Assembly (NCBI GenBank): GCA_963703935.1
Contig: CAVPGA010000009.1
Location: 1,258,998 to 1,322,997 of the forward strand
Length of the DNA stretch: 64,000 nucleotides
Origin: an uncultured Bacteroidales bacterium
GTDB taxonomy: Bacteria; Bacteroidota; Bacteroidia; Bacteroidales; VadinHA17
Reading direction: 5' to 3'
Shown: positions 1 through 64,000 of the stretch, in pieces
How the letters are laid out: every line of letters begins with the position of its first letter
Numbering within the stretch: the first letter of the stretch is position 1
Position numbers and translations under genes: made by a program
Notes under the pieces: generated by a model
The model's database searches: none
Told to the model about the DNA's origin: nothing
Seen by the model: the letters and a program-made list of their open reading frames with translations, nothing else

Positions 1-330
1 AGGAAACTTATGTTCAGTTTTTTACTTTAAGAACTTACACAGAGTTCCACTGAGAAGTCGGCCCCTAAATCCCTGCCTACCGGCAGGCAGGCCCTGAAGG
101 GGACTTAAATTTTAGCCACCTTTAGGTCATAGCCGTCAACTTAAGGTGATGGATACAGGAAAATAGGGAGAGTGTTTAAGCCAAAACTGAATGTAAAGTA
201 CTGAATTTAAGTATTATAACTTTCCCCTCCTTAAAAAGGAGGGGAAATGTAAATTATTGAAAATCACTTGCATACAGTCCATTTCATAAGCTATCCTATT
301 TTTTAGGTTTGATGGAGACCAGGGGCGATT
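1..330. repeat. Mosaic of short hairpin-forming intergenic repeat modules (CACAGAG-type arm, CCCCTAAATCCC...GAAGGGGACTT module, CCTGCC-TACC-GGCAGG hairpin, CCCCTCC...GGAGGGG hairpin)
   Basis: The same word modules recur at 7172-7748, 8931-9190, 11950-12420, 20040-20470, 28240-28895 and 37680-37930. No ORF with coding character. Confidence 0.75.
133..230 (+). repeat. 98-nt repeat with an inverted second copy at 37817..37915
   Basis: Manual alignment of 133-230 with the reverse complement of 37817-37915 gives about 7 differences, including one 1-nt indel. Confidence 0.85.
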
Positions 331-365
331 TAACTTTGTGGAACTTCAGTGCATAAAGGAATCAA

Positions 366-402
366 TCAAAAATCAAAAATCCCAAATCCCAAATCCCAAA
401 TC
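366..402. repeat. Heptanucleotide tandem tract (TCAAAAA)2(TCCCAAA)3
   Basis: Read directly. Five consecutive 7-nt units about 60 nt upstream of the folP start. Confidence 0.9.
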
Positions 403-460
403 TTTCCAGGAGTATGCTTTGTTACTTAAATCAATTAAATTAGAAGATTAAAATGCCGGC

Positions 461-1331
461 ATGAATTTAAGACAGCGATACATCAATGTCAGGGGAAGAC
501 TACTTGATCTTTCAGTTCCAAAGGTAATGGGAGTAATAAATGTCACACCTGACTCTTTCTATGCAGGCAGCAGGTTTAGAGATGATGAAAGCATAATCAG
601 GGCTGTGCACCGAATGATAATCGACGGAGCTGATATAATTGATGTGGGTGGTTATTCTTCAAGACCGGGTGCCATAAACATTACTGTTGACGAAGAGAAA
701 AGCAGGGTTCTGAAGTGCCATCAAAGCTATCAATCACGAATTTCCCGAAGTTATTATTTCTGTCGACACATTCAGGGCTGAGATAGCAAGGGAAGCTGTA
801 ATGGATTGCGGAGCCGGGATTATTAATGATATTTCAGGAGGTGAGGCGGACGGGAAAATGTTTGCTAGTATCGAAGAACTTGGTGTACCGTATATTCTGA
901 TGCATATGCAGGGTAATCCGGAAAACATGCAAAAGAGTCCTGTGTATAAGGATATTGTTGCCGACATTCTCCGGTGGTTTGGTGAAAGGATCTACAAGCT
1001 TCATTCAATGGGAGTTAAAGATATCATACTTGACCCCGGCTTCGGATTCGGAAAAACAATTGAGCATAATTTCATATTGCTTAATCACTTAAGCGAATTT
1101 TCAATTGCAGGCCTGCCATTAATGGTTGGTCTGTCCAGAAAATCAATGATCTGGAAAACGCTTGAAACTACTCCTGATGAAGCTCTTAACGGGACCACTG
1201 TATTGAACACAATTGCCTTGCTGAAAGGCATTGATATTCTTCGGGTTCATGACGTAAAAGAAGCTGCTCAGGCAGTCAGGCTCGTGGAGACTCTTAACAG
1301 TTCGGTAAATGTTAATAAGACCGGAATGTAA
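461..1331 (+). CDS. folP: Dihydropteroate synthase, split by one frameshift near 711-716
   Basis: ORFs 461-781 and 801-1331 together give a full-length FolP (VMGVINVTPDSFYAGSRF, INDISGG, DPGFGFGKT, LRVHDV). The downstream frame is open back to 714 and reads SAIKAINHEFPEVIISVDTFRAEIAREAV, so a single 1-nt indel splits the gene. Confidence 0.85.
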
Positions 1332-1402
1332 AAAATTGATACCTGATTTTTATTCTGATTATTTCACAGGTTTTCATATTTTTACCTTTTATTGAAAATA
1401 AA

Positions 1403-2176
1403 ATGGTGCTTAATATCAAAGTACTCGATATTTTCGATATTTTCCTTGTGGCATTTATCCTCTTTCAGCTTTATAAGCTTATCAGGGGCACGGCCGCATT
1501 AAGCATCTTTATCGGGATTTTCTTTATTTACATGTTCTGGTTGCTGGTAAAGGCACTCAACATGGAGCTTATAAGCGCTTTACTGGGACAGGTTATAGGA
1601 GTAGGGGTTATTGCGCTAATAATTGTTTTTCAGCAGGAGGTCAGGAGGTTTCTTCTTGTTATCGGAAACAGGTATATGAGCCGAAGAAGGTTTTCGTTCG
1701 GAAAGATATTTGCCGCAGTGGAGGATAAGGAGAGCAATCCAAAGGAAGCCGAGGAGATTGTCAGGGCTGCAGAATCAATGGCATCAAAGAAAACAGGAGC
1801 ACTGATAGTTCTTGGAAGGAAAAGCAGTCTCGATATATATTCCGAAGGAGGAGAAAGACTAGACGCGGAAATAAGCGCCGAGCTTCTTGAAACCATATTC
1901 TTCAAAAATTCACCATTGCACGATGGAGCCGTTCTTATTGAGGATGGCAAAATATTTGCGGCCCGCTGCCCTTTGCCAATAACCGACAGGGTGACGCTTC
2001 CTTCACATTTTGGTATGCGTCATAGGGCTGCCCTGGGCATTTCTGAGCATACAGACGCACTGGTAGTTGTTGTATCCGAGGAAACAGGGAAAATTACAGT
2101 AGCCGAGGCAGGTGAGGCAAGGGAAAGCATAACGCCAAATGAACTCCGCCAGATACTTCTGAAAGAAAAGATCTGA
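1403..2176 (+). CDS. cdaA: Diadenylate cyclase (c-di-AMP synthase), CdaA type
   Basis: N-terminal TM helices plus DisA_N motifs HDGAVLI and GMRHRAALGISE. Sits directly downstream of folP, as is common. Confidence 0.85.
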   Translation: MVLNIKVLDIFDIFLVAFILFQLYKLIRGTAALSIFIGIFFIYMFWLLVKALNMELISALLGQVIGVGVIALIIVFQQEVRRFLLVIGNRYMSRRRFSFGKIFAAVEDKESNPKEAEEIVRAAESMASKKTGALIVLGRKSSLDIYSEGGERLDAEISAELLETIFFKNSPLHDGAVLIEDGKIFAARCPLPITDRVTLPSHFGMRHRAALGISEHTDALVVVVSEETGKITVAEAGEARESITPNELRQILLKEKI

Positions 2177-2337
2177 TAAGCATTCTCCGGTCTTTATACT
2201 CCTGGTGGCTCTTATATAAATTAAAATACGATTAAAAAACGTAACATGATTGCAGTGGTCTAATTTACAAGGCATTCCAGCCTCACCCCCTCAATCCCCC
2301 TCCTAAGCGCCCTCCTGATTGGTATAACCGGTGAAAA

Positions 2338-3057
2338 TCAAAACTTTTTAAGCAGGGAAACTATCATCTCCTCTTTATCGGTAAAAGATTTTTCATCTCT
2401 TTCCTCTTCAATAATTTTCTTCTTGTCAGGATATATTTTTAAAACTGATTTCCTGTTGAGCTGGATTTGATAAAATACATTATCGGGCCCCAGAAGATAA
2501 TACCTGTATTTTGTCTGAAATTCATCGTATCTTGTGTCTGAGCCGTATACCTTTTTATAGTCTGCCTCGACAAAAATTTTTACCGGCATTTTAATAAACA
2601 GATAATCACCATCTTTCAGGACCTGGATGAACCTTTGATCCTTCATTTCCTTTTCAAAGGTTTTTCCGTAGGTGGTTCTGAATACGAGATCCTTACCATC
2701 CCCGGCTATAATTAATTCTTCAACGTTACTTGCAGGAATTACGAAGAGTTTCCCACTATTGGGGTGGCGATAAATTACTGAATTCTGAACAAGATCAATA
2801 TCGGATTTCAGCGCAACATATGAATCCTGCCCTCTTATTCGCAGCAGGGATGGAAGGAGAGTATCTGACAACCTCGGGCTTCCTTTCACCCCTTCGTACC
2901 TGTTATCGAATGCCAATCCCCCTGATTCATACGGTGCCAGGGAACCGATACTCTTCAGGCTTTCCTCAAGGGAGATACCTTTCTCGTAGACGCGGGTCGT
3001 CTGGGAAAAGCAACCAGTCCATAACACCGCACAAATTAATATCATAATTATCTTCAT
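2338..3057 (-). CDS. Secreted or lipoprotein hypothetical protein (239 aa)
   Basis: Signal peptide MKIIMILICAVLWTGC. No recognised domain. Similar size and C-terminal layout to the 22241-22936 product. Confidence 0.6.
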   Translation of the reverse strand: MKIIMILICAVLWTGCFSQTTRVYEKGISLEESLKSIGSLAPYESGGLAFDNRYEGVKGSPRLSDTLLPSLLRIRGQDSYVALKSDIDLVQNSVIYRHPNSGKLFVIPASNVEELIIAGDGKDLVFRTTYGKTFEKEMKDQRFIQVLKDGDYLFIKMPVKIFVEADYKKVYGSDTRYDEFQTKYRYYLLGPDNVFYQIQLNRKSVLKIYPDKKKIIEEERDEKSFTDKEEMIVSLLKKF

Positions 3058-3103
3058 GTCCGGATTTTTAAGATTTTGACCCTGTAACCAGTGTTGATTA
3101 TTG

Positions 3104-3111
3104 CAAATTTA
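3104..3111 (-). promoter_or_regulatory. Candidate Bacteroidota -7 promoter box TAAATTTG (TAnnTTTG)
   Basis: Exact match to TAnnTTTG on the minus strand, about 47 nt upstream of the ATG at 3057. Confidence 0.4.
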
Positions 3112-3138
3112 CGAAAAGTTTACATCGTTTCTTTTTAT

Positions 3139-3146
3139 TAAGTTTG
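3139..3146 (+). promoter_or_regulatory. Candidate -7 promoter box TAAGTTTG
   Basis: Exact TAnnTTTG match 27 nt upstream of the ATG at 3173. Confidence 0.35.
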
Positions 3147-3172
3147 ATGCTTTTAGCTTCAGGCTTTGGCGA

Positions 3173-3994
3173 ATGCAGAAATCCTTATCTGATTTACGGA
3201 CGGTTCTTATCACCGGGGGCACCTCAGGACTGGGTCTTGAACTCGTAAGACTATACCTGAATATGGGATTTAAAGTTGTTGCAACAGGGAGGCATAAGTT
3301 TGAAGATGAGGTAGTTAAATCAAGGGTTGAATTATTTAATGTTGACTTCAGCGATCTGAACCAGACTGCAGAAGGAATTAAGAAAATCTGTGAGATCTAT
3401 AATTTCGACCTGGTTATCAATAATGCCGGCGTATTAGGTCCCCCTGACTTTATTATTACAGCAGATAGCCTTGAATATACCTTCCAGGTCAACTTCTTAT
3501 CACACCTCCTTGTAAATGAGATTATTATCAGAAACAAACCGGAAATAACGAGGTTATTGACAGCTGCTGTTACCTCACCCGTCTACCGTGTTGCCAGACC
3601 CGATATGGCGTTTTCATTTTCAGAAAGGACTTACAGGCCATTGAAGGCTTATTCTGATTCGAAGCTGTTGCTGTCGCTGATGTGCAGACATCTTTCTGAA
3701 CTGAACAGAGGATCGGGTATGACATTTATTTCCTTTAACCCGGGAGTCTTCAGCTCAGGAATTTTCAGAATGCAAAGGGAATGGTTCAGGATCATGTATA
3801 AAATCGGAGCTCCATTTATGATGAGTCCCGGTAGAGTAGCTTTAACTCTGGCAAAGACACTTGAAAGAGATGATCTTGTCAACGGTTCAATATACGATCT
3901 TAAGGGCAGGGTCAGATCTGTTCCGGCGACTGATGACACCATCACCGGTAATTTCTGGAAGGAGTGTTACAGAAGGATTGAACAATTCCTTTGA
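3173..3994 (+). CDS. Short-chain dehydrogenase/reductase (SDR) family oxidoreductase
   Basis: VLITGGTSGLGLE Rossmann motif, NNAG, and YSDSK catalytic-type motif. The ORF opens at a TTG at 3101 but the ATG at 3173 is the likelier start. Confidence 0.8.
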   Translation: MQKSLSDLRTVLITGGTSGLGLELVRLYLNMGFKVVATGRHKFEDEVVKSRVELFNVDFSDLNQTAEGIKKICEIYNFDLVINNAGVLGPPDFIITADSLEYTFQVNFLSHLLVNEIIIRNKPEITRLLTAAVTSPVYRVARPDMAFSFSERTYRPLKAYSDSKLLLSLMCRHLSELNRGSGMTFISFNPGVFSSGIFRMQREWFRIMYKIGAPFMMSPGRVALTLAKTLERDDLVNGSIYDLKGRVRSVPATDDTITGNFWKECYRRIEQFL

Positions 3995-4095
3995 CGGTCC
4001 TGATAAATTTTAAAGATTAATTAATGTTTAGATACCCGCATTTTTTATAACTTTTGCATTCAAAAATCCGGGTATTTGATTCCGATTTTGGAAAA

Positions 4096-4731
4096 ATGAA
4101 AATAACAGATAATTCTATGAAAAAATCAATTTTTAAAATCATGGCAATGGCAATTTTGTTAAGTAAGACAGGCTGTGCCGGGGATAACGATCCGGAAAGC
4201 TGGAGCAGCAAAAAGCTCGATAAATGGTTCAGCGACGGGGAATGGCTGAGCGGGTGGCAGGTAAAGCCCGACCAGTCGATTAACCGGAAGGCATTTGCAG
4301 TCTCATATTTCAGGAACAGGGAGAGATGGGATAAAGCCTTCACTTATTTAAAAACTAATGACCTGTCAAAGCTTGAACTGAAGCGTTATGACATTGATGG
4401 TGATAATCTTTATGTTACTGTAAGCGAGTACATTACAAAAAACGAAGAGGATGCAAGATTCGAAGCCCATCAGAAATATATTGACATTCAGTATGTTGTA
4501 GTTGGAAATGAGCTGATTGGAGTTGGTCCGGTTTCACAGAAGCAGGATGTTCTTGAACCATATGACCCGGTAAAAGATATAGAGTTCATGACGGTCAGGG
4601 ATGGAGTGAACATGAAGGCCACTCCGGAGAAGTTCTTTATCTTCTTTCCGGGTGATCTTCACCGGCCAGGATTAAAGGATGGAGTAAACGGACAGGTAAG
4701 GAAAGTTGTTGTCAAGGTTAAGGTAAATTGA
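4096..4731 (+). CDS. YhcH/YjgK/YiaL (DUF386, EbgC-like) family protein with lipoprotein-type signal peptide
   Basis: KYIDIQYVVVGNELIGV and FFIFFPGDLHRPG are typical of the family. The N-terminus MKKSIFKIMAMAILLSKTGC looks like a lipoprotein signal. An alternative start is at 4117. Confidence 0.65.
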   Translation: MKITDNSMKKSIFKIMAMAILLSKTGCAGDNDPESWSSKKLDKWFSDGEWLSGWQVKPDQSINRKAFAVSYFRNRERWDKAFTYLKTNDLSKLELKRYDIDGDNLYVTVSEYITKNEEDARFEAHQKYIDIQYVVVGNELIGVGPVSQKQDVLEPYDPVKDIEFMTVRDGVNMKATPEKFFIFFPGDLHRPGLKDGVNGQVRKVVVKVKVN

Positions 4732-4777
4732 ACATTCTGTTAAATTTGCGGTTAGTCTTATGTTTTGAAATTATAGG

Positions 4778-5011
4778 ATGACGACACTATATGATCTCGT
4801 TGAAGGGGAAGAGGGGATAATTCTGAAGATTAAGGGAAGAGGTCAGTTCAGGCAACGGCTTTCGGAAATGGGATTTGTTGTCGGTAAAAAAGTGTCGAAG
4901 TCATTAAAAAGGCACCACTGCGGGATCCGATTGAATATAAAATAATGGGCTACCATATTTCCCTGCGGAAACAGTGAGGCACAGCTTATTGAGGTAAGTC
5001 GGGGAAGATGA
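4778..5011 (+). pseudogene. feoA: FeoA-like ferrous iron transport protein, at least two frame breaks
   Basis: The sequence reads MTTLYDLVEGEEGIILKIKGRGQFRQRLSEMGFVVGKKV, then APLRDPIEYKIMGYHISLRK, then SEAQLIEVSRGR, in three different frames. Confidence 0.75.
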
Positions 5012-5051
5012 TACAAAGGAAGTTCAGTCACTCAAACGGAACACTTGTAAC

Positions 5052-7162
5052 ATGAGGAGGGAACAGATTCGTGGCTTGAAAAAGCAAACATTTACAGGTG
5101 GCGCTTGTCGGAAATCCAAATTCAGGAAAAACAACACTTTTTAATTATGCTTCCGGTTCAAAGGAAAAGGTAGGCAACTATGCCGGTGTTACAGTGGATT
5201 CCAAGGAAGCAGATATACAGACAATCGGGTTATACATTTTCTCATTGTTGATCTGCCAGGCACCTATTCATTAAAAAGCTATTCACCTGAAGAAATCTAT
5301 CTGAGGAATTATATTTTCGATAATAAGCCTGATATAGTTGTCAATATTATTGATGCCTCAAACCTTGAAAGGAATCTGTATCTGACGACCCAGCTTATCG
5401 ATATGGGTGTCCAGATGGTGATTGCCCTGAATATGTACGATGAACTTGAGAAAAAGGGAGATATTCTTGATTATCATTCCCTTGGAAAATTATTGGGAGT
5501 ACCTATGGTTCCGACTGTAAGTTCAAAAGGTAAAGGAATAAAAGAACTTTTCGATAAAATAATTGAGGTTTATGAGAACAGGGAGCCGGTAGTCAGGCAT
5601 ATACATATAAACTATGGAACCGAGATTGAAAACGCAATCTGTGCAATTCAGTCGAAGATAAAAATTGAAGAGAACAGGATCTTTCACAAATATTATCTCA
5701 GGCAGATATCTTGCAATTGAACTTCTTGAAAATGATAGAGAGTTTTCAGGTGAGATAAAACATTGTGTAAATTCCTCCGACATCACGGGCAGCAGCCAGA
5801 AAAGAATATGCCAGGCTTGAAAAACTTTATCTTGATCCTGTTGACACCGTAATTACTGATCTCAGGTATGGTTTTATTTCGGGAGCGCTTAAGGAGACTC
5901 TTAAGGAAGGGAAGGAAGAAGGGCTACAGAAAGACAAAGATCATCGATAACTATCTGACCAATAAATATCTGGGGATACCTATCTTCCTTCTTTTCATGT
6001 GGCTGACATTTTACAGCACCTTTTTTCTCGGGGCATATCCGAAACACTGGCTGGAACTTCTTATCGGGAAAATTTCAGATCTGACAACTTCATCAATACC
6101 GGCAGGGATATTCAGGGACTTTCTTGTCGACGGGATCATTGGCGGGGTAGGAGGAGTGATAGTTTTTCTTCCCAACATCATTATTCTTTTTATCCTGATC
6201 TCATTCATGGAAGATACAGGTTATATGGCCAGGGCAGTATTTATAATGGATAAAGTGATGCATAAGATCGGTCTTCACGGGAAATCATTTATACCTCTCT
6301 TCATGGGATTTGGATGTAATGTTCCGGCTATTATGGCAACAAGGATTATTGACAGCCGCCGGGACCGTCTGATAACAATGCTGATAACACCTTTCATGTC
6401 GTGCAGTGCCCGGCTTACCGGTGTATATTTTATTTATTACTGCATTTTTTCCCAAGCAACCAGGGTTCAGTGCTTTTTCTGCTTTATTCTCTCGGAGTTA
6501 TTTTTGCAATTGTCTCTGCCCTGTTCCTCAAGCGGGTCTTTATAAAATCAGCCGATATCCCGTTTGTAATGGAGCTTCCTCCTTACCGCATTCCCACTCA
6601 CAGAAGCATTATCAGGCATGTCTGGTTCCGGACTTCCCTGTATCTGAGAAAAATAGGCGGGGTGATCCTTCTTGCTTCCATAATAATCTGGATTCTGAGC
6701 AATTTTCCAAGAAACCCGGGTAATACAGGGATCAGTAAGAGCGAGATTCAGAGCAATTCGTACATGGGAATGATCGGAAGGGGAATTGAGCCTGTGATGA
6801 AACCTCTCGGATTTGACTGGAGGCTGAGCGTAAGCCTCCTGTCAGGTATTGCAGCCAAAGAAGTGGTGGTGAGCACATTGGGCATTCTTTACCTGACTGA
6901 TAGCAAACCATTTCATAATTCCCTTGTAGAGAAGCTGCAGGCACATGAGTCAGCACCCGGGAAAGGGGCCATTACACCGGTTATAGCATTCACCTTTATG
7001 ATGTTCATCCTTACTTATTTCCCGTGTGTCGGGGTTATTGCGGCAATAAAAAGGGAATCGGGCAGCTGGAAATGGGCTGCCTTTACAGTCTTCTATACAA
7101 CAACAGTTGCCTGGGTGGTCTCATTTGTTGTCTTCCAGACAGGATCCCTGCTCTTTACCTGA
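5052..7162 (+). pseudogene. feoB: FeoB ferrous iron transporter, at least six frame breaks
   Basis: G-domain VALVGNPNSGKTTLFN, then VDLPGTYSL, then the membrane domain ([29 protein letters not shown]). These are spread over ORFs 5403-5720, 5868-6545 and 6401-7162 plus shorter pieces. Frame changes traced near 5090, 5212, 5695, 5780, 5930 and 6415. Confidence 0.85.
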
Positions 7163-7171
7163 CCAGATCCA

Positions 7172-7748
7172 GGACTTAGAATAGCCCCCTTTAGGGGACC
7201 GACGTTAAAAAATTGCCGGTGGGCAATTTTAGCGAAGGGGCCAGCCTGCAGGGTAGACCTGTGGTGGGGGTTGGGGGAAACTTAACAGAGTTCCACAGAG
7301 AAATCGTTTACTTTTCAATGGTAGAGGCCGGGCGTTAAATCACCAGCGATTTTGCCCCTAAATCCCCTGAAGGGGACTTAAAGAATAGCCCCCTTTAGGG
7401 GACCGAGCGTTAAAAAATTGCCCGGTGGGCAATTTTAGCGAAGGGGCCAGCCTGCAGGGTAGACCTGTGGTGGGGGTTGGGGGTAAACTTACACAGAGTT
7501 CAACAGAGAGATCGTTTACTTTTCAATGGTAGAGGCCGGGCGTTAAATCACCAGCGATTTTGCCCCTAAATCCCCTGAAGGGGACTTAAAGAATAGCCCC
7601 CTTTAGGGGACCGAGCGTTAAAAAATTGCCCGGTGGAGGGCCGAGCGTTAATAAAACCCCTGTGGGTGTTTTTAGCGAGGAGCCATTGCAGCGATGGTAG
7701 CGAAGGGGCCAGCCTGCAGGGTAGACCTGTGGTGGGGGTTGGGGGCAT
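7172..7748. repeat. Tandem array, about 2.8 copies of a ~205-nt composite unit made of hairpin modules
   Basis: The word GAATAGCCCCCTTTAGGGGACCG starts at 7179, 7383 and 7591. Each unit carries CCCC-CTTTA-GGGG, AATTGCCC-GGT-GGGCAATT and CCCC-TGAA-GGGG hairpins and a CACAGAG-type word. The third copy has an internal insertion and ends at 7745. Confidence 0.9.
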
Positions 7749-7755
7749 CCGGTTG

Positions 7756-8778
7756 TCAGTTGATGGCTTTATATTTCTTAAGGATTGCTGACGTACTTAA
7801 TTTGAAATCAAGATATTGAGCACGGGTGTACGGAATCTTGTCTTCTGCTTTGTTCTTTGACAGTTTTCCCCTGAAGCTGTCGATGGAATTATATCCTTTT
7901 AAATCCATCCATTCTTCAAGATCATTAATTATTGAGGAAAGCACCTCAATCTGGTTCAGGTAAAGAGTGCTTACAACCTGCACGCAATCGGCGCCGGCCA
8001 GCAACATTTTAACAACATCGCTTCCACTGAATATTCCTGAACTGGTGCAGATGGAAGACTTGATATTTCCGTGCAACAATCCTGCAAACCTTAAAGGCAG
8101 TCTATGGTCTTCCACATGGCTGAGACTGTAAGGGAAGTGTTGCTTTTCGGTTTCAATGTCAATGTCGGGTTGAAAAAGCCTGTTGAAAAGAACGAACGCA
8201 TCAGCACCGGCTGCTTCAAGTCCCGAAATAAATTTCAACGGATTACTGTAATAAGGGCTCAGTTTTACAGCGATTGGTATTTTCACTGCCGCCCTGACCA
8301 TCTTTAGTGTTTTTACCTGCTTCGCTTCCACATCTTCATATTTGTCACCCGATTTTTCCGGAAGAGTGTAAAAGTTGAGTTCAAGTCCGTCAACTCCCGT
8401 TTTCTCAATCTCTTTGGCATATTCAACCCAAATTTCATCATTTACCGCATTCAGGCTGGCAAAAACAGGTATTGAAACAGATTCCTTTGCTTTTTTAAGG
8501 TTCATCAGGTGCTGAACGGGATAGGTGTATTCCTTTTTTGAATCAGGAAAGAGTGTGATCATTTCAGCATTCCGTTCTTCATATTCAGTCTTGATCTCAT
8601 AGATTTCCAGATTTTCAAGTTGGATCTGCTCTTCAAACAGCGATTTGTAAACAATTGCTGCAGCACCCTGATCCTCAATTCTTTTAAGGTTATCAGGATT
8701 TGTTGTAAGATCATTTGCACCTACGATTACCGGATTTTTCAGGTCCAGTCCCATATACTTTGTTTTTAAGCTGATCAT
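7756..8778 (-). CDS. Dihydroorotate dehydrogenase-like (PyrD-family TIM-barrel flavoprotein) protein
   Basis: MGLDLKNPVIVGAN near the N-terminus, 340 aa, intact. Function within the family not resolved. Confidence 0.65.
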   Translation of the reverse strand: MISLKTKYMGLDLKNPVIVGANDLTTNPDNLKRIEDQGAAAIVYKSLFEEQIQLENLEIYEIKTEYEERNAEMITLFPDSKKEYTYPVQHLMNLKKAKESVSIPVFASLNAVNDEIWVEYAKEIEKTGVDGLELNFYTLPEKSGDKYEDVEAKQVKTLKMVRAAVKIPIAVKLSPYYSNPLKFISGLEAAGADAFVLFNRLFQPDIDIETEKQHFPYSLSHVEDHRLPLRFAGLLHGNIKSSICTSSGIFSGSDVVKMLLAGADCVQVVSTLYLNQIEVLSSIINDLEEWMDLKGYNSIDSFRGKLSKNKAEDKIPYTRAQYLDFKLSTSAILKKYKAIN

Positions 8779-8930
8779 GGCAGTAATTACTTTATGGTTA
8801 TTGATTAAAATGTCGGGAAAACAAATGAAAGAAACAGGTAAGCATTTTTCCGGGAGTTTGTTTCTTATATAACAACCCGTAAGGCTAAAAGTTCCGGATG
8901 GACCTCAGTGAAGAGTAATATTTAAGGAGG

Positions 8931-9190
8931 GGTGGCCAGACGATGAAATCATCTTACAGGCAGAAACTAAATTCGTCAAGCCGGGGTGGGTGATTCAAAC
9001 CTTTCTTATTCCCTTTATTCAAATTGATAGTAAACACCTCTTTAGCAAGATTAGAGTCATGAAACATAGATTAACCACCCCGGTCGGGAAAGTAAATTGT
9101 AAACCTCTCAAAATCTATGGTCCCGACCACCCCTCATTGAGAAGGAGGGGAAATGTAACATATTGTAAATCAGTTGTATGTAGTTTGTTG
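8931..9190. repeat. Repeat mosaic containing a nearly empty ghost of the DUF559 cassette (8980..9084)
   Basis: GCCGGGGTGG at 8980 and TTAACCACCCCGGT at 9071 mirror the arms seen at 37265/37694. The ~80 nt between them retain a match to the 3' end of the DUF559 gene (GCAAGATTAGAGTCATGAAACATAGATTAACCACC versus GCAAGATTGAGTCATAACATAGTTTAACCACC). The flanking word GCCAGACGATGAAATCATCTTACAGGCAGAAACTAAATTCGTC matches 37705-37750 in inverted orientation. Confidence 0.65.
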
Positions 9191-9203
9191 GCCTCCAACC
9201 ACA

Positions 9204-10242
9204 CTATTGTCTGCTATAGTATATATTGAAGGCAATATAGTCAACAATGTGTTTTGAAAAATACATTTCTTCAAGTGAGCGGGAGAGGGCCTTTAGTGTT
9301 TCGAGAGCCGGTGAGATCAGCTCGCTGAGCTTTGCCTGTGTACCGTCGTCGAAGGTGAGGAGAATATCCCTCCTGCTGAAGATTGATGCTTCATAATCAG
9401 CTTCATACATAATTTTGGCTCCTGCCTTTTTCTGCAGCACCCCGTTAAGGTAAACCTGGATTGAGTCAATCCCGGTTGCTCTTTTTATATCAACATCACC
9501 GATCGACAGGATATATTGCTTTTCTTTCCTGTTAAAACCATCACCGGAGAAGGAAAGGGTTTCCTTCAGAAGAGTATCATTGCCTTTTGCGAGTGCAAAA
9601 ATAAACCGGGCGGGATTGCCTGTCTGCCCGCTTCTTAAAAGTGTGTATTCTTCGGGAAATGTAAAGCTGTTCAAATAATTACGGTCTGTGTAGGATTTCC
9701 AGGCTGATGAAGTTTCCATTTTTCCAATTTCTTCTCCATCGAGATTAAAGCCGGCTTCGAGATTATAATCATAAGTACGCCACCAGTTATAATAAAAATG
9801 ATAAGCTGTTGCTGTTATTTTAAAATTGTTTTCAGGGACCGGATCGCTCTTTAAATAAAAATGAAGACGTTTTGGATGTAAAACCATTTGTTCGGGCAGA
9901 TTAACCTCGAGGTTATCGCTGTTGCCCGTTCTTTTGAAAAGTTTATATGGGAAATAATGAAGCGGACGCAGATCGGGATCGGGGCTGAACTCATAGATTC
10001 CGGCTATAAGATCAAGGTCGATGCTGTCCTGAAATCCGGTTTCCGATTTTGCACCGGCTTCGGTGAGAGAGAGCAGGCTATATCCCACGGAACCAGAGAT
10101 CTTATCGATTGCAGTATTAATCTCGGCAACGCTGTTTTCGACCGATTCCTTCAGCTGTAAAATTTCTTTTTGACTGATCAATCTTTGAGCACTGCCAGCT
10201 GATCAGGATTAAAAGAATCAGGATAAAAGGTGTTTTTTTCAT
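9204..10242 (-). CDS. Hypothetical secreted protein; signal peptide and body lie in different frames
   Basis: The body is ORF 9204-10181 (325 aa, no recognised domain). ATG 10242 gives MKKTPFILILLILISWQCS in another frame, and the body frame is open only from about 40 nt downstream of that ATG. Confidence 0.55.
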
Positions 10243-10318
10243 ATTATCATTTTTTATATTCATCTTAATTTCTACGGGTAAATTATAAAAAAGTTTCATC
10301 TTCCATTAAGGTTCTTTC

Positions 10319-10326
10319 TATATTTG
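10319..10326 (+). promoter_or_regulatory. Candidate -7 promoter box TATATTTG
   Basis: Exact TAnnTTTG match 26 nt upstream of the ATG at 10352. Confidence 0.4.
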
Positions 10327-10351
10327 TTTCAGGTATAAAAATAAGCAAAAG

Positions 10352-10735
10352 ATGAACATTGACCACATCGCAATCTGGACTTTTGATCTTGAGAAAGAGA
10401 AAGCCTTCTTTCTCAAGTATTTCGGTTGCACAGCCAGTGAAAAATACGTAAATTCAAAAAAACAATTTACCTCTTATTTTTTAACATTTCCAGGCGGTAT
10501 AAGGATCGAACTTATGAACAGGCCAGGCATTAGCGATGGCAGGGATGATAATGCTGCCGGACTTACGCATATAGCAGTAGATGTTGGAAAGAGGGAGATC
10601 GTTGACCAGCTGACCGACAAAATAGGAAATGATGGCTTTATTGTGGCCGGCAGGCCAAGAATTACAGGTGACGGATACTATGAAAGTGTAATTCTGGACC
10701 CTGAAGGAAACAGGATCGAATTACTATCACTATAA
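10352..10735 (+). CDS. VOC/glyoxalase family protein
   Basis: 127 aa. IDHIAIWTFDLEKEKAFF and THIAVDV are typical of glyoxalase/bleomycin-resistance fold proteins. Confidence 0.75.
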   Translation: MNIDHIAIWTFDLEKEKAFFLKYFGCTASEKYVNSKKQFTSYFLTFPGGIRIELMNRPGISDGRDDNAAGLTHIAVDVGKREIVDQLTDKIGNDGFIVAGRPRITGDGYYESVILDPEGNRIELLSL

Positions 10736-10755
10736 AAATTTAAATTTTTGATGCT

Positions 10756-11949
10756 ATGGCTAAAGTTGCAATGCTGGGCGCCGGTTTCATCGGCGATTTT
10801 TACACTTTTTCTATAAACGGTCATCGGAACCGTGATAAAGTGCATATAATTTATTCACGCGATGAAGGCAGGGGCAAAGCTTTCGCAAAAAAACATGGGA
10901 TCCCGAAGTGGACCACCTCAATAAAAGATGCGGTAAATGACCCGGAGGTTGACGTTGTCATAATCGGCTTGCCAAATAACCTGCATCTGGACGCTGTAAA
11001 AAGTGCCGTATCAGCCGGAAAAGCTGTATTCTGCACGAAGCCTCTTGGCAGGAACGCAGGCGAAGCAAAAAAAATGCTTGACCTTGTTGAAAAAGCAGGT
11101 GTTATGCACGGCTATCTCGAAGATCTGGTTTACACCCCGAAAACCCTGAAAGCATTAAGATCAGTAAGAATGGGTGCAGTAGGGCAGGTTACATGGGCCA
11201 GGTCGCGCGAGACACATCCAGGACCGCATAGCGACTGGTTCTGGACAAAGGAAATATCCGGAGGCGGTGTGTTGCTCGATATGGGATGTCATTGCATAGA
11301 GATCAGCCGAAGCTATATAGGTAAAGACATTAAACCTGTCGAGGTGATGTGCTGGACTGATACCCTGGTAAAACCGATTGAAGCTGAGGATAATGCACTG
11401 GGGTGGGTGAGATATGAAAACGGCGCTGTCGGACAGTTTGAAGTGAGCTGGAGCTTTCGCGGCGGAATGGATCTGCGTGATGAAGTGATGGGAACAGATG
11501 GCACAATCTGGGTAAATAATTTTCTCAGGACGGGCTTTGAAATGTTTACTGCCGGTGGGAAAAAAGGCTACGTGGCAGAAAAGGCGGAAACCGAAAGCGG
11601 CTGGCTCTTCCCGGTAGGGGATGAAGTGGTGGAACTTGGTTATACCGACATGTTTACGGATATGTTCAATGCTTTCGAAAATAAGACAAGTCCGGTGGAA
11701 ACCTTCTATGACGGCTATATCGTAAATGAGATAATGGATGCATGCTTCCGTTCTGCCAGATCGAAAAAATGGGAACCGGTGCGTTTGAAAACCTGGCGTG
11801 GAAGTGAAAAAACTGAAAGGATTAATGCACTCCGTGATTTTGACAAGGATCATTTACTTGTAAAAGAAGAAACGATGCCGGATGGCACAGTTAAGCTGAT
11901 CCTTAAAAACAAGACAACAGGAAAGATCTCCAGTACCGTAAAGAACTAA
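10756..11949 (+). CDS. Gfo/Idh/MocA family oxidoreductase
   Basis: N-terminal Rossmann motif [10 protein letters not shown], and a CTKPL motif of the family. 397 aa. Confidence 0.8.
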
Positions 11950-12420
11950 GGCCTCTCAGTATCCTGAATTTTCTCCTCCTTCAAAGGAGCTAAATCCATT
12001 AACCGGAAAGATCGCAAAGGAGTACAAAAAGATCGCAAGGAGCTAATTATTAATGTTTTAACTTTGCATGCTTTGCAACTTCTTTGCGTACTATTATATA
12101 ACTCTTATTATTTACTATCAGAAGGTAACAGTTTTTTTACCACAGAGTTAAGACGGAGTAAAGACGGAGTTGCACTGTTTTAAAACTCCGTGTTTTACTC
12201 TGTGAAACTCTGTGAACTCGTGGTAAAAGGATTTCAGGCAACTCTGTTCCTCCCCGCCTGTTCACCCCTAAATCCCCTTCTATGTGTACTTTTAAAAACC
12301 CCCTTTAGCGGGCAGGGAGTAAACCTATGGTTAAAACTATCGTTGCGCGAAAAAGGAGACTTAAAAGGAACACCCTCCAGAGATTACCAGCCCTTTTTGT
12401 AATAATCGGCCCAACTTATC
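11950..12420. repeat. Repeat mosaic: GCAAAG-type hairpin (12006..12105), CACAGAG/ACGGAGT-type hairpin (12139..12224), truncated CCCCTAAATCCC module
   Basis: 12006-12105 aligns in the same orientation with 28516-28625. 12139-12224 aligns with 28386-28471 in the opposite orientation. Confidence 0.85.
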
Positions 12421-12682
12421 GTTTTTAATTAGTTAGTGAAAAGTAATTACTGTCAGATTCAATTTCCACAGATTTAGTATAGTTGTGTCTGCCAGCATTA
12501 ACCCTGAGCCCTGATGACCTTTTATGCACATACTAAAAGTGATTATAAATCCGGATTACTTCTGATTGGAAAGTGAATAATAATTTCTATAAAATATTGA
12601 ATACAAAATATTTAACCTGTCGGACCAGATGTCCCTGATGAATGTATCAGTTTGACTTATTGAGGGAATAAATCTGCGGTTT

Positions 12683-15214
12683 ATGAAAAAATGGTTTTTA
12701 ATTGCAATACTGACACTCTTATCAATTCAAATACTTGGACAAAACTGTTCAATACTGTCAAAGGCTAATACTATAACTCCGGATAAGTTATGCTCTCCGG
12801 TTACAGCAACATGGAACGTAAGATATACAGGAGTTAATAGCGGAGGAAGACCGGTCAGCATCATATATGACTGGGGCAACGGAACCGTAGAAACTGTTCC
12901 GGCAGTTCAGTCAGCTCCCGGAGTTTACCAGGCAACCGCCATAAATACTTATACGTCGGCAGGGAATGTGTGCAATTACCATCCTCAGGCAACCCTTGAA
13001 GTAAATGGAGTTCTTTGTACATCATCAACCCAGGAACAAATTGTTACAGTATGGGATGATGATGATCACAACGGAGGGCATATGCACATCAATCCTCTGG
13101 TTTATCCGATATGTTTCGGGAACAGTGCAGACGTCCGTTTTCAGGATCTTACCCAGTTCAACTGTGTACCTCCCCAGGAGAGAGACAATCCGAATGTTAA
13201 TACACGATGGATACAATGGATTTATGGCACCGAGATCACAATGACCGGAATGCCGGTGACCATTGAGGGCAGATCGAGGAGTTACCCCTATACTGATAAT
13301 GTAATCACGCTGACAGGACCAGTAACCGGTTCAGGTGTTATGTCGAAGGTAATAAATGTAGCCTCTGATAAACAGATAGGTGAGTATTTCCAGGTCACTT
13401 TGAGAAACTGGAATTATTGCAATCCTTATGATGATCCGAACATACCGGGTCCTCCGAGGGACCGGCAGAACGGAGACTATCCTCCTGTGGTTACAACAGC
13501 AATTATCCTGATTGTCGATTATCCTGATGCCACTATTGATCCGGTAACCAGGATGTGTGCCAATGCCAACACTGTGACTCTGACAGCCCATGATCCCGGT
13601 GGTGACTGGTCGGGCCGGGGTGTATCGGGAAATACATTCAATCCGGCTGCAGCCGGGGTGGGCAATCATATAATCAGGTATGAGATAACAAATGCGGAAG
13701 GCTGCAGTGATGTTGACACGGCAATAGTCAAGGTTGTACCTGTGCCTGATGCAACCATTACACGCATTCCCACATTGTGTATAACCGATACCATAATCAC
13801 TCTCACCGCCACATCCATGGGAGGTCTCTGGTCAGGGCCCGGAGTGACTGGTAATACTTTTAATCCAGCCATATCCGGCTATGGCAACCATCTGATAACA
13901 TATAAGATAATTGATTCCAACGGATGCATGGACAATGATCAGACAACCATCACCGTGGCAACGCCCGATGCAACGATCAATCCGATCGATACCCTGTGCA
14001 TAAACAAAGCTCCGATAACACTTACTGCACATGATCTTGGAGGTGTGTGGTCGGGTCCGGGTGTCACAGGCAATATTTTTGATCCTGCAGTTGCAGGAGC
14101 CGGCACTCATATTATAAGCTACAGTATTGTCAACCCCGATTGCAGCGACTCCGACACTGAAGATATAACCGTGGTTCCGATACCCGTTGTGGATATCGAC
14201 AGAGTAGGGACGGTGTATATCAACAGTCCTGCAGTCAACCTGAACGCCACACCCGCAGGAGGTATCTTTTACGGACCGGCAGTAACCGGTTATGTCTTTG
14301 ATCCGGCTGCTGCCGGGCTTGGCACGCATGTGATAACCTACGAGACCATAATGGACAAATATGGTTGTTATGGAGTTGACACTATTCATATACAGATTCT
14401 TATGCCTCCTTTTCCGATTGCCGACTTTTCACCCGACACTGTCGGCTGTTCGCCTCTCACTGTGCAATTCACCAATAATAGCCTTTATGGCGAGACCTAT
14501 ATCTGGGGTTTTGGTGACGGTCAATTCTCGGTTAAGGAAAATCCGGCCCATACATACTATGTGCCCGGCAGCTATATAGTGAAGCTTATCGTTTATAATA
14601 TTGCAGGAGAATCGATACATAACGGAATTATAACGGTATATCAGAACCCGACTGCTATTCTGGAGGCTTATCCCACGGATGTTATCAACAACGAACAGAT
14701 AGTTGTCTTTTCAAACAACAGCATGTATGATTCTATTTCCTTCTGGCAGTTCGGTGACGGGAATACCTCTGAGGAGAAGAACCCATATCACAAGTATCTG
14801 GAACAGGGCAATTACACTGTCATACTTACGGTAACATCAAAAGATGGTTGTATCGATTCTGCGAAGCTTTTGACTCCGGTAAGGGTTGACTGGAAAATAG
14901 GTTCCATAAATTTCCCCAATGTCTTCAAGTGGAATGAAACCGGGCCAACAGGCGGTACATGGAGACCCGGCTGTTATCCGGAGATGGACTTTGTGTTCAG
15001 GCCTTTCTATGAGAATGTGACAGACTACAAGCTTCAGATATTCAACAGGTGGGGAGTCCTGATTTATGAAAGCCACGACCTTTACAAAGGATGGGATGGC
15101 TACAGCAGGGACGGCAATCTGGCCGTTCAGGGAGTATATGTGTGGAAAGCTTCAGGCAGGTATGCCGACGGAGATTATTTTAATAAAGTCGGCGATGTGA
15201 CGTTTCTGCACTGA
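12683..15214 (+). CDS. Large secreted T9SS cargo protein: four tandem ~74-aa repeats, two PKD-like domains, type-B (gliding-motility CTD) sorting domain
   Basis: Signal peptide present. The repeats follow the pattern DATI..(C)...TLTA...GG.WSGPGVTGN.F.P..AG.G.H.I.Y and span 13526-14410. PKD signatures WGFGDG and WQFGDGNTS are present. The C-terminus reads IFNRWGVLIYES...GWDG...QGVYVW...GDVTFLH. Confidence 0.85.
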   Translation: MKKWFLIAILTLLSIQILGQNCSILSKANTITPDKLCSPVTATWNVRYTGVNSGGRPVSIIYDWGNGTVETVPAVQSAPGVYQATAINTYTSAGNVCNYHPQATLEVNGVLCTSSTQEQIVTVWDDDDHNGGHMHINPLVYPICFGNSADVRFQDLTQFNCVPPQERDNPNVNTRWIQWIYGTEITMTGMPVTIEGRSRSYPYTDNVITLTGPVTGSGVMSKVINVASDKQIGEYFQVTLRNWNYCNPYDDPNIPGPPRDRQNGDYPPVVTTAIILIVDYPDATIDPVTRMCANANTVTLTAHDPGGDWSGRGVSGNTFNPAAAGVGNHIIRYEITNAEGCSDVDTAIVKVVPVPDATITRIPTLCITDTIITLTATSMGGLWSGPGVTGNTFNPAISGYGNHLITYKIIDSNGCMDNDQTTITVATPDATINPIDTLCINKAPITLTAHDLGGVWSGPGVTGNIFDPAVAGAGTHIISYSIVNPDCSDSDTEDITVVPIPVVDIDRVGTVYINSPAVNLNATPAGGIFYGPAVTGYVFDPAAAGLGTHVITYETIMDKYGCYGVDTIHIQILMPPFPIADFSPDTVGCSPLTVQFTNNSLYGETYIWGFGDGQFSVKENPAHTYYVPGSYIVKLIVYNIAGESIHNGIITVYQNPTAILEAYPTDVINNEQIVVFSNNSMYDSISFWQFGDGNTSEEKNPYHKYLEQGNYTVILTVTSKDGCIDSAKLLTPVRVDWKIGSINFPNVFKWNETGPTGGTWRPGCYPEMDFVFRPFYENVTDYKLQIFNRWGVLIYESHDLYKGWDGYSRDGNLAVQGVYVWKASGRYADGDYFNKVGDVTFLH

Positions 15215-15428
15215 TCAGCCAGGCACTTGCATCTGAAAAAAAAAAGTCCGGTCACACATTAAGAGTCCTTGCTGTTTCTTAACTTATGCGAAGAATTGCA
15301 AATGGATACTGTCAGCACAGAATTATCTGGAGTGTATGGCATTTATGGCGGTGTCGTGGCAATTGTGACTGACGAGGTTGTGCTATCTTCAATGCCAGTG
15401 GTCTTTGTTAATTGTTATACCCAAGGTC

Positions 15429-16733
15429 ATGTCTGAAAAATCCTTAATCCTGTTGCTAGGGATTACTGCAATCCTGGGAGGATCCGGACTGTATGCACAG
15501 GAATCCCGTATTCAAAATAAGTTCGGGTCACCGAACCAGATTTCTTCAGGAGTGAATATTCACTTTACGACGGGTCATGAAAAAGACCTCGACATGATTG
15601 CTGCAGCCGGGCTTAAGTATGTCAGGATGGATCTTATCTGGCAGAGGACCGAAACAGCTAAAGGGATCTATGACTGGTCGGAATATGATGAGCTGACCGG
15701 CAATCTCATGAAGCGCGGGTTGGCTGCCATCTATATACTTGATTACTCCAATTCACTTTATGAAGATACGGTACTTTTTAAAGATCCGATAACCGGGGAG
15801 AAGCATAAGGGTATCGCTTCGCCCCGGAATCCTGAAAGTGTTGAGGCATTCTCCCGCTGGGCAGCGGCAGCAGTTAATCATTTTAGAGATAGCAACCTGA
15901 TCTGGGAGATTTGGAATGAACCTAATATCAGTTTCTGGAGGCCTGCTCCTGATATAAACCAGTACCTGAAGCTGGCTCTTAAAACATGCAGAGCCATAAA
16001 AACAACCGTTCCAAATTCAATAATTATCGGACCGGCCACTTCTCAGATTCCCTGGCCTTTTCTTGAATCTTTTCTTTCGTCAGGAATTCTTGAATTCATT
16101 GACGGGGTGAGCGTCCATCCCTACCGTGACTACTCCAGATCGCCAGAGACAGCAATGGCCGATTACCGGAAGCTTTCTGAAATGATCGGTCATTATACTC
16201 CGGAGGGAAAGGAGAAAATTCCGGTCATAAGCAGCGAATGGGGTTATTCATCCGCCACCAATGGTGTCTCAGTCGAAACGCAGGCTGCATTTATTGTCAG
16301 AATGCAGCTTACCAGTCTCTTATCCGACATTCCTGTCACTATCTGGTATGACTGGAAAAACGATGGTAATGAACCTTCAGATTTCGAGCATAATTGTGGG
16401 ACTGTGACCTCGGATCTGAAGCCAAAGCCGGCATATACTGCGATCAGGGTGATGAATGAGCAATTAAAGGGTTTTACTTTAATACGGAGGATCAGGCTTG
16501 AAAGTGAAAGGGACTATTTACTCCTTTTCAGGAATGGTTCAGGCATTGATAAATTGTGCGGATGGACGATGGATCAGGAGCATACTGTTGTTCCCGGTGA
16601 GATTAAAGCAGCCGGTTCACTGAGTGTCACGGACGGGAACGGAAAGGAGTTTAGAATAAATAGCAAGGTTGGCAGGTTAAATCTAGAATTGACAGGGCTG
16701 CCAAAATATATCACGCTTCCGGCAGGGATTTGA
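15429..16733 (+). CDS. Clan GH-A glycoside hydrolase (GH5-like)
   Basis: Signal peptide MSEKSLILLLGITAILGGSGLYAQ. IWEIWNEPN (acid/base Glu context) and ISSEWGYS (nucleophile context). Family assignment within the clan is uncertain. Confidence 0.6.
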   Translation: MSEKSLILLLGITAILGGSGLYAQESRIQNKFGSPNQISSGVNIHFTTGHEKDLDMIAAAGLKYVRMDLIWQRTETAKGIYDWSEYDELTGNLMKRGLAAIYILDYSNSLYEDTVLFKDPITGEKHKGIASPRNPESVEAFSRWAAAAVNHFRDSNLIWEIWNEPNISFWRPAPDINQYLKLALKTCRAIKTTVPNSIIIGPATSQIPWPFLESFLSSGILEFIDGVSVHPYRDYSRSPETAMADYRKLSEMIGHYTPEGKEKIPVISSEWGYSSATNGVSVETQAAFIVRMQLTSLLSDIPVTIWYDWKNDGNEPSDFEHNCGTVTSDLKPKPAYTAIRVMNEQLKGFTLIRRIRLESERDYLLLFRNGSGIDKLCGWTMDQEHTVVPGEIKAAGSLSVTDGNGKEFRINSKVGRLNLELTGLPKYITLPAGI

Positions 16734-16919
16734 CGTTCCGAACCTAAGGCAACCTAATGTTGGTGCCAAATAAAAAAGTAAAATATATTCCTTCAATATT
16801 ATGATTTTAAAAAAAGTCCGCTTACTTTTGCGGCGCGTTTAAGTACACCTTCGCCAAGGATTCGGTGTATGTTTTCGGGATTAGCGCATCTGGTTTGGTC
16901 TTAATATATAATAGATATT

Positions 16920-17342
<423 letters not shown>

Positions 17343-17391
17343 TTCGCCCTCCGGAGTACGGATTTATCCGGACGAAGGAGGGCTTCTTTTT
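17343..17391. terminator. Hairpin plus T-run, possibly a bidirectional terminator
   Basis: GCCCTCCGGA...TCCGGACGAAGGAGGGC followed by TTCTTTTT. Lies between the tRNA repeat block and the 3' end of the minus-strand gene at 17403. Confidence 0.5.
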
Positions 17392-17402
17392 ATCACTATG
17401 AA

Positions 17403-17732
17403 TTAATTCTTAATTTTTACCAATAACAGATAAAGACAACATAATACAACTACTGCATTAATAGCTCCCAAAAAACCTGATGACCAGGGATGCAGATTTT
17501 TAAAATCCACGATTAATGGATAAATAAACACTATTGCCAGAGGTATAATGAACCCAAGTAATTCAGCGCACCTCATTTTGCTAATCAATATCACCCCAAG
17601 CGTAAAATAGACTACACCAAAAACTATATATATTACAAAACCCGGATCGGGCCTGGTAATTATTCCAAGGTAGAGATTCAAAACAAATAAAAGTAATAGA
17701 AAACCAGCGGGTATACAATTGATTGTTTTCAC
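17403..17732 (-). CDS. Small integral membrane protein (109 aa, about 4 TM), hypothetical
   Basis: Uniformly hydrophobic ORF. No recognised family. Confidence 0.45.
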   Translation of the reverse strand: MKTINCIPAGFLLLLFVLNLYLGIITRPDPGFVIYIVFGVVYFTLGVILISKMRCAELLGFIIPLAIVFIYPLIVDFKNLHPWSSGFLGAINAVVVLCCLYLLLVKIKN

Positions 17733-18039
17733 CTTATTACTGATTTAGTGATTCTTATAAGCTAATTTATTACAATAAGATGCCAAAGTCAAGTTTATTT
17801 AATAAAATGCCCCTGACATTTAGTTATTTGTATTATGTAAGTGTTTAACCTAGATTTATATCTGCCAATCAATTTTATTTATCCAGAAAGCCCCCGGAGC
17901 TAACTTCCGATAGTTGTGAAGGTTGAACTTCTAATCGCGATCCGTCTTTTTTATATGGTACATAGTTTAATGTTAAACAAAAAGTCCCCGGTGCTGATTT
18001 CCGAGGACTGGGTATCAATTCATTGCAACTCTATACTTT

Positions 18040-18560
18040 TTATTTAGCATTTCCCGTACAGGATTCATTTTGAATACTCATTGACCAGTTGTCGCCAACC
18101 CAAAGCGCTATGAAAGTAACATGATAAAGAGATCCTTTGTCGCCTTTGACATGGGTACTAGATGTCCACTCCCACAAATCTTTGCTTTTGAAAAAAAAGA
18201 TTTGTCAATCAGTAAAGTAAAAGTTTTACACGTCCAAAGACTTGCTTTCTATGCCATTTTTATAATCAACATGTTCACCGTTTCCAAAAAACATTTACGT
18301 AATGGTCGACAATATGTACATCACCCACGGCCTTCCACATAATCTACTTGAACACCATGACATATAAACAGGAGTATATTAACATTATAGGAATTATTCT
18401 TCCCATCTTGTGCAGAAAGCTCCTTCGCAATCCTGTCCAGCGATACTTAACAATCAGCCCTGTTTATTGGATTTTGACAGCTCTGCAGAAGGAGCTGATT
18501 ATTTTTATTCAATACTCTCCGATTAACTTCAGGTCGCTCCTATGGAGCTAAAAATATGAG
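18040..18560 (-). pseudogene. Possible decayed gene of unrecognised family
   Basis: The minus strand reads as colinear short pieces in shifting frames (LDRIAKELSAQDGKNNSYNVNILLF, DVHIVDHYVNVFWK, GEHVDYKNGIESKSLDV, DLWEWTSSTHVKGDKGSLYHVTFIALWVGDNW). This is weak evidence. Confidence 0.2.
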
Positions 18561-18611
18561 GTCCCGATTATCTACAAACAGTTCACTCCTACGGAGTTTG
18601 GCTTCTTAAAG

Positions 18612-19316
18612 TTAATCCTTGAGGCAGCGAACATTTCTTCCTTGTTCAAGATAGGTGTCGTACCAATTATTAATATTAGCTTTATCGTAGAATAAGTCCC
18701 AATACCATCCACCGACACTGTAACCACCAATAATGTGTTGACCGGTAGCCCAAAATCCTCCTACTTCGCTAACTGGTGAGAAAGGGCCAGCATTGGCTCG
18801 GAAGCTATTGGGTAAAGCTAAAAATCCACTTTCGTTGGTGGCACCGGTGTTGGGGCTTTTCCAATGATTAGTACCAGTCTCTTTTAGCTTACCTCCGGCA
18901 ACATTTTCACCGCCCAGATAAGTTATAAGGGTTTCCCATTCAGTGTAGGAAGGAACATGCCAGCCCGTAGGACATAATTTATTAGTATTCACTGCCGCCC
19001 ATTTATATGTTGCACCATATATACTTTTGAAGGTAGCTTCATCATTGTTATACCAACAATAGCCGGGTATATTTTTCAACGCCCATGCCGAATTATCAGA
19101 AAGGATAGGTATTGGAGTACCATCATTGTACTTTGTGGTTTTCAGGTTCTCCACCATCCATGTCTGTGTACCAATTGTTACAGAGGTATAAACATTACCA
19201 TCTTTGTCGATAATTTTATCAATAGGTTCTTCATCTTTCTTACAACTATGGGTAAGAATTAATACTAATCCCATTACTATTATTGGGCAAAACCTAATTC
19301 TGTTTTTTGTTGTCAT
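18612..19316 (-). CDS. FISUMP-domain lipoprotein (Fibrobacter succinogenes major paralogous domain)
   Basis: Lipoprotein signal ...ILTHSC. DGNVYTSVTIGTQTWMVENLKTTKYNDGTPI, CPTGWHVPSYTEWETL, AGGKLKETGTNHWKSPNTGATNESGF, and C-terminal RCLKD. Confidence 0.85.
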   Translation of the reverse strand: MTTKNRIRFCPIIVMGLVLILTHSCKKDEEPIDKIIDKDGNVYTSVTIGTQTWMVENLKTTKYNDGTPIPILSDNSAWALKNIPGYCWYNNDEATFKSIYGATYKWAAVNTNKLCPTGWHVPSYTEWETLITYLGGENVAGGKLKETGTNHWKSPNTGATNESGFLALPNSFRANAGPFSPVSEVGGFWATGQHIIGGYSVGGWYWDLFYDKANINNWYDTYLEQGRNVRCLKD

Positions 19317-19615
19317 ATCAGTTTTTTAAGGTTATTTATTGGCAAAGTTCAGCTATCAGAATATCAAAGTCTACCACTTTTGTATCATTTTCTGACAATC
19401 TGGTTACATTTTGAATGGGAAATTGGCCTTAAAGGGGAAATCCGGCGGACATATAAAGCTTGACAGCTCTGCAGGAAGAACTTTATAACTAGTCGTGCTT
19501 TGTCCTACTCAAACAGCATTAGACTATGTCGATGACGGAGTGAGGGCAACGAGTTTTTGTATTTCCCGCAGATACCGCAGATCGATATTTGCCCGTGAAT
19601 GAAGGTTGTAACGAT

Positions 19616-19996
19616 TTATCTGTTATTTTCAAATTCAATTAATTCCACAGGAGCTCCGTCGTGTTCTACCATTGCGACTCTGATCCCACTGCCCGGGGAA
19701 TTTGGTTCTGTCAATACCTTTAAGTTATGTGTTTTAATTTCATGATCTATGTCAGTTACTTCGAAAGCTATATGGGGAGTAGTGCGTATCAGTTTGCTGA
19801 TCGGGCTATCCTTTTCAAATCTCATCCATTCGATACCAAAGGGACTTGTACTGAAACCGGATACATAAAATCTGAATTGCGGCAGGTAAATTTCATCTGC
19901 CAGTTTCCTTCGGGTCGGGATCCCCAGGTGATGGTATTTCCATCCCCATTCAGCAATTGAGGCTGGCGGTTCATGATCCTGTCTGCGTTTTGTCAT
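19616..19996 (-). CDS. VOC/glyoxalase-like family protein
   Basis: 126 aa. YHHLGIPT and APVELIEF motifs fit the VOC fold. Moderate support. Confidence 0.55.
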   Translation of the reverse strand: MTKRRQDHEPPASIAEWGWKYHHLGIPTRRKLADEIYLPQFRFYVSGFSTSPFGIEWMRFEKDSPISKLIRTTPHIAFEVTDIDHEIKTHNLKVLTEPNSPGSGIRVAMVEHDGAPVELIEFENNR

Positions 19997-20039
19997 GGTT
20001 AGTTATTTACTTTGTTGTGATGCCGCCCATTTTAGTTAA

Positions 20040-20470
20040 AACACTGCCCACCGGCTCCCTGGTAAAGTTACGTAAACCCTAAAACATAACCGCAAAGTTC
20101 GCAAAGGTTTCAATCCTGAGATCGCAAAGGGGGGGATAGGGGGGAGCTTGGTGTGCTATGGAAATGGCACGGATTACACTCCGCTTCGGTCGTGGTAAAT
20201 CCGCTAAAATTGCCACGGGAATTTTTTAACGCTCGGCCCCCTTAAGGGGATTTAGGGGCAACCTTGGGGGGAAATAAGAAGGAGGAGCTGTGCGGCCAGC
20301 AATGGTAAATTAAGAACTTACACTGAGTTCCACTGAAAAAGTCACAGAGTTCCACAGAGTTAATATGTGACCGTACTCAAAATCACTCTGTGTCCCGATA
20401 GCTATCGGGACTCTGTGAAACCTCTGTGGATCTCTGTGTAAGTTATTATTAAAAGTTTCTTCCAGGGAGT
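20040..20470. repeat. Repeat mosaic with a long CACAGAG-type hairpin (20315..20444) carrying a perfect 18-nt palindrome (20393..20410)
   Basis: The GCTAAAATTGCC...TTTTTTAACGCTCGG...GGGGATTTAGGGGC block is the reverse complement of modules in the 7.2-7.7 kb unit. The arms AACTTACACTGAGTTCCACTG...CACAGAGTTCCACAGAGTT and CACTCTGTG...CTCTGTGAAACCTCTGTGGATCTCTGTGTAAGTT are complementary. TCCCGATAGCTATCGGGA is self-complementary. Confidence 0.85.
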
Positions 20471-20512
20471 TGCAAAGCTGCTACCTTTATGGTGTTGATG
20501 TAAAATTGTAAT

Positions 20513-20704
20513 ATGGACTACAGTCATTCAAATCCTAAAAAGATCAAGTCAATCGAGCCCCTGTGCAGGAAGAAAATTTATAACTCCTATGAAGAGGCTC
20601 AGGAGATGATCAGGTATATCAGGGAAAACCGGAGAGTAAGGGAGATGAATGCCTATAAATGCCAGATCTGTGGATTCTGGCACCTGACAAGTAAATCTGA
20701 ATAA
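20513..20704 (+). CDS. Small hypothetical protein with C-terminal CxxC (Zn-ribbon-like)
   Basis: 63-aa ORF ending ...AYKCQICGFWHLTSKSE, with an upstream Cys in EPLCRKK. Family not recognised. Confidence 0.4.
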   Translation: MDYSHSNPKKIKSIEPLCRKKIYNSYEEAQEMIRYIRENRRVREMNAYKCQICGFWHLTSKSE

Positions 20705-20798
20705 TAACATCATGATCTTTTCCCGATATGGAAAACTGCATCAGTTATATGAGTGGGTGATATTCGCCAGATGGGGGGTATTGAATGCTTAATTCCGG

Positions 20799-21233
20799 TT
20801 AAGAGTTACACTGTTCTTTTCGCCGTTGTAATAGAATCTTAATTGGTCTTTCATTTATTTTAAAGGATTCCAAATTATGCACGACATCTGAGAACATATT
20901 TCCCCATTCAGGCTGGCCTATTTTTGTTCCTCCAAATCTGATTATATGAATGCCTCTGCCAGAGACAGTATAATTTCCAAAAACAGAATTTGTAGTGTTT
21001 CTTCCATAAATCGAGTCAATAGTAAAAGTCAGAATTACATCCATCCCGTTCCAGGAATCAACATCATTCTTTTTTGTAACACTATTTTTTTCAAAATCTT
21101 CATATGATACTACTATCCAGGTGCCGTTAATATTCCCGATAGACTGATCATTAATGAAACTCCTGTTAATCTGGTCTTTTTCGCAGCCGGCAGAGAAGAT
21201 GAGGATCCCGAAAATGACCAATAATTTTTTCAT
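20799..21233 (-). CDS. Lipoprotein, possibly META (HslJ-like) domain
   Basis: Start at MKKLLVIFGILIFSAGC. INGTWIVVSYED...GNYTVSGRGIHII loosely fits the META pattern. Confidence 0.45.
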   Translation of the reverse strand: MKKLLVIFGILIFSAGCEKDQINRSFINDQSIGNINGTWIVVSYEDFEKNSVTKKNDVDSWNGMDVILTFTIDSIYGRNTTNSVFGNYTVSGRGIHIIRFGGTKIGQPEWGNMFSDVVHNLESFKINERPIKILLQRRKEQCNS

Positions 21234-21290
21234 ATTCATAGAGTTATGTATTGAAATGGCCACAAAAATTGTACCAATCCGGATTCCATT

Positions 21291-21953
21291 TTATGAAACA
21301 TACTGCTTTACCCGTCCGGCCAGATATTGCAGATATGTTTCGGTTTTATTTTGCTTTTCTTTTTTTAATAAATTGTACTGGTCCTCCGACAAGATTGGTC
21401 CATCCGGTTTGAGGTGAATATTATAAAGGCAAAAAATATATCCGATAATACAATATGACTTTCCCTCCGAAATTTTCTCCTCATTGGTAAGCGCGTTGAA
21501 AAGTTCTGCTGCAACGCTCCTGATTACTGCATCTGAAGAACGCTCCTTATCTGAACCCCTTTCCCTTATTATCTCCTGGAAATTAAAGAAGTCGATAATG
21601 GAATAATATAAATTATCGATAATGTGCGGATTTGTAATCTCAAATGATTTGCTGCCCCCCTGAAATGTTATTCTTTCAATTGGCACCGGATCCTGTTCAA
21701 ATTCAATTATCTCCGAAAGATCCGAATACGAAAGTTCAATTTCACGATCGGCAGAATGACTTAGTGCTATTTCGGTGTACATTATCATCCTGAGGACATT
21801 TCCATCTGCAATGCCATAACTCCTGCTGAGGTTTTTTGCAAGCACAAGCTGCTTATTAGTTGCAACATGAGGATGATAGCAGGGATTGTACCGGAAGCTG
21901 CTCAGGGGCCTTAGATAGTCCTTTGAAATTTCTCTTTTGTACTTTGATTTCAT
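21291..21953 (-). CDS. Hypothetical protein (220 aa)
   Basis: Intact ORF with normal composition. No recognised motif. Confidence 0.5.
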   Translation of the reverse strand: MKSKYKREISKDYLRPLSSFRYNPCYHPHVATNKQLVLAKNLSRSYGIADGNVLRMIMYTEIALSHSADREIELSYSDLSEIIEFEQDPVPIERITFQGGSKSFEITNPHIIDNLYYSIIDFFNFQEIIRERGSDKERSSDAVIRSVAAELFNALTNEEKISEGKSYCIIGYIFCLYNIHLKPDGPILSEDQYNLLKKEKQNKTETYLQYLAGRVKQYVS

Positions 21954-22240
21954 TTCAGTTTCGATTATTCAATTATGAACAATTTTGAACCACTTGTCTT
22001 TAATCCTGCACATATTGTCAACTATCGTAATCATGGGCCTAAGCGGGTGTCTTTAAAGTTATCCATGATTACTTGCATACAAGTATAGGAAATATTTGAA
22101 AAAATTGTATCACAGTGACGTGAAATATGCAATAGGGATATCGGTTTAACACCCCCTTACCCCCCTCAACCGGGGAATTTTTCAATCTTCTTATAAACTT
22201 TAAGTACTCCAAACTTTAGCTCACGTTAAGTATTAATTAA

Positions 22241-22936
22241 TTATGGCTTTAAGGTACCCAAAAACTCAACGAGTTTAAAAAGATCCTTCCTGGAATAGTA
22301 ATCGACCCTGTTTGATTTTAAGTAATTCTTGATCGCATCCTTTCCTTGCGGGAAGTTCTCTATCAGGTTTTTTCTGTTGAATAGAACAAAGCTTTTTGCT
22401 GGGATTGCAAGATAATACTGCTCTATTCTCCGAAATTCCAGGTCTTCGTTTGGCACAAGCCCATAGTAATTACCTGTAACCGACATTGAATTGTAAGTGT
22501 CAATCGATGAATTTCTGTCAGTAACACCAAAAGCGCCCTTCCTCCGGATATCCGTGAGTTTGAAGTTCTGCGTCAATCCCACCCTGACAGGGCCCCCTAA
22601 GATCTGCTCAATATAACCATTGTTATAGTAGAATGTATCCTGCGCAGCGACAATGAAACTGATATCTCTCTTGTTGATAATGGAAAGTGTGTCATTTGAT
22701 TGAAGAAATTCCATTTCACCAAGGAGGAAATTGTAATTAAACCTTCCCGGGCTTGATTTCCCATCTTTATACATCAGCTGTCCATCTTTAAAGTCAGGAT
22801 AACGATATCTCTCCTTAACAGGAAAATAATCTATCAATCTTGTCCCTGCCCTGACGATAATACTTTTATCCTGCTGAGCCATAAGAAAACTACCCGGCAA
22901 AAGAAGTGCGTAAATAATGAAAAGCGTTTTTTTCAT
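22241..22936 (-). CDS. Secreted hypothetical protein (231 aa)
   Basis: Signal peptide MKKTLFIIYALLLPGSFLMAQ. Same size and C-terminal layout as the 2338-3057 product. Confidence 0.6.
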   Translation of the reverse strand: MKKTLFIIYALLLPGSFLMAQQDKSIIVRAGTRLIDYFPVKERYRYPDFKDGQLMYKDGKSSPGRFNYNFLLGEMEFLQSNDTLSIINKRDISFIVAAQDTFYYNNGYIEQILGGPVRVGLTQNFKLTDIRRKGAFGVTDRNSSIDTYNSMSVTGNYYGLVPNEDLEFRRIEQYYLAIPAKSFVLFNRKNLIENFPQGKDAIKNYLKSNRVDYYSRKDLFKLVEFLGTLKP

Positions 22937-22964
22937 AATTGATGGCTTTGTTATTCAGTGGAGT

Positions 22965-24239
22965 TTATTTTTTTCTGATCAACAACTTATCGATCCTGTT
23001 TCCGTCAATATCTACAATTTCAATGATGTAGCCGTTAAATGTAAATTTATCCCCGATCTGAGGCGATTTATCGATGTTCTTTATGACGAATCCTGCGACG
23101 GTTGAATAATCAATATTTTCAAGGTCGGTAATATAGTTTTCAAAAATCCCGTCAAGGATCTCAGCCGGGGCATCGCCGCTAACAAGATAGGACTTATCGT
23201 CGCGCACAAAAATATCGGGTTCGAATGGTACGCCTTCCTCGGGGATTGCTCCGATAAGGTTTTCCAGTATGTCGTGAGGGGTTATTATTCCCTCGAGGCT
23301 GCCAAATTCATTAACTACAATGCAAAAATGGATCTTGTTTTGCTTAAATTGTTTCAAAATAACTTGAACCTCAGCGCTTTCAGGAACTATCAGAGGTTGC
23401 AGCAAGATCCCGGAAATTGAAAATTCCTTATTTGACGGGTAGGCAATCAGAAAATCCCGGACATTAAAGATACCCTGAAAATCATCAAGATTCCCCCTGG
23501 AACATACAAGCCGGCTGTGTTTGGACCTGAGTATAGTCTCATTTATCACATGCATAGGTTGATGCATATCGACCCAATCGATATCCATCCTGTGCGTCAT
23601 TATATGCTTTGCTTTTTTGTCGGAGAAGTAGAATACTTTTTCATGGATCAGATTTTCATACTTTTCAATTACTCCTTCCTTTGATGCAGTTTTCAAAAGA
23701 TGTCTGAGTTCCCCTTCGGTAATTTGATCATTACGTTTCCCGATTCCGATCATCCTGTTGATCAATGAGGTGGAAAAAGAGAGGAACTTCACAACAGGAT
23801 AAAAAACTATACTGAAACGATAAATAGTGGGTGCAATCCTGACTGCTATTTTTTCAGGATTGCTTAGTGCAATTGTTTTTGGGACCAGTTCTCCTATGAC
23901 AATAGAAAAGTACGTAATTGTCAACACAGTAATTGTGAGTGAAATCTCATCTGCAGAATTACTGAAAATTTCAAAGTTCTGAAAAAAGGGTGTTATTTCA
24001 TCTGCAATGCTTATGCCGCCATAAACACCGGTAACAATGCCAATAAAAGTTATTCCTACCTGTACAGCTGACAGGAAACTCTCAGAGTTTTCCAGGAGTC
24101 TTAAAGCAGTATCTGCACCTTTCCGTCCTTCCTTCCTTAGCTGTTCCAGTCTTGATTTTTTACTTGACACCAGGGCTATTTCCGAAAGGGCGAAAAATCC
24201 GTTTAAAAGGATCAGTATAAATATTACAAGTAATTCCAT
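22965..24239 (-). CDS. CNNM/hemolysin-family membrane protein (DUF21 - CBS pair - CorC_HlyC)
   Basis: LNGFFALSEIALVSS, GELVPKTIAL, a CBS region, and C-terminal GDKFTFNGYIIEIVDIDGNRIDKLLI. Probable start at MELLVIF (24239). Confidence 0.85.
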   Translation of the reverse strand: MELLVIFILILLNGFFALSEIALVSSKKSRLEQLRKEGRKGADTALRLLENSESFLSAVQVGITFIGIVTGVYGGISIADEITPFFQNFEIFSNSADEISLTITVLTITYFSIVIGELVPKTIALSNPEKIAVRIAPTIYRFSIVFYPVVKFLSFSTSLINRMIGIGKRNDQITEGELRHLLKTASKEGVIEKYENLIHEKVFYFSDKKAKHIMTHRMDIDWVDMHQPMHVINETILRSKHSRLVCSRGNLDDFQGIFNVRDFLIAYPSNKEFSISGILLQPLIVPESAEVQVILKQFKQNKIHFCIVVNEFGSLEGIITPHDILENLIGAIPEEGVPFEPDIFVRDDKSYLVSGDAPAEILDGIFENYITDLENIDYSTVAGFVIKNIDKSPQIGDKFTFNGYIIEIVDIDGNRIDKLLIRKK

Positions 24240-24303
24240 TTCAGGCTTTAAAAATCTTGCATTTTGCCTTGTCCTGCTCCCGGAGACAGACAAAATCAAC
24301 TAT

Positions 24304-24311
24304 CAAAGATA
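24304..24311 (-). promoter_or_regulatory. Candidate -7 promoter box TATCTTTG
   Basis: Exact TAnnTTTG match on the minus strand, about 65 nt upstream of ATG 24239. Confidence 0.35.
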
Positions 24312-24369
24312 TCATAAAACCTTGAATGGAAAGGCATTTCCCGTTTACAAACTGTTCTGTCTCATCTGA

Positions 24370-24561
24370 TCACGCATTGATCAGCTTTTCAATATTAAAT
24401 TTCTTCATCTGAAGAAAGGCATTGGTAACCCGTTCTGCCCTTGAAGGATCTGTTAACAGTTTTTGCAGGATCACAGGCACAATCTGCCATGAGACCCCGT
24501 ATTTATCTTTAAGCCATCCGCATTGGCCTTCATTGCCGCCATCAGTGAGCGGTGTATAATT
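24370..24561 (-). pseudogene. 3' fragment of a PhnB-like / 3-demethylubiquinone-9 3-methyltransferase-domain (VOC superfamily) gene
   Basis: The minus strand reads TPLTDGGNEGQCGWLKDKYGVSWQIVPVILQKLLTDPSRAERVTNAFLQMKKFNIEKLINA-stop. Only the C-terminal ~60 aa are present, with no N-terminal part upstream. Confidence 0.65.
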
Positions 24562-24667
24562 TATTATTAAATGTCAGATGTCTGCCTGTCAACAGACCGG
24601 GAACCACACATGATTGAAAATGAATTACATCTATTTGTGTATGTGATTGTTTTCAACCATGTGGGTT

Positions 24668-25108
24668 TCATGATTTCTTTTCTGAACAGTTGAACATCCA
24701 GTGAACTCCATATTTGTCGGAACAGCTTCCGTAGAAGTCGCCCCAGAACATATCCTGTAGGTCCATCTCCACTTTACCGCCATCCGAGAGCGCCCTGAAG
24801 AGCTTTTTTGTCTCTTCCCTTGTGTCGGGTTGCAGGCTGATATAAACATTGTTTCCGAAATCTACTTTAAAACCCATCGACTCGGGGGCATCTGTTCCCA
24901 TCAAAAGATGACCTGCGAGGATAGGCAAAGCAATGTGCATTACAAGGTCTTTATCCGCTTCGGGTATGGGAGGCGTATTTTCTGAAGGCGGAATATCCCT
25001 GAAACGCGAAATACCTCCGACAAACTCACCTCCGAAAACTGACTTGTAGAAGTTAAATGCCTCTTCAGTGTTCCGGGCAAAATTAAGATAAGTGTTAACT
25101 GTTGCCAT
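24668..25108 (-). CDS. VOC family protein (PhnB-like)
   Basis: 146 aa. YLNFARNTEEAFNFYKSVFGGEF, HIALPI, and DKYGVHWMFN near the C-terminus. Confidence 0.75.
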   Translation of the reverse strand: MATVNTYLNFARNTEEAFNFYKSVFGGEFVGGISRFRDIPPSENTPPIPEADKDLVMHIALPILAGHLLMGTDAPESMGFKVDFGNNVYISLQPDTREETKKLFRALSDGGKVEMDLQDMFWGDFYGSCSDKYGVHWMFNCSEKKS

Positions 25109-25185
25109 AATAATAAGTATTAATGATTTTTGGATATTTTGTGCTGCATAATAATTCTATATCATCGTAATCTGAAAATGCAATC

Positions 25186-25385
25186 AGCGGGATATTTTAT
25201 GTTTTCCCGCAGATCTCGCAGATCTTCGCAGATTTAATATGTCTTTTAATACGTCTTTCTATTTCCGGATTTCTTAGCGTCTTAGCGACTTTGTGGCATT
25301 CTTTTTTTGGCCACGAAGGCACTAAGGCGCAAAGTTCATCTGTGAAAATCTGCGAAATCAGCGGGAAATTTTTTGTTTTCCCGCT
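25186..25385. repeat. Nested hairpin element of the CGCAGAT type
   Basis: The outer arms TCCCGCAGATCTCGCAGATCTTCGCAGATTT and CATCTGTGAAAATCTGCGAAATCAGCGGGA are complementary. Each end carries AGCGGGA-N11/12-TCCCGC. The loop holds a second hairpin, CTTAGCGTCTTAGCGACTTTGTGGC / GCCACGAAGGCACTAAGGCGCAAAG. Confidence 0.85.
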
Positions 25386-25578
25386 GTTTAATAACAATAA
25401 GATTTTATCTATTGTTCACTTTAACAATAAAAATGCTGAAACAATATTCATGAGGAGGAGGAGACGTTTTGCCGTCCGTTCCGGTTATGATCCTGCCAGA
25501 AGAGCGGGGTCATTATGGTTACAATGAGATACAAAGAGGAATCGGTGTATCAAGTGCAATACACCACGTGGATTTGAA

Positions 25579-25959
25579 TTATTTAAGTAATTTTAATAAT
25601 GCCGGAATAAATATAATTCCGCCGACCACCACTGCTGTTATGGCAGCGATCAAAACGCTTGCCGCCGAATAATCCTTGATCACTTTGATTGCGGGATTTA
25701 CATTTGGGTCAACGAGATCGGAAATCATCTCCACCGCGGAATTAATTAATTCTGTTATGAACACGAGACCCGTTACAATGGCAACCGAAATCCACCCTGA
25801 CAGATCTATATTTAAAAGCAGCCCGAGGGCGAGCGCCGATCCTGCCGCTACCAGATGTATTCTTGAATTATGTTCGTTCTTAAGGAGTGATGCAATCCCG
25901 TCAAAAGCATACCTGAAGCTTTTAAGTCTTGAACTGACGGTGAATTCTGTTTTTCTCAT
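25579..25959 (-). CDS. dgkA: Diacylglycerol kinase family protein
   Basis: 126 aa, 3 TM. RLKSFRYAFDGI, NSRIH and ELINSAVE motifs. Confidence 0.8.
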   Translation of the reverse strand: MRKTEFTVSSRLKSFRYAFDGIASLLKNEHNSRIHLVAAGSALALGLLLNIDLSGWISVAIVTGLVFITELINSAVEMISDLVDPNVNPAIKVIKDYSAASVLIAAITAVVVGGIIFIPALLKLLK

Positions 25960-26000
25960 ACTTAAGTCAGGGTTAGGTTGAATAGATTCCGAATGTAATC

Positions 26001-26465
26001 TTAATTGCTGCCCTCTGACATAAAATCAAACGCTCCCTTCCTTAAATTGATGCCATATTCAAGGTATGCCTTGAGGCAGGCCAGAAAGTTCGCCCATCCT
26101 TCAGTATTTCCTTTCAGCCATTTGATCCCTTCTTCATTATTATTCATGCTTTTCTCGGTGACAGTAACAAGTGTGGAATCCTTTCCTTTTGGAGTGAGCG
26201 TCATCTCAACCAGAAGTTCAACTCCATTGGTGTCCCAATAGTAGGATATGTAACTGTCAGGTGTAATTTTACCGATGCGAACCGGAAATTTGGTATCGAA
26301 CTCGGGAAATTTCCACATAAGTGTTCTGCCCTCCTCCATTCTTCCTGTGCTTTCGGAAATGAAATAATTTGACATTTTAACAGGGTCAATAATTGCCTTA
26401 AATACTTCATTTACAGGTTTAAGTATCTGAAGTGCTGTTTTTATTTCGAGCTTTTGATGGTTCAT
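26001..26465 (-). CDS. SRPBCC (AHSA1/START-like) domain protein
   Basis: 154 aa with the typical pattern ...VFKAIIDPVKMSNYF...GWANFLACLKAYLE. Confidence 0.65.
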   Translation of the reverse strand: MNHQKLEIKTALQILKPVNEVFKAIIDPVKMSNYFISESTGRMEEGRTLMWKFPEFDTKFPVRIGKITPDSYISYYWDTNGVELLVEMTLTPKGKDSTLVTVTEKSMNNNEEGIKWLKGNTEGWANFLACLKAYLEYGINLRKGAFDFMSEGSN

Positions 26466-26551
26466 GACTAAAAGTTTTCGATTTTTTGACTTATAGCAAG
26501 GGGCAGAACATTAAAAACGCAGAATTTCCTCTGCCGGTTATGCATACCCTC

Positions 26552-26890
26552 CTAGTTCAGATCACGCAGATTCTTAACGGCTTCAGGAACATATTTGTGG
26601 ACTGCTGCTACAATAGTGCAGGTTTCCATTTCGGGACAATCACCGCATGTATCAAATCCCCTGGCCTTCACGCAGTTTCTAATTTCGCACATTTCGCAAT
26701 GGCTGAATTTGACGCCCTCTTCCCTGCATCCGGTGCAATTAATCATTTCATATGACAAGCCCTGGGCATTAAAACTGACGCGCCACTTATCAGCGGTAGC
26801 TTTTCTGAGTTCATCATTATTTTCAACGGTTGCAATCCTTGCGTCACATGTGGTGCAGTCCAGTCCGCAACAAGAGATCAATTTTTCCAT
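26552..26890 (-). CDS. DUF3795 cysteine-rich protein
   Basis: CCGLDCTTCDA, CTGCRE, CEMCEIRNC and CGDCPEMETC are typical of DUF3795. Confidence 0.75.
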   Translation of the reverse strand: MEKLISCCGLDCTTCDARIATVENNDELRKATADKWRVSFNAQGLSYEMINCTGCREEGVKFSHCEMCEIRNCVKARGFDTCGDCPEMETCTIVAAVHKYVPEAVKNLRDLN

Positions 26891-27162
26891 TACTTTAAGT
26901 TTTTAGTTTTTAATATTCTGTTAAAAGTGGGCTGACGGGATTTTAATCAATTTTTTTCTTTCAAGTTATGAAATTTAAGGATCAGAAATAAATTCTGAAG
27001 TAAATTTCTTGAGGAGATATTCGGCTGCTTTTGAGGAAAGCATGAAAGTTATAAGCTATTGTTAATATTTTCACATAATTGCAGTCCGAAACTGACAAAT
27101 AATTACAATATTTATAGAATGAATTTTAAATTAACTGGTTTTCCCGGGTCTGTTTAAAGTCT

Positions 27163-27263
27163 CCTTTGTGCCCCTTGGTGAGGACCTTTGTGTACTTTGT
27201 GGTATAAAAATAAATCCATTAACCACAAAGGATCGCAAAGTTCAACACAAAGATACACAAAGG
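27163..27263. repeat. CACAAAG-type hairpin element
   Basis: CCTTTGTG...CCTTTGTGTACTTTGTGGT - loop - ACCACAAAGGATCGCAAAGTTCAACACAAAGATACACAAAGG. It ends 6 nt before the nanA ATG. Confidence 0.85.
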
Positions 27264-27268
27264 GTTAA

Positions 27269-28216
27269 ATGGAAGTTAAAAACATCGTTATGTTCAGGAT
27301 ACAAAAATTTGAAGGTCTGGTTGCAGCACCCTTCACCCCGATGGATAAGGACTTACACCTTAATACCGACCTGATACCCAGGTATTATAAATTCCTCGAA
27401 AAGAACGGGATTGCAGGTGCTTTTATAAATGGAACCACAGGGGAGGGGGCTTCGTTGACCCAGAAAGAAAAACAGCTGCAGGCGGAGAAATGGGGTGAGT
27501 GTTACAGGTCGGGTGGTTCTGTCCGTATTATAAACCTGGTAGGGGGAACATGCTACAGTGAGTGCATTGAAAATGCTCTTTTCTCCTTTGAGGCAGGAAT
27601 TTCAGCAATTGCAGTTCTGGCACCCTATTATTTTAAACCTGTTGATGAAAGCCAGCTTGCTGATTTTTGTGCCAGAATAGGCGGATCGGTTCCCCTGATG
27701 CCGGTCTATTTCTATCATGTCCCGATACTTACAGGAGTCAATCTGTCAATGTCAGACTTCCTGGAAAAGATATCTTCAATGTTGCCAAATTTTGCGGGAA
27801 TCAAGTATACGCACGAAGACTTTATGGATTTTCAGTCATGTCTGAATTTCAGGGATGGAGCCTATGATCTGTTATGGGGTATGGACGAAAGCCTTCTTCC
27901 TGCCCTTGCATTGGGATGCAAAGGGGCTGTTGGGAGCACTTACAACTATGCTGCTCCTTTGTACCACACTCTGATTAAGGTCTTTAAGGAAGGAAACATC
28001 GGGGAAGCGCAGAGATTGCAGCAATTATCGATCAACATTATAAGACTTTTGAAGAAGTACGGCGGGTTGGCTGCCGGAAAGGCATTCATGAAATATGCCG
28101 GACTTGATTGCGGGGAATTCAGGTCACCTGTTAAAAACATGACTGCTAAAATGTTTGATGATTTTGTCAGGGATGTGGAAGCTCTTAAGCTGGGATCCCT
28201 GCTTTCTAAAATATAA
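27269..28216 (+). CDS. nanA: N-acetylneuraminate lyase / DHDPS-family aldolase
   Basis: FEGLVAAPFTPM, GAFINGTTGEGASLT, and the Schiff-base context FAGIKYT. An alternative start is at 27290. Confidence 0.75.
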   Translation: MEVKNIVMFRIQKFEGLVAAPFTPMDKDLHLNTDLIPRYYKFLEKNGIAGAFINGTTGEGASLTQKEKQLQAEKWGECYRSGGSVRIINLVGGTCYSECIENALFSFEAGISAIAVLAPYYFKPVDESQLADFCARIGGSVPLMPVYFYHVPILTGVNLSMSDFLEKISSMLPNFAGIKYTHEDFMDFQSCLNFRDGAYDLLWGMDESLLPALALGCKGAVGSTYNYAAPLYHTLIKVFKEGNIGEAQRLQQLSINIIRLLKKYGGLAAGKAFMKYAGLDCGEFRSPVKNMTAKMFDDFVRDVEALKLGSLLSKI

Positions 28217-28239
28217 TCCGGCAATTAACTGGTGTTTTT

Positions 28240-28895
28240 ATCTTATCGGGACTCCGGATTTCACCGTCTGGCCAGGGACTGTTGAAAAAGTTAAAATCCT
28301 TTAACCGCAAAGTCCTTCACCAATGCAGATTAATAGGAACATCAAATTTGATAACTTCATAAAATGAGAATCCTTAAATCCTTTAACCACTGAGTTACAC
28401 AGAGTTTCACAGAGTAATACACGGAGTTTCAAAACAGTGTAACTCCGTTTTTACTCCATTAACTCCGTGGTTCAATAACTAATTATCGTCTTTTTGTATA
28501 TAATATGCGTAAAAGAGTAATATAGTAGAGCGCAAAGGATTTATGCAAAGATCGCAAAGTAGCTAATTATTAACGTTTTAGCTTTGCGTGCTTTGCATGT
28601 TTTTAGCGTGCTACTATATAACTATTTAACATAAATTGCCCCACCTGCTCACCCCTAAATCCCCTAAAGGGGACTTTTAAAAACCCAGGGGCGACGTTAA
28701 AAGCCCGTGGGCAATTAGGGAGGAGCCAGTTTGCAGGGGAGACTGTGGTGGGGGCAGGGGGTAAACCGACGGTTAAAACTCTTAACGATCTTAGACTTTA
28801 ATCCTTCCCCTAAAGTTATTCATTTGATGTTCCCATAATTCATGATGGGTGCCAAACTTTGCGGTTAAAAAAGGCTTTTTCAACAGCCTCAGACA
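28240..28895. repeat. Onion-like nested palindrome: outer arms 28278..28355 / 28815..28887 enclosing hairpins 28386..28471 and 28516..28625 and a CCCCTAAATCCC module block
   Basis: The reverse complement of 28815-28887 (GCTGTTGAAAAAGCC...TTAACCGCAAAGTTTGGCACC...GGGAACATCAAATGAATAAC) aligns with 28278-28355. The inner hairpins were verified arm against arm. Confidence 0.85.
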
Positions 28896-29080
28896 TATTA
28901 AGTGTATTTCTGAAGTGGAGGAGCTCGACGAAGTCAAAATCAATGAATTCTTATGCCTGATTCCCGATAGTCATTTTCTTAAAAATTGTGCCTGTTAATC
29001 AAAACTTAATCAGAAATTAATTCTATCTTAACACATGGAAAATTTCCGAAAGATAAATTTGATAAAGCAAAAACTATATT

Positions 29081-30444
29081 TTGGGTAGCTTCTTGCATAT
29101 TAAGATTATTAGATTTCTGATAAGTAGTATTTTATTATTATCATTCTTCATTCCTGTCTTCTCTGTTATAAATCAGGCTTCAGATTCGGTTAACAAGAGG
29201 GTGACCAGACGTGCCATCAGGGCATCAGACCAGGTCAGTTATAAATCAACAGGCCGATACCGCTAAACAGCTGGCAGCCGATACCGTAATAGCCGATACA
29301 CTCAAAAATCAGACTGCCGATTCTATATTAAACCAGCCGGGCGCAACACTTAAAACTCAGACGGTCGATTCAGTTCTGATTGAGATACCCGACTCGGTTT
29401 TGTCCCTGCCACGAACCTTTAGTGCTGAGGAGCTTACAAGAGGCGAAAGGCTTTTTTACGGCCTCGCTTATCCTGAAGACAGGGGGGTTAGGTGTGTCAG
29501 CTGCCATAATACCCGCCAGTTGGATACTCTGAACTGGAATCCTGATGCGTTTGAGATTTCAGTGAAATACCTGAACAAAAACGCGGCCGAACTGAAAAAA
29601 GTCCTTCTAAGACCTGCCGGTAAGAAGATGACTGAAGTCCACAATGGATTCCAGCTCACAAATGAAGATATCCTTCTGATCAAAGGGTATATGGACAGGT
29701 TTGTTGATATCGGGATTAAACAAAAAAAGCCTGTTGTAACGAATCTCCTGTTACTTATAATATCTTCCGTCCTGCTTTTTATCTCCCTGACCGATGTTGT
29801 CATTAAAAAGTTATTCAGGAACAAGAATATCAACAGGATAATAATTCCAGTCACATCGGTTGTTATTACGTGGATCCTCGCTGTCAATGCAATTGCATTC
29901 GGACGGGCAACAAATTATTCTCCGGATCAGCCAATAAAGTTTTCTCATGCTGTTCATGCCGGGCAAAACCAGACAGATTGTAATTTATTGCCATTATTCT
30001 GCGAGATCCAGCAAGACTTCGGGAATTCCACCCGGAAATGTCTGTCTGAATTGTCACTTCCTTGTAAAAAGCGGAACCCGGTCAGGTGTGACCGAGATCA
30101 ATAAACTGACAGGTGCTTTTGACAGCGGGAAGGCAGTGGAATGGGTCAGGATCTACAGGTTTCCGGACTTTGTTTTCTTTAGCCATGCACAACATGTAAC
30201 TGCAGGGGGAATTGCCTGTGAAGCATGTCACGGTGATGTAAAGACTATGGACAGGCTCCGGCAGGTGCCCAACCTTGGAATGGGCTGGTGTCTGAAATGT
30301 CATGATTCAAGAAAGGTTAACCTCGGTAACGAATACTATAAAACTTATTTTTCAAGCTTTTACGACTCTTTACAGGCAGGTAAAATCGACAGTGTGACCG
30401 TGTCTGTCACAGGAGGCAGGGATTGCGGAAATTGTCATTATTAA
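29081..30444 (+). pseudogene. actA: ACIII multihaem cytochrome c subunit ActA, about two frame breaks
   Basis: Six CxxCH motifs (CVSCH, C-N/YCH split by the break, CLNCH, CEACH, CLKCH, CGNCH) and a central TM helix. An extra T in AATTTATTG near 29985 separates HAGQNQTDCN from YCHYSARSSKTSGIPPGNVCLNCH. The signal-peptide ORF (29081) and the body (29211) are in different frames. Confidence 0.8.
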
Positions 30445-30466
30445 ATAAACGGCACAACCTTAAGAA

Positions 30467-33445
30467 ATGAAAAAGTACAGGAAAGAAATTGAATCGAAAC
30501 AGAATGAACAGGGAAAGAATAAGCCTGTTGAAACCGTTTATGATGGAAATCCTGTACTATCTGTCCTTGAATGGAAATGGGATTGAGCTGAATTCTTCAA
30601 GGAGGGACTTTTTGAAATTATGCGGATTCAGTTTTGCTCTTGGTGCATTGTCTTCCTGCAAATCAAAGATCAGCAAAGCAATCCCCTATGTTATTGCTCC
30701 AAGGGAAATGACTCCGGGCGAAGCTCTTTGGTATGCATCAAGCTATGTTAATGGCAGTGATTATTGCAGCATTATTGTCAAAACCAGGGATGGCAGGCCG
30801 ATAAAAATAGAGGGGAATCCTTGTCAGGAGTTACCAGCGGTGGTACGAATGCCAGGATTCAGGCCTCGGTTCTGGACCTTTATGATATGACCAGATTTAA
30901 AGGACCACTTAAAAATGGTGCACCGGTTGACTGGCTGCAAATTGATGAAGAAATTATCGGCAGACTTAACAAAATAGTTGCTGATAAAAGATCAATTGTG
31001 CTCCTTACACCATCAGTTTTCAGTCCTTCGACTGAAGCTGTAATTTCAGGGTTTCTTAAAAAATTCCCGGGTTCAGAATGGGTCAAGTATGATGCAATTT
31101 CATATTCTGCAATGCTTGAAGCAAATAAAAGAAGCTTTGGCAGACAGGTAATTCCTGACTACCGTTTTGACAAGGCAGATGTTATCGTCAGTTTCGGAGC
31201 TGATTTTCTTGGTACCTGGCTTTCTCCGATTGAGTATACAAAACAGTTCAGTTCAAGAAGAGATCCTGAACAGAATATGAACTTCCTTGTTCAGATTGAA
31301 TCGAATTGAGCCTTACGGGATGTAATGCCGATAAAAGAATTCAGATCAAGCCTTCACAGGAATATGCAATTCTTCTTAATATTTACAGGGAAATCTGATG
31401 CACTCTTTAAAAGACCAGGAATATCAGCGTACCTGCTTCTCCGGTTGATGTGAGCGGAATTAGCAGAAAAACTTATTTCATCACAGGGAAGATCACTTGT
31501 TAATTTCTGGTTCAAATGTAAAGGAAGATCCAGCTTCTTGTAAACGAGATCAACAGATTTCTTGGAAATATTGGCAATACAATATTGTTCGATTCATACC
31601 TGAGGACCCATGAAGCAACAGATTCGGATATGGAAATGCTTGTCAGAAAGATGAAGGAGGGCAATGTAAATGCTCTTATGATATGGAATGTGAATCCTGC
31701 TTATACCTGGTACAACAGGGATGCATTTTCAAAGGGACTCAAAAAGGTTGGACTTACGTTTCTCTTTCCGGTTCTCCTGATGAAACAAGTGAACTTGTTC
31801 AGTATATATGTCCTGATAACCATTATCTGGAAGCTGGAATGATGCTGAGCCCAAAAAGGATTTTTACAGTCTGATGCAACCGGTTATCAGTCCGATATTT
31901 GATACACGTCAGATGGCTGATACATTATTGAAATGGTCAGGTTCGTCCAGATGATTTCTATGATTTTATAAGGTCTTACTGGACTGAACATATGATGCCG
32001 CGGCAAACGGAATTTCATGATCCTGTTGCTTTTTTTGACAACACAGTTGCAAAAAGGGATCTTTGAACCTGGCAGTCAAAGTCGAAAATTAACTGACTCC
32101 CAGGTGGCTCGTTTGCCATCCAGACCATTTATATCCGGAAAAAGTCAATGAATGCCGGCGAAGCATCTTTTGAAATTATCCTGTATGAACCAGTTGCAAT
32201 TGGTGAAGGCAGGCAGTCCAATAATCCATGGCTCCAGGAATTGCCTGATCCGGTGACCAGGATCTGCTGGGACAATTATGCATCGATCTCTGTGTTACAG
32301 GCAAAGGAAATTGGACCTGACAGACGGTGATCTTATTGATCTGGGAGGAGTTGATACTGCCGTCTCATCTCAGCCCGGACAGGCATATGGAACCATTGGA
32401 TTGCACTTGGATATGGCCGCCGGATTGTGGTAAAGTTGGTGAAGGAGTAGGAGACGATGTATGGCAGCTGCTTTCAATCAGAAAATGGTAATATCATGTA
32501 TACCAGGAATCTGGATCAAATTCTGAAAACAGGGAGCGGATACCTCTTTGCCCAGACCCAGACCCATCAACGATGGAAGGAAGAGCCATTTGTCCGTGAA
32601 GCAGGATTGAAGGAATTCAGGAAGAATCCGTCAGCCGGCAATGAATTGCATCGAATATTTTACATCCAAGGCAAAAAGTCTTTATAAGGAAAGGAAATAT
32701 CCTCATCATCACTGGGGTATGGCAATTGATCTGAGCAAATGTACCGGATGCGGAAACTGTGTTATTGCCTGTCAGGCAGAGAATAATGTTCCGGTTGTGG
32801 GAAAGGAGGAAGTACACCGGGTTCACGAAATGCACTGGATCAGGATAGACAGGTATTACACCGGTGATGATAGATCCGGAAGTTGTTTTTCAGCCTGTTC
32901 TTTGTCAGCATTGCCAGAATGCCCCCTGTGAAAATGTCTGTCCGGTTGCAGCCACAAACCATAGTTCTGAAGGTTTGAATCAGATGATATACAACCGCTG
33001 CTTCGGAACACGGTACTGTAATAATAACTGTCCTTACAAAGTCAGAAGATTTAACTGGTTCAATTATACCGAAGCAGGTACACTTTCGCGGCAATCTGAG
33101 GGATAAGGCAGGAATGACAGGTGATCTCCGACGGATGGTGCTTAATCCTGATGTTACTGTCCGGGGACAGGGAGTCATTGAAAAATGTTCTTTCTGTGTT
33201 CAGCGTATCCAGGCAGCAAAACTGAAGGCAAAATCTGAAAACAGGGCATTGTTCAAAAATGAAATTCAGACAGCCTGTTCGCAGAGTTGTCCGGCAAATG
33301 CAATTATTTTTGGGGATCTGAATGATGAAAGATAGTGAAATGAACAGGATGATCAGCAGGCGGACGAAGTTATAATCTTCTTGAGGAGTTGTTTACCATG
33401 CCATCGGTTAATTATCTGACCAAAATAAGAAACAGAATTTCGTAA
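30467..33445 (+). pseudogene. actB: ACIII molybdopterin-like / FeS subunit ActB, heavily fragmented (a dozen or more frame breaks)
   Basis: Tat motif SRRDFLKLCGF. IKIEGNP..SGVTSGGTNARIQASVLDLYD. FeS motifs [61 protein letters not shown] and CSQSCPANAIIFGDLND. The colinear pieces switch among all three frames between 30.5 and 33.4 kb. Confidence 0.85.
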
Positions 33446-33463
33446 ATAAAAATAATATCAGAT

Positions 33464-34840
33464 ATGTTTCAATCTCCACTGCGGACACCTTTAATTGAAG
33501 GTAAAAAAACTTACCAGGATATCAGCGACCAGATCCTTAATCCGATGATGAACAAGCCGATAAATTCTGGTATCTGGGGATGACCTTGTCCTTCGGTGCC
33601 ATGCTATTCGGACTTTTAATGATTTTCTGGACAGTCTGGCAGGGAATTGGAACCTGGGGAGAAAACAGAACAGTCGGATGGGCTTTTGAAATAACCACAT
33701 TTGTCTGGTGGATCGGGATAGGACATGCCGGTACATTTATTTCTGCAATTCTTCTGCTTTTCAGGCAGAAATGGAGAAACAGCATTAACCGTTCTGCCGA
33801 GGCAATGACAATATTTGCCGTTATCTGTGCAGCCCTTTTCCCTCTTATTCATCTGGGGCGGCCACTGCTTACCTTTTTCATATTCCCTTATCCCAACACC
33901 AGAGGTCTCTGGGTTAACTTCAATTCTCCGCTGGTATGGGATGTATTTGCAATTTCGACATATTTTACTATTTCACTGGTATTCTGGTATGTAGGATTGA
34001 TTCCTGATATTGGTACCCTGCGTGACAAACTCAGGAAGGGAATCAAAAAGAGCATTTATAATTTTCTGAGCTTCAGCTGGAAGGGATCAGCAAGAGACTG
34101 GCACCGGCATGAAATCACTTCAATAATGCTGGCAGCAATTGCTACTCCGCTTGTTCTGTCTGTTCACAGCATTGTAAGTATGGACTTTGCTGATTCAATA
34201 CTTCCGGGATGGCACACGACGATATTTCCTCCCTACTTTGTTGCAGGAGCAATTTTCTCGGGATTTGCAATGGTTCTGACCCTGTTGATAATTGCAAGAA
34301 AAACCATGGGACTCGAGGATTTTATTACGATAGAGCATGTGGAAAATATGAATAAGATCCTCATTGCTACCGGTTCGATTGTTGCCCTGGCTTACTATAA
34401 CTGAAATATTCATGTCGTGGTATTCCGGCGTCGAGTATGAGCAGGCGAATTTAATTAACCGGATGACCGGCCCATACTGGTGGGCATACTGGATAATGAT
34501 AGGCTGCAATGTTGTTTCTGCCCAGCTGCTGTGGATCAAGAAGCTCAGGACAAACCTCCTGTTTACCTTCTTCCTGTCAATTGTGATTAATATCGGAATG
34601 TGGTTCGAACGATTCGTTATAATTGTTACTTCTCTGCACAGGGATTTTCTGACTTCAAGCTGGACTATGTACAAACCTACCATAGTTGAGTACGGGCTTA
34701 TAATCGGGACGCTGGGGATCTTCTTTACAGCATTCCTGCTCTTCATAAGGGTATTTCCGGTCATCTCAATATTCGAGGTGAAATCAATCCTGAAAGTAGA
34801 AACTGCCGGTCAGGCCAAAAGAAATAATCATCATGAATAA
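33464..34840 (+). pseudogene. actC: ACIII NrfD/PsrC-like membrane subunit ActC, two frame breaks
   Basis: MFQSPLRTPLIEGKKTYQDISDQI, then [15 protein letters not shown]...[17 protein letters not shown], then a third frame from about 34390. Polytopic throughout. Confidence 0.8.
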
Positions 34841-35342
34841 TCCAGATTATATATCAGTTTATTTCGATGATGAGGATCCTATGCGCCAGGCTGTAATGAA
34901 ACTGCTCGAAAGCAACGAGAAGATCATTGATGTGATGACGCCCTTTCCCGTCCATGGAATTGACAGGCTCCTGTCAATCAGGAGATCACGAATCCCTGTG
35001 GGAGGATTTATTTTTGGTTTTCTGGGTGCAGTTTCTGCCTTTGGTTTCATGGCCTGGGTTTTTACTGTCAGTTACCCGCTGATCATCGGAGGTAAACCTT
35101 TTTTTGCAGCACCCTCCTTTATTCCAATCACTTTCGAGATGACTGTCCTTTTTGCCGGTTTGTCGATGGCCGCAGCAATGCTGATAAGATCGAAGCTTAA
35201 ACCGGACATAAGGTTTAAGCCCGCAGATGAAAAGATTACCGATAATATGTTTGTGATACTTGTTGACACCGGGGACGGGAAAACAACTCCTGAGAAAATC
35301 AGGTCCATCTTATCGGGTATTAAAATTTTTGAAATGAAATAA
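34833..35342 (+). CDS. actD: ACIII subunit ActD (DUF3341)
   Basis: 169 aa, intact. VYFDDEDPMRQAVMKL...TPFPVHGID plus two TM helices. Overlaps the actC end by 8 nt. Confidence 0.75.
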   Translation: MNNPDYISVYFDDEDPMRQAVMKLLESNEKIIDVMTPFPVHGIDRLLSIRRSRIPVGGFIFGFLGAVSAFGFMAWVFTVSYPLIIGGKPFFAAPSFIPITFEMTVLFAGLSMAAAMLIRSKLKPDIRFKPADEKITDNMFVILVDTGDGKTTPEKIRSILSGIKIFEMK

Positions 35343-35357
35343 TCTGAGTCTGAAAAT

Positions 35358-36519
35358 ATGGATGAGCAATTCATTTTCAGAAAGGGGTACCGGAATATTC
35401 TGGTTGTCGTGATGACCGGGGCTCTGCTTGTTGCCCTGGTGAGCATACTTGTTTCCCGGACTGATGCTTCAAGGATCTGGGCAAATGTTCTCCTTAATAA
35501 TCAGTTTTTCCTGGGTATTTCCCTGGGTGCTGCTTTCTTCATTGCAGTTCACAGGATTTCACTGTCCGGATGGCATACAGTCCTGCAGCGGGTGCCCGAG
35601 GCGATGACGGCTTTTCTTCCTGTTGCTTTTTTCCTGATGCTTCTCATTTATTTTGGCATGAATAACATTTACCACTGGTCTCATTACGAGGGTTATGATC
35701 CGGTACTGGAAGGAAAAAAAGCCTGGCTTAACATTCCGTTCTTCTTTATCAGGATGGTATTTTATTTTTCCGGATGGATTGCTCTTACATGGTTGATGAG
35801 AAAGAATTCAAATGCGCTTATGACATCTTCTGATATAAAATATCACAACAGGAGAAAATTATTCGGTGGACTATTCCTGGTTTTTTTCGGGATAACAGTT
35901 TCAACAAGCAGCTGGGACTGGATAATGTCCGTTGATGCTGAATGGTACAGTACAATTTTCGGATGGTATGTCTTTATCGGCATGTTTGTCACTTCACTTG
36001 CTTTATTATCCTTATTTCTGGCTTCTCAGACGCCAGGGTTACCTTACCCTTTTAAGGGATGACCATGTTCATGACCTGGCAATACTTCTCTTTGCCTTCA
36101 GCATATTCTGGACCTATCAGTGGTTCTGCCAGTACCTGCTGATCTGGTATGGACATCTTCCTGAGGAAACATCTTACTTTATCCCAAGGCTGAATGAGTT
36201 CAGAGTGATTTTCTTCCTAAACCTGGGGATTAATTTTATCGTGCCGTTCTTTGGTCTTATCCGGTCCCGGTCAAAGAAAAACCTTGACTGGATAGCTCTT
36301 ATGGCAGCCATAACCTTTATCGGGCACTGGATCGATTACTGGCTTATGATTATGCCGGGATCCGCCGGTGAAAATGCCGGGATCGGATTACTCGAAATCT
36401 CTGCTACCGTACTTTATACAGGTTTGTTCATTTTTGTGGTTTTCAGATCTCTGGCACATGGACCGGTTATTGTGAAAAATGATCCTTTTCTTGAAGAGAG
36501 TCTGAATTATGAATCATGA
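35358..36519 (+). pseudogene. actF: ACIII membrane subunit ActF (Bacteroidota quinol:cytochrome c oxidoreductase type), one frame break near 36050
   Basis: RIWANVLLNNQFFLGISLGAAFFIAVHRI...YHWSH...AWLNIPFFFIRMVFYF continues in ORF 35932-36519 after a shift. Confidence 0.7.
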
Positions 36520-37157
36520 TAATATTAAAAACATTAAAGATCTGAGGATGTTTAGATCAAGACTTATATCAACCCGACTTCCTGTATTTCTTGTTTTGAT
36601 GCCTTTACTATTCTCATGTGACAGGACAAGAACAATGCGTGGATATGACTTCATCCCGGATATGACCTATTCGCGTGCTTACGAGACTTTCTCGCAAAAT
36701 CCCAATTTTTCTGACAGCTCTGACGATGAGGGTTCCGGAAGTAAATACTGTCCCCAGGGGTTACCTTCCTTTCAGATATACAATTGATCCGGAAGAACGG
36801 GTCAGGGCAGGGAGCGAACTTCAGAATCCATTCCTCCCGACGGATGAAGTAGTTGCGAGGGGTCAGTTCATTTTCACCACATTCTGCATTGTCTGCCATG
36901 GGATCAAAGGCGTCGGTGACGGGCATCTTTATATAAGCGGGCTCTATCCGCTGAAACCACGGACGCTTACAGGAGCTGTTGCAAGAAAGCTTAAAGACGG
37001 CGAGATTTTTCACACCGAAACCCTGGGATTCGGATCAATGGGAGGTCACGGTTCGCAGATAAAACCTGACGACAGGTGGAAGTTAGTAAAATACATCAGG
37101 AAACTCCAGGCGAATGCCATTATAACAGGCGATACAGCAGCAATCCTAAAACCCTGA
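36509..37157 (+). pseudogene. actE: ACIII monohaem cytochrome c lipoprotein ActE, one frame break near 36715
   Basis: Lipobox LLFSC. YDFIPDMTYSRAYETFSQNPNFSD, then in another frame MRVPEVNTVPRGYLPFRY...FCIVCHG. Confidence 0.75.
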
Positions 37158-37264
37158 GGACCATAGTGTTACGATTCATCCTCTTGTACCTTCTCAAAGG
37201 AACGAGGATAGGCCAGGTTATGAAATCGAATTTATTATCTGGCATTTACCTGTTTTCATTTCCC

Positions 37265-37708
37265 GGCCGGGGTGGTTAAACTATGTTATGACTCAATCTT
37301 GCCTGAAAAAACTTCTTTATCTCTTTTAAAACGAATTCGGGATACTGGAACACAAACCTGTTCTCAAATCTGAGTACGGTGAATCCTAGGTCTTCAAGAT
37401 ACTTGTCCCTGATTGTATCTTTCCATACCTGCACAGGCACTCCCATGAAGATCTCCATCAAGCTCAATTATCAGTTTCTCCGACGGACAATAGAAATCAA
37501 ACTATATACTTACCGATACTGTGTTGTCTTCTGAATTTTCTGCCATCAAGATTCTTTGACTTTAACTTATTCCATAAAACAGCTTCTGCAGATGTGGAGT
37601 TATTTCTCAGAGATGTCTGGGAGGTTTTAAGCTTTTTAGGTTTAAGAGGTGTTTACTCTCCATTTGAATAAATGGTACTAAGAAAGACTTGAATTAACCA
37701 CCCCGGCC
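37265..37708. repeat. Perfect 15-nt inverted repeat (GGCCGGGGTGGTTAA at 37265..37279, TTAACCACCCCGGCC at 37694..37708) bracketing the DUF559 gene
   Basis: Read directly. The left arm contains the DUF559 stop codon. Confidence 0.9.
37276..37660 (-). pseudogene. DUF559 (Vsr-like endonuclease fold) domain gene, at least two frame breaks
   Basis: The minus strand reads SLRNNSTSAEAVLWNKLKSKNLDGRKFRRQHSIGKYIV, then DFYCPSEKLIIELDGDLHG, then WKDTIRDKYLEDLGFTVLRFENRFV, in three frames. Confidence 0.75.
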
Positions 37709-37930
37709 AGACGAATTTAGTTTTCTGACTGTAGATGATTTCACCGTCTGGCACTGTGAATCCTTGAACTTCGTGATAACTTTGGTGGCATAATCATCCC
37801 AGATCACGTATTAAAAGGAGGGCGAAAGTTATAATACTTAAATTCAGTACTTTAAATTCAGTTTTGGCTTAAACTCTCTCCCTATTTCCCTGTATCCATC
37901 TCCTTAGATTGACGGTTATACCCCGAGGCC
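37680..37930. repeat. Repeat mosaic (GCCAGACG...CGTCTGGC hairpin, inverted copy of the 98-nt repeat at 37817..37915)
   Basis: See 133-230 and 8931-9190. Confidence 0.8.
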
Positions 37931-37944
37931 CACTACCGGATATT

Positions 37945-38892
37945 TCACTGTTTCAGCGATTTAAGATATTCAATTATTTTTGCAACATCATCTTGCGAGA
38001 GGACCCCTGTATAACTCTGCATCAGGTTCTTTGGGTACCCTTTTACTGTTTCAGAATTTGGGTCGTAAACAGCTTTATGGACATATGCTTCATCGACGGT
38101 AATTGTGACCTCCTTCCCATCCCTTATTACTGTTTGTTGTTCACCGAAGATATTTAAGTAACTGGGTCCTATAATTCTTGATCCGTCAGTGGAATGGCAT
38201 GCAAAACAACCCTGGGCCTTCATTATGGCTTCTCCCTCTGCGCCTGGTCCTGTTCCCGCGGTAGCGAGGGTAACTTTCGTGGTATCGATAAACCATTTAT
38301 CGAACTCTTCACGGGATACGACTTTAACGGCTGAGCGCATATAGGAATGTGATAATCCGCAATATTCAGCACAGAAAATATCATATTTGCCTTCCTTACC
38401 CGGAAGAAACCACATCATCTTCTGCCTGCCCGGGATCATATCTGATTTTATCCTGAATGCCGGAATGAATAGACTGTGGATTACATCCAGCGAAATAAGA
38501 TTTATTTTAACAGGGGTATTAACCGGAACGATCAGATCGGGACTCTGTTTGCCATTTTCGTATGTAAATGAAAAATTCCACATCCTTGCAATACTTGTCA
38601 CGTTCATTGCATCCTTCGGAGGCTTGGTAAGTGGTTTCCATCCTGCCCATCCAAAATAGAACATTACCAGCGCCAGCAGTATCGGAATGACTGTCCAGGC
38701 GATCTCCAGCCTGTTGTTGCCTTCAATCTGGACAGCGACCTTATTCCTTTTCTTGTTGTACCTGAAAACAAACTAGAGCATGATTAAGGTAAGTGCCGCA
38801 AGGAGCAGTAATGAAATACCCGCGATATACTAGAATGCAGTATTGTAGGAAGTAACAAAATTTGAAGCGTCTATTGGATTTGTTGAATACAT
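37945..38892 (-). pseudogene. ctaC: Cytochrome c oxidase subunit II with C-terminal cytochrome c domain (caa3 type); two in-frame TAG codons in the N-terminal part
   Basis: CuA site CAEYCGLSHSYM and haem site CFACHS. Reading upstream in frame from ORF 37945-38664 gives MYSTNPIDASNFVTSYNTAF-TAG-YIAGISLLLLAALTLIML-TAG-FVFRYNKKRNK...EIAWTVIPILLALV. The stops are at 38830-38832 and 38773-38775. Confidence 0.8.
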
Positions 38893-38897
38893 ACTGA

Positions 38898-39194
38898 TTA
38901 TCTGAATAGGTAGTCCAGGAGTGTAATAATTATTACAGCAACAATTAGAAGTATCACAAATGTAACAAGAATCGCTATAATCCTGCTCTCAAACTTGAGG
39001 TGCATAAAGATTCTAAGAACAAATGATGATTTGACGGCAGCTATAATAAGTGCCAGCGCCACTGTCAGGGAGCCCAGGTAAATTTGTGTGAGTGCCACAG
39101 AAACAAGTGTTAGCCCGATCAGTAAGGCCAGTACATACAGAAATGTCCTGTAGGGAATTATATGATCCTTATTTTCAGTTTTTTCCATAAACAT
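38898..39194 (-). CDS. ctaF: Cytochrome c oxidase subunit IV (prokaryotic type)
   Basis: 98 aa, intact. AAVKSSFVLRIFMHLKFE motif and 3 TM. Confidence 0.7.
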   Translation of the reverse strand: MFMEKTENKDHIIPYRTFLYVLALLIGLTLVSVALTQIYLGSLTVALALIIAAVKSSFVLRIFMHLKFESRIIAILVTFVILLIVAVIIITLLDYLFR

Positions 39195-39801
39195 CAGGTA
39201 ATAAGATAAAACAATGGAAAAAGGAATATCCAGATCAGGTCGACAAGATGCCAGTATAATCCGCTGTTTTCGAGCAAAACATAGTCACTGGAATTTATCC
39301 GTCCACGAATAATGGCGACCGTTACAAACCCCATAAAGATAAGTCCTATAATTATATGCAGCGCATGAAGACCTGTCATAAAAAAGTATAATCCATAAAA
39401 TAGAACATCACCCTGCCCACGCAGGGCAAGTACTGATGAACCCGGATAGATATGTTCCCTTATATGTTCTCCCCATTCAAAGTATTTATTTACAAGAAAA
39501 GCGATACCAAGAATTACAGTAATGCCAAGAAGTAAAAGTGCCAGTTTTTTATCCTGTTTCCTGATTGCTGTAATCGACATGGCTATTGTTGCACTGCTTA
39601 TAAGGAGAATTATTGTATTGACTGTACCGATAAAAACGCTCAGTTCCTGGGCGGCAAGGTGAAATGCCTCAGCATTTCTGTACCTGTATACTGAGTATAC
39701 AATAAAAAGGCCCCGAATAGCAGCATTTCGGTAAACAGGAACAGCCACATTCCGGTTTTGGATGCCAGATCATCACGGTGTATTTCTTTTATCGTATTCA
39801 T
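39194..39801 (-). pseudogene. ctaE: Cytochrome c oxidase subunit III, one frame break near 39715
   Basis: MNTIKEIHRDDLASKTGMWLFLFTEMLLFG, then GLFIVYSVYRYRNAEAFH... in another frame. The break lies in a G-run (TTCGGGGCC). Confidence 0.75.
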
Positions 39802-41407
39802 TTATAATCGTATGGTCCTTTGGTAATTACAGGTTGTCTCTTCAAAATTTTCAACCGGAGGAGGAGAAGGAATTGTCCATTCCAGGGTTTTGCCTCCCCA
39901 GGGATTTGCAGGAGCCTTTATTCCCTTTTTCAATGAAGCGAACAGATTAATGATATAATCATTGCCCCGGAGTAAAGAACCCATGATCCCATTGTTGAAA
40001 TAATATTCCCGGCATGAAATATTTCATCATAATCAAAATACCTTCTGGGCATACCTTTTACTCCAAGGTAAAACATCGGACCATAAAGTGTTATAAATCC
40101 TACAAAAAACAGGAGCAAACCAATATTTGCCCATCTGGTATCATACATTTTCCCTGTTATTTTCGGATACCAGTAATGCATTGCTCCAAAAAAAGCAAAA
40201 CCTGTTCCTCCGAATACAATAAAATGAAAATGAGCAACAACAAAATGTGTATTATGCAAGATGAACATTGGTTGCAAGTGAACCAAGAATAAGTCCGGAA
40301 AATCCACCGATCATGAATACAAAAATAAATGCCATTGCCCAGTAAAAAGGAGTTTGCAGATCAATGGAACCCTTATGCATTGTGGATATCCAGTTAAATA
40401 CTTTTATGGCACTCGGAATTGCTACAAGAAATGTCAGAAGTGAAAAAGTATAAAGAGCTGTTCCGCTCATTCCTGAAGTGAACATATGATGTCCCCAGAC
40501 AAAATAACCTACAAAGGCAATTGCCATGGCTGAAGCAACCATGAATTTGTATCCGAATATTGTTTTATGGGAGAAAGTTGATATAATCTCTGAAATTGCT
40601 CCCATTGCAGGTAGTATCATAATATATACTGCCGGATGACTGTAGGTCCAGAACAGATGCTGATAAAGAAGAGGATCACCTCCAAGTGTCGGATCGAAAA
40701 ATCCGATATGCAGTATTCTTTCAGCAGCAACCATGAGCAGGGTTATTCCGATAATCGGAGTGGCAAGCAGCTGTACCCATCCTGTGGCATAAAGTGTCCA
40801 TGGGAATAATGGCATTTTCAGCCAGGTCATTCCCGGAGCCCTCATCCTGTGCATTGTCACCAGAAAATTCAGCCCGGTCAGGATTGATGAAAATCCGAGA
40901 ACAAATGCTCCAAATACTGCAGGAAGCATATTCCCGGCTGTTCTGAAACTGTAAGGTGCATAAAATGTCCAGCCTGTATCAGGAGGTCCCTGACCTGTAA
41001 ACTGTGATATAACTACAAGTGTAACTCCGGTAACATAAAAATACCAGGAAAGCAGGTTTAGTCTTGGAAATGCAACATCTTTTGCTCCGATCATGATAGG
41101 AAGGAGGAAATTACCAAATACTGCAGGCAAGCCCGGAATGACAACAGCAAATATCATTATTATTCCGTGGAGGGTAAAAAATGCATTATAGGTCTTGTGC
41201 ATCCACAATGGTTTTACCCGGGGCAATAAGCTCAAACTTCATTAGCAAACCGATTGTAGCCCCAATGGCAAAAACTGTAAGGATTGAAAACAGGTAAAGC
41301 ATGCCGATCCTTTTATGATCGGTGGAAAATATCCAGGCAAATATGCCTTTATATTTTCCTTTATGATTAAGATAACTGGGTTCATCGAGGTTGGTTTGTG
41401 TACTCAT
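39798..41407 (-). pseudogene. ctaD: Cytochrome c oxidase subunit I, four frame breaks
   Basis: Colinear pieces are ORFs 41186-41407, 40252-41235, 39930-40307 and 39802-39984, plus a last piece ending [14 protein letters not shown] that overlaps the ctaE ATG. At about 40285 an extra G sits between CTT and CAT (LATNVHL / [14 protein letters not shown]). Confidence 0.85.
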
Positions 41408-42204
41408 TTACTGCCCCTTGATTTAAATTTAACACGTGATAATGCAAGATACAAAAATACCAGTAAACCAATAAATGTAATTACTATTGCTGAAACCCTC
41501 GTTACATTAAATACAAACTGATTTCCTGTATCATCATACGAATAGCAAACTGCAAGAAGCCGGTTGATGCTTGGACCGATCTTTCCGTCTGCTGCTTCGA
41601 CCAGTGTTATTTTTATATCAAACGGCAGAAATTCAATTCCCCGGAGATACCTGATGATCTTTCCGTCAGATGCAAGGGCAATCAGTCCTGTAGGATGTAC
41701 AAACTGATTGTTGAATCTTGTATAGTTGAAACCTACTGATTGGTTAGCCTGGCAATGTTTAAACTGTCAGAAACAAAAAACGACCAGTTTTGGGCAGCTT
41801 CCTCTTTCTTTTCCATTGTACTAAGATAGCTGGCCTTCTTTTCTTTTCCCAGCATGATACCTTCTGTCGGATCAAAGCTGACTGTAATAACCTCGTAATC
41901 ATTTCCGAGCTTCAAGATCAACCTCATCAATGAATTTTGAGATTCCCCACATCAGTGGACTGCATGTTCCGGGACATTCAAAATATACCAGATTCAGAAT
42001 CGTGGGCTTATTTATGATATCCCTCAGCAGAACGGTATCTCCGTTTTCATTTACCAGTCTTGTATCCAGGTCAGCATACTGACCCTGTTTTTCCTCAAAT
42101 CCAACCTGCATCTGCTGGTCAAAGAGCGATTTCTGGGAAAAGGTTTCTACACTTGTCAGAAAGATGCAAAGTCCGATTAATAATTTAAATTTTGGTGTCA
42201 GCAT
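41404..42204 (-). pseudogene. SCO1/SenC-family copper chaperone, two frame breaks
   Basis: CPGTC (CxxxC) motif. Pieces are 41899-42204, 41733-41930 and 41404-41740 (...DGKIIRYLRG...YSYDDTGNQF plus a C-terminal TM). The TGA overlaps the ctaD ATG (ATGA). Confidence 0.7.
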
Positions 42205-42281
42205 GGTCAGGTAAGGGACAATCAAAACATTATGAAAACAGTAACCTTCTGATATTCATATGTTTTTATTCTTATTAATAT

Positions 42282-42473
42282 TTATTCACTGTATTTTATA
42301 ACCTCAACAGGACAGCTTTCCGCTGCTTCTATTATCATTTCCTTAAAGTCAGAATACTTTATCCCTTCAACAACTGTTGCTATATCCTTTAGAACAAATA
42401 CCTCAGGGCAGATATCTGAGCAAAGACCGCATGCCGTGCAGCCATCTTCAATCCAAACTTTATTGATTGTCAT
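42282..42473 (-). CDS. Small 4Fe-4S ferredoxin
   Basis: 63 aa. CTACGLCSDICP ... ESCP. Confidence 0.75.
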   Translation of the reverse strand: MTINKVWIEDGCTACGLCSDICPEVFVLKDIATVVEGIKYSDFKEMIIEAAESCPVEVIKYSE

Positions 42474-42730
42474 ACTTTATAATTTAAATTATAACAAAAT
42501 TTTATATTTACAAATTCCCTTAACTCTCAGTTGGTAGTTCTGAATTCAGGTATTCATATCGATCTATGTTACTTAAACAAACTAAATGTGAAAGTTGTTC
42601 ACCGGGATAATAAAAGTTATTATACAGATAAAAGACGGTTAATTTCGGAACTCTTTTGAGGATTAATTGTTTGACTGATTGACAGGCAAATAATCGAAAT
42701 GCAAATGAATATATTTAATCAGAAAGAACA

Positions 42731-43393
42731 ATGAAAACGAAGACAGCTGGTTTTGCAGCATTAATCATGCTTCTGATGAATACCGGAATAGAAGCACAGA
42801 ATTACAAAACAGTTTCAGGTAATGTGACAACTTTTCAAAACTATCCTCTGAATAATGTTAAGGTGTTCTCCAGGAAATCAGGAGAAACTGTTTATACCGA
42901 TTCAGAAGGCAGGTTTTCTGTTAAAAGTTATTATGGAGACTTACTTTTGTTATCAGCATCTGGTTTTGAAGGAAAGGAAATCAAGGTAAGAAAGAAAGAC
43001 TCCTATAATGTAGATATGGTTTACATTGACAGCGAATTAGCATTCAATCGTGCGACCGGGGACAAACACATTTCTGAAATTGATCTCCGGAAAGCGATGA
43101 ATGACAGAACGCGTGCAAACCAGCATGACTTTTCAAAATATGGTTCTATTTACGAGCTGGTCAGCAGTGAAGTTTATAATGTCAGGATCAAAGGTAACAC
43201 TATCGTAAATACCAAAATGAGATCACTTGATCCGTCACCTCCTGTACTTCTGGTTGTTGATGACAGGATTGTCTCAGATATCTCCTTTCTTGATCCAAAC
43301 TGGGTAAGGTCAATTGAGTTGATTGATGATGTTCGTACAACAATGTATGGGTCGATGGGTGCGAACGGGGTTTTAAGGATCCTTCTCAAGTAA
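42731..43393 (+). CDS. Secreted protein with carboxypeptidase-regulatory-like N-terminal domain
   Basis: Signal peptide present. VSGNVTTFQNYPLNNVKVF...TDSEGRFSV pattern. C-terminal YGSMGANGVLRILLK resembles a TonB-receptor plug end. Confidence 0.45.
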   Translation: MKTKTAGFAALIMLLMNTGIEAQNYKTVSGNVTTFQNYPLNNVKVFSRKSGETVYTDSEGRFSVKSYYGDLLLLSASGFEGKEIKVRKKDSYNVDMVYIDSELAFNRATGDKHISEIDLRKAMNDRTRANQHDFSKYGSIYELVSSEVYNVRIKGNTIVNTKMRSLDPSPPVLLVVDDRIVSDISFLDPNWVRSIELIDDVRTTMYGSMGANGVLRILLK

Positions 43394-43424
43394 CAGGATA
43401 AAGACAGCCTGTAAGTCTGTCAGA

Positions 43425-46184
43425 TCAGTTAGTCCAGGTTGATTCGAATTTGTATTCCCCTGAAGTTAACTTATATATGACATATCCGTTTTCCCTGCCC
43501 TGGAAAAGTATGTTATCTGAACGCTTAAGGATTTTTCCGCTCTCTTTAATCCTGTCATTTCCCGTAACCGGGATGTAGCATGTGGAGGTGCATCCGGGAG
43601 GTACGGTTACATCCAAGAAGAACCTTCCGTTTTCTTTTTTCCAGGTTATACCTGCGTTACCGTAAGGTGTAAGGTTGGAGTAGGAAGCAAAACCCAGATC
43701 ACCTGCAGGTTGCGGCCGGAAAATAATGTTCCGGTAGCCGGGATGTTCGGGATCGGTATTCATACCTGCCAGTTTCCTGTAAAACCAGGTAATCCCCCCT
43801 CCAAACATGGGATGATTCCGGGAACCGCCACCCCCCCATTGTTCCCAGGTAGTAGTGGCTCCCTGGTCGACCCACCATCCATAACCCGGCCTGGTGCGTT
43901 GGTTCATTACTTTAAAGGCCAGCTCATTGAGTCCATTTTCCGAGAGCACCTCGAAGAAAAACTGTGTTCCGAATATTCCGGTGTCAAGGTGATCGTCATT
44001 TGCATTTATGTCAGCCTTAAGGGCTTCAATAACCCGGTCTCTCTGATCCTGAGGTATTCCCATTTTAAGGGCAAAAATGTTTCCTCCGTATGGTCCGTAA
44101 GTCCCTTTTTCCAGATTGAAGTATTTTTGTTGGAAGGCAAGCCTGGTTTTTTCTGCCAGGGCAGTGTATTCTTTTTCATCTCCGGTCTTACCAAGTACTC
44201 TGGCGGCCTTTGCCGTAAAATCAGCGCAGCGCCAGAGGAAAAATGTATGAACCATGTCATCCGGAGGCAGCTTGCCGGGCGCAACCCAGTCACCCAGGTT
44301 GATCCACTGGTTGGGCTTACTTCTGTCGGGCGCCTGGGAGAACATTGTGCCATCATCAACTACCCATGTCAACATATATTTTATATACCCTTTCATGCCT
44401 TCGTAGTTGTCCTTTAACATGCCAGTATCCCCGTACTGAACATAGAATTCCCATGGCATAATGTTCATTGCTGCACCCCAGCCGACTCCTCCACCACATC
44501 CCGGCTGCCATGGGGCGCCATTTGGAACATAACCGTTTTCGGGATTTTGAGCTCCCAGTATATCACGGATCCACTTTGTATAAAATGCGCGGGCATCAAA
44601 ATTATGCATAACCGTGACGCATGCAACCTGTCCGTCACCGGTGTATGGTGAGCGTTCCCGGTGAGGACAATCGCTCGCTACGCCTCCATGCATATTGTCC
44701 GTCTGGCTTCTCCACCATATTTTGTTAATGTCATTGAACAAAGGATTGGAGCATTCAAATTTCCCGGTCGTCTCAATATCAGTGTATACAGCTTCAGCTT
44801 TCAGTTGTTCCGGACTGAGTTCCCCGGGCCAGTTGCTAATTTCCACTTCCCTGAAAACAAACCATGTAAACCTGGCTGCATACGATTCAGGCCCTCCTCC
44901 TTTCATGGTATAAGAGTTGTCGCCCATAGCCGATTCGCAGATATATTTGATCCTGATCCTGCGGCCGCGTTCTCCGGTTACATTATCAAGATGCAGCCAT
45001 CCTGATATTTCCTGACCAAAATCTACCCTGTAATGACCATCACCAAGCCGCTCGATCTTCAAAGGTGCAAGGCTCTCCATTACCTTGTCAGTAGGCGACA
45101 TATGGGCTTTCAGCCTTCCCAGGGGTGTTTTCCTGATTGCCACCTGCTTCCACTGTGAATCGTCAAACCCTTTGCTGCACCATCCGGGTTGTTCCAGCCT
45201 TGCATCATAGTGCTCGCCCTCATAAATCTGATCCATTTCAATCGGACTTCCGGAAGCTTTCCAGCTGTTGTCGCTTACAACAACCTGCTCCGTACCGTCA
45301 GTATATTTAATATGAATCTGTCCGATAAACCTCGGAGTGCCGTAGCCCTGGCACCAGTAGCTGGATGGATTGTAAAAACCATTCCCAAGTATGACGCCTA
45401 TTACATTTTCACCCTCTGTTAACAGTTGCCTGATGTCATATGCAAGGTACATGACCCTGTATTCCCTGAAATTATTGTTTATCATTACCCCTATAGGCCC
45501 GAGATTATCCCTCTTGTCGTAGAGTGTTACGTTAGGTACAAGCACATCCCTGCCCACCTTCTCACCATTGATATAAAACTCAAAAAAACCAAGACCGGTA
45601 ACATAGGCACGGGCAGAAACAATATCTTTCTTCAGGGTAATGCTTTTCCTTAACATGGGGGCAGGATTAAACAATTTGCCCTGAGAACCCGGGATCTCAG
45701 TTTCTGTCTGATTAGCTCTTTTGGGAGCAGGGGGTTTTGGCAGGGGTGCTTCATCCTGCCAGGGAGCTCCGATCCATAGTGCTTTCCAGTCACCTGGTTC
45801 CAGCAGCCCCATACTCCAGGAAGCCGGGCTGCTCCATTCAGATTCCTTCCCTTTACGGTCCCATACTCTTACCTGCCACCAGCAATCCTGACCTGATTTC
45901 AATTGTTTGCCCGCGTAAGGAATATTGATGGATTCCGGTGAAATGATTTTGCCGCTCTCCCAAAGATCAGCCTTCCCCGTGAGCAGCCCTTCACGCGAAC
46001 CTGCCACCCTGATCTCAAAGGCAGTTTGTCGCTGACCCCTTTTACGGGCGTCATCAGAATTAATCCATGATAATCGTGGAACAGGGGTATCAATAGCCAT
46101 GGGATTGTTAAGATACTCACAAGTCAGCCGGACTGGCTTAATACCTGCAGCCAGAAAGCCTGGCAAGAATAACCAGGAGAACAA
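43425..46184 (-). CDS. GH78 alpha-L-rhamnosidase family protein
   Basis: 919 aa, intact. LTCEYLNNPMAIDTPVPRLSWI...QTAFEIRVA...LWESGKI...WWQVRVWD is the typical N-terminal rhamnosidase signature. A 22-codon ORF from ATG 46206 (MKFKLLPLVLLVILARLSGC) in another frame looks like a displaced lipoprotein signal. Confidence 0.8.
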   Translation of the reverse strand: MFSWLFLPGFLAAGIKPVRLTCEYLNNPMAIDTPVPRLSWINSDDARKRGQRQTAFEIRVAGSREGLLTGKADLWESGKIISPESINIPYAGKQLKSGQDCWWQVRVWDRKGKESEWSSPASWSMGLLEPGDWKALWIGAPWQDEAPLPKPPAPKRANQTETEIPGSQGKLFNPAPMLRKSITLKKDIVSARAYVTGLGFFEFYINGEKVGRDVLVPNVTLYDKRDNLGPIGVMINNNFREYRVMYLAYDIRQLLTEGENVIGVILGNGFYNPSSYWCQGYGTPRFIGQIHIKYTDGTEQVVVSDNSWKASGSPIEMDQIYEGEHYDARLEQPGWCSKGFDDSQWKQVAIRKTPLGRLKAHMSPTDKVMESLAPLKIERLGDGHYRVDFGQEISGWLHLDNVTGERGRRIRIKYICESAMGDNSYTMKGGGPESYAARFTWFVFREVEISNWPGELSPEQLKAEAVYTDIETTGKFECSNPLFNDINKIWWRSQTDNMHGGVASDCPHRERSPYTGDGQVACVTVMHNFDARAFYTKWIRDILGAQNPENGYVPNGAPWQPGCGGGVGWGAAMNIMPWEFYVQYGDTGMLKDNYEGMKGYIKYMLTWVVDDGTMFSQAPDRSKPNQWINLGDWVAPGKLPPDDMVHTFFLWRCADFTAKAARVLGKTGDEKEYTALAEKTRLAFQQKYFNLEKGTYGPYGGNIFALKMGIPQDQRDRVIEALKADINANDDHLDTGIFGTQFFFEVLSENGLNELAFKVMNQRTRPGYGWWVDQGATTTWEQWGGGGSRNHPMFGGGITWFYRKLAGMNTDPEHPGYRNIIFRPQPAGDLGFASYSNLTPYGNAGITWKKENGRFFLDVTVPPGCTSTCYIPVTGNDRIKESGKILKRSDNILFQGRENGYVIYKLTSGEYKFESTWTN

Positions 46185-46406
46185 GGGGGAGAAGTTTAAA
46201 TTTCATACGTTAAAACTAACTAATAAACTCATTAAATATACCGGAAAGGATAATTCATTAGTGCATATTAACTTTCAGTATTTTCTGTTGTTTGTACTTA
46301 AATAACTGATATAAATGCATTAATTTTATGAAAAATACTACTAAAAACATAAAGAAGGTCATCCTGCTTATAAATATTTTTTCCTCAATCTTAAAACTCA
46401 TAAAAT

Positions 46407-47291
46407 ATGAATAACAATTTTAAACTAAAGCTGACCGGTATTGCCTTTTTAATTGCCACTGCTGCCGGTTCGTCAATCTGTATTGCCCAGCAGCCTGCAA
46501 ATCAGGTAACTCAGGACGGAGCAATTAAGCTTACTTATAATTATCAGGTCAATAAACCCGTAAGATATCTTACAGAAAGTAAAATTATTCAGACGATGGA
46601 TATAATGGGTCAGTCGATGCAGGTAATTGTGAACTCTGTTTTTGGGTGCTCGATTAAAGCCATTGATTTTCCTGCCCAGAACCTGAAGCTGGAGGTGACT
46701 GTTGACACCATCGGACAATCTACCGAATCTCCGATGGGATCATCAGGAGGAGGAGTGAAAGAAGTACAGGGGAAAGTATTTAACGTAGTTATTAACCCAG
46801 CCGGCAAAAGCGTTGATATTTCGGAAGCTGAGAGCATTGTATTCAATATTGAGGGAAGCGGTGAATCGAACCTTGCAGAAACGTTCATTAACTTTTTTCC
46901 TGTTCTTCCTTCGAATCCGGTAAAGGCCGGAGATGTCTGGAATTCAAGTGATTCTGTTAACACAAAGTCCCAGGCAATGTCGATGAAAATGTTAGTTACC
47001 TCGGAGAACAAGATGGAGGGCTTTGAATCAGTAGATGGTGTTGAATGTGCGAAAATTTCGGCTATTGTGAAAGGCGACCGCGTTATGAAAGTAAAGAATC
47101 AGGAAATTGATATCCTTATTAAGGGCCCGTTTACCGGTACTGCCGATTTCTTTTTCTCATTAAAGGATGGCTATTTCATCAAACAGATCGTTTATACAAA
47201 AATGACCGGAAACATGGAAATGACTGCCCCGGAAGCAATGTCATTCCCGGTAGTAATGGAGATCAGCTCGGTGAATGAGGTAAAAAAATGA
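46407..47291 (+). CDS. Secreted hypothetical protein (294 aa)
   Basis: Signal peptide ...GSSICIAQ. No recognised domain. Confidence 0.55.
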   Translation: MNNNFKLKLTGIAFLIATAAGSSICIAQQPANQVTQDGAIKLTYNYQVNKPVRYLTESKIIQTMDIMGQSMQVIVNSVFGCSIKAIDFPAQNLKLEVTVDTIGQSTESPMGSSGGGVKEVQGKVFNVVINPAGKSVDISEAESIVFNIEGSGESNLAETFINFFPVLPSNPVKAGDVWNSSDSVNTKSQAMSMKMLVTSENKMEGFESVDGVECAKISAIVKGDRVMKVKNQEIDILIKGPFTGTADFFFSLKDGYFIKQIVYTKMTGNMEMTAPEAMSFPVVMEISSVNEVKK

Positions 47292-47348
47292 GGGACTAAG
47301 GGACTAAGGGACAGGGCCGAGCGTAAAGAAAATGCCCTGAAGGCCTAT
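47292..47348. repeat. Short tandem GGGACTAA x2.5 plus a solitary GGCCGAGCGT...CCCTGAAGGCC module
   Basis: Read directly. The module is related to GGACCGAGCGTTAAAAAATTGCCC of the 7.2-7.7 kb unit. Confidence 0.6.
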
Positions 47349-47398
47349 CGAACATTTTACAATAATACTTGTTGTATAATAAAATTAATAAACCTGTC

Positions 47399-47944
47399 AT
47401 GAGATTGAAAAAATTTATAAATGCGTTCCTGTTGATTATCTTACCTTTAGTCGGGTATTCCCAGACTGTCAGCTTCTACGATTTCAAGGTAAAGACTCTT
47501 GAAGGCAAGGATTTTGATTTTGCTTCTCTTAAAGGAAAGAAGGTGATGGTGGTAAACGTTGCTTCAAATTGCGGCAACACTCCGCAATACAAGGAATTAG
47601 AAGCGCTTTACGAAAAATATCAGGGAGAACTTGTCATAATAGGATTTCCTGCAAATAATTTTGGCGGTCAGGAACCGGGTACCCCCGCTCAGATACGTGA
47701 GTTCTGCACAAGTCACTACGGAATTACATTCCCTCTGATGGAAAAAATATCAGTTAAAGGTGATGATATGCATCCGGTTTATAAATGGCTTACTTCAAAA
47801 GCAGAGAACGGTGTACTGGATTCAAAGGTCACCTGGAACTTTCAGAAATATCTGATTGATGAAAATGGTAAGCTGGTTGAGTTCCTTAATCCAAAGGAAA
47901 AACCTGATTCCGAAAAAACATTTACATGGTTGTCAGCTAGATAG
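47399..47944 (+). CDS. gpx: Glutathione peroxidase (Cys type)
   Basis: FYDFKVKTLEGKDFDFASLKGKKVMVVNVASNCG, FPANNFGGQEPG and WNFQKYLI. Signal peptide from MRLKKF (47399). Confidence 0.85.
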   Translation: MRLKKFINAFLLIILPLVGYSQTVSFYDFKVKTLEGKDFDFASLKGKKVMVVNVASNCGNTPQYKELEALYEKYQGELVIIGFPANNFGGQEPGTPAQIREFCTSHYGITFPLMEKISVKGDDMHPVYKWLTSKAENGVLDSKVTWNFQKYLIDENGKLVEFLNPKEKPDSEKTFTWLSAR

Positions 47945-47980
47945 TGTTGTACTCATTTTTTGATTGGGTTTATGTGAAAG

Positions 47981-48017
47981 AAGCCGCAAAGGATTTATCC
48001 GATGCGGCTTTATATTT
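47981..48017. terminator. Hairpin between convergent genes, possibly a bidirectional terminator
   Basis: AAGCCGCA - 14 nt - TGCGGCTT followed by TATATTT. Confidence 0.55.
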
Positions 48018-48047
48018 ACAATCTGATTCCGGTAATGTGATCTGTTC

Positions 48048-48482
48048 TTAGGTCAGACTTACTGTTAGTATGTTTCCTGATTTGGTAACAGGGTATGATT
48101 TCAGTCCGATTGTGGCAGGTCCGTTTATCACGGCGCCGGTCGTTGAATAGATCGATCCGTGACAGGGACAGGGGAAATTGTTTGCCGCGAGGCTGTATCC
48201 TATTGTGCAACCCATATGGGTGCAGACACTGTCAATGGCGACGAATGCATTATTGCCTGTGTTGGCAATGATAACACCTTTGGAAATAATAGAGCCTCCC
48301 GCAGTATTAAGCGCTGCATTTGCAGCGACAGTAAGATCAAGTGTTATATTTGTTCCGCCTCCGTTCCCGTTACCTCCACCCGGGTCCATGTTATCTTTGG
48401 AACAACTGGTGAAAACCTCCGGTAATATGATCAGGGAAGTGGTCCCCAGAATCACCTTCTGAATTAAATCTCTTCTTGTCAT
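48048..48482 (-). CDS. Rieske 2Fe-2S domain protein with Tat-type signal / lipobox
   Basis: MTRRDLIQKV...FTSC, CTHMGC and CPCHGS. Confidence 0.85.
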   Translation of the reverse strand: MTRRDLIQKVILGTTSLIILPEVFTSCSKDNMDPGGGNGNGGGTNITLDLTVAANAALNTAGGSIISKGVIIANTGNNAFVAIDSVCTHMGCTIGYSLAANNFPCPCHGSIYSTTGAVINGPATIGLKSYPVTKSGNILTVSLT

Positions 48483-48545
48483 GGGTTTATGTGCTTATCT
48501 AGCATATAAACAGTGTTTCCGGGAGATTTGTTCAATGCTACTATT

Positions 48546-48607
48546 GTCTTGCAGTCTTGCAGTCATGCAGTCTTGCAGTCTTGCAGTCTTGCAGTCTTGC
48601 AGTCTTG
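48546..48607. repeat. Octanucleotide tandem tract, seven full GCAGTCTT units (one GCAGTCAT variant)
   Basis: Read directly, 48551-48606 plus partial flanks. Lies 64-125 nt upstream of the Rieske ATG and 9 nt downstream of the preceding stop. Confidence 0.95.
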
Positions 48608-48615
48608 AACGACAT

Positions 48616-49140
48616 TTAAAGAACGAAGGGAATAAACATCTTCGTTTCTTTCATATACCGTGTATACTCATGACCAAACCTTTCGATCATCTCAGTTTCT
48701 TCAATCCTGGACGTAATATACAATGCAACGAGATTTACTGCCCCCAGGATTAACTGAACCATGTCAGGATCTTTTAGCATGATGCCGGTACCCAGTAAAA
48801 TAAGAGAGAGGTAAAGGGGATGGCGGATGTATCTGTAAATATTAGACTTAATCAGTACCGTTGTGGCTTCGAAGTCCTTTTCTGATTTGCCTTTTCTCTT
48901 CAGGATCAGAAAACCTGCGATTCCCATCCAGGCGGACAGGACCAATAGTATCCACGATATAATCTGAAACAATGAAAAAGGATCATGAAACCAGACTTTC
49001 AGATTTAACATTGTTAGAATGAAGATGCTTTCAAATCCAAAGAACCTGGGTATCCCGTGATATCTCCTGTGCTTAAGTGAGAAGAACCATGAGAAAAGCA
49101 CCAGGAAAATAGTCCCTGCGGCGAGTACTATATAATTCAT
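48616..49140 (-). CDS. Isoprenylcysteine carboxyl / phospholipid methyltransferase family membrane protein
   Basis: YRYIRHPLYLSLILLGTG and EETEMIERFGHEYTRYMKETKMFIP. Confidence 0.75.
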   Translation of the reverse strand: MNYIVLAAGTIFLVLFSWFFSLKHRRYHGIPRFFGFESIFILTMLNLKVWFHDPFSLFQIISWILLVLSAWMGIAGFLILKRKGKSEKDFEATTVLIKSNIYRYIRHPLYLSLILLGTGIMLKDPDMVQLILGAVNLVALYITSRIEETEMIERFGHEYTRYMKETKMFIPFVL

Positions 49141-49149
49141 TTAGGCTAT

Positions 49150-51213
49150 TTATTTTTCAGTTATTCCGGAATTGATTTTCTTAATAAAATCATACACTTC
49201 CAATTGCGAATTTATCAACTTCTTTCCGGATTTAAACATTTTATTGGAGAGTGCCGGATCCAGTTTTCTTGCTTTTGAGTTATCGCTCCACTGAATTTCA
49301 AAGATCTTTTTAAGATCGTTCTTCAGGTTCTTATCAAACACAGGACAGGTCACTTCTATACGGTGGTCGAGATTGCGTGTCATCAGGTCGGCTGAAGAGA
49401 TGAAGCACTCCTCATCGTCATCGTTGCAGAAGATCATGAATCTGGTGTGCTCAAGAAAACGGTCGACTATCCCGACAGCCTTGATATTTTCACTTAGGTC
49501 CTTTAATCCGGTTACAATCGAAAACATGCCTCTTACAATAAGTCTGATAACTACCCCGGCTTTGCTTGCTTCGTACAACTGGTTGATTATTTCAATGTCA
49601 GTTATATTATTTAGCTTCAGATAGATGTATGCTTTTTTCCCGGCTTTTGCATTTCTTATTTCATTGTCTATAAGAAGGATCATCTTGTTCCTGAAAAAGA
49701 AGGGGGAGAGGACGAGATGATAATAATTATCCTTCCTGTAATTAACATTAAAAAAGTTGAAAGCCTTAAAAACCTCATTTGTGATTTTTTTATTGGTGGT
49801 GAGCAACAGGTGATCAGTATAAATTCTGGCAGTGTCCTCATTGAAGTTGCCGGTTCCAACAGCTGCATAACGCTGGGTGATGTCGTTTTTAATCCTTGTG
49901 ATCAGGCACAATTTTGAATGCACCTTTAACCCGGGCACTCCGTAAATAACTTTTACTCCTTCTTCAGTAAGCTTATTGCCCCACAGGATATTGGCTTCTT
50001 CATCAAACCTCGCCTGGAGTTCCACGACGGTTGTAACCTTTTTCCCGTTCCTGACGGCGTTCATAAGAGCGTTGATGACGCTTGAGTTTCTTGCCAGCCT
50101 GTAAAGTGTTATCTGAATGGATGTTACAAACGGATCAATGGAGGCTTCCCTTAACAGGTCAATGAAATGATCAAATGGATTATAAGGGAAGAAGAGCATT
50201 ATATCCTTCTTCTTGACAGCTGACAATATGCTTTTACCTGCCTGAATATCCTTATGGGGCACAGGTTTCATTGGAGTGTAGTAGAATTTTTTACGCCCGA
50301 GATTTGGGAATTGCATAAAATTCTTGAAGTTATGGTACCTGTTGCTTGGAATAATAACATCGTCCGGACCGAAATTAAGAAGGCGTGTAAGTATCTTAAG
50401 CATTTCAGCCGGCATATCCCGGTCATAAATGAAACGCACCGGTGAACCATGCTTGCGTTGCTGCAGACTCCTGGACAGCTTGTCAATATAACTTTCGGAG
50501 ATATCTTCAGCCAGTTCAAGCTCCGCATCTTTAGTAAGTTTGATAGTGTATGCAAATATCTCATCAAAATCAAAGAGGAAGAAGATATCCCTTAAACCTG
50601 ATCTTATTATATCATCAAGGAAGATTGCATATTTTCCATCTTCCGTTTCGGGCAGAATAATGAACCTGGGAAGTACATCGGAGGAGGGGATCTCAAGCAA
50701 TGCCATCCTCTTCTTCTGGGTTCCTTTCTTTACAAGATAAATGGCAAGGTAAATCGCATCATCAGTCAGGTTTGGCATTTTGGAGTCCTTTTCAATAAGA
50801 AAAGGCATTAACCTTGTCCTGACTTCCCTTATGAAATAGTCCCTTACAAATTCAGCCTGTTCCGGGTTCAGTTCTTTCTCATTTATAAGATGAATATTAT
50901 GTTTTTTAAGTTCAAGCAGTAATCCGGAGTAGATTTTTTCAAACCTGGCGCTCTGCTCAAGTACGATCTCATGAACTTTCTTCAAAGTCGCCTTTGGACT
51001 GTAACCAAGTATCTCCTTCGATTTTGCTTCGAACTGTGAAAGTCTCCTCAGGGTAGCTACCCTTACCCTGAAATATTCATCAAGGTTGTTTGAGTAGATG
51101 CCAAGGAACTTGAACCGTTCAATAAGAGGAACGTCCTTGTTCTCAGCCTCCTGCAGTACCCTCTCGTTAAATGAGAGCCAGCTTATCTCTTTAGGTATGT
51201 AGGTCTTGCTCAT
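49150..51213 (-). CDS. ppk1: Polyphosphate kinase 1
   Basis: 687 aa, intact. ISWLSFNERVLQEA, LDEYFRVRV, two HKD-like segments (KVHSKLCLI). Confidence 0.9.
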   Translation of the reverse strand: MSKTYIPKEISWLSFNERVLQEAENKDVPLIERFKFLGIYSNNLDEYFRVRVATLRRLSQFEAKSKEILGYSPKATLKKVHEIVLEQSARFEKIYSGLLLELKKHNIHLINEKELNPEQAEFVRDYFIREVRTRLMPFLIEKDSKMPNLTDDAIYLAIYLVKKGTQKKRMALLEIPSSDVLPRFIILPETEDGKYAIFLDDIIRSGLRDIFFLFDFDEIFAYTIKLTKDAELELAEDISESYIDKLSRSLQQRKHGSPVRFIYDRDMPAEMLKILTRLLNFGPDDVIIPSNRYHNFKNFMQFPNLGRKKFYYTPMKPVPHKDIQAGKSILSAVKKKDIMLFFPYNPFDHFIDLLREASIDPFVTSIQITLYRLARNSSVINALMNAVRNGKKVTTVVELQARFDEEANILWGNKLTEEGVKVIYGVPGLKVHSKLCLITRIKNDITQRYAAVGTGNFNEDTARIYTDHLLLTTNKKITNEVFKAFNFFNVNYRKDNYYHLVLSPFFFRNKMILLIDNEIRNAKAGKKAYIYLKLNNITDIEIINQLYEASKAGVVIRLIVRGMFSIVTGLKDLSENIKAVGIVDRFLEHTRFMIFCNDDDEECFISSADLMTRNLDHRIEVTCPVFDKNLKNDLKKIFEIQWSDNSKARKLDPALSNKMFKSGKKLINSQLEVYDFIKKINSGITEK

Positions 51214-51707
51214 GTTGTTTTTTCAGGTTTAAGGAAATACTCAATTTTACCCCTTTCACGGACGATCCCTTTCCAGGTATCTGTTTTAAAGTAAAGACCC
51301 ACAATACCACTTTTGGGAAGGAAATCACATCCGTCCTTTGACAGCCTGTCGGGTATTTCAGTGAAAGAAGGATTATGACCGAAGAAAATTATGGTGTCAA
51401 TATCGTCTGTGACCTTTTCAATTATTTCAGAAAATGAATTAAGGGTTGCCCTGTGATAAAGGAGATTTTTGAGAATGATAGCTTCAGGACTCATTCCGAA
51501 TACCCTGGCGAAGACAAGAGCTGTTTCAAGCGCTCTGAAAGCCGGGCTGCTAATAAATATTCCGGGATCTTTCTCTTTGTTTTTCAGGATGGCAGCCATC
51601 TGTTCGGAGATATTTTTCCCTTTGGTTGTAAGGGATCTTTCAAAATCAGGGATCATTGAAGTAGGTTCTTCTGCTCTTCCGTGCCGGACAAAAATCAGCT
51701 TTTTCAT
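51210..51707 (-). CDS. sixA: Histidine phosphatase family protein (SixA-like)
   Basis: LIFVRHGRAE. 165 aa. The stop overlaps the ppk1 ATG (ATGA). Confidence 0.7.
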   Translation of the reverse strand: MKKLIFVRHGRAEEPTSMIPDFERSLTTKGKNISEQMAAILKNKEKDPGIFISSPAFRALETALVFARVFGMSPEAIILKNLLYHRATLNSFSEIIEKVTDDIDTIIFFGHNPSFTEIPDRLSKDGCDFLPKSGIVGLYFKTDTWKGIVRERGKIEYFLKPEKTT

Positions 51708-51755
51708 CTGAGTCGAAATATTAAAATTGTTTCAACGATCTCAACATAACTTGAG

Positions 51756-51763
51756 CAAATTTA
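51756..51763 (-). promoter_or_regulatory. Candidate -7 promoter box TAAATTTG
   Basis: Exact TAnnTTTG match on the minus strand, about 49 nt upstream of ATG 51707. Confidence 0.4.
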
Positions 51764-51873
51764 GGGTTTTAAAGGAGATTTTGTTCAATTGATCAATTGA
51801 ATTTAGTTGCCTTTTAAATGTTGACATTTATTATGTAATTTTATGAGATCTGTCACAAGCTCGAATATTTGCT

Positions 51874-52755
51874 ATGCTTCCGGATTACGTAAAACTGAAA
51901 GACATCAAGCCTGCCCTGAGCGGATACATCAGGGAAGCTCATTCCATGCTTCCCACCGATGCAATACCTGATGAAAAGGTGGTTCACGACATCCGTGTCC
52001 TGATGAAAAAGTCAAGGGCTGTAATGAAACTTATCAAAGGCCAGATTGACGAACCCACATTCAACAGAGAATACAATACCTTCAGGGAAACCGGCAGGAA
52101 GATGCAGGAATGGCGCGAGACATCAGTGCACCGTAAGATCCTTAAAGATCTTCGCAAGAAGCACATCGACATTTTCAACAGCCTCCGGGATCATGAAAAA
52201 GTAAATTTTTTGCTCCGAAAACCTGTGGCCACTGAACTATCCCCGGATGCAAGGGAAAACCTCGGGGATATTGCCGGACTGTTAAATAAATCCGGATACC
52301 GTTTAAGGTTTCAACCGATGAATAACTTTGATCCGCATCTGCTACTTAAACAACTGGAAATAACTTATATTGATGTATCAGACAATTACCTGACAGCAAG
52401 GAATACTTTGAAGTCATCAGATCTGCACGAGTTCCGCAAAAAGACCAAGGACTTTCTTTACCAGCTTTATTTTTTCAGATCATTAAAACCAAAGGTAGTC
52501 AGGGACCTTGAGAACAGGCTCGACACGCTGGCTCAGAATCTGGGCAGGTATAATGATCTTGCAGTACTTTTGGAAACCCTTGACTACAGATACAAAGGAC
52601 CGGGAGAAGCCAATCCTCAGCTTGATGAGCTTGCGGTAATTATACATAACAGCCAGGACAGGTATCTTTCAAAAGTATGGCCCGAAGCCTATTCTATGTT
52701 CTGCCCAGGTAAGAAACTGACGAATCTCCTGGGATATAAAATACTGGTGATCTGA
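51874..52755 (+). CDS. CHAD domain protein
   Basis: VHDIRVLMKKSRAVMKL and LHEFRKKTKDFLYQLYFF helical repeats are typical of CHAD. Confidence 0.7.
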   Translation: MLPDYVKLKDIKPALSGYIREAHSMLPTDAIPDEKVVHDIRVLMKKSRAVMKLIKGQIDEPTFNREYNTFRETGRKMQEWRETSVHRKILKDLRKKHIDIFNSLRDHEKVNFLLRKPVATELSPDARENLGDIAGLLNKSGYRLRFQPMNNFDPHLLLKQLEITYIDVSDNYLTARNTLKSSDLHEFRKKTKDFLYQLYFFRSLKPKVVRDLENRLDTLAQNLGRYNDLAVLLETLDYRYKGPGEANPQLDELAVIIHNSQDRYLSKVWPEAYSMFCPGKKLTNLLGYKILVI

Positions 52756-52786
52756 CCGATTGATCTTAAATACGGATGAAATAACT

Positions 52787-53285
52787 CTAGGTAAATATAA
52801 TATGCGATCCCTCTCCGCCTGCAAGTTCATAAAACTCTCCCACAGTAAGGATATCACTTACCTGATCCCATAAGTCCTCTCTTTTCAGCTTGAACATATC
52901 TACAGCGAGTCTGCAGGCATAAACTTTGCCACCTCCTGCAGTAATAAGTTCAAGAAATTCACTTACCGGAGGAATATCCAGTTTATCCATTCCGCCTAGC
53001 ATCATGTTTGAAGTTAGTGATTCCATGCCGGGCAATATACCTAACAAAGTGGGCATCCTAACACCGCCAGGAAGTCTTAAAGCAGGGTTACCGACAACAG
53101 AAGTATGAAGTTTATCCATTCTTTTTTTAATAATTGCATCAAGACCAAAAAAGGTGAAAAAGAGGTTTGCCTGCAATACCTTCCATGACTGCGCCATTCC
53201 CCAGCACCAGGGTTGCGTAAACGTCTTCAATTGCACCTTTCGCGCAAATGAGATTGACTTTTTTTACCGGATTTTTCTGTTCCAT
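52787..53285 (-). CDS. DsrE/DsrF-like family protein, one frame break near 53155
   Basis: ATG 53285 gives MEQKNPVKKVNLICAKGAIEDVYATLVLGNGAVMEGI. The rest (ANLFFTFFGLDAI...KVYACRLAVDMF...) is in ORF 52787-53236, in another frame. Confidence 0.65.
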
Positions 53286-53304
53286 TTCTTTAGATTATTA
53301 ATTA

Positions 53305-53616
53305 TTATACACAACTTGCCGGTTTGGGAATACCTGCGATTTTAGTAGCTTTTTTAAGAGGTGCACCGGGGAATAACTGATAAAATGTCTTTACGTCAAG
53401 GACTCCCGAGTGATTTATGCTACGGATTGACAGAGCTTCTCCGTTGTTATGCCTGTTACGGAGAAACTCCATGATTGCAAAATGTTTATCTGTAAGGACA
53501 ATACCTTCTTCTCTGGCAATTTCAACAGCTATTTCTTTTGTCCATTGGGAAGGATTTGTAAAATAACCTTCCTCATTTACATCTACTGTTATACCAGCAT
53601 AATTTTTTTGTGCCAT
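53305..53616 (-). CDS. TusE/DsrC/DsvC family sulfur-relay protein (single C-terminal Cys)
   Basis: 103 aa ending ...GIPKPASCV. No second Cys about 10 residues upstream. Confidence 0.8.
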   Translation of the reverse strand: MAQKNYAGITVDVNEEGYFTNPSQWTKEIAVEIAREEGIVLTDKHFAIMEFLRNRHNNGEALSIRSINHSGVLDVKTFYQLFPGAPLKKATKIAGIPKPASCV

Positions 53617-53646
53617 AATATTGAATTTAAGTTGTTAATCTATTAG

Positions 53647-54318
53647 TTAGTTATTTTCTGTTTTTGAAATGTTTTGTAAAAATGCCATGATAAATCCCAT
53701 ACTTTTTCTAACCTCAGGTTTGTTAAGCTGCCTCATCATCCGGAAAATGGAGTATTCTTTTATATCTTCAGGATTTATTTCCCTGAGTGCTGTTACCGCA
53801 ATATTTATTTTACCAAGCAATTTAGGATCCGAAATGATTACCAGAGTATCTACAACAGGAACAAGATTGTCTGCCATTTTCTGTATGTCATTGTGGGTAT
53901 ATCTTGAAAGTATCCGGTCCAGGGTTATTCCAATCTGATGGAGGACTTCGAAATACCCTTTTTGTTCCAACTCATGGAACTTCTGAACTCCATCCAGACC
54001 AATTTGTTTAATGATCGGCGTTACATCTTTCGCCAGATCGGTAAAGCTTTCAATTAATTCCATAATCATTCCGAAGCTCCTGATGTTCCTGATCAGTTTA
54101 AGAATAAGACAGGTAAGTGCTTCACTATCGAGTTCGATACCTGCATTGTCGAGGTGTATAACCAATTCCTTAAAAGCATCCTTTCCAATAACTGCAACAT
54201 CATCGGCAAGATCATTCATTGCTTCCCGGTTTTGTCTCTGGATCGAGGCTTCTTCGAGGATCAGATCAAGTTTACTGTTTATTTCCCTGATCTGTTCCTG
54301 TATTAGTTTATCTGACAT
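53647..54318 (-). CDS. DUF1641 domain protein
   Basis: The C-terminal MMRQLNKPEVRKSMGFIMAFLQNISK fits the DUF1641 signature. Its position next to an SQR-like flavoprotein is typical. Confidence 0.6.
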   Translation of the reverse strand: MSDKLIQEQIREINSKLDLILEEASIQRQNREAMNDLADDVAVIGKDAFKELVIHLDNAGIELDSEALTCLILKLIRNIRSFGMIMELIESFTDLAKDVTPIIKQIGLDGVQKFHELEQKGYFEVLHQIGITLDRILSRYTHNDIQKMADNLVPVVDTLVIISDPKLLGKINIAVTALREINPEDIKEYSIFRMMRQLNKPEVRKSMGFIMAFLQNISKTENN

Positions 54319-54335
54319 ATATTTTATTCTTTAAA

Positions 54336-55568
54336 TTAATCGGTCTTTTTACCAGCCATTGTCATATGCGTATCAATCGGCATCTCTTTGCCCTTAAGAA
54401 GTATATGCCAGTAGATCCATCGAAATATTAGCTTTCCGTAATGGTTGAGCCTGCTTTCTTTGAGAAGGCTGAAGGGACCAATTCCGGGGAAAGGAAAATA
54501 ACCCGGCAAAGGTTCGGTATCATAATTAAAATCTATAAGTGCTCCCTTTCCATGTCCTGTTTCGATATAGCAGTTAGAATGACCATCAAATTTTCCTGTG
54601 AATGGCCTTTCCTCAATATAGCACATTAAATTTTCAGTTAGTATATCTGCCTGAAAATGAACCACTGAACCTGCTTTGGAAGTTGGAAAATTTCCGGCAT
54701 CACCGAGGACGAAGATGTTTTCTTTAAGGACAGACTGTAAGGTGAACTTGTCGGCTTTAACAAATCCGAATTCATCACCCAGACCGCTTTTCATTATAAC
54801 GGGATCTCCGCTGTGAAGAGGTACCGTAACAAGACAGTCGAAAGTAACTTCTCTGCCTCCAAAGTCCCTTAATATCCTATTTTCATTGTCAACCTCCGAC
54901 AGGAAGAAATCAGTTATCATTTCAATGTTTTTATTCTCAAGAAGGCTCCCGAGAAGTTTTGAAGAACGGGGTTTTGTAAAAGCCCCTGAAAGGGGGGTCA
55001 CATAACTTATGCTCACTTTATCCCTCATGCCTCTTTCTGTGAAAAATGCATCAGCATAAAATGAAAATTCAAGAGGAGCCACAGGACATTTAATCGGATT
55101 ATCAACAATATTAATAACCAGACGGCCGCCTTCCCATGTTTTGAAAAATCTTGACAAGGCTTCAGCACCTTCGATTGTATAAAAGTCGAAAACATTTTTT
55201 TGCCAGAGCTCCCCTTTCAGCCCTGGAGTCTCTTCAGGACAAATTCTGGATCCGGTTGCTATTATCAGAATATCATATCCCAGGACCTCACCATTTGCAA
55301 GAGTGACTTTGTTGTTTTTATGATCAATGTTTTCAATCGGTTGATAAACTGAGTTTACCCCAATGGGCAGAAAGCTTTGTTTTGGTTTAACTACATCGGC
55401 TCTCTTATAGTAGCCAAAAGGAATAAATAAAAATCCGGGCTGGTAATAATGAGTTTTGTTCTCATCAACTACTGTAATGCTCCATTCCTCCCTGGATAAT
55501 TCTTTCCGCATTTTATTTGCCATTATTGTGCCACCGGTACCAGCACCCAAAATCAAGAGTTTTTTCAT
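54336..55568 (-). CDS. NAD(P)/FAD-dependent oxidoreductase, sulfide:quinone oxidoreductase-like
   Basis: KLLILGAGTGGT, HYYQPGFLFIPFG, and a second nucleotide-binding segment LIIATGS. Confidence 0.75.
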   Translation of the reverse strand: MKKLLILGAGTGGTIMANKMRKELSREEWSITVVDENKTHYYQPGFLFIPFGYYKRADVVKPKQSFLPIGVNSVYQPIENIDHKNNKVTLANGEVLGYDILIIATGSRICPEETPGLKGELWQKNVFDFYTIEGAEALSRFFKTWEGGRLVINIVDNPIKCPVAPLEFSFYADAFFTERGMRDKVSISYVTPLSGAFTKPRSSKLLGSLLENKNIEMITDFFLSEVDNENRILRDFGGREVTFDCLVTVPLHSGDPVIMKSGLGDEFGFVKADKFTLQSVLKENIFVLGDAGNFPTSKAGSVVHFQADILTENLMCYIEERPFTGKFDGHSNCYIETGHGKGALIDFNYDTEPLPGYFPFPGIGPFSLLKESRLNHYGKLIFRWIYWHILLKGKEMPIDTHMTMAGKKTD

Positions 55569-55602
55569 ACTATATCTACGATCTGTTAATTTATTAACAA
55601 TA

Positions 55603-55610
55603 CAAAAGTA
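55603..55610 (-). promoter_or_regulatory. Candidate -7 promoter box TACTTTTG
   Basis: Exact TAnnTTTG match on the minus strand, about 37 nt upstream of ATG 55568. Confidence 0.4.
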
Positions 55611-55758
55611 TACATTAGTTAAATATTAATATATGTTGATTTGTATGTTTTTTATACTGTATTAGGATTTTTTTGTCTATACTTTTTTTTGGATGAAAAT
55701 TTCGAGCTATCTTCAACAATCTTAATTTTTCGATTATTAACCAGTAACAAAATTCCTC

Positions 55759-56146
55759 ATGAAAAAAATTGCTCCGTTCATGCTGCTCCTGATATTCTGT
55801 GTTTCTGCTGCTTCGGGCCAAAACACCAACGTTAAAAACAATCCGGTTGGTAAATGGAAGTTTGAAGCTCCTTACTGCACCTGAAGGTTTCACGACTGGT
55901 TTGATCGAGGTGGGCTTCGCAGAGAATAAATATTCTACAGCTATTTCATTTACCGGAAGTGAATATAAAATTCCGGGAGAAAAAGTCATTGTTAAAAATG
56001 ACACTGTTAATTTTTCAGTTTTTATCGAAGGAGGCGATATTTTAATAAAACTGAAAATGGATGGTTCAACGAAAATGACCGGCACAGCCACAACTCCCGA
56101 TGGTGACATTCTTCTGACACTGACCAGAGAGGTTCAGTCTAATTAA
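55759..56146 (+). CDS. Small secreted hypothetical protein, one frame break near 55880
   Basis: ATG 55759 gives MKKIAPFMLLLIFCVSAASGQNTNVKNNPVGKWKFEAPY. The rest (APEGFTTGLIEVGF...) is in ORF 55799-56146. An extra T appears in CCTTAC-T-GCACCT. Confidence 0.55.
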
Positions 56147-56170
56147 GTGCAATAATCAGATATATGCTTT

Positions 56171-56223
56171 GATCTGCGGGATAAGCGGGAATTCTTTTGT
56201 TTCCCGCAGATTCCGCAGATTTA
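56171..56223. repeat. CGCAGAT-type hairpin element
   Basis: GATCTGCGGGATAAGCGGGA - ATTCTTTTGTT - TCCCGCAGATTCCGCAGATT. Confidence 0.85.
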
Positions 56224-56354
56224 CCCATCCGTTTTAAGGTATTATTATCCCCTCACTTTATTTGTCCTCTTTCACAATTGTTTCTGCGATTATAAAGTAA
56301 ATTTATCCTGGTAGTCCCGTCAAAGGTATTGCTTCTTACCCCTAAGTGAAATTT

Positions 56355-58325
56355 ATGAGAAAATTTCCTGTTTTTTTTGTCAGCTTGTTCCTGATAACCA
56401 GAATCATTCCTGCCCAGATTATTAACAAAGTACCATTAAGTGAACGGATCACAGGCTACAATATAGATGTTCGCCTTGACACCGACGCAAAAACTGTCGC
56501 AGGAACAGTGGATGGATTCTGGATCAATAAATCGGACGATACTGTTCCAGATATCCGGTTGCATATGTATATGAATGCCTTCAGAAGCAATCAGACAACG
56601 TATTTCAGGGAAGGCGGCGGCTCTCCGGGTAATACGGATCCGGACCTGGGCTGGATTGAAATAAGATCAATCACCGGCAAAAATAACACTGACCTGACTT
56701 CAGCGATGCAGTATATAAGTCCTGATGACGGTAATCCGGAAGACAGAACTGTTCTTAAGGTTTTGCTTCCAAAACCCGCGCTCCCGGGGGATACCGTTTC
56801 TGTCACTATTGAATTTGAAACCAAGCTTTCCTCATTTTTCAGAAGGACTGGCTACAATGATAATTACTATTTTGTTGCGCAATGGTTCCCGAAGTTTGGG
56901 GTATATGAACCTGCCGGGATGAGGGGCAGGACTGCAGGGGGATGGAATTGTCATCAGTTTCATTTTGATTCAGAGTTCTATTCAGATCACAGCGTTTATG
57001 AAGTCTCCATAAATACTCCTTCAGAGTATATTATAGGAAGCGGTGGGATGCTAATGTCGGAAAATGAGACCGGGTCGGGTAGAAAAACTTCGGAATACAG
57101 GGCTGAAGATATTGTTGATTTTGCATGGACTGCCTGGCCGGAATACATTGTTTTTAAAGAACAATGGAGGAATGTCTCAATAACACTGCTGACATCAAAG
57201 GATCGCTCCGGACAGACAGGGCGTCAGTTTACTGCAGTAAAAAATGCACTGGAGTATCTGAGTGATAACGTAGGTCCTTATCCCTGGCCTTATCTTACAT
57301 TTGTTGATCCTCCCCTTGTGGGCGCTGGTGCGGGTGGCATGGAATACACGACAATCTTTACATCAGAATCCTCTTATTTTATGCCCCGGTGGGTTCATCT
57401 GCCCGAGCTTGTTACAGTTCACGAATTCGGACACGCTTATTTTATGGGAATACTTGCCAGTAATGAATTTGAAGAGCCATGGCTCGACGAGGGAATCAAT
57501 TCTTTCTGGGAACAAAGAATCCTTGACAATTATTACGGAAAAAATTCAGGTCTTATCGCTCACCCGCTCTTTAAGGTGCCCGACCTTGCCCAGGCACGTA
57601 TCGGATATATAAGTTCATCAAATCGTCAGGTTATTAGCAATTCAGCTTTTTCCTGGAATTATCCGCATAATTCCTATTATATGATGTCATACTATAAAAC
57701 TTCAATATGGCTAAGTACCATGATGGGAATTGTGGGAGAGGAAACGACAAATGACATCTTCAGGGAGTTTTATAAGAAATGGGCGTTCAGGCATCCGTCA
57801 GGGAAAGATTTTACAGATGTGGCAAATGAAGTTGTAAGGCGCGATCATGGGGATGTCTTTGGGCCGGACATGAACTGGTTTTTTGACCAGACTCTTTACG
57901 GAACAGGAATATGTGACTACCGGGTTTCAGATATTGACAACCGGAAAGTTTACAAGCCTGAAGGTAAAGTGGATACAGCTAGCTTTAACAATTACGGATC
58001 ACTGCTTTCAGATTCACTCATAACGTCCGTTGCAGAGCTTGAAAGGGTAGGTGAGGTGATGTTGCCTGTTGACGTCCTGATCCATTTTACAAATGGCGAA
58101 GAGGTACTTGAAAAATGGGACGGGAAAAGCAGGTTTAAGGATTTTACCTATACAGGTTACAGGGAAATTGAATGGGTGAAAATAGACCCTGATTTTAAGA
58201 TCACGATGGATGTCAATTATGTCAACAATTCGAGGACTACAGAACCTGACAGGATTCCAGTCCGCCGTCTGATTGATAAGTTTATTTCTTTTATGCAGTT
58301 TTATCTGAGCGTCATATTGTTGTAA
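56355..58325 (+). CDS. M1 family metallopeptidase
   Basis: HEFGHAYF...WLDEGINSF (HExxH plus E). Signal peptide present. Intact; the ORF opens at GTG 56346. Confidence 0.85.
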   Translation: MRKFPVFFVSLFLITRIIPAQIINKVPLSERITGYNIDVRLDTDAKTVAGTVDGFWINKSDDTVPDIRLHMYMNAFRSNQTTYFREGGGSPGNTDPDLGWIEIRSITGKNNTDLTSAMQYISPDDGNPEDRTVLKVLLPKPALPGDTVSVTIEFETKLSSFFRRTGYNDNYYFVAQWFPKFGVYEPAGMRGRTAGGWNCHQFHFDSEFYSDHSVYEVSINTPSEYIIGSGGMLMSENETGSGRKTSEYRAEDIVDFAWTAWPEYIVFKEQWRNVSITLLTSKDRSGQTGRQFTAVKNALEYLSDNVGPYPWPYLTFVDPPLVGAGAGGMEYTTIFTSESSYFMPRWVHLPELVTVHEFGHAYFMGILASNEFEEPWLDEGINSFWEQRILDNYYGKNSGLIAHPLFKVPDLAQARIGYISSSNRQVISNSAFSWNYPHNSYYMMSYYKTSIWLSTMMGIVGEETTNDIFREFYKKWAFRHPSGKDFTDVANEVVRRDHGDVFGPDMNWFFDQTLYGTGICDYRVSDIDNRKVYKPEGKVDTASFNNYGSLLSDSLITSVAELERVGEVMLPVDVLIHFTNGEEVLEKWDGKSRFKDFTYTGYREIEWVKIDPDFKITMDVNYVNNSRTTEPDRIPVRRLIDKFISFMQFYLSVILL

Positions 58326-58336
58326 TTCAATCTTAT

Positions 58337-59227
58337 ATGAAAATCCTGTATTCGGTAAAATCAGGCTTCCTGCGTACTTTGAAATCCTGGAAAGGAGTAT
58401 TGATTATATGGCTGTGCTTCCTTATTCTGGTAGCAATTGTAGCGCTTCCCCTGAGAAATTCATTAAATTCAGCATTCGGTGCCAGCATGATCACTGAAAA
58501 GCTTTCGGAGGGTTTTAACCTGATGGCCTTTACTGATCTCGGACCGATTTTTAAAAGCCTGTTATCGTTTATTTCAGGCGGTTTTCTGATTGTTATTCTT
58601 ATTGGCTATATAATTAATGCTTTCCTGACCGGAGGCCTTTTCAGGAGTCTTAAGAGTGATGGTGGCAGATTTTCATCTTCAGATTTCTTTGGAGCCTGTG
58701 CGAAAAATTTCTGGTCGTTTCTGATTATAACCCTGATTATTAGTCTGATAATAATTTTTGTTTCCGGAATTATTATTCTGATAGCCATGCTTATCGTCAG
58801 TGCTTCAGAATCCATGCCGGAAAAGGGGATCTATAATATTGCATTTGGTTCAATTATTATCGTTCTTGCCCTTGTTCCTGTATTTCTTCTTGTGGCTGAT
58901 TATTCAAGAGCCTGGAAGATTTCAAACAGCGGTTCCCCCTTCATGGCGCTGGGATTCGGCTTCAGACACACCTTCCGGCATTTCTGGACATCCTATGCAA
59001 CCATGCTGATAATGATATTGTCACAGGTCCTTTTTGGATTAATTGTCATGTTTGTTATACCTTCGTGGAAACCTGACACAGGTAGCGGCGTTTTTCTGTT
59101 GTTTATTATTTCACAATTGCTTATCTATGCAAGACTTCTTCTTAAGACATGGAGATACGGCAGTATTACATCATTGATGGAATATAACCAGGATCAGATT
59201 GTACAATCCGGCAATAAAGTTCTGTGA
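58337..59227 (+). CDS. Polytopic membrane protein, hypothetical
   Basis: 296 aa, about 6 TM. No recognised family. Confidence 0.5.
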   Translation: MKILYSVKSGFLRTLKSWKGVLIIWLCFLILVAIVALPLRNSLNSAFGASMITEKLSEGFNLMAFTDLGPIFKSLLSFISGGFLIVILIGYIINAFLTGGLFRSLKSDGGRFSSSDFFGACAKNFWSFLIITLIISLIIIFVSGIIILIAMLIVSASESMPEKGIYNIAFGSIIIVLALVPVFLLVADYSRAWKISNSGSPFMALGFGFRHTFRHFWTSYATMLIMILSQVLFGLIVMFVIPSWKPDTGSGVFLLFIISQLLIYARLLLKTWRYGSITSLMEYNQDQIVQSGNKVL

Positions 59228-59286
59228 AACTGTTCCCTGTCTGCCGGCAGGCAGGCATGTGGCCTTTAATCAAAATTATCTGGAGA

Positions 59287-60557
59287 TGAAAACTGAGGAA
59301 ATTAAAAAGCTAAGGGCAGAGGCTGAGAATCACCTTAACAATGAACTCTTGCCCTTCTGGACTTCAAGGATGCTGGATAAAAGGAATGGGGGCTTTATTA
59401 CACATTTTGATAAGAATGGCAAGGATTCGGGCGAGGATGAAAAATCACTCATTGCCCAGACACGTTGCATTTATACATTGGCTTCGGCACATCGTGCCGG
59501 TTATGGGGAAGGCAAATTAGCCGGTTTTGCAAAACATGGGGTTGATTTTCTTTTAAATAAAATGTGGGACAATGAGCATGGCGGCTTTTTCTGGATGATG
59601 GACCGGAAAGGGAATGTTACAATTGATAAAAAGATAATTTACGGACATGCTTTTGCAATCTATTCCCTGAGTGAATATACCCTTGCAACCGGTGATCGCC
59701 GGGGCATTGAATATGCTGAGAAAGCTTTTGACCTTATCCAGAAGTATTGCGCTGATACAATGTACGGAGGGTACTGGGAAATGTTCACACGCGACTGGAC
59801 TCTTTGCGGACCGGGCAGTCAGGGTGGCGACAGAAAAACTCTCGACGTCCATATGCACCTGATGGAAGCATTTACGACGCTTTATGAATGTACTGGCAAG
59901 GATGTCCATCGCAGGAAACTGCTCGAAGTAATAGAGATTCTTCTTTACCGCATTATTCATCCGGTATACAAAACCGGAATCCCTCAGTTTTTTAAAGACT
60001 GGAAAGTTGCCCCGCAGATTAAATTCGACATAATCTGGGGATGGGACAGGTTTACCGGAGAAGGCCAGAAGGCCAATGTGACTGATAATACAGCTTATGG
60101 TCATAATGCCGAGTTTGCCTGGCTTCTGATCCACGCCCTCGGGATCCTGAAAATTGATCCGATTGCTTATAAAGATACTTTCCGTACAATTTTTGACCAT
60201 ACTGTCAATAATGGAATCGACAATGAATTCGGTGGGGTATATGTGGAAGGTCCTCACTCAGGTGGTGTATCCGATCGTGAAAAGGAATTCTGGCAGCAGG
60301 CTGAAGTGCTTACGGCAATGCTTGATGCTTATATTATGTTCAGTGATCCGGTTTACCTCGCTGCCTTCATCAATGTTCACCGGTTTGTATTTGACAGGAT
60401 GATAAATAAAGGAGTGGGAGAGTGGTATCCTTTGCTTACACGGCAGGGTGAACCGATCTGGACTCATATGGGACACTCCTGGAAGATCAATTATCATACT
60501 GTCAGGGCAATGGTCCAGAGCATAAACCGGCTCGATAAAATACTTGAAAAAGGATAA
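59287..60557 (+). CDS. AGE-family epimerase/isomerase (N-acylglucosamine 2-epimerase-like)
   Basis: LLPFWTSRMLDKRNGGF, IAQTRCIYTLA, GGFFWMMD, HAFAIYSL, LMEAF and NAEFAWLL. The likely start is the ATG at 59287, inside ORF 59199-60557. Confidence 0.8.
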
Positions 60558-60605
60558 CTTCCGGGACGCCTTTTATCAGGGGCTTGCCGGCTATTTTAAA
60601 CATAT

Positions 60606-62219
60606 ATGAATCTGACTCTGTCCACACTCGACTGGCTTGTTCTTACTGTTGTTATGGCCGGTAGCCTCGGTTTTGGAATGTACATGGCCTATCGTAAAAA
60701 AGCCGGATTAAGCAGTTCAAATTTCTTCCTCGGGGGCCGATCGATAAAATGGCCAATAATCGGTGCATCACTATTTGCAACAAATATAGGTGCAGAACAC
60801 CTCGTAGGACTATCGGGGGATACCTACAGGTACGGGCTTTCGGCAGGATTGGTTGAGCTGACTACTGTGATTACCCTTGGAGTAAGCTGTGCAATCCTTT
60901 TCCCTTATTATATGAAGAACAGGCTGTTCACAATACCGGAATTCCTTGAATTAAGGTATAACCGGCGCGCCAGAACGTTTTTCTCGGGCCTGATGCTAAT
61001 CATAAGCATTATGACGAAGCTGGCATTCACACTTTTTGCCGGCGCCCTGGTACTGAACAGCATACTTGGATGGAATATCATGTCGACAATTTTCTATATT
61101 GGAATTGCCGTCGCTATATTTACTATCATTGGGGGATTTACTGCCGTTGCCTATACCGACGCCATCCAGGTGATCATAATGATAGCAGGGGCAGGGATCA
61201 TGCTTTTTTTCGGGCTTGACAAAGTTGGCGGATGGAGCGGACTGATGGAGAAAGCTCCTGAAATGATGTCAGTAGCAAAGCCGTTCGATGATCCGGTTTA
61301 TCCGTTCTGGGGGATACTTGCCACAGCTTTCTATGCAGGCATTTTTTACTGGGGCATGGATCAGGTGAATGTACAGCGGACCCTGGCCGCACCCGACCTT
61401 AATAATGCAAGATGGGGCGCAATGTTTGCAACTTTGCTCAAGCTGCTTCCCCTCTTTATCTTTGCGCTGCCCGGCGTCATTGCGTTTGCACTTTTTCCCG
61501 GGGAACTCGAAGGTGATGCAACAAAACAGACATTTGTCCTTCTGCTGAACAAACTGCTTCCTTCAGGATTAAGGGGCCTGCTTATGGCTTCACTTCTTGC
61601 CGCATTGATAACATCTCTTATAGGTGTCCTGAATTCTGTTTCCACGCTTGTGGTCCGCGATTTTGTTGTCGAATTCAGGCCTGACTTTCCTGAGAGAAGG
61701 CAGGTCGCTTTCGGCAGGTTTGTTATACTTATTGTCACTTTTCTCGGTATAGGCGCAGCTTATATGGTATACAAAAGCGAAGAAGGTTTGTACAAATACC
61801 TGCAAACTATTTCAGCTTATCTTGTAGTGCCGGTTTTTCCTGCCATCCTGTTTGGGATAATTAGCAGAAAGGTTACTCTTAAGGGTGCAGGTGCATCTGT
61901 ATTTGTCGGCATAATTCTGGCTACAATTTTTGTGGTTGACCAGCTTCTTGGGCCTGAAGCAGGGCAGCAGGTATTCCCTTTCCTCCATCATAAGCTCACT
62001 TTGAATTTCGGGTACAGGGGGCTATGGGCCGAGATCATTATTACAATTGTCCTGTTTACAGTTTCGGCTTTCACGGAAAAAACAGAGCCTTCAAAACTTG
62101 AAAAGACAACTATCGATTATTCAAAAAGGTTAGCAGCTTTTAAAGGATTGACTGATTGGAGACTCCATCTCATAATCCTCACAGTAATCACAATAATGAT
62201 ACTTATCTGGCTAAAATAA
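60606..62219 (+). CDS. Sodium:solute symporter (SSS) family transporter
   Basis: 537 aa, about 13 TM. FFLGGRSIKWPIIGASLFATNIGAEHLVGLSG. Confidence 0.85.
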   Translation: MNLTLSTLDWLVLTVVMAGSLGFGMYMAYRKKAGLSSSNFFLGGRSIKWPIIGASLFATNIGAEHLVGLSGDTYRYGLSAGLVELTTVITLGVSCAILFPYYMKNRLFTIPEFLELRYNRRARTFFSGLMLIISIMTKLAFTLFAGALVLNSILGWNIMSTIFYIGIAVAIFTIIGGFTAVAYTDAIQVIIMIAGAGIMLFFGLDKVGGWSGLMEKAPEMMSVAKPFDDPVYPFWGILATAFYAGIFYWGMDQVNVQRTLAAPDLNNARWGAMFATLLKLLPLFIFALPGVIAFALFPGELEGDATKQTFVLLLNKLLPSGLRGLLMASLLAALITSLIGVLNSVSTLVVRDFVVEFRPDFPERRQVAFGRFVILIVTFLGIGAAYMVYKSEEGLYKYLQTISAYLVVPVFPAILFGIISRKVTLKGAGASVFVGIILATIFVVDQLLGPEAGQQVFPFLHHKLTLNFGYRGLWAEIIITIVLFTVSAFTEKTEPSKLEKTTIDYSKRLAAFKGLTDWRLHLIILTVITIMILIWLK

Positions 62220-62415
62220 GTTGCGGGTTGCAGGCTTTGCCAGCCATAGCCGAACGGAGGGAGGCGAAGGCTGGTTGCAGGATACTAAGCGGCAGAGCGC
62301 AAGGCAAAAAAGGGTATGGGCCACATAGAGTACAGGGCATAGGAGAAGGGCACTGACGCTAAGATCCCCTCCTGGGAGAGCCTGCCCCGCAAAAGCGGGG
62401 GGCAAGGGGTGGGTA
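62220..62415. repeat. GC-rich spacer with short hairpins (CCCCGC-AAAA-GCGGGG at 62385..62400), unclassified
   Basis: Between convergent genes. Its word style (GGCGAAGGCTGG, GCAGAGCGCAAGGC) resembles the other modules, but I found no second copy in the window. Confidence 0.3.
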
Positions 62416-62421
62416 TGTGAG

Positions 62422-63540
62422 TCATTTCCCAGTTTCAGCAGACAAAGCCCTGTAGAGTCCGGCAAGAAAATCCCTGTTGTCGGCGCGGAGATAATGCATT
62501 TCACCACCCATCCGATTAAAGGTTTTGCAATACCGCAGATAATATGAAGGATTACCAGCCGGCGGTTCTCCGTCCCTGGCCCAGTTCCATTCCGCTTTCG
62601 CAAGGTCAACAACAAGCATGAAATGGTTATCGATATGATTATTCCTCTGAATTTCAAGGTTTTGTGCCATCGACATCGATTTCTCAAATATCATTGGAGA
62701 CATAACTGCGGAGCCCAGTGATAAATAGACACCCTGGTCAAGTTTACTTACACTCTCGGCATAATAAAGAAAATCAGTTAACGCGGTTCGTCCGGTTGCC
62801 GCCCCATGATTCAACGGATGGGTGTAAATGATGTCATGTCCGAACATCGGGTGTCCTGTAAACGGGATCTTAAGGTCAAATGCGGCACACTGTACTGAAT
62901 ACTCCTTCCATCGATGGGGGATGCTTAAAAATCCCTGATTCAGACTGTATTTTCTTATTACTCCTGAAAGATCAATGGCAGCGGCTGCATGTTCAGGATC
63001 AGTCTCCATCCTGTACCTCGCGTCATTGAGCAGCCACGACAGTTCCGGAAGATTAACCCCTTCCTGTGATATCATTTTCCCTATCGACTCCCCGTAGCCC
63101 AATCCTTCCCAGGCTCCAAGGACGAGAGCCAGGTTGATGAAAAACCCTGTTTCTTCCCAGATTCCAAACTGACCATTTTTTACATTCTCACGAACATTTT
63201 CTCCTGACTTGCCCTGAAACGCAAATTCCCAGTCGTGAATTATCCCTGCTCCATTTGTTGCAAGATGCGTTACCCACCCTCTTTTTATCAAATCAATCAG
63301 GATAAGGGAAAGTCCGTTTTTGATCGTATGTGCACCAAATGCCAGGATCACCTGTCTATGTTGCTTTCTGGCTGAAATAATCTTTTGGGCTGTCTTCCCG
63401 ATAAGTTCCTTATCCTGCTCTGAAAGCCCGGCCGGAGCATAGGAGAGGGGAATAAGGCACTCCTCAAGGGTTAGCTGGTTAATCCGTTCGGAGAGCTTTT
63501 TTATAACAAGCCTGTTCCTGTCAAATTTTGGATTCGGCAT
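62422..63540 (-). CDS. Hypothetical protein, possibly deoxyhypusine synthase-like fold
   Basis: 372 aa, intact. AFGAHTIKNGLSLILIDLIKRGWVTHLATNGAGIIHDWE resembles the DHS-family nucleotide-binding segment. Weak assignment. Confidence 0.35.
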   Translation of the reverse strand: MPNPKFDRNRLVIKKLSERINQLTLEECLIPLSYAPAGLSEQDKELIGKTAQKIISARKQHRQVILAFGAHTIKNGLSLILIDLIKRGWVTHLATNGAGIIHDWEFAFQGKSGENVRENVKNGQFGIWEETGFFINLALVLGAWEGLGYGESIGKMISQEGVNLPELSWLLNDARYRMETDPEHAAAAIDLSGVIRKYSLNQGFLSIPHRWKEYSVQCAAFDLKIPFTGHPMFGHDIIYTHPLNHGAATGRTALTDFLYYAESVSKLDQGVYLSLGSAVMSPMIFEKSMSMAQNLEIQRNNHIDNHFMLVVDLAKAEWNWARDGEPPAGNPSYYLRYCKTFNRMGGEMHYLRADNRDFLAGLYRALSAETGK

Positions 63541-63541
63541 T

Positions 63542-64000
63542 TTATTTAACGTTTAACAATTTCAGCAGCGGACCTGGTTGCGAAAAATCAGGTACTATGA
63601 TATCGGCTCCTGCTTTTATCAGCCGGGTCCGTTTGGTATTATTCATCCCGAAACGTCTTAATTCGTTACTTGCCACCCCTATAGCGGTGCCGCCCCTTTT
63701 ATGTGTTTCCCTGATTTCCACCGGGCCATCGCCAAATGTAGCTATAAGGCCCGCCTCGGATTCTCCGATGGAATCGAGTATCCTGTCAAGCACGATTTTT
63801 TTTGCCTCTTTGTTTATATCACCAACTGCGCCATAGATCCTGCCTTCGAACAGCTTGTCATAACCGAGAACGGAAGCTTCATGTTTCACATCTGCATCAT
63901 CGGTCCCGCTGGTAAGAAACAACATAATGCCCGAATCGTGAAGAATATTCAGAAAGGAAAGAGCGTTTTTGAGAGTAAGGTCCTCAACCGTGAGCTCTCC
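63542..64000 (-). CDS. HAD-superfamily hydrolase-like protein, 5' end beyond the window
   Basis: LFLTSGTDD and FGDGPVEI motifs. The ORF runs off the right edge. Confidence 0.5.
   Translation of the reverse strand, partial: GELTVEDLTLKNALSFLNILHDSGIMLFLTSGTDDADVKHEASVLGYDKLFEGRIYGAVGDINKEAKKIVLDRILDSIGESEAGLIATFGDGPVEIRETHKRGGTAIGVASNELRRFGMNNTKRTRLIKAGADIIVPDFSQPGPLLKLLNVK

What the first reader, a model, noticed from the sequence alone, without database searches (positions are those of the whole stretch)
25186..25385. Hairpin families with unrelated sequence share one architecture
At least five word families occur in the window:
- CGCAGAT (25186-25385, 56171-56223, 19560-19590)
- CACAAAG (27163-27263)
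- CACAGAG (20315-20444, 12139-12224, 28386-28471)
- GCAAAG (12006-12105, 28516-28625)
- TTAGCG (inner hairpin at 25275-25345)

The words differ, but every element has the same build. Each arm is 2-3 imperfect iterations of a 7-10-nt word, the two arms are complementary, the loop is AT-rich, and elements are found inside each other's loops. The 25.2-kb copy is a hairpin within a hairpin.

Conserved structure with divergent sequence suggests a structure-guided propagation or maintenance mechanism, comparable in logic to REP/REPIN elements and their RAYT (Y1 transposase) partners. No such enzyme is encoded in this window.
Basis: inference. Interest (0 to 1): 0.7.

Follow-up and report, generated by a model that had tools for sequence, protein, structure and literature searches.

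The report
Word-repeat hairpins linked to GxxExxY nuclease
The hairpins are real copies of a widespread family of small palindromic repeat elements whose full-length relatives in other bacteria carry a small, uncharacterised nuclease gene (GxxExxY) between the same kind of arms, so they resemble REP or MITE elements but with a different and undescribed partner enzyme.

Summary
The window (Bacteroidota, Prolixibacteraceae-like) carries about 12 intergenic elements built from 7-nt words repeated every 9-10 nt in inverted arrays. Most fold far better than shuffles, and some are nested.

The families are not unrelated:
- All words fit C-R-C-N-R-A-G/T.
- Termini are ACCAC..GTGGT, ACCGC.. or TCCCGC..GCGGGA.
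- Some "families" are copies of one element (E3 = reverse complement of E10, 93%).

The elements differ between syntenic relatives. One site upstream of the DHDPS gene holds a CACAAAG element here and a CACAGAG element in a MAG with 80% protein identity.

The key result concerns GxxExxY genes (TIGR04256/PF13366, Cas4/lambda-exonuclease-like fold, D..ExK intact). About 18 of 20 bacterial copies examined, from Bacteroidota and Alphaproteobacteria, sit exactly between inverted arrays of such words (CGCWGAT, CACAAAG, CACGAAG, CACCAAG, CGCAAAAG, ACGGAAT and others). A relative syntenic with window 49-53 kb has a hairpin-GxxExxY-hairpin insert where the window has an empty spacer.

The arms show no compensatory covariation (permutation p = 0.66). 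The words are conserved, not the pairing.

Best reading: MITE-like derivatives of GxxExxY-encoding palindromic elements. That the nuclease mobilises them is inferred. It is not RAYT/HUH. No enzyme is encoded in the window.

The parts
25182..25389 (.). E7, the finding. It is a composite CGCWGAT element. The canonical unit TTCCCGCAGAT..ATCAGCGGGAAA spans about 25203-25368. It is flanked by terminal fragments of neighbouring units (AATCAGCGGGA at 25182-25192, TTTCCCGCTG at 25377-25386), which make two small end hairpins.
   Evidence: the consensus of the same element in metagenomes is
25203..25233 (+). Left arm of E7: TTCCCGCAGAT CT CGCAGAT CTT CGCAGAT (3 words, period 9-10).
25268..25335 (.). 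Inner hairpin nested in the E7 loop: CTTAGCG TCTTAGCG ACTTTGTGGC / GCCACGAAG GCACTAAG GCGCAAAG. It belongs to the CAC/CGC-NAAG word class with GTGGC/GCCAC inner ends.
   Evidence: z = -5.6
25338..25368 (+). Right arm of E7: ATCTGTG AAA ATCTGCG AA ATCAGCGGGAA.
56168..56224 (.). E12, a CGCAGAT hairpin of the head-to-head type: ATCTGCGGGA TAAGCGGGA / TCCCGCAGAT TCCGCAGAT.
   Evidence: z = -7.5
19563..19582 (+). E4, a solo CGCAGAT arm (TTCCCGCAGATACCGCAGAT) with no inverted partner.
20088..20130 (+). E5, a solo array of 3 CGCAAAG words.
20311..20448 (.). E6, a CACTGAG/CACAGAG element with termini AAGAACTTACAC..GTGTAAGTT. The palindrome TCCCGATAGCTATCGGGA is nested in its loop.
   Evidence: z = -8.9; the same termini occur in L001
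29..54 (+). E1 left arm (AAGAACTTACACAGAGTTCCACTGAG). Other repeat elements are nested between the two arms.
332..352 (+). E1 right arm (AACTTTGTGGAACTTCAGTGC).
11990..12107 (.). E2, a CGCAAAG element. It is a weak hairpin (z = -1.1) and 79% identical to E11.
12137..12234 (.). E3, a CACAGAG/GACGGAG element with termini ACCAC..GTGGT followed by AAAAGGATTT.
   Evidence: (z = -5.2)
27163..27263 (.). E8, a CACAAAG element with 4 words per arm and inner ends GTGGTA..AACCAC around the loop AAAAATAAATCCATT. It ends 5 nt before the DHDPS start codon.
   Evidence: z = -5.6; the same loop and arms occur at another locus in L001
28293..28315 (+). E9, a solo terminus: AAATCCTTTAACCGCAAAG.
28374..28475 (.). 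E10, the reverse-complement copy of E3 (93% identity over 96 nt).
28502..28637 (.). E11, a CGCAAAG element with outer arms GTAATATAGTAG..CTACTATATAAC.
   Evidence: z = -5.2
51707..51874 (.). Empty site. This is the divergent spacer between the His-phosphatase/PPK genes and the CHAD gene. In the syntenic relative L275 it holds hairpin + GxxExxY gene + hairpin.

Best explanation
The window's hairpins are ORF-less (miniature) members of a large superfamily of small palindromic elements.

**Anatomy**
- Each arm is an array of 2-4 copies of a 7-nt word of the class C-R-C-N-R-A-G/T, spaced about one helical turn apart (9-10 nt). The two arrays are inverted.
- Full-length members carry one gene between the arms, a roughly 125-aa GxxExxY protein (PD-(D/E)XK nuclease with a Cas4/lambda-exonuclease-like fold).
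- Full-length members sit in very short spacers inside host operons, co-oriented with the neighbouring genes.

**What is shown**
- The architecture.
- The word class and shared termini.
- Dispersal in both orientations, and nesting.
- Presence, absence and replacement at orthologous sites.
- The tight physical link between GxxExxY genes and word arrays across phyla.
- Conservation of words without compensatory pairing.

**What is inferred**
- The word arrays are binding sites for GxxExxY oligomers, which synapse the two arms and cut at the termini.
- This moves or copies the element, by transposition or by homing-type break repair.
- ORF-less copies are mobilised in trans, as MITEs and REPINs are.
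- The hairpin potential is largely a consequence of the inverted arrangement, not the selected feature.
For: **1. Real, repeated, nested elements**

**2. Copies at different loci and in both orientations**
- E3 is 93% identical to the reverse complement of E10. E2 is 79% identical to E11.
- The E8-type loop and arms also occur at another locus in L001.

**3. Variable at orthologous sites**
- Upstream of DHDPS the window has a CACAAAG element. Syntenic L001 has a CACAGAG element with nested repeats.
- About 770 bp of elements downstream of DHDPS are absent from L001.

**4. The CGCWGAT element is very widespread**
- In contigs with GC < 0.52, 57 of 118 hits have a type-I inverted partner.

**5. 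GxxExxY genes lie in the loop or between the arms**
- Found through the DNA pattern: L143, L156, L231, L239.
- Chosen through the protein alone: L269, L272, L275, L276; L278-L283; L312-L315.
- Their words include CGCWGAT, CACAAAG, CACGAAG, CACCAAG, CGCAAAAG/CGCTAAAG, CGCAGAA and ACGGAAT. These are the same classes as in the window.

**6. Filled versus empty site in a relative**
- L275 is syntenic with window 49-53 kb (66-75% nt identity). It has hairpin-GxxExxY-hairpin where the window has a 167-nt spacer.

**7. Cassette replacement at one site**
- L280 and L282 have flanks 93% and 84% identical, but proteins only 72% identical and entirely different words.

**8. The nuclease looks active**
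- D69, E79 and K81 are invariant.
- The AF2 model has pLDDT 89.6. The best structural matches are Cas4 SSO0001 and lambda exonuclease.

**9. No other gene family recurs next to CGCAGAT arrays**.

**10. Words are conserved, not pairing**.
Against: - No GxxExxY gene lies in the 64-kb window. None was shown in this genome, only in a relative.
- No target-site duplication, excision footprint or polymorphism between near-identical genomes was found, so mobility is inferred from comparisons at 66-93% identity.
- Protein-word specificity is loose. Proteins 68-73% identical have different words (L279-L282), while a 54%-identical pair shares CGCWGAT (L143/L231). Recognition of words by the protein is therefore unproven, and GxxExxY could be cargo.
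- Giant-virus GxxExxY copies (L284, L286-L288) have no arrays.
- A CGCAGAT hairpin persists at the same site in several Mariniphaga MAGs, which is compatible with a host function.
- GC-rich phage-like contigs carry direct 4-word arrays just upstream of start codons, with no inverted arm. The model does not explain these.
- Sampling of GxxExxY loci was small (about 20) and partly found through the word pattern.
Confidence: 0.6

Rival explanations
1. RNA-level elements. The inverted arrays are selected because they fold in the operon transcript. They would act as terminators, as mRNA-stabilising or RNase III processing stems (as in 23S rRNA intervening sequences), or as insulators that let an inserted gene sit inside an operon. 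Dispersal would be secondary.
For: - All copies are intergenic and most are probably transcribed, since they lie inside operons.
- GxxExxY cassettes are co-oriented with their flanking genes.
- Folding is strong.
- A hairpin is kept at one operon position in Mariniphaga MAGs.
- In many copies the variable positions are A-rich on the same strand in both arms, a strand asymmetry.
Against: - There are no compensatory changes.
- The type-I hairpin is preceded by a T-run and followed by an A-run (A at +1 in 51 of 57), so it is not an intrinsic terminator on either strand.
- Solo arms and both orientations occur.
- Elements differ between syntenic relatives.
- Rfam has no match, even at E <= 1.
- No RNA data exist for this organism.
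Confidence: 0.2
2. Classical REP/REPIN elements, mobilised by a RAYT (Y1 HUH transposase) or an IS200/IS605 TnpA encoded elsewhere in the genome. GxxExxY would be only a frequent passenger.
For: - The elements are short, extragenic, palindromic, clustered and alternating in orientation, like BIMEs.
- Bacteroidetes do have RAYT subclasses 2.4 and 2.6 with 'atypical' associated structures (PMC6006769).
Against: - The termini lack the GTAG/GTGG or CGTC foot (direct reading).
- The REPs listed for subclass 2.6 are GCTRG + 8-10-bp simple hairpins without word arrays.
- No HUH gene occurs in the window.
- Apart from GxxExxY, found separately, no gene family recurs beside about 100 CGCAGAT arrays.
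- The gene found between the arms is always GxxExxY.
Confidence: 0.07
3. In-situ products of replication slippage and template switching in AT-rich spacers. Tandem words would arise by slippage and be copied to the other arm by intrastrand template switching, with no dedicated enzyme and no transposition.
For: - The words are tandem and imperfect.
- Hairpins are nested within hairpins.
- Word identity changes while the architecture stays the same at one site.
- Some copies are perfect palindromes (L159, L244, L252).
Against: - The same 19-30-nt sequence (TCCCGCAGATnnCGCAGAT..) recurs in more than 100 unrelated contigs with GC 0.32-0.6.
- 93%-identical copies occur at distant loci in opposite orientation.
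- Termini are conserved.
- The link to one gene family is specific.
- Most copies are not perfect palindromes.
Confidence: 0.05
4. Arrays of binding sites for a host DNA-binding protein (nucleoid-associated or regulatory). They would be kept for chromosome organisation or gene control and copied around by recombination.
For: - Words are conserved rather than pairing.
- The spacing is about one helical turn.
- Direct arrays sit just upstream of start codons in phage-like contigs.
Against: - Many different words occur within one genome.
- Elements are not conserved between syntenic relatives.
- No consistent position relative to promoters was seen.
Confidence: 0.08

Closest known systems
REP/BIME/REPIN elements with their RAYT (TnpA-REP) genes (REPtrons) of Proteobacteria
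   Same: Short extragenic imperfect palindromes in many copies. They cluster in alternating orientation with characteristic linkers. Non-autonomous copies are tied to a single small nuclease gene that is itself flanked by the repeats. They are mostly lineage-specific.
   Different: The partner is a PD-(D/E)XK GxxExxY protein, not a Y1 HUH enzyme. There is no GTAG/CGTC foot. The arms are tandem arrays of 7-nt words, not one stem. The gene sits inside the palindrome and inside host operons. There are many word variants.
MITEs (miniature inverted-repeat transposable elements)
   Same: ORF-less, 60-200 nt, with terminal inverted repeats, intergenic and nested. Full-length relatives with a gene between the same ends exist.
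   Different: No DDE transposase or parent IS is known and no target-site duplication was seen. The inverted repeats are internally repetitive, resembling the subterminal binding-site arrays of eukaryotic hAT or CACTA elements (own knowledge).
Intervening sequences (IVS) of bacterial 23S rRNA genes, some carrying a small ORF (own knowledge; not tested here)
   Same: A small insert bounded by inverted repeats that form a long stem in the host transcript, sometimes with a roughly 120-aa ORF in the loop. The insert is tolerated inside an essential transcription unit.
   Different: IVS lie in rRNA helices. Their classical ORF is the four-helix-bundle S23 family. Word-array arms have not been described for them. 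No rRNA gene is present in this window.
Integron gene cassettes with attC sites
   Same: Promoterless single small genes are inserted co-directionally. The associated imperfect palindromes have a conserved architecture while their sequence varies.
   Different: attC is one site at the 3' end of a cassette, with R/L boxes (GTTRRRY), recombined by IntI at attI in arrays. Here the arms bracket the gene, the sites are scattered within ordinary operons, and no integrase is nearby.
Free-standing homing endonuclease genes of phages
   Same: A small nuclease gene is wedged between conserved genes, and different alleles occupy the same intergenic site in related genomes (L280-L282).
   Different: Homing endonuclease genes have no inverted word arrays and no abundant ORF-less derivatives.

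Membership tests
REP/REPIN-RAYT system | Conserved GT[AG]G (or CGTC) tetranucleotide at the foot of the hairpin | tested here: not met
   Termini read ACCAC, ACCGC, TCCCGC or AACTTACAC. None starts with GTAG, GTGG or CGTC.
REP/REPIN-RAYT system | Copies flank a Y1 HUH (RAYT) gene | tested here: not met
   No Y1_Tnp/HUH hit occurs among the window ORFs. The only gene found between the arms, or recurring beside them, in about 190 fetched loci is GxxExxY. The whole genome was not available.
REP/REPIN-RAYT system | Short extragenic palindromes in many copies, often in inverted pairs or clusters | tested here: met
   About 12 elements lie in 64 kb, all intergenic, clustered at 12.0-12.2, 19.5-20.4 and 28.3-28.6 kb.
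MITE | Terminal inverted repeats bounding a short non-coding element, with a coding relative that shares the ends | tested here: met
   Inverted arrays with conserved termini are present. GxxExxY-bearing relatives share the same words and termini.
MITE | Target-site duplication and a cognate (usually DDE) transposase | tested here: inconclusive
   No duplication is visible at L269, L276, L280-L282 or at the window/L001 sites. The compared sequences are too diverged for exact boundaries. No DDE transposase was seen.
Intrinsic (Rho-independent) terminator | GC-rich hairpin followed directly by a U-tract | tested here: not met
   In 57 type-I CGCWGAT hairpins the 3' flank is A-rich (A at +1 in 51, +2 in 39, +3 in 40) and the 5' flank is T-rich. 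The consensus scan of the window found no excess of terminators (10 vs 8.6 expected).
Structured RNA family (Rfam) or structure-selected hairpin | Match to a curated covariance model, or compensatory base changes | tested here: not met
   No Rfam hit other than tRNA-Pro at the gathering threshold, and none at E <= 1 in 19.4-28.8 kb. Complementarity at variable positions is 2.08/5 between an element's own arms and 2.15/5 between arms of unrelated elements, p = 0.66.
Integron attC site | R''/L''-L'/R' boxes with GTTRRRY, one per cassette, in arrays next to intI/attI | tested here: not met
   The motif GGTTAAWGGATTT does not fit GTTRRRY. The elements bracket genes or stand alone among housekeeping genes. 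No integrase is present in the window.
GxxExxY protein family (TIGR04256 / PF13366 PDDEXK_3), for the linked gene in relatives | HMM score above the curated cut-off and an intact PD-(D/E)XK catalytic motif | tested here: met
   The L143 protein scores 144 bits against a cut-off of 35. PF13366 is recorded on all hits. D69, E79 and K81 are invariant. The fold matches Cas4 and lambda exonuclease. No such gene is in the window.

The most novel reading that the evidence does not exclude
GxxExxY PD-(D/E)XK nucleases are the mobilising enzymes of a very large, so far unrecognised class of bacterial mobile elements: a single small gene between inverted arrays of heptamer words. Their ORF-less derivatives are the common 'word hairpins' of Bacteroidota, Alphaproteobacteria and some phage genomes. 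This would be a third enzyme solution, after DDE and HUH, for MITE/REP-like intergenic repeats. It could also explain what this orphan protein family, with many thousands of members, does.
Probability: 0.4. Interest if true: 0.85.

Novelty: new variant of a known kind. Interest (0 to 1): 0.72.

Why it matters
- GxxExxY/PDDEXK_3 is a very large orphan family. More than 6,700 and about 8,000 90%-identity clusters were found in two capped searches. PMC3424549 lists its function as unknown.
- Intergenic 'word hairpins' are common in Bacteroidota genomes, but I found no description of them in the searched literature.
- Linking the two gives a testable function for the protein. It also points to a possible new mechanism for spreading small palindromic repeats.
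- The link may help explain assembly breaks, because many GxxExxY genes sit on contigs of 0.5-2 kb.
- It matters for annotation. These hairpins should not be called terminators or riboswitch-like RNAs.
- Because the cassettes insert inside operons, next to stop and start codons, they may also affect operon expression.

Tried and rejected
- **Rfam.** Searches at the gathering threshold and at E <= 1 returned only tRNA-Pro.
- **Exact-protein look-ups.** Two window proteins are not on record, so the genome itself could not be extended.
- **Sequencing runs.** Only two soil metagenomes hold 5-6% of the words, and there is no RNA. Transcript ends could not be checked.
- **Promoter and terminator scan.** Counts were at shuffle level.
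- **REP lists for Bacteroidetes RAYT subclass 2.6.** They do not resemble these words.
- **Literature.** Searches for the word sequences, GxxExxY, PF13366 and IVS proteins found nothing on this association.
- **Single-sequence scan of viral contigs for GxxExxY.** It found only the query contig. An alignment query was needed.
- **Neighbour-gene clustering around CGCAGAT arrays.** No recurrent family appeared, and no transposase.
- **Solved structures.** The PDB sequence search found nothing.
- **PADLOC and PHROGs.** Only weak Cas4-like hits, so GxxExxY is not a known defence component.
- **Window ORF 19616-19996.** It lies between two solo arms but is not GxxExxY-like.
- **Integron attC, cyanobacterial STRR/HIP1 and CRISPR.** I considered these and dropped them. 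There is no GCGATCGC, no integrase or cassette array, and no spacer structure.

Full report
**1. What the window is**

GC content is about 41%. The genes are housekeeping or polysaccharide-use genes. One protein has a type IX secretion CHU_C domain. The DHDPS-family gene at 27269-28216 has its best relative (80% identity) in an uncultured Bacteroidales MAG (L001). The next relatives, at about 60%, are Mariniphaga, Draconibacterium and Maribellus. The window therefore comes from a Prolixibacteraceae-like Bacteroidota genome. The genome itself is not in the look-up collections. Only two soil metagenome runs hold 5-6% of its words.

**2.

At 25182-25389 three CGCAGAT words (period 9-10) face ATCTGTG/ATCTGCG/ATCAGCG.
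- The region folds at -87 kcal/mol, z = -8.2.
- Its loop holds a second hairpin at 25268-25335, z = -5.6.
- Seven further elements fold with z from -3.9 to -8.9. One, at 11990-12107, does not (z = -1.1).
- Tandem same-word pairs are 2-3 times more frequent than in shuffled sequence.
- Word-hairpins found by a strict detector number 4, against 0 in ten shuffles.
- All elements are intergenic.
- Two listed copies are single arms (19563-19582 and 20088-20130).

**3. The families are related**
- Every word fits C-R-C-N-R-A-G/T: CGCAGAT, CACAAAG, CACAGAG, CGCAAAG, CACGGAG and CACTGAG. The 'TTAGCG' hairpin reads CACGAAG/CACTAAG/CGCAAAG on its other arm.
- Termini recur: ACCAC..GTGGT, ACCGC.., TCCCGC..GCGGGA.
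- A flank or loop motif, AAATCCWTTAACC, adjoins several elements.
- E3 (12137-12234) is 93% identical to the reverse complement of E10 (28374-28475), motif included. E2 and E11 are 79% identical.
- The clusters alternate arm orientation with two kinds of linker, much like E. coli BIMEs (own knowledge).

**4. They vary between relatives**

L001 is syntenic with window 21.3-38.7 kb.
- Immediately upstream of the DHDPS start codon the window has the CACAAAG element E8. At the same place L001 has a CACAGAG-family element (AACTTACACAGAG..CTCTGTGTAAGTT) with other repeats nested in it.
- Downstream of DHDPS the window has about 770 bp of elements that L001 lacks.
- In contrast, a CGCAGAT hairpin sits at a conserved operon position in several Mariniphaga MAGs.
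- Flavobacterium loci carry analogous elements with CACATAG, CACGAAT and ATCTGCG words.

**5. The CGCWGAT element is very widespread**

- In contigs with GC < 0.52, 57 of 118 hits have an inverted partner.
- The unit is TtTTCCCGCWGAT nn CGCWGAT nnn CGCWGA - loop - TCWGCG nnn ATCWGCG nn ATCWGCGGGAAA, with a median length of 76 nt.
- A T-run precedes the hairpin and an A-run follows it. This is the wrong way round for an intrinsic terminator on either strand.
- Many hits in GC-rich contigs are coding chance matches.
- One group of GC-rich phage-like contigs carries direct 4-word arrays just upstream of start codons.

**6. The link to a gene**

In L143 a 127-aa gene lies between CGCWGAT arms. It is a GxxExxY protein (TIGR04256, 144 bits against a cut-off of 35). 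Three more pattern-derived loci show the same arrangement: L156, L231 and L239.

I then chose GxxExxY genes by protein alone.
- Four close homologues have CGCWGA-word arms directly at both ends. One is in Emticicia aquatilis, wedged between a MoxR-type AAA gene and its VWA partner.
- Distant homologues in the viral collection have other words:
  - L278: CACAAAG/CACGAAG
  - L279: CACGAA
  - L280: ACGGAAT
  - L281: CGCAGAA
  - L282: GAAACGAAT
  - L283: CGCAAAAG/CGCTAAAG
- Four Alphaproteobacteria-type homologues have CACCAAG, CACGAAG or CACAAAG arrays with ACCAC..GTGGT ends.

In total about 18 of 20 bacterial copies are bracketed by arrays. Four giant-virus or other copies are not. A general search for ORFs tightly enclosed by inverted word arrays returned essentially only GxxExxY. 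No other gene family recurs beside CGCAGAT arrays. The cassettes are co-oriented with their neighbours and sit a few nucleotides from the neighbours' stop and start codons.

**7. Link to this lineage**

L275 is syntenic with window 49150-53236 (DsrE, CHAD, His-phosphatase, PPK; 66-75% nt identity). It carries hairpin-GxxExxY-hairpin in the spacer that is empty (167 nt) in the window.

L280 and L282 have flanks 93% and 84% identical, yet cassettes with 72%-identical proteins and unrelated words. This indicates cassette replacement at one site rather than slow divergence in place.

**8. What is conserved**

I compared 26 distinct CGCWGAT hairpins in strict register.
- The arms of one element match at 2.08 of 5 spacer positions, against 2.15 for arms of unrelated elements (permutation p = 0.66).
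- The centre of the word (A or T) is not complementary either.
- Many copies carry A at all variable positions of both arms on one strand. A minority are perfect palindromes.

So the word sequence and its inverted, helically phased arrangement are conserved. Base pairing is not.

**9. The protein**
- D69, E79, K81 and the G..E..Y motif are invariant.
- The AlphaFold model is confident (pLDDT 89.6).
- Its best structural matches are Cas4 SSO0001, lambda exonuclease and LHK-Exo.
- It has no solved homologue by sequence and is not a PADLOC defence component.
- The 2012 PD-(D/E)XK survey lists its function as unknown (PMC3424549).
- I found no paper describing the association with word hairpins.

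**10. Interpretation**

Shown:
- A superfamily of palindromic word-array elements exists.
- Its gene-bearing members encode GxxExxY.
- The window holds ORF-less and fragmentary members of several word variants, nested and clustered.

Inferred: GxxExxY binds the arrays and cuts at the ends to move or copy the element, acting in trans on ORF-less copies.

Weak points:
- No GxxExxY gene in the window.
- No target duplication or recent polymorphism.
- Loose protein-word correspondence.
- Long-lived copies in Mariniphaga.
- The unexplained direct arrays in phage-like contigs.

The main rival is an RNA-level role of the stems (processing or insulation, as in rRNA intervening sequences). That role could coexist with mobility.

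**11. Verdict**

The REP/RAYT analogy is right in logic but wrong in enzyme and in the 'structure-guided' claim. This is a new variant of the REP/MITE kind, with a candidate partner from a different nuclease superfamily. Interest is 0.72.

Noticed in passing
window 7178-7636: A 208-bp unit repeated 2.2 times in tandem (97% identity). It contains GCCCCCTTTAGGGGAC-type small palindromes and ACAGAGTTCCACAGAG words. A third partial copy of one segment lies at 7706-7727.
   Followed up: no
window 16920-17342: tRNA-Pro(TGG) at 16920-16995 is followed by a 174-bp tandem repeat (2.1 copies, 95%) that starts inside the tRNA 3' end. This could be a duplicated integration site or a remnant of an integrated element.
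   Followed up: no
window 48546-48607: An octamer microsatellite (GTCTTGCA) x 7.8 lies between the Rieske-domain gene and the PEMT-like methyltransferase gene. It is a possible slipped-strand switch.
   Followed up: no
window 29211-37157 and 39930-41235: The alternative complex III operon and COX1 are split into overlapping ORFs in different frames. Comparison with L001 also shows frame changes. These are either long-read indel errors or pseudogenes.
   Followed up: partly
window 60-110, 12255-12310, 20230-20262, 28645-28690; L001 9930-10030: A second repeat family, (C)ACCCCTAAATCCCC..GGGGA, is built around small G/C palindromes. It is often nested inside or next to the word hairpins and is also present in L001.
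   Followed up: partly
window 20393-20410; L074 12330-12345 and 16160-16178: The palindrome TCCCGATAGCTATCGGGA in the loop of E6 recurs as ..ATAGCTATCGGGA.. next to word arrays in a Flavobacterium locus. It is a small insert shared across orders.
   Followed up: no
window 25233-25258; L001 7470-7535: The TTTAATATGTCT words in the E7 loop match a perfect palindrome, AATATGTCTTATAAGACATATT, that is repeated in L001. This is a further small repeat family.
   Followed up: no
L081, L103, L109, L118, L140, L146 (IMG/VR contigs 3300026159_000618, 3300010355_001692, 3300025871_000023, 3300026161_000635): GC-rich phage-like contigs carry 4-10 direct arrays of four CGCAGAT words, all on one strand. Each ends ..ATCTGCGGGAAATAAAATG at a start codon and has no inverted arm. 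They look like a repeated regulatory or leader element.
   Followed up: partly
L231 7483-8335: An NAD-dependent epimerase ORF reads through CGCAGAT-type word arrays (translated ..NADSADGTDNADL.. and ..ADNADGADNADN..). The words appear to be inserted within a coding region without breaking the frame.
   Followed up: no
L192 503-1648: A distant GxxExxY domain is joined in one ORF to KdsB (CMP-KDO synthetase) through translated AGAACCACGATT repeats. This may be a read-through artefact or a real fusion.
   Followed up: no
(protein tables): A large share of GxxExxY proteins sit on contigs of only 0.5-2 kb. This is what one expects if the flanking repeats break short-read assemblies.
   Followed up: no
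L001 6690-7300 and 7560-8170: A segment of about 600 bp is duplicated in tandem between the glyoxalase and DAGK orthologues. It has GACCCCCGG..CCGGGGGTT hairpins and is absent from the window.
   Followed up: no

Follow-up and report, generated by a model that had tools for sequence, protein, structure and literature searches.

Elements of the IS110 family target REPs, and their bridge RNAs covary with the targets (PMC11208160). One of them, IS621, inserts into the E. coli REP under the guidance of its bridge RNA (PMC11208160, citing Choi et al. 2003). Among the elements associated with the REPs and BIMEs of Pseudomonas putida, ISPpu9 carries AG at each of its ends and a small palindrome close to the left one, and there is a MITE-like derivative of it, MITEPpu9 (PMC12288879); the recombinase of ISPpu10 acts in trans and reads a stem-loop at its target (bioRxiv 10.64898/2026.03.19.712850). 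BIMEs and REPINs are mosaic clusters of inverted REPs (PMC12288879, PMC3733652).

The locus described here is a structured intergenic spacer within the window, by which we mean the whole 64-kb stretch of DNA analysed. We conclude that it is an ordinary case of selfish-DNA nesting, with no evidence for insertion into hairpin loops. The nesting is of a kind already known, for which IS621, ISPpu9 and MITEPpu9 in REPs provide the comparison. The locus is probably a two-layer nest of three selfish elements: a palindromic repeat, H, and two IS110-family derivatives, X+ and X-, lying in the arms of H (Table 1). These conclusions are based on 323 kb of related loci. The set used for comparison consists of 10 loci found with the pattern of the outer arms, 7 full-length IS110-family relatives and 15 copies from an unbiased metagenome scan.

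Table 1. Features of the spacer and its flanks, in order of position in the window. LE, left end; RE, right end.
Feature	Position	Strand	Description
nanA	27269..28216	+	Context, outside the element; DHDPS family, N-acetylneuraminate lyase-like; Pfam PF00701, E=4e-44
H	28273-28312 + 28529-28610 + 28857-28892		Palindromic repeat of ~158 nt, from comparison with related loci
H left terminal arm	28273..28312	+	TIR (A)GGGACTGTTGAAAAAG, head motif AAATCCTTTAACC, first heptamer GCAAAG
X+	28313..28528	+	Probable non-autonomous IS110-family derivative, 216 nt
X+ LE	28313-28357	+	T, small hairpin CCAAT..ATAGG, then AACATCAAATTTGATAACTT
X+ cargo	28358-28508	+	Second head motif at 28376-28388; CACAGAG/ACGGAGT hairpin at ~28384-28466
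X+ RE	28509-28528	+	...AAAAGAGTAATATAGTAG; 19/20 bases match the RE of L012
H core	28529..28610	.	Inner GCAAAG/CTTTGC repeat arms and loop; centre of the 'GCAAAG hairpin'
X-	28611..28856	-	Probable non-autonomous IS110-family derivative, 246 nt, opposite orientation
X- RE	28611-28630	-	Complement of ...AAATAGTTATATAGTAG; 18/20 bases match the RE of L012
X- cargo	28639-28766 plus 28767-28812	-	G-rich CCCCTAAATCCCC module (28639-28766) and the remainder
X- LE	28813-28856	-	Complement of TTTGGCACCCATCATGAATTATGGGAACATCAAATGAATAACTT; LE alignment A1
H right terminal arm	28857..28892	.	CTTTGCGGTTAAAAAAGGCTTTTTCAACAGCCT; pairs with 28273-28312
Conserved block upstream of act operon	29005..29210	+	Context; 81% identity to L001:10947-11225

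Homologues of the product of the ORF upstream of the spacer carry the JGI name N-acetylneuraminate lyase. In a syntenic relative (L001), which has the same gene order and a NanA that is 82% identical, the genes 3' of the spacer match the cytochrome c, Fer4, NrfD and ActD families, and we read them as an operon of the alternative-complex-III type. With a DHDPS/N-acetylneuraminate lyase ORF upstream and act-type genes downstream, the label 'nanA-actA spacer' is therefore reasonable. In this relative the spacer is only ~19–27 nt long, compared to ~790 nt in the window. A comparison of the orthologous spacer, which the preliminary description had proposed, thus finds the whole ~790 nt (about 28217-29004) absent from L001. 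The same repeat families are present in L001, but at other sites. The conserved block that follows is contiguous with the downstream gene and begins in the relative ~19–27 nt past the nanA stop; it may contain the promoter of the act operon. The flanks of the palindrome (28217-28272 and 28893-29004) contain no repeats found in the related loci, except for one 16-nt match, GGATTTCACCGTCTGG. A search of public runs did not find an empty site, the low-depth soil contigs being fragments of the locus and paralogous copies.

All the features noted earlier are present, at most a few bases from where they had been placed. The outer arms, 28279-28357 and 28813-28886, show 72% complementarity across 79 nt (self-BLAST E=3e-7), with a core (28300-28347 and 28822-28869) of 77% complementarity over 48 nt and ends (28279-28290 and 28875-28886) that are complementary at 12/12 positions. 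Between them are the CACAGAG/ACGGAGT hairpin, the GCAAAG hairpin (28502-28637; arms 74% complementary over 35 nt, inner pair 88%) and the block of repeated modules, in which the G-rich CCCCTAAATCCCC starts at 28652. When the 656 nt of 28240-28895 are folded as DNA, the energy is -116.9 kcal/mol, against -66.8 +/- 5.7 for shuffled sequences (z = -8.9). Folded as RNA, the same region gives z = -9.7 on the + strand and z = -12.4 on the - strand, and none of 20 shuffles equalled the real sequence in any of the three runs (DNA, RNA+, RNA-). A strong fold on both strands fits a palindrome at the DNA level. A large structured RNA whose fold is selected at the RNA level, whether an ncRNA or a nanA 3' UTR or terminator, would account for the very strong z-score on the + strand (-9.7) and for the position directly after the stop codon. 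It is nevertheless most improbable, as the opposite strand folds equally well or better, an Rfam search of the locus gave no match at E<=1, the region is missing in the syntenic relative, and its parts are all dispersed repeats that recur at unrelated sites.

H is a REP/MITE-like intergenic repeat that is common in uncultured soil and sediment Bacteroidales. Its left arm is homologous to the termini of a simple hairpin in a related locus (L008:7228-7380) and of the H copies that L002-L011 carry; the AG at the end of this arm is presumably the recombination core. Members of the family have clear inverted termini (GGGGCTRTTGAAAAAG / CTTTTTnAACAnCCCC), a AAATCCWTTAACC head, and three to four CGCAAAG heptamers per arm, arranged in tandem ~10–13 nt apart. 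A classical MITE combines terminal inverted repeats with a target-site duplication and is related to a DDE-type IS; among the eight H copies read, there is no consistent flanking duplication. The AAATCCWTTAACC motif was at one point considered as a generic head of every hairpin, or as a possible MITE terminus, but it is actually part of the H terminus and adjoins the IS target. If X+ and X- are excised in silico the palindrome is restored, the 160-nt version folding at -44 kcal/mol (z = -9.0), and the reconstructed H can be aligned with other H copies at 74–77% identity. The 'GCAAAG hairpin' (core inverted repeat 28543-28559 / 28582-28598, 88% complementary) had been taken for a further inserted hairpin, and is in fact what is left of the centre of the outer element. 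A REP or BIME unit is an imperfect palindrome of 20–40 bp, present in high copy number and associated with a RAYT (Y1) gene, whereas H is ~150–158 nt long with arms made of tandem heptamers. H acts like a REP in being a landing site for IS110 elements, yet we do not file it as one.

Both arms of H are interrupted. The insertion points, between 28312 and 28313 and between 28856 and 28857, are in the stem at mirror positions, each directly 3' of the outermost heptamer TTAACCGCAAAG. The inserts begin with a 45-nt left end that contains a covarying small hairpin and finish with a right end ...GTTATATAGTAG, and on the strength of their sequence these appear to be the termini of full-length IS110-family elements. 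The junctions of X+ (GCAAAG↓T and GTAG↓AGCGCAAAG, the arrow marking the junction) are identical to those of the full-length elements L012 and L014, and its left end can be aligned (alignment A1) with the left ends of other X copies and of full-length IS elements. Read on the minus strand, X- has the junctions TTTAACCGCAAAG↓T and GTAG↓CACGCTAAAA, and its left end is about 80% identical (hand count) to that of the IS copy in L006. Compared over their whole length the left ends in the window are only about 60–64% identical to that of L012, the likeness being concentrated in GGAACATCAA, ATAACTT and the position of the hairpin.

The members of the X family are 190–250 nt long. All they retain of the IS is ~45 nt from the start of its left end and ~20 nt from the close of its right end, on either side of a hairpin or G-rich cargo. 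As expected for non-autonomous derivatives, X+ and X- have kept the two ends of the parent IS but neither its recombinase nor its bridge RNA. There are no ORFs >50 aa in X+ or X-, the donor-guide motif is absent from the locus, and neither an IS110 recombinase gene nor the bridge-RNA motif was found within the 64-kb window. X is also a multi-copy element, present at different instances of the target of its parent with outer flanks that differ for each copy. Because the boundaries and termini of X are resolved in this way, the '75-nt arms' of the onion-like palindrome can be read as the terminus of H plus the left end of X. X+ and X- carry the CACAGAG hairpin and the CCCCTAAATCCCC block as cargo; at this locus, then, neither of these entered the outer hairpin on its own, contrary to what had been proposed.

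A search with the pattern of the outer arms identified 10 loci (L002-L011) in 7 Bacteroidales MAGs, all with the same architecture. They were chosen by a pattern that already held the target beside the left end, and so are unusable for target statistics. They do provide a filled and an empty paralogue on a single contig. When the 253-nt X of L007 is removed, the remainder and the simple hairpin L008:7228-7380 share 91% identity along 153 nt, with the break point exactly at CCGCAAAG↓...GTAG↓GTCGCAAAG. Between the filled L007 and the empty L008b, no bases are duplicated beyond the core. The 300-nt elements of L002-L010 might each be taken for a single MITE holding three internal hairpins, but when set against L008:7228-7380 and L012 they prove to be H plus X.

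An unbiased scan of metagenomes, using the left end only, produced 15 true copies. All of these lie directly after the first heptamer, beside a TTAACC (or TTTACC) head. Most of the copies for which a right end was found have a cargo of 107–109 nt, and in 3 of the 15 the junction is AA, AT or AG↓C instead of AG↓T. In addition, a contig from a soil metagenome has 28300-28405 at 2 mismatches, preceded by another H terminus than that of the window, which suggests a recent paralogous copy of X+.

The symmetry of the outer arms, which extends over ~75 nt, and the equally good folding of both strands might instead indicate a single element, arising by palindrome formation at the DNA level (inverted duplication, template switching or arm conversion) or present as one 620-nt MITE with long TIRs. 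We consider this very unlikely. The complementarity of the X left ends is no more than about 72%, and their small hairpins belong to different subtypes (CCAAT/ATAGG vs CCCAT/ATGGG), the cargos of X+ and X- are unrelated (a hairpin and a G-rich module, respectively), and each half matches independent single-insert copies elsewhere. The twin arrangement, with inserts in both arms of H, is found only at the window locus in the 323 kb of related loci.

The full-length IS110-family relatives (L006, L012-L015, L021 and L022) indicate what the parent of X+ and X- may look like. L012 is a full-length element within a copy of H, with junctions as in the window. It matches PF01548 (E=8.7e-21) and PF02371 (E=3.2e-6), the latter at 27.9 bits, above the cut-off of 21.3, and in a second frame. 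The reading frame of the recombinase is split in all the relatives examined: that of L006, read through, matches PF01548 with E=1.3e-18, and in both L021 and L022 the second ORF carries a PF02371 annotation. The recombinase has 765 homologues, with PF01548 in all among the matches listed. The left junction of L012 is AAATCCATTAACCGCAAAG↓TCCCCC..GGAACTTCAA..ATAACTT and the right junction is ..AGTTATATAGTAG↓GACGCTAAGG, with a left end of about 220 nt and a right end of about 45 nt. L013, L014 and L006 have the same junction pattern, and the general form ...AG↓T....GT-AG↓N is found in L012, L014, L015, L021, L022, L007 and both copies in the window.

The RNA predicted from the left end of the full-length relatives has the features of a bridge RNA, as which we identify it from its sequence. 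One segment reproduces the target (…CGCAAAG↓T) and another the right end of the IS (CCGTATAGTAGA vs TTATATAGTAG). Across the full-length elements the guide varies with the target, taking the forms CGCAAAGT, CACATAGT, CTACTAAGT and ATTAGAGT for four target types. Thus L012, L013, L014 and L006 have the target CGCAAAG↓T and the guide ATCGCAAAGT; L015 has AACACATAG↓T and ATCACATAGT; L021 has CTACTAAG↓T and CTTACTAAGT; and L022 has ATTAGAG↓T and AAATTAGAGT. The donor-side motif ACCGTATAGTAGA, which matches the right end of the IS, is invariant across these elements, and the right-hand target guide gives partial matches only. A consensus fold of the left-end RNA has compensatory changes in 8 of its 17 pairs; Rfam contains nothing relevant for the IS left ends. 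One further copy, L016, is aberrant, in that it follows CGCAAAG↓T but is without the bridge-RNA region.

The left end follows either a hairpin-arm heptamer or a short guide-matched sequence in six of the seven full-length IS found from their protein, in the 15 metagenome copies and in the two copies in the window. No copy found independently of its target sequence is in a loop. This bears on the history given in the preliminary description, of repeated insertion into the loop of a pre-existing hairpin. Nested insertion into an older hairpin element is borne out, and the loop position is not, both sites being in the stem. The choice of target is best accounted for by sequence, via an IS110-family bridge-RNA guide, rather than by the suggested preference for loops or single-stranded DNA. 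Each arm of H took up an IS110 derivative at the same specific sequence, and the locus is therefore not evidence for loop insertion.

In its general form, that proposal would have independent hairpin elements inserting successively into the loop of an older hairpin, by machinery of the IS200/IS605, PATE or REP/RAYT type that prefers loops or single-stranded DNA. Modules do recur in other orders and orientations (window positions 1-130, 7172-7745, 11991-12340 and 20202-20450), the G-rich module is found between the arms of CACAGAG hairpins in a few places (L001:9806-9978; L005), and X does have a covarying subterminal hairpin. The count for the G-rich module is nevertheless too small to indicate an excess in loops (7 blocks, 2–4 of them between arms), and the interior hairpins lie inside units delimited by IS ends. 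For the outer layer the proposal is already contradicted, with both break points in the stem and adjoining a specific heptamer. The elements of the IS200/IS605 and PATE type use a Y1 transposase and insert 3' of a short motif by way of single-stranded hairpin ends, whereas the enzyme found with the ends described here is a DEDD/IS110 recombinase and insertion is into a stem at a guide-matched site. We therefore regard loop insertion as very unlikely.

The arrangement of H with X+ and X- resembles IS621 in several respects. The full-length relatives have a DEDD (PF01548) plus PF02371 recombinase, a long non-coding left end, a short right end and a short core repeated at both junctions; there is one specific insertion sequence inside a palindromic intergenic repeat; and a segment of the left-end RNA tracks the target. 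There are also differences. The window holds transposase-less derivatives only. The core of IS621 is CT, and here it is apparently AG. The target is a palindrome of ~150 nt with tandem heptamers rather than a 35-nt REP, the hosts are uncultured Bacteroidales, and the bridge-RNA fold is partly resolved with no matching Rfam model.

The P. putida elements share with the present ones the AG dinucleotide at both ends and a target in which REP pairs form long stem-loops. X is like MITEPpu9 in being non-autonomous, with left and right IS regions enclosing other cargo, although the cargo of MITEPpu9 is an sRNA gene (ssr9) and that of X is a repeat-type hairpin or G-rich module. As with ISPpu10, the recombinase would work in trans, and a stem-loop beside the target may aid recognition. 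The ISPpu9 and ISPpu10 cases differ in that the present locus has an insert in each arm of a single palindrome, the two facing in mirror orientation, and that the Bacteroidales elements are known from sequence alone. The locus is like BIMEs and REPINs in being a structured intergenic mosaic of a few modules in varying order and orientation, and a landing site for IS elements. It differs from them in that H is much longer than a REP and that the GTAG of the right end is part of the IS and not a REP tag. Nested MITEs and hairpin users of the IS200/IS605 type also place small structured elements within others, but with a different enzyme family, different junction sequences and a different position with respect to the stem.

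The anatomy of the locus, the homology of its termini, the filled and empty paralogues, the absence from the relative and the covariation of guide and target in the relatives are demonstrated here. Mobilisation in trans, RNA guidance and the sequence in which the insertions took place are inferences, as are consequences for the host, if any. An autonomous copy elsewhere, whose presence in this organism we assume, would supply the recombinase and bridge RNA in trans. Excised circles of X, and of the IS, would carry an RE-AG-LE junction of the form …TATAGTAG↓TCC…, and recombination of an X circle into TTAACCGCAA-AG would leave an AG core flanking the insert at either end. As a palindrome, H offers this target once per strand, so that each arm has one in the mirror position of the other. 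Two X subtypes that differ in cargo would have entered these targets independently of each other. In this way a 158-nt hairpin would have become a 620-nt 'onion', whose outer 75-nt arms are composed of the terminus of H and the left end of X.

This reading turns an exotic-looking palindrome into a readable history that involves a known enzyme class, and corrects the mechanism from insertion into a loop to insertion into a stem targeted by its sequence. It also documents that IS110 derivatives without a transposase form a widespread family in uncultured Bacteroidales, together with the palindrome that they target; it shows that a palindromic target can be filled on both strands; and it adds natural cases of a bridge-RNA guide that changes with its target, giving guide/target pairs for work on bridge recombinases. 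It should help in the annotation of repeat-rich MAGs; loci of this kind break assemblies. A much more speculative idea, which we think is rather unlikely to be correct, is that the H palindromes (with GCAAAG, CACAAAG, CACATAG, CACAGAG and other heptamers) and the IS110 clade form a co-evolving system in soil Bacteroidales. Heptamer and guide dialects would be matched, the palindromes would serve as safe landing pads, multi-copy and double-sided, and the LE-cargo-RE derivatives would ferry hairpin repeats. If so, the hairpin repeats of these genomes would owe their spread chiefly to RNA-guided recombination rather than to a DDE or Y1 transposase.

It is worth adding two minor observations. Elsewhere in the window, the inverted repeats at 37254-37752 were suspected of flanking a RAYT gene, but the gene, read by eye, is a decayed DUF559-type endonuclease. 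Several of the recovered contigs end inside H, X or IS elements.

The spacer between nanA and the act operon contains a palindrome whose outer arms are 72% complementary over 79 nt (E=3e-7; inverted-repeat search and self-BLAST), with a core that is 77% complementary across 48 nt and tips paired at 12/12 positions. The preliminary description had given imperfectly complementary arms of about 75 nt, two interior hairpins and a G-rich block: the arms are present, and the interior parts lie where it placed them. It had also called for folding of 28240-28895. The fold of this 656-nt stretch has a far lower energy than those of dinucleotide-preserving shuffles, with z = -8.9 as DNA and z = -9.7 (+ strand) and -12.4 (- strand) as RNA, and no shuffle matched it as DNA or as either RNA strand. 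An Rfam search of the palindrome gave no match. Since both strands fold equally and Rfam has no match, these observations point to a DNA-level palindrome, not an RNA gene.

The ORF upstream of the spacer encodes a DHDPS-family protein, whose homologues are named N-acetylneuraminate lyase. The closest relative (NanA 82% identical) is at L001, a syntenic locus from ENA sample ERZ25039545, with the same gene order as the window: DUF3795, AHSA1, nanA, then matches to the cytochrome c, Fer4, NrfD and ActD families. A conserved block starting CTTAATCAGAAATTAAT (window 29005 onward) is 81% identical in L001 and follows the nanA stop after about 19-27 nt, as against about 790 nt in the window. Comparison of the orthologous spacer, as previously suggested, therefore finds a site without the structure, and because of this difference in length the whole spacer structure is specific to the window's lineage. 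L001 does have the same repeat families elsewhere, at non-syntenic sites; for example, the window hairpin upstream of nanA has an 89%-identical copy there. Such families come and go over the divergence time of the two genomes. The insert has the nanA stop on one side and, on the other, the conserved block upstream of the act operon, and from this position we infer that it disrupts nothing.

Two side observations concern the flanking genes. Just upstream of nanA the two genomes carry different repeats: the window has the hairpin listed in the table, and the relative (L001:9806-9978) has a CACAGAG hairpin whose loop contains two CCCCTTCAGGGGATTTAGGGG modules. Repeats appear to have landed at this site more than once. 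The first gene 3' of the spacer is split, through a frameshift or else an assembly error; in the relative, too, two gene calls overlap at this place (L001:11035-11625 and 11582-12445).

Two blocks common to both arms (TTAACCGCAAAGT, 16-28 nt, GGAACATCAA) were used as a search pattern, which gave 10 loci in seven uncultured Bacteroidales MAGs. They have a recurrent arrangement of about 270-330 nt: an inverted terminus with TTAACCGCAAAG; a T, a small hairpin and AACATCAA...ATAACTT; either a CACAGAG hairpin (L002, L003, L008, L009, L010) or a G-rich module (L007, L011); TTATATAGTAG; and GCAAAG/CTTTGC arms, ending CTTTGCGGTTAA, with the other terminus. The palindrome at L008:7228-7380 (153 nt) has the same termini and no insert, and is an empty copy of the repeat here called H. 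On the same contig, L007 has an extra 253-nt block, here called X, exactly between CCGCAAAG and GTCGCAAAG; without it, L007 is 91% identical to the empty copy over 153 nt.

In L006, an ORF with a DEDD_Tnp_IS110 domain begins about 175 nt past the left end of X, and full-length elements were reached through homologues of this protein. The one at L012 lies inside an H copy. Its left junction (marked ^) is AAATCCATTAACCGCAAAG^TCCCCCTCCTACGGAAAAGGTAGGAACTTCAAACTTAATAACTT, followed by about 175 more non-coding bases (about 220 nt of non-coding left end in total), a recombinase (PF01548, E=9e-21; PF02371, E=3e-6, in a second frame), the right junction ...AAAAGAGTTATATAGTAG^GACGCTAAGG and the remainder of H. 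L013 and L014 have the same arrangement in other H copies, the L013 insert being 3' of the third heptamer of the arm. Because the full-length elements of L006 and L012-L014 have the same ends and junctions, the first 45 nt or so of X and its last 20 or so can be identified as the left and right termini of this IS. When 19 left ends are aligned, invariant blocks stand out, and direct reading shows a small hairpin kept by compensatory changes (CCCAT/ATGGG, CCTAAT/ATTAGG, CCTGA/TCAGG, CCTAC/GTAGG, CCCAG/CTGGG and GGGAGTT/AACTCC).

Some further features of the IS relatives may be noted. The DEDD and PF02371 domains are in different frames in 5/5 full-length relatives (L012:1900-2410, L015:1590-2120, L016, L021 and L022), switching at an A-rich, lysine-rich linker (KKKxKKK). 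Conservation of the split in all five suggests programmed frameshifting or transcriptional slippage, not sequencing error. In the L016 relative (1430-1510, 2890-2925) the start of the left end and the right end are of the usual form and adjoin CGCAAAG, with only about 75 nt from left end to ATG and no bridge-RNA region; it occurs at the same place in contigs of several samples (protein on 11 contigs), and may be an immobilised copy. A SAM riboswitch (L012:2621-2734; RF00162, 71 bits) just 3' of the IS-carrying H copy shows that such elements sit immediately next to regulatory leaders.

The window locus is resolved in the table into one H copy carrying two X copies on opposite strands.

Features of the spacer palindrome and of other repeats in the window
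Feature	Position	Strand	Description
Outer arms	28279-28357 / 28813-28886
H left arm	28273-28312		ends TTTAACCGCAAAG
X+	28313-28528	+	left end 28313-28357
X+ cargo			own AAATCCTTTAACC head and CACAGAG/ACGGAGT hairpin
X+ right end			...GTAATATAGTAG
H core	28529-28610
X-	28611-28856	-	right end, CCCCTAAATCCCC module, left end
H right arm	28857-28892
Weak inverted pair outside H	28244-28257 / 28956-28969		14 nt, 86% complementary
Piece of CCGGCCGGGGTGGTTAA-ended family	28257-28274		GGATTTCACCGTCTGGCC, 16-18 nt, just outside H
Hairpin upstream of nanA	27150-27268		CACAAAG-type, head motif at centre; empty TTAACCACAAAG target at 27219-27230
Split gene 3' of spacer	29211-30444		overlapping ORFs 29211-30104 and 29947-30444
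Second H copy	11975-12340		head at 11992, TTAACCGGAAAG, one mismatch from target, empty
X of X+ subtype, right arm of second H copy		-	right end 12091-12102; ACGGAG/CACAGAG hairpin 12140-12225; then G-rich module
Tandem array	7172-7745		~208-nt units of G-rich module (CCCCTAAATCCCCTGAAGGGGACTT ... GGTGGGGGTTGGGGG) and half CACAGAG arm
CCGGCCGGGGTGGTTAA-ended family	37254-37752, 8921-9187, 129-284		also L001:6424-6638, L001:19407-19648
Decayed gene	37283-37693	-	between inverted copies of CCGGCCGGGGTGGTTAA-ended family
tRNA-Pro	16920-16995		two ~177-nt tandem units follow (region 16920-17345)

Read on their own strands, both X copies have the junctions TTTAACCGCAAAG^T ... GTAG^(A/C)(G/A)CGC(A/T)AA, and their right ends match that of L012 at 19/20 (X+) and 18/20 (X-) positions. 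Removal of both inserts restores the palindrome (160-nt version: -44 kcal/mol, z = -9.0); the corrected version, of 158 nt, shares 74-77% identity with other H copies. The 75-nt arms of the preliminary description are thus each an H terminus (about 35 nt) plus an X left end (about 45 nt), and its GCAAAG hairpin at 28516-28625 consists of the H core together with the right ends of both X copies. Its proposal of nested insertion into an older hairpin holds as regards the nesting. The left ends of X+ and X- are of different subtypes and their cargos are unrelated; two independent insertions at mirror copies of the target account for the structure better than duplication would. A soil-metagenome contig matches 28300-28405 at all but two positions and has another H terminus in front of this stretch, which suggests that the X+ type has moved recently. 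The locus is of a kind already known, namely IS110-family elements and their miniature derivatives in palindromic intergenic repeats. Here it occurs in uncultured Bacteroidales, and the double occupation of H is unusual; a search of the literature covered here found no account of H or X in Bacteroidetes.

IS110 elements are reported to have bridge RNAs and to target REP sequences (PMC11208160). The full-length copies have a left-end RNA in which one segment repeats the target's left flank and the first IS base, and this segment varies with the target: ATCGCAAAGT for ...CGCAAAG^T (L012, L013, L014, L006), ATCACATAGT for AACACATAG^T (L015), CTTACTAAGT for CTACTAAG^T (L021, Sunxiuqinia rutila) and AAATTAGAGT for ATTAGAG^T (L022). 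Another segment, ACCGTATAGTAGA, does not vary and corresponds to the right end TTATATAGTAG, itself invariant, and the consensus fold has compensatory changes in 8/17 pairs. These features are the ones reported for IS110 bridge RNAs. There is also a likeness to ISPpu9, which has AG at both ends as do the Bacteroidales elements; it too has a small palindrome close to its left end, and a MITE-like derivative of it exists (PMC12288879).

Because the target was part of the pattern that selected L002-L011, metagenome contigs were scanned with a separate left-end-only pattern. This gave 25 matches. In 15 of these the left end is genuine and the sequence before it can be read, and every one lies directly 3' of the first heptamer adjoining a head that reads TTAACC (or TTTACC). 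Most have CGCAAAG as the heptamer, three or four have CACAAAG, and the others have a variant. None of the 15 is in a loop, and the preference for hairpin loops or single-stranded DNA that had been proposed is not borne out. The cargo is 107-109 nt in most metagenome copies with a right end found, which points to a MITE-like family that is homogeneous and widespread. G-rich modules also lie between CACAGAG arms at L001:9806-9978 and L005, a sample too small to gauge loop preference.

Neither a recombinase gene nor a bridge-RNA motif was found in the 64-kb window, and for this reason X is assumed to be mobilised in trans by a copy elsewhere in the genome, on the model of MITEPpu9 and the trans-acting ISPpu10 recombinase (PMC12288879; bioRxiv 10.64898/2026.03.19.712850). 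For ISPpu10, a stem-loop next to the target is reported to contribute to specificity (bioRxiv 10.64898/2026.03.19.712850). This leaves room for a structural contribution of the H palindrome, which could act beside sequence recognition, not in the loop.

Other repeats in the window are as follows. The weak inverted pair outside H lies within sequence absent from the relative and does not recur in the related loci examined; it may be fortuitous or a relic of an earlier layer. The second H copy, its X included, has 75% identity to 28372-28594 across 228 nt, and this X looks like a truncated, immobile copy, since it has no recognisable left end. The tandem array, directly 3' of a gene end, has two near-identical units and a rearranged third. 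The decayed gene, with stops inside, resembles by eye a DUF559-type endonuclease (…LIIELDGDLHGS…, …LGFTVLRFEN…). In each tandem unit after tRNA-Pro, the tRNA 3' end (AATCCTGCCACCCCGAC) is repeated at the start and terminator-like hairpins are present, and a third copy of the tRNA 3' end is at about 17327; these look like att-site-type duplications from integrating elements.

Follow-up and report, generated by a model that had tools for sequence, protein, structure and literature searches.

Dense frame breaks in a Bacteroidales ACIII-caa3 oxidase operon are very probably long-read consensus errors, not a loss of aerobic respiration

We analysed a 64,000-nucleotide stretch of a contig from an uncultured Bacteroidales bacterium (the window), in which the block at 29.1-42.2 kb holds a colinear array of ACIII genes (actABCDFE), caa3 oxidase genes (ctaCFED), sco and a DUF559 gene, most of them broken in frame. 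Errors in the consensus of a long-read metagenome assembly very probably account for the frame breaks of this block, and a loss of aerobic respiration does not, the case against real lesions being a strong inference and not a proof. Lesions were called by two routes, frameshift-aware protein-to-DNA alignment against the intact orthologues of a relative (L009) and base-level alignment to a sibling contig (L081). Both alignments confirmed the lesion-dense ACIII and caa3 block described in the first-pass annotation, which had also proposed a comparison with the locus of close relatives; the L009 orthologues are intact, and the L081 operon has 1-2 frameshifts. The genes and their lesions are the following:

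actA, 29081..30444, plus strand: multihaem cytochrome c subunit of ACIII (Pfam Cytochrome_C7, Cytochrom_CIII); a clear +1 T at 29988 and a doubtful second lesion at about 29264-29313, in the poorly conserved N-terminus.
actB, 30467..33445, plus strand: Fe-S/molybdopterin-like subunit (990-aa homologues with Fer4_11, Fer4_7 and Molybdopterin domains); about 25 frameshifting 1-2-nt indels (30570-33355) and one in-frame +3.
actC, 33464..34840, plus strand: NrfD-type membrane subunit (Pfam NrfD); -1 at 33558, +1 at 34397.
actD, 34833..35342, plus strand: 169 aa, intact (Pfam PF11821 ActD, E=4e-47; zero frameshift events).
actF, 35358..36519, plus strand: second NrfD-like subunit, without a match in the Pfam search, colinear with 387-aa orthologues at 70% identity; two -1 deletions, at 35997 and 36018.
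actE, 36509..37157, plus strand: monohaem cytochrome c (Pfam Cytochrom_C); +1 T at 36721.
DUF559 endonuclease-like gene, 37286..37663, minus strand, with dispersed intergenic repeats on either side; four single-base indels, at 37294, 37438, 37499 and 37615.
ctaC, 37945..38892, minus strand: COX2 with a C-terminal cytochrome c (Pfam COX2, COX2_TM and Cytochrom_C in a single protein); in-frame TAG codons at 38830-38832 and 38773-38775, both TGG>TAG in a TCTGGT context and both TGG in L081.
ctaF, 38898..39194, minus strand: intact (Pfam COX4_pro).
ctaE, 39194..39801, minus strand: Pfam COX3; -1 at 39713.
ctaD, 39798..41408, minus strand: COX1 (Pfam COX1, E=9e-143 on the read-through); four frameshifts, at 39840, 39953, 40257 and 41197.
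sco, 41382..42204, minus strand: copper chaperone matching SCO1/2 family proteins; three single-base indels, at 41407, 41742 and 41914.
Ferredoxin, 4Fe-4S, 42282..42473, minus strand: intact.

The gene cluster is an ordinary Bacteroidota ACIII-caa3 operon. Pfam matches and colinearity identify the act genes as an ACIII operon, with ActB of about 990 aa, ActC/ActF, ActD, ActA and ActE; the ActB read-through aligns end to end with 990-aa proteins (100% coverage, 74% identity). The cta genes comprise COX1, a fused COX2, COX3, subunit IV and an adjacent SCO, that is, a caa3-type haem-copper oxidase of the A family. The ACIII-aa3 supercomplex of Flavobacterium johnsoniae is an example of such ACIII-cytochrome c oxidase clusters in Bacteroidota. 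The gene order in the window is colinear with that of dozens of intact loci in Bacteroidales, Marinilabiliales and Saprospiraceae, and every expected Pfam domain is found on the read-throughs. With the 1-2-nt indels repaired and both ctaC TAGs taken as Trp, there is no functional difference from these loci; the species of the window carries the DUF559 gene and the dispersed repeats between its act and cta operons.

Altogether, the cluster contains 43 small indels that shift the frame and two in-frame TAG codons, i.e., about 45 lesions in 13.1 kb. Comparing lesions per kb inside and outside the block, as had been suggested, gave 3.4 per kb in the block (8 per kb in actB, the densest gene) versus none, relative to L081, in eight flanking genes at 21.3-28.2 kb (binomial p ~1e-7). 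The earlier tally by gene largely holds: the counts for actC (2), actE (1), ctaC (2 TAG), ctaE (1) and ctaD (4) agree, as does the intact state of actD, ctaF and the ferredoxin; actA (about 2 before) has one clear and one doubtful lesion, actB (a dozen or more before) has 25 and DUF559 (at least 2 before) has 4, and actF (2) and sco (3) have one more each. The ctaE break, previously placed at about 39715 as a G lost from GGGG, is a C lost beside GGG at 39713, and the apparent actB stops near 31396 and 31408 belong to an out-of-frame stretch between a +2 (31391) and a +1 (31422). It should be noted that the two ctaC stops are substitutions, not indels, and count against consensus error.

The spectrum of the indels is unlike that of natural change. 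Among the 45 coding indels of the block, 42 are of 1 nt, two of 2 nt and the remaining one is an in-frame change of 3 nt; there are 27 insertions and 17 deletions, or 27 and 16 when an extra base of L081 itself at 30920 is left out. Natural indels in the flanks of the same two strains are mostly of at least 2 nt, only 9 of the 26 being single-base (Fisher p=2e-7 versus the block). The broad size range and deletion bias of decaying pseudogenes are absent, every frameshifting indel of the block genes being shorter than 3 nt and no deletion reaching that length. When indels of up to 2 nt were repaired with L081 as the guide, all genes opened at full orthologue length, except ctaC with its two TAGs, and the block genes showed no truncations, deleted parts or further premature stops; the repaired sco encodes 273 aa, the length also found in L081 and two Logan contigs.

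The observation that the breaks do not lie in long homopolymers was correct, as 29 of the 42 single-base events are at run length 1 and none is at run length 4 or more. This had been used as an argument against a base-calling artefact, which does not follow, because random non-homopolymer 1-nt indels typify a poorly polished or mixed long-read consensus, homopolymer-bound errors being the residue of a well-covered consensus only.

The substitutions show no sign of relaxed selection. Differences between the window and L081 are biased toward third codon positions (165/124/653), and the ratio of first- plus second-position to third-position changes is 0.44 in the block versus 0.46 in intact flanking genes; thus, the excess of first- and second-position change that relaxed selection would leave was not found relative to the flanks. 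Polarised with six outgroups, private amino-acid changes number 25 in the window versus 163 in the intact sibling L081, and private nucleotide changes at conserved sites 44 versus 440. The window-private nucleotide changes are flat over codon positions (14/13/17) and about equal in number to the indels; this ratio of about 1:1 fits read noise and not natural mutation, for which roughly 1:10 would be expected. The read-throughs of the window outscore the intact L081 and L083 proteins against L009 (L083 being another related assembly), and in nucleotide comparisons the block lies nearer to nine outgroups than its siblings do, by 4-6 points. A decaying lineage would show a longer branch, so the near-zero branch of the window argues against decay.

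The lesions are also tied to an anomaly in divergence. The block differs from L081 by 8-17% and the flanks by 1-3%, with fairly sharp boundaries; L081 and L083 group together to the exclusion of the window in the affected sub-blocks, and GC3 of the worst genes is 0.33-0.38 versus 0.40-0.49 in the window's own flanks. Where divergence from the sibling is locally anomalous, lesions are also denser (Spearman 0.49, p=0.001). This coincidence with anomalous substitutions suggests a region that is mixed or has poor support, and not uniformly low coverage. The idea that the patch arose from reads cross-mapping where conservation is highest found no support (conservation versus divergence, rho 0.24, p=0.12).

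Comparison of assemblies points to the sequencing technology. Operon frameshifts occur in long-read assemblies with "contig_N" names (43 in the window, about 20 in L083, 4 in L010, 1 in L015, 1-2 in L081), but in none of six short-read MAGs (long- versus short-read p=0.005-0.015). The L083 lesions are all of 1-2 nt and lie at positions other than those of the window, hence they are not inherited; they occur without a pull toward the outgroups. The window and L083 are independent assemblies and, in both, lesions cluster in the same operon with clean flanks, which could also suggest biology. Two Logan contigs (ERR12036778 and ERR15459715) encode exactly the window's ferredoxin and a neighbouring 220-aa protein; in both, sco encodes 273 aa and shares 26 nt with ctaD, of which 198 codons or more are unbroken. 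These lengths imply that the window lesions at 41197, 41407, 41742 and 41914 are absent there, with the allele match judged by the two identical neighbouring proteins and gene lengths, not by DNA.

Outside the block, the named large neighbours (the PKD/CHU_C T9SS cargo protein, GH78, ppk1 and the M1 peptidase) are intact, and their identities were confirmed. The block is not the sole damaged place of the window, and a second patch is found at about 4.78-7.16 kb:

feoA-feoB, 4780..7159, plus strand: at least 7 frame breaks, at about 4890, 4975, 5235, 5720-5850, 5920, 6414 and 6457.

Here, the FeoB_N, Gate and FeoB_C Pfam pieces sit in different frames, as seen also in frameshift-aware alignment and by reading of the frames. 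The damage is of the same kind as in the respiratory block, though the function is unrelated to respiration.

Under the preferred interpretation, the errors would be confined to patches of one 1.435-Mb metagenome-assembled contig, presumably long-read and of Nanopore/Flye type, where too few reads, or reads mixed from related populations, may underlie the consensus. The resulting sequence would be close to raw-read quality, with some 0.4-1% random 1-nt indels and about 0.5% random substitutions, and base calls in the patches would also be drawn toward the family consensus. At the level of the assembler or polisher, a collapsed, mixed or low-support region could produce this outcome. The best reading of the patch is a locally poor, probably mixed-population long-read consensus. 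Of the two readings initially offered, one was a consensus of poor local quality caused by low coverage or mixed strains; it agrees with every test run and is a known failure mode of Nanopore MAGs (PMC9262707, PMC13087279).

The most serious competitor, which we consider possible but unlikely, is that the window's strain took up the block from an unsampled relative through homologous recombination. The block would then be a real divergent allele with real substitutions, and only the indels and stops would be artefactual, resulting from low local read support, e.g., of a minority haplotype in a bubble. The divergence contrast between block and flanks with its fairly sharp edges, the third-position bias that is expected between functional alleles, the placement outside the L081+L083 pair and the deviating GC3 are all compatible with such an allele. 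However, it requires a near-zero private branch (44 versus 440 changes) that is flat over codon positions, which resembles a consensus of several lineages and not a living lineage, and no closer copy was found among 163 related loci (GTDB genomes and JGI metagenomes).

Real and very recent pseudogenisation, the other initial reading, would require about 45 inactivating mutations in ACIII, caa3 and sco, and independent damage to feoAB, in an anoxic habitat; we regard it as improbable. The spread of lesions over a whole functional module beside intact large neighbours, the lesion-dense operon in L083 and the two nonsense substitutions point in its direction. The relatives also stem from fen, permafrost and sediment habitats (according to record titles), in which aerobic respiration could plausibly be lost. 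Real respiratory pseudogenisation in genome-reducing lineages, e.g., obligate host-associated ones, is marked by varied deletions, truncation or loss, elevated nonsynonymous change and lesions shared by descent. The block resembles it in the concentration of many inactivating lesions in one module, but has none of these hallmarks. The indels are small, insertion-biased and unnatural in size, their ratio to private substitutions is far above expectation, codon-position changes are flank-like, the window branch is the shortest and not the longest, and all genes keep their full length; moreover, four lesions are missing, on gene lengths, from contigs with identical neighbouring proteins, short-read MAGs have zero frameshifts, and feoAB is damaged in the same way. 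The claim of decay under relaxed selection is therefore not upheld. That the lesions are real and arose through indel-biased mutation or very recent relaxed selection, independently in at least two related Bacteroidales lineages (the window strain and L083), with the neighbours spared, appears more improbable still; if true, they would represent the first moments of the loss of aerobic respiration in a soil or fen anaerobe. Programmed frameshifting or TAG recoding, with the genes functional as written, can practically be dismissed: both TAGs do replace Trp codons in the same context, but the remaining Trp codons of the same genes are TGG, and the approximately 43 shifts have both signs, lie in unrelated sequences with no common slippery motif, and are not conserved in L081, L083 or other relatives.

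Consensus error of this kind has precedents. Frameshift errors are documented in Nanopore MAGs at low coverage (Sereika et al. 2022, PMC9262707; nanoMDBG paper 2026, PMC13087279), the worst reported cases being low-coverage bins and soil data (PMC9262707, PMC13087279). As in those reports and in the proovframe preprint (10.1101/2021.08.23.457338), single-base indels in the window split genes into colinear fragments, the operon's breaks are limited to long-read assemblies, and reference-guided 1-nt repair cures them. Unlike the usual long-read errors, those observed here are strongly patchy (two patches, of 2.4 and 13 kb, with 3-8 errors per kb, the rest being clean), are not homopolymer-bound, and coincide with anomalous, consensus-like substitutions.

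If the frame breaks are consensus errors, they are a data-quality flag and not biology. Triage without reads is possible by combining three tests: indel sizes set against those of natural flank indels, branch-length polarisation, and a check of which sequencing technologies produced the relatives' assemblies. For long-read soil MAGs, errors of this kind can likewise distort counts of pseudogenes and reconstructions of metabolism. In this MAG, patchy consensus errors would lead an automated annotation to deny the organism both oxygen respiration and ferrous iron uptake, whereas the ACIII and caa3 operon is probably functional in its uncultured Bacteroidales host.

Using a frameshift-aware protein-to-DNA aligner written for the purpose, with the proteins of L009 (a relative with intact orthologues) as queries, we counted frameshifting indels and in-frame stops in the block at 29.1-42.2 kb, where the ORF map splits into numerous short colinear pieces. 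The window was also aligned base by base to L081 (ENA ERZ25039502 contig_80593, 266 kb), its closest sibling and much closer than L009, and BLAST-anchored base maps were used for multi-locus base comparison over loci of 13-20 kb. The two lesion counts were concordant, and the per-gene table of the first-pass annotation agrees with both.

Lesions per gene in the block
actA: 1, possibly 2
actB: 25
actC: 2
actF: 2
actE: 1
DUF559: 4
ctaC: 2 TAG codons
ctaE: 1
ctaD: 4
sco: 3
actD, ctaF, ferredoxin: intact

In sum, the 13.1 kb hold about 45 lesions, compared to none in the eight genes at 21.3-28.2 kb aligned to L081 (p ~1e-7 versus the block); therefore, the observation is genuine and greatly exceeds what chance would give. 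The earlier description of a lesion-dense block with intact neighbours thus stands with respect to the excess, but not to exclusivity, because a second lesion-dense patch had been missed: feoA-feoB (4780-7159, plus strand), unrelated to respiration, is cut by at least seven single-base frame breaks, and its adjoining ORFs (4054-4731 and 7756-8778) are intact.

The window has a G+C content of about 41%, and its large ORFs are of Bacteroidota type (PKD/CHU_C T9SS cargo, GH5, GH78, ppk1, M1 peptidase and SSF transporter). Proteins read across the frame breaks of the block show the Pfam domains of ACIII (multihaem ActA, NrfD-type ActC, PF11821 ActD and monohaem ActE) and of a caa3 oxidase (COX2 with a fused cytochrome c domain, COX4_pro, COX3 and COX1); the domains of the Fe-S ActB were identified from homologues, and ActF, which has no Pfam match, was assigned through colinearity with 387-aa orthologues. 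SCO and a small ferredoxin are also encoded. Other features of the window are as follows.

7178-7636: 208-bp tandem repeat, 2.2 copies, immediately downstream of feoB
16920-16994, plus strand: tRNA gene, followed by a 174-bp tandem repeat of 2.1 copies (region 16920-17342)
17.4-20.2 kb: little coding signal; differs from the sibling L082 by kb-scale insertions/deletions
20799-21263, minus strand: small META-like-domain gene
48546-48607: intergenic microsatellite, 8 bp (GTCTTGCA), 7.8 copies
129-232, 8935-9042, 37644-37752, 37815-37919; 12009-12238, 28372-28626: dispersed intergenic repeats of 100-190 bp, 78-92% identity

The region 16920-17342, together with 17.4-20.2 kb, may be an integration hot spot. 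Two of the dispersed repeats flank the DUF559 gene, which itself lies between the act and cta operons. The termini of the META-like-domain gene vary (154 aa in the window, 147 aa in L081 and 149 aa on a Logan contig, i.e., an assembly of another public run) because of 1-nt indels at 20847 and 21236.

The coding indels of the block (n = 45) are nearly all of one size: 42 are of 1 nt, two of 2 nt and one is an in-frame 3-nt change. The flanks served as an internal control: there, natural indels between the window and L081 span 1 to 142 nt, and only 9 of 26 are of 1 nt (Fisher p = 2e-7 versus the block). Insertions and deletions in the block number 27:17, or 27:16 for the window itself once the event at 30920 is assigned to L081, where the apparent deletion is an extra T (L081 ~10001-10014) that cuts L081 actB into 154 and 838 aa. 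The earlier observation that the breaks avoid long homopolymers was borne out, with 29 of the 42 single-base events at non-repeated bases and none in runs of four or more. Repair of indels of up to 2 nt alone reopens every gene except ctaC at orthologue length, with no further stops; two apparent stops in actB lie inside a 30-nt out-of-frame stretch bounded by compensating insertions. ctaC remains split by its two in-frame TAG codons (38773-38775 and 38830-38832, minus strand), both TGG > TAG in the context TCTGGT (ACCAGA > ACTAGA on the plus strand). CTAG occurs just 16 times in the 64 kb, and the TAG pair may be a motif-linked base-calling error.

Exact matches to the ferredoxin and to a 220-aa protein adjacent to the block are present on Logan contigs of two further runs (ERR12036778 and ERR15459715); the two contigs measure 4,724 and 4,061 bp. 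Each carries a 273-aa sco with a 26-nt overlap with ctaD, and on each ctaD is unbroken for at least 198 codons, a stretch that the ctaD indel at 41197 would interrupt; the window's sco reaches 273 aa, with the identical overlap, only once its three indels are removed. Judged by gene lengths and neighbour identity, four lesions of the window (three in sco and the one at 41197) are therefore absent from these contigs. Among relatives, frameshifts in the operon were found only in long-read-style assemblies (four in L010, in actF/actE; one in L015, in actB; one or two in L081; and about 20 in L083), and in none of six short-read MAGs; in one of the six, L004, sco is nonetheless interrupted by an in-frame stop. 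Given its length of 1,435,148 bp, the contig carrying the window is presumably a long-read assembly. Frameshift errors are documented in Nanopore MAGs below ~40x coverage and are commoner in soil data (PMC9262707, PMC13087279). In a search for near-identical intact proteins, against a protein database with 90%-identity clusters and bit-score ranking, the matches listed were limited to L081 and relatives at 74-91%; exact look-ups of the actD and ctaF proteins gave none. Public runs recovered by searches with the region were shallow soil or sediment data with 151-bp contigs scattered along it, too sparse to bear on the block.

The block is also anomalous in its divergence. Identity between the window and L081 is 97-99.5% at 13.7-30.5 kb, 83-90% at 30.9-34.4 kb, ~96% at 34.5-37 kb and 88-92% at 38.3-42 kb; that is, divergence reaches 8-17% at 30.9-34.4 and 38.3-42.0 kb versus 1-3% in the flanks, and indel density tracks it (rho 0.49, p = 0.001). 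The flanks support the tree ((window, L081), L083), and in the divergent stretches about 420 states common to L081 and the more distant L083 are missing in the window. GC3 there is 0.33-0.38 in the window, compared to 0.45-0.49 in the same genes of L081 and 0.40-0.49 in the window flanks. Polarised with six short-read outgroup MAGs, the differences include 25 private amino-acid changes in the window versus 163 in L081, and 44 versus 440 private nucleotide changes at conserved sites. Across codon positions the latter are flat in the window (14/13/17) and not in L081 (123/86/231). The window branch is the shortest, with about one private substitution per indel; this ratio and the flatness across codon positions have the look of read noise. 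In the affected genes the window is 4-6 points nearer to nine outgroups at the nucleotide level than L081 or L083, and its read-through proteins outscore the intact proteins of both against L009, frameshift penalties included. The divergent stretches look consensus-like or ancestral, and their cause is partly explained.

Several sources of this pattern were considered and rejected. Divergence forms smooth plateaus and does not alternate between identical and very divergent tracts as a mosaic would; none of 163 loci from genomes and metagenome contigs is closer than L081 as a donor of the odd bases; and mixing of L081 with L083 in their shared assembly does not account for the asymmetry, because the outgroups are equally far from both and nearer to the window.

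We conclude that the lesions are very probably consensus errors. Taking the majority base across several related populations would produce a sequence that looks ancestral and has hardly any private changes; given that the patch has this appearance, a mixed-population or poorly supported consensus is favoured. The first-pass annotation had offered a locally poor consensus or strain mixture as one of two readings, and the noise-like private changes favour it. The exact assembler mechanism we only infer, because cross-mapping concentrated at the most conserved parts of the operon was not significant (rho 0.24) and L083 carries lesions without a pull towards the outgroups. It is possible, if rather doubtful, that the block represents a genuine allele acquired by recombination and supported by few reads, which would leave the verdict on the lesions unchanged.

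The other earlier reading, pseudogenisation of the oxygen-respiration operon under relaxed selection, is very improbable. Had the lineage drifted long enough to gather about 45 indels, its branch should be the longest, with random substitutions in the hundreds; yet the window branch is the shortest, and codon positions, private changes and outgroup distances gave no signal of decay in the block: the window and L081 differ by 165, 124 and 653 substitutions at codon positions 1, 2 and 3, respectively, and the (p1+p2)/p3 ratio is 0.44, compared to 0.46 in intact flanking genes. A biological reading, i.e., recurrent loss, could draw mainly on L083, a 30-kb contig of the same assembly as L081 (ENA ERZ25039502 contig_284593) from a relative ~90% identical. 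In its first 12 kb (1-12000), about 20 single-base frameshifts are restricted to ACIII-caa3; the flanking genes, ppk1 and GH78 among them, are intact (p = 2e-6). However, the L083 lesions show the artificial 1-2-nt spectrum seen in the window and share no position with the window's own, and the L083 proteins are as conserved as those of L081. In our reading, L083 shows this assembly problem arising again at a locus for which several related populations are present together. The gene cluster itself is ordinary, and dozens of genomes from Bacteroidales and other Bacteroidota share its gene order and have all the genes intact.

What the first reader, a model, noticed from the sequence alone, without database searches (positions are those of the whole stretch)
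37265..37708. DUF559 nuclease-fold gene bounded by a perfect 15-nt inverted repeat, with an almost empty ghost copy elsewhere
GGCCGGGGTGGTTAA (37265-37279, containing the stop codon) and TTAACCACCCCGGCC (37694-37708) bracket a decayed DUF559 gene. It lies exactly at the junction of the converging ACIII and oxidase clusters.

At 8980-9084 the same arm words bracket only about 80 nt, which still match the 3' end of the gene, in the opposite orientation. The adjacent GCCAGACG...AAATTCGTC word is shared between the two loci.

This looks like a small cassette (nuclease-fold ORF plus terminal inverted repeats) that exists in full-length and internally deleted forms. That would make it a candidate autonomous partner, or hitch-hiker, of the hairpin repeat system.
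Basis: partly seen in the sequence, partly recalled or inferred. Interest (0 to 1): 0.65.

Follow-up and report, generated by a model that had tools for sequence, protein, structure and literature searches.

The report
Dead nuclease cassette flanked by triplex repeats
A broken copy of a small nuclease gene (DUF559) sits between two mirror-image copies of a known but unexplained bacterial DNA repeat (BoxC/PIT "triplex motif"); the same pairing turns up across many bacterial phyla and in E. coli, which suggests this nuclease family is the missing partner of those repeats.

Summary
GGCCGGGGTGGTTAA (37265-37279) and its reverse complement (37694-37708) bracket a DUF559 pseudogene with four 1-nt indels. 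A second locus (8921-9187) is the same element with 341 nt of gene interior deleted.

The 15-mer is only the innermost block of a ~90-nt module on each side. Each module points at the gene and has three parts:
- a hairpin, CCCCTCCTT-loop-AAGGAGGGG;
- an inserted second stem-loop;
- GGGGTGGTT, the mirror image of the purine arm.

This is the architecture of the BoxC/PIT/"TM" intrastrand-triplex repeats (Holder 2015), whose origin and partner genes were unknown.

Evidence that the element was inserted and then decayed:
- A relative with 91.5% identical DNA carries the intact 125-aa gene and intact modules at the same cyt c/COX2 junction.
- More distant relatives have an empty site where the two genes abut.

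Evidence that the pairing is general:
- Of 77 DUF559 loci from many phyla, 39 have inward-pointing triplex motifs on both sides and 24 on one side. Shifted controls give 0 of 255 with both.
- The third block covaries with the hairpin.
- E. coli ycjD also abuts BoxC #9.

I found no paper linking DUF559 to these repeats. That the cassette is selfish is likely. That the nuclease acts on the repeats is inferred, not shown.

The parts
37158..37944 (-). Whole inserted block between the cyt c stop (37155-37157) and the COX2 stop (37945-37947). In more distant relatives these two convergent genes abut or overlap.
   Evidence: empty sites in L082-L087; L088 has the same block with everything intact.
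37286..37663 (-). DUF559 (Vsr-like PD-(D/E)XK) pseudogene. ATG is at 37663-37661 and the ancestral stop at 37288-37286. It has four 1-nt indels relative to the intact orthologue P0121 (125 aa).
   Evidence: the orthologue P0121 is 89% identical to the read-through translation.
37265..37279 (+). Left arm of the reported inverted repeat. It consists of the GGCC end of the second stem-loop, then GGGGTGGTT (third-strand block of the gene-downstream triplex motif), then AA.
37694..37708 (-). Right arm of the reported inverted repeat: third-strand block of the gene-upstream triplex motif.
37705..37752 (.). Second stem-loop (hpB) of the upstream module: GGCCAGACG, a 31-nt loop, then CGTCTGGC. It is inserted between purine block and third-strand block. 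It is 92-93% identical to the copy in a different genome (L001), where the gene itself is only ~73% identical.
37753..37825 (.). Remains of the upstream hairpin A (CCCCTCCTT..AAGGAGGGG in L088). Its 3' arm has been replaced by about 58 nt of other sequence.
37821..37919 (.). Outer arm (99 nt) ending in the outer terminal repeat ...CTTAGATTGACGGTTAT. It is the inverted copy of 129-227.
   Evidence: (I1).
37180..37264 (.). Decayed downstream module. A degenerate hairpin A occupies 37180-37207. The second stem-loop hpB' occupies 37211-37268, with a mutated stem and a 12-nt insertion. The 65-nt outer arm present in L088 is deleted here.
37151..37159 (+). ACCCTGAGG, a direct repeat flanking the block. 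Its partner is ACCCCGAGG at 37920-37928. In L088 both copies are ACCCTGAGG. It is a possible target-site duplication.
   Evidence: It is ambiguous because CCTNAGG is nearly palindromic, and other copies show no clear duplication.
8921..9187 (+). Ghost copy with an internal deletion of the gene, equivalent to removing 37303-37643. In order it holds:
- purine arm of hairpin A, 8924-8932;
- hpB, 8934-8981;
- GGGGTGGGT, 8983-8991;
- 5' UTR plus the first codons (ATG mutated to ATT), 8994-9044;
- the last 26 nt of the gene region, 9045-9070;
- AACCACCCC, 9073-9081;
- hpB', 9083-9127;
- hairpin A, 9130-9150;
- outer arm, 9151-9187.
129..309 (.). Solo form: both outer arms around a single hairpin A (224-244). 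There is no nuclease gene and no third-strand block. It folds as a ~180-nt imperfect palindrome.

Best explanation
The feature is a dead copy of a selfish cassette in which a small DUF559 endonuclease gene sits between two inward-facing copies of an intrastrand-triplex repeat of the BoxC/PIT/TM type.

**Anatomy.** Each repeat has three blocks:
- a pyrimidine block;
- its complementary purine block, which together form a hairpin;
- a third block that mirrors the purine block.

In this Bacteroidales lineage a 45-50-nt stem-loop is inserted before the third block. The whole cassette is nested in a further pair of outer inverted arms.

**History, shown by comparison.**
1. The composite was inserted between the abutting convergent cyt c and COX2 genes in an ancestor.
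2. It stays intact in a close relative.
3. In the window it has decayed, together with the neighbouring respiratory genes.
4. The locus at 8921-9187 is a deletion derivative, and 129-309 is a gene-less solo form.

**Mechanism, inferred.** The nuclease recognises or cuts the repeat, either as duplex DNA or as a folded single strand at a replication fork. The break or stall is then repaired by copying from a gene-bearing unit. In this way the gene spreads into gene-less repeat pairs, and the repeats spread with it. This resembles homing and the REP/RAYT relationship. The first arrival at a repeat-free site needs another route, such as transposition of the outer arms or illegitimate recombination.
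For: **Shown**
- Pfam DUF559 at E=2.6e-33.
- The intact orthologue is at the same junction, in DNA 91.5% identical over 8.4 kb. Empty sites occur in five loci from more distant relatives.
- There are dispersed near-identical copies within genomes.
- Flanking inverted repeats exceed the 95th percentile of shifted controls in 58 of 76 loci.
- Hairpin density is 6.4/kb within 250 nt of the gene and 0.17/kb elsewhere.
- A perfect mirror third block lies on the gene-proximal side in 59 of 132 modules, on the distal side in 4 of 128, and in 0.8% of shuffles. It changes in step with the hairpin: AAGGAGGGG with GGGGTGGTT, AAGGAGAGGG with GGGTGAGGTT, GGAGAAGGG with GGGATGAGG.
- Triplex motifs are present on both sides in 39 of 77 loci, against 0 of 255 controls.
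- In L026 the gene occupies one unit of an array of gene-less repeat pairs.
- dN/dS is 0.21 for L088 vs L089 and 0.30 for L001 vs L007.
- The closest characterised fold is the homing endonuclease I-Bth0305I (3R3P, E=3e-4), after the uncharacterised 3HRL.
- The stop codon of E. coli ycjD overlaps a degenerate motif, and BoxC/TMECO #9 lies 170 nt downstream, past a ghost of the ycjD 3' end.

**From the literature**
- The motif forms a stable triplex in vitro, marks unstable loci, and had no known partner gene (PMC4666352).
- DUF559 is enriched among genes bracketed by inverted repeats (PMC9881135).
Against: - There is no biochemical evidence that any DUF559 protein cuts or binds these repeats.
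- The 125-aa protein lacks the separate DNA-binding domain of I-Bth0305I.
- The ancestral site in this lineage had no repeat. Homing into an existing repeat therefore cannot explain the first arrival here.
- A target-site duplication is not established.
- 14 of 77 loci have no recognisable motif.
- E. coli keeps 23 motifs with a single ycjD, and ycjD is absent from 38% of complete genomes.
- The 80 loci were chosen by peptide patterns from one query and descend from a common ancestor, so they are not independent events.
- Holder et al. found no in-vivo triplex signal.
Confidence: 0.6

Rival explanations
1. **Passive cargo.** The triplex/hairpin repeats, or the outer inverted arms, are mobilised by some other enzyme such as a transposase acting in trans. 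The DUF559 gene is merely carried between them, or was captured once and inherited with them. The nuclease has an unrelated cellular role, for example a Vsr-like repair nick.
For: - The outer arms have their own terminal repeats and a 9-nt flanking direct repeat in L088.
- A solo form without gene or third block exists at 129-309.
- Solo modules occur in metagenomes.
- E. coli motifs persist without ycjD (PMC4666352).
Against: - The pairing holds across phyla, down to 41-45% protein identity, and without the Bacteroidales outer arms.
- The third block always faces the gene.
- Hairpin and mirror block are kept through compensatory changes.
- Purifying selection acts on dispersed copies.
- No transposase gene accompanies the cassettes in the loci inspected.
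Confidence: 0.2
2. **Guardian nuclease.** The triplex motifs come first and are harmful obstacles to replication. DUF559 is a structure-specific nuclease kept by the host to process them. It is found next to them because linkage is favoured or because they insert around it.
For: - The motif blocks DNA polymerase in vitro and marks unstable loci (PMC4666352).
- DUF559 belongs to the Vsr-like repair nuclease lineage.
- Purifying selection acts on the gene.
Against: - This does not explain why the gene lies precisely between two inward-facing motifs a few to ~30 nt from its ends.
- It does not explain multi-copy near-identical cassettes.
- It does not explain insertion into a repeat-free site.
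- It does not explain easy loss of the gene.
Confidence: 0.1
3. **Invertible switch.** The inverted repeats are recombination sites for programmed inversion of the gene segment, giving phase variation.
For: - DUF559 genes are enriched (odds ratio 14) among predicted programmed-inversion targets (PMC9881135).
- The same hpB variant lies upstream of the gene in the window and L088 but downstream of it in L001/L007.
Against: - No recombinase gene lies nearby in the window, L088 or L089.
- The 5' UTR travels with the gene, so inversion would not switch expression.
- The enrichment in that study follows from any inverted-repeat bracket.
Confidence: 0.05
4. **Assembly artefact.** The frameshifts in the DUF559 gene and its neighbours are sequencing errors, and the gene is really intact.
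For: - The source contig is 1.4 Mb, suggesting a long-read assembly.
- One of the four indels lengthens a T run.
Against: - Disruptions are concentrated in one region. About 16 frame breaks fall in the 12 kb of ACIII/cox genes, and none in about 17 kb of other long ORFs in the window.
- The flanking hairpins carry substitutions, a 58-nt replacement and a 65-nt deletion that are not indel noise.
- Part of ActB drops to 45% identity.
Confidence: 0.05

Closest known systems
BoxC / PIT elements / TM(ECO) intrastrand triplex motifs (Bachellier 1990s; Hoyne & Maher 2000; Holder et al. 2015, PMC4666352)
   Same: - It has the same three-block design: a pyrimidine block, a complementary purine block, and a third block that mirrors the purine block (G on G, T or A on A).
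- It is intergenic, often occurs as inward-facing inverted pairs, and is associated with local deletions and variability.
- TMECO #9 in E. coli lies next to the DUF559 gene ycjD.
   Different: - The blocks here are CCCCTCCTT / AAGGAGGGG / GGGGTGGTT rather than CCCTCNCCC / GGGNGAGGG / GGGNGAGGG.
- The second linker is a 45-50-nt stem-loop instead of 3 nt.
- The published work reports no consensus in flanking genes and no link to mobile elements, and it never mentions DUF559.
REP sequences with their RAYT gene (REPtron; REPIN doublets)
   Same: - A single small enzyme gene is bracketed by inverted copies of the short structured repeat that is dispersed in the genome.
- Gene-less inverted doublets of the repeat occur elsewhere (L026, the E. 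coli pairs, the window ghost).
   Different: - The enzyme is a hydrolytic PD-(D/E)XK/Vsr-like nuclease, not an HUH tyrosine transposase, so it cannot transfer strands itself.
- The cassettes are multi-copy and cross phyla, whereas RAYTs are usually single-copy and vertically inherited.
- The repeat is a triplex-type motif rather than a simple hairpin.
EDxHD homing endonucleases (I-Bth0305I, PDB 3R3P; PMC3239194)
   Same: - The catalytic fold is Vsr-like, and it is the closest characterised structure.
- The acidic/histidine residues are conserved: D56, E67, D69, H73, D86 in alignment A5.
- It shows selfish-gene behaviour.
   Different: - It has no NUMOD/helix-turn-helix DNA-binding domain.
- It is not inside an intron or intein.
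- It is flanked by structured inverted repeats, which homing endonuclease genes normally lack.
MITEs and their autonomous parents
   Same: - It has terminal inverted repeats and exists in full-length and internally deleted forms.
- The orthologous site shows presence/absence polymorphism.
- Contigs often break at the element.
   Different: - It encodes no recognised transposase.
- A target-site duplication is not established.
- At least one miniature (L081) sits at the same locus as the full copy, so some miniatures arise in place.
NGO0050 of Neisseria gonorrhoeae (PDB 3HRL) and E. coli YcjD
   Same: - Both belong to the same short DUF559 family. 3HRL matches at E=1e-19 by sequence and 44% identity in the fold comparison. 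NCBIfam PRK09767/YcjD matches at E=5e-20.
- N. gonorrhoeae is reported to hold about 100 G/C-rich triplex motifs (PMC4666352).
   Different: Neither protein has a known function. Their repeat context has not been described.

Membership tests
DUF559 (PF04480), Vsr-like PD-(D/E)XK nucleases | Profile match above the curated threshold | tested here: met
   The read-through translation scores 114.6 bits against a cut-off of 20.6, E=2.6e-33. The surviving 63-aa ORF scores 31.3 bits.
DUF559 (PF04480), Vsr-like PD-(D/E)XK nucleases | Intact reading frame with the catalytic D...E-x-D...H...D residues | tested here: not met
   The residues are still encoded (VDFYC, IELDGDLHG), but four 1-nt indels break the frame. 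The orthologue P0121 is intact, and these residues are invariant or nearly invariant in 35 relatives.
DUF559 (PF04480), Vsr-like PD-(D/E)XK nucleases | Restriction-endonuclease-like fold | tested here: met
   The AlphaFold model of orthologue P0121 has pLDDT 80. Foldseek gives 3HRL at E=1.6e-9 and 3R3P at E=3e-4.
BoxC/PIT/TM intrastrand triplex motif | Pyrimidine block and complementary purine block forming a hairpin | tested here: inconclusive
   The hairpins are perfect in the orthologue L088 and in L089, L001 and others. In the window copy both are decayed. The ghost keeps one (9130-9150) and the solo form keeps one (224-244).
BoxC/PIT/TM intrastrand triplex motif | Third block that mirrors the purine block (G on G; T or A on A), on the same strand | tested here: met
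   GGGGTGGTT mirrors AAGGAGGGG at 9 of 9 positions. The third block is perfect on both sides in the window. Family-wide, 59 of 132 are perfect, against 4 of 128 on the wrong side.
BoxC/PIT/TM intrastrand triplex motif | Short linkers (N3-6 and N3 in the E. coli consensus) | tested here: not met
   In this lineage the second linker is a 45-50-nt stem-loop. Many other DUF559 loci do have 2-4-nt linkers.
BoxC/PIT/TM intrastrand triplex motif | Formation of a triplex by the single strand | not testable with these tools
   This has been shown in vitro only for the E. coli sequence (PMC4666352). The folding tool models duplex hairpins only.
MITE / terminal-inverted-repeat transposon | Terminal inverted repeats | tested here: met
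   There is a 15-nt perfect inner pair, ~90-nt modules, and outer arms ending in ATAGSCGTCAAY.
MITE / terminal-inverted-repeat transposon | Target-site duplication | tested here: inconclusive
   L088 has a 9-nt direct repeat ACCCTGAGG, and the window has it with one mismatch. The repeat contains a near-palindrome, and it is not seen at L089 or L096.
MITE / terminal-inverted-repeat transposon | Filled and empty orthologous sites | tested here: met
   The site is filled in the window, L088 and L081, and empty in L082-L087.
MITE / terminal-inverted-repeat transposon | A transposase in the autonomous form | tested here: not met
   The only ORF is DUF559, a hydrolytic nuclease fold. No transposase family was hit.
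Homing endonuclease gene (EDxHD family) | Vsr-like catalytic domain with the EDxHD residues | tested here: met
   residues as defined in PMC3239194.
Homing endonuclease gene (EDxHD family) | N-terminal sequence-specific DNA-binding domain (NUMOD/HTH) | tested here: not met
   The 125-aa protein is covered almost entirely by the DUF559 profile, and no other domain was found.
Homing endonuclease gene (EDxHD family) | Cleavage of the allele that lacks the gene | not testable with these tools
   This needs an enzyme assay.
REP/RAYT system | HUH Y1 transposase | tested here: not met
   The gene is DUF559.
REP/RAYT system | Gene flanked by inverted copies of the dispersed repeat, with gene-less doublets elsewhere | tested here: met
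   E. coli inverted TMECO pairs.
Programmed inversion locus | Site-specific recombinase next to the inverted repeats | tested here: not met
   The neighbours are cyt c and COX2 in the window and L088, and a hydrolase and BlaI/BlaR in L089.

The most novel reading that the evidence does not exclude
Short DUF559 nucleases are structure-specific enzymes that recognise the folded intrastrand triplex (or its hairpin) formed by BoxC/PIT-type repeats in single-stranded DNA. Together with these repeats they form a previously unrecognised class of mobile element, widespread across bacterial phyla. The element would spread by nuclease-triggered or stall-triggered copying between repeat units. This would explain both the origin of BoxC-type repeats and the function of a very large family of unknown function, including E. 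coli YcjD.
Probability: 0.2. Interest if true: 0.9.

Novelty: new variant of a known kind. Interest (0 to 1): 0.72.

Why it matters
BoxC/PIT/triplex repeats have been known in E. coli since the 1990s. They occur in hundreds of genomes, with hundreds of copies in Microcystis and about 100 in Neisseria gonorrhoeae.

DUF559 is a very large family. Thousands of relatives were found at E<=1e-20 in one search. It has a solved structure but no function.

A systematic, oriented, covarying association between the two gives each a candidate partner. It also makes the question testable in E. coli K-12, which has one DUF559 gene (ycjD) and 23 motifs.

It also bears on assembly and annotation:
- The cassettes break contigs.
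- They leave ghost fragments.
- They can be read through in frame, as in hsdR.

Tried and rejected
- **tRNA-like origin of the flanks.** A T-loop-like GGAATTCGATTCC occurs in hpB of L002-L006. Rfam finds tRNAs elsewhere in these loci but nothing on the flanks, so I rejected this.
- **Known RNA family on the flanks.** None was found.
- **Checking the frameshifts with raw reads.** No public run holds more than 7% of the words.
- **Looking up the COX2 ORF by exact product.** It is not on record, because it is truncated.
- **Metagenome scan with an outer-arm pattern.** There were no hits. The second scan, with the hpB+G-box 23-mer, gave 7 loci.
- **Phage carriage.** Only one distant relative occurs in 2.9 million viral contigs.
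- **Known defence system.** The only hit was a weak partial match to DpdF.
- **Target-site duplication as proof of transposition.** This is ambiguous.
- **E. coli strains without ycjD.** The segment is replaced by eefRABC and leaves no miniature or motif, so it gives no filled/empty pair.
- **Intact copy on the same 1.4-Mb contig.** None appears among the best 120 homologues. The contig itself could not be scanned.
Full report
**1. The observation**

The 15-mer GGCCGGGGTGGTTAA occurs at 37265-37279, and its reverse complement at 37694-37708. With up to two mismatches the window holds three matches against 0.09 expected, and no shuffle of 100 reaches three.

Between the arms, on the minus strand, is a DUF559 gene broken into three frames. 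A read-through translation hits Pfam PF04480 at E=2.6e-33. The element lies between the stop of the last ACIII gene (a cytochrome c, 37157) and the stop of COX2 (37945); these genes converge.

A self-comparison shows the repeated unit is larger than the 15-mer pair. Positions 37259-37302 match 9091-9045, and 37644-37752 match 9042-8935. The second locus is therefore the same element, in the opposite orientation, with 341 nt of gene interior removed. It keeps both ends of the gene, not only the 3' end.

**2. Anatomy, read from intact relatives**

A scan of one genome per species returned 80 loci with DUF559 relatives. The seven closest (67-73% aa identity, four MAGs) are all intact, and all carry CCGGGGTGG upstream and CCACCCCGG downstream.

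A protein search then found an 89%-identical, intact 125-aa protein, P0121. It lies at the same cyt c/COX2 junction in a contig whose DNA is 91.5% identical to the window over 8.4 kb (L088).

Reading from outside towards the gene, each flank of L088 has four parts:
- an outer arm;
- hairpin A, CCCCTCCTT-loop-AAGGAGGGG;
- a second stem-loop closed by GGCC...GGCC;
- GGGGTGGTT.

The gene follows about 30 nt later on the upstream side and about 10 nt away on the downstream side. The two flanks are inverted copies of each other.

Compared with L088, the window copy has the following damage:
- four 1-nt indels in the gene;
- a destroyed upstream hairpin A (a 58-nt replacement);
- mutated stems in the downstream hairpins;
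- a deleted 65-nt outer arm.

In L088 the true stop codon lies 7-9 nt before the arm. In the window the ORF runs into the arm only because of a 1-nt deletion.

**3. The flank module is a known repeat class**

GGGGTGGTT is the mirror image of the purine arm AAGGAGGGG, with T opposite A. This is the rule for a purine-motif intramolecular triplex.

It is also the design of the E. coli BoxC repeats, later called PIT elements and TM/TMECO. Their consensus is CCCTCNCCC N3-6 GGGNGAGGG N3 GGGNGAGGG (Holder et al. 2015, PMC4666352).

That paper reports the following:
- the motif occurs in more than 260 genomes;
- the single strand forms a stable triplex in vitro;
- no triplex signal was detected in vivo;
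- motif loci are unusually variable among E. coli strains;
- five inward-facing inverted pairs exist in K-12;
- no association with mobile elements was found.

The paper does not mention DUF559 or ycjD.

**4. How general the pairing is**

I tested the 80 loci in four ways.
- *Best inverted repeat.* I took the best inverted repeat between the 200 nt before and the 200 nt after the gene. It exceeds the 95th percentile of 530 position-shifted controls in 58 of 76 loci, and many exceed the control maximum.
- *Hairpin density.* C-rich hairpins occur at 6.4 per kb within 250 nt of the gene and 0.17 per kb elsewhere in the same loci.
- *Mirror third block.* A perfect mirror third block lies within 70 nt on the gene-proximal side of the hairpin in 59 of 132 flank modules. 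The figure is 4 of 128 on the distal side and 0.8% in shuffled sequence.
- *Strict rule per locus.* Requiring a hairpin plus at least 85% mirror triads pointing at the gene, 39 of 77 loci have the motif on both sides, 24 on one side and 14 on neither. Shifted positions give 0 of 255 with both and 10 of 255 with one.

The blocks change together:

| Purine arm | Third block |
|---|---|
| AAGGAGGGG | GGGGTGGTT |
| GAGGAGGGG | GGGGTGGTG |
| AAGGAGAGGG | GGGTGAGGTT |
| GGAGAAGGG | GGGATGAGG |
| AAAGAGGGG | GGGGAGATT |

Both the hairpin and the mirror relation are therefore maintained through compensatory change.

The loci are labelled Bacteroidota, Gammaproteobacteria, Alphaproteobacteria, Thermodesulfobacteriota/Deltaproteobacteria, several Patescibacteria lineages, Ignavibacteria, Calditrichaceae, Terriglobia, Myxococcota and others.

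There are two caveats. The loci were found with peptide patterns from one query, and they share ancestry, so they are not independent events. The covariation is the stronger argument for constraint.

**5. E. coli**

NCBIfam places the protein with PRK09767/YcjD. In K-12, the last codons and the stop of ycjD are encoded by a degenerate motif (CACCCTCTCCCTGAAAGAGCGAGGGGG). A duplicated fragment of the ycjD 3' end follows. TMECO #9 of Holder's Table 1 (1,351,204-1,351,239) lies 170 nt downstream.

ycjD is present in 3378 of 5426 complete E. coli genomes. In others the segment is replaced by the eefRABC efflux genes.

**6. Evidence for insertion, spread and decay**

*The orthologous site.*
- In relatives whose cytochrome c is 72-76% identical, the two convergent genes overlap by 9 nt or are 2-3 nt apart (L082-L087).
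- In L088 a 773-nt block with the intact cassette lies between them.
- In the window the block is decayed.
- In the 87% relative L081 the contig ends in a miniature: GGCCGGGGTGGTTAA, about 50 nt, then TCAACCACCC.

*Dispersal.*
- Three copies in one MAG are 95-97% identical. Two copies in another are 91.7% identical over exactly 565 nt, with similarity ending at the hairpins.
- L089 is an 84% copy at an unrelated locus with the same flanks and outer arms.
- Many homologues sit on very short contigs, as expected for repeats.

*Gene-less units.*
- In L026 the gene occupies one unit of a tandem array of gene-less, inward-facing motif pairs with ~65-nt spacers.
- Arrays also occur in L004, L008 and L019.

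*Selection.* dN/dS is 0.21 for L088 vs L089 and 0.30 for L001 vs L007.

*Solo modules.* Of seven metagenome loci holding the hpB+third-block 23-mer, two have an intact gene and five are solo or fragmentary modules.

**7. The outer layer**

In L088, L089 and L096 the cassette is nested in outer arms that are inverted copies of each other and end in ATAGSCGTCAAY. Window 129-309 is these arms around a single hairpin A, with no gene and no third block. It folds as a long imperfect palindrome.

L088 has a perfect 9-nt direct repeat ACCCTGAGG at the two ends, and the window has it with one mismatch. However, the repeat contains the near-palindrome CCTNAGG, and L089 and L096 show no clear duplication. 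I therefore treat a target-site duplication as unproven.

**8. The protein**

- The closest solved structure by sequence is 3HRL, N. gonorrhoeae NGO0050, of unknown function (E=1e-19).
- The model of P0121 (pLDDT 80) matches 3HRL first. Next is the catalytic domain of the homing endonuclease I-Bth0305I (3R3P, E=3e-4, probability 1.0). Vsr matches only weakly.
- The acidic and histidine residues of the EDxHD/Vsr site are invariant or nearly so in 35 relatives (residues as in PMC3239194).
- The protein has no separate DNA-binding domain.
- It is not in a known defence system and is almost absent from viral contigs.

**9. Literature**

Twenty-five papers in the library mention DUF559, and none describes flanking repeats. 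One lists DUF559 among annotations enriched in genes bracketed by inverted repeats (odds ratio 14), without comment (PMC9881135). Searches for Vsr-like plus inverted repeats, for COG2852/PF04480, for ycjD, and for intrastrand triplex found nothing linking the two. Within what I could search, the association is unreported.

**10. Interpretation**

*Shown.* The window holds a dead copy, a deletion derivative and a solo form of a cassette. The intact form is a DUF559 gene between inward-facing triplex-type repeats. The cassette was inserted at this site in an ancestor. The pairing is widespread, oriented and maintained by covariation.

*Inferred.* The nuclease acts on the repeats and drives copying between repeat units.

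*Against a pure homing model.* The ancestral site here had no repeat, so at least the first arrival used another route.

*Rivals.*
- Passive cargo.
- A host guardian nuclease for a troublesome DNA structure.
- An invertible switch.
- An assembly artefact.

The artefact reading is unlikely. Frame breaks are concentrated in the ACIII/cox region (about 16 in 12 kb) and absent from about 17 kb of other long ORFs. In addition, the flanks carry substitutions and larger rearrangements.

**11. Verdict**

The local copy is an inert remnant. Its value is that it exposes an apparently unreported, general link between a large nuclease family of unknown function and a long-known repeat class of unknown origin. 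That link can be tested directly in E. coli.

Noticed in passing
window 29211-42111: The whole ACIII (actA-F) and cytochrome oxidase (COX1-4, SCO1 region) cluster looks pseudogenised.
- There are about 16 frame breaks in 12 kb relative to intact orthologues.
- ActB changes frame at least 7 times.
- COX1 is split (Pfam positions 34-337 and 335-436).
- ActC, ActF, cyt c and COX3 are each split.
- COX2 is truncated to 239 of 320 aa.
- Other long ORFs in the window are intact.

This suggests recent loss of aerobic respiration in this Bacteroidales lineage.
   Followed up: partly
window 7355-7375, 7563-7583, 20238-20258, 28652-28672: There is a second, shorter repeat of the same three-block design, CCCCTTNAGGGG-ATTTA-GGGG. 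It gives 7 pattern matches against 0.13 expected. It is not next to any DUF559 gene in the window. A 28-nt stretch of it is 100% identical in a different genome (L001 4533-4560), just downstream of that genome's cassette.
   Followed up: partly
window 7169-7760: There is a cluster of ~208-nt tandem units made of several short hairpin repeats, such as GGGGACCGAGCGTTAAAAAATTGCCCGGTGGGCAATTTT. A 76-nt piece is 91% identical to the sequence that replaces the outer half of hairpin A beside the cassette in L007.
   Followed up: no
window 16920-17342: A tRNA gene (16920-16994) is followed by ~172-175-nt tandem duplications that repeat its 3' part and downstream hairpins. L003 has a similar arrangement (4742-5134).
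   Followed up: no
window 48538-48615: There are about nine tandem copies of the 8-nt unit GTCTTGCA between two divergently placed ORFs. This could be a slippage-prone tract.
   Followed up: no
L034 3011-6529, L038 620-4306, L053 2945-6622: In three genomes labelled as different phyla, a DUF559 domain is inserted in frame in the type I restriction subunit HsdR. The insertion is translated together with its flanking hairpins. It sits at the same place, between the HSDR_N nuclease domain and the SWI2/SNF2 ATPase. The 1172-1228-aa ORFs stay open.
   Followed up: partly
L071 2612-4753: One 713-aa ORF reads through EPSP synthase, a DUF559 cassette and a NUDIX domain. The flanking repeats are translated on both sides as nearly the same peptide (VPLLTPPxKGEENSPSLREGVR).
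   Followed up: no
L090 (E. coli K-12 NC_000913.3 1351200-1351830): ycjD (DUF559) starts inside a perfect 17-bp hairpin (TCACCTCATTCTGACAA...TTGTCAGAATGAGGTGA) and ends inside a degenerate BoxC-like motif. It is followed by a ghost of its own 3' end and by BoxC/TMECO #9.
   Followed up: partly
L005 (contig labelled Chloroflexota MAG, 3.9 kb): This contig carries a cassette of the Bacteroidales type: 70% aa identity, the same arm words and the same hairpin A. That points either to a mis-binned contig or to recent transfer between phyla.
   Followed up: no
L081 3110-3190 compared with window 9045-9091: The miniature at the cyt c junction of L081 and the window's ghost copy share a derived CATGAAACA variant; the gene-bearing copies have CATAACATA. 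Either miniatures form their own propagating lineage or copies exchange sequence by gene conversion.
   Followed up: no
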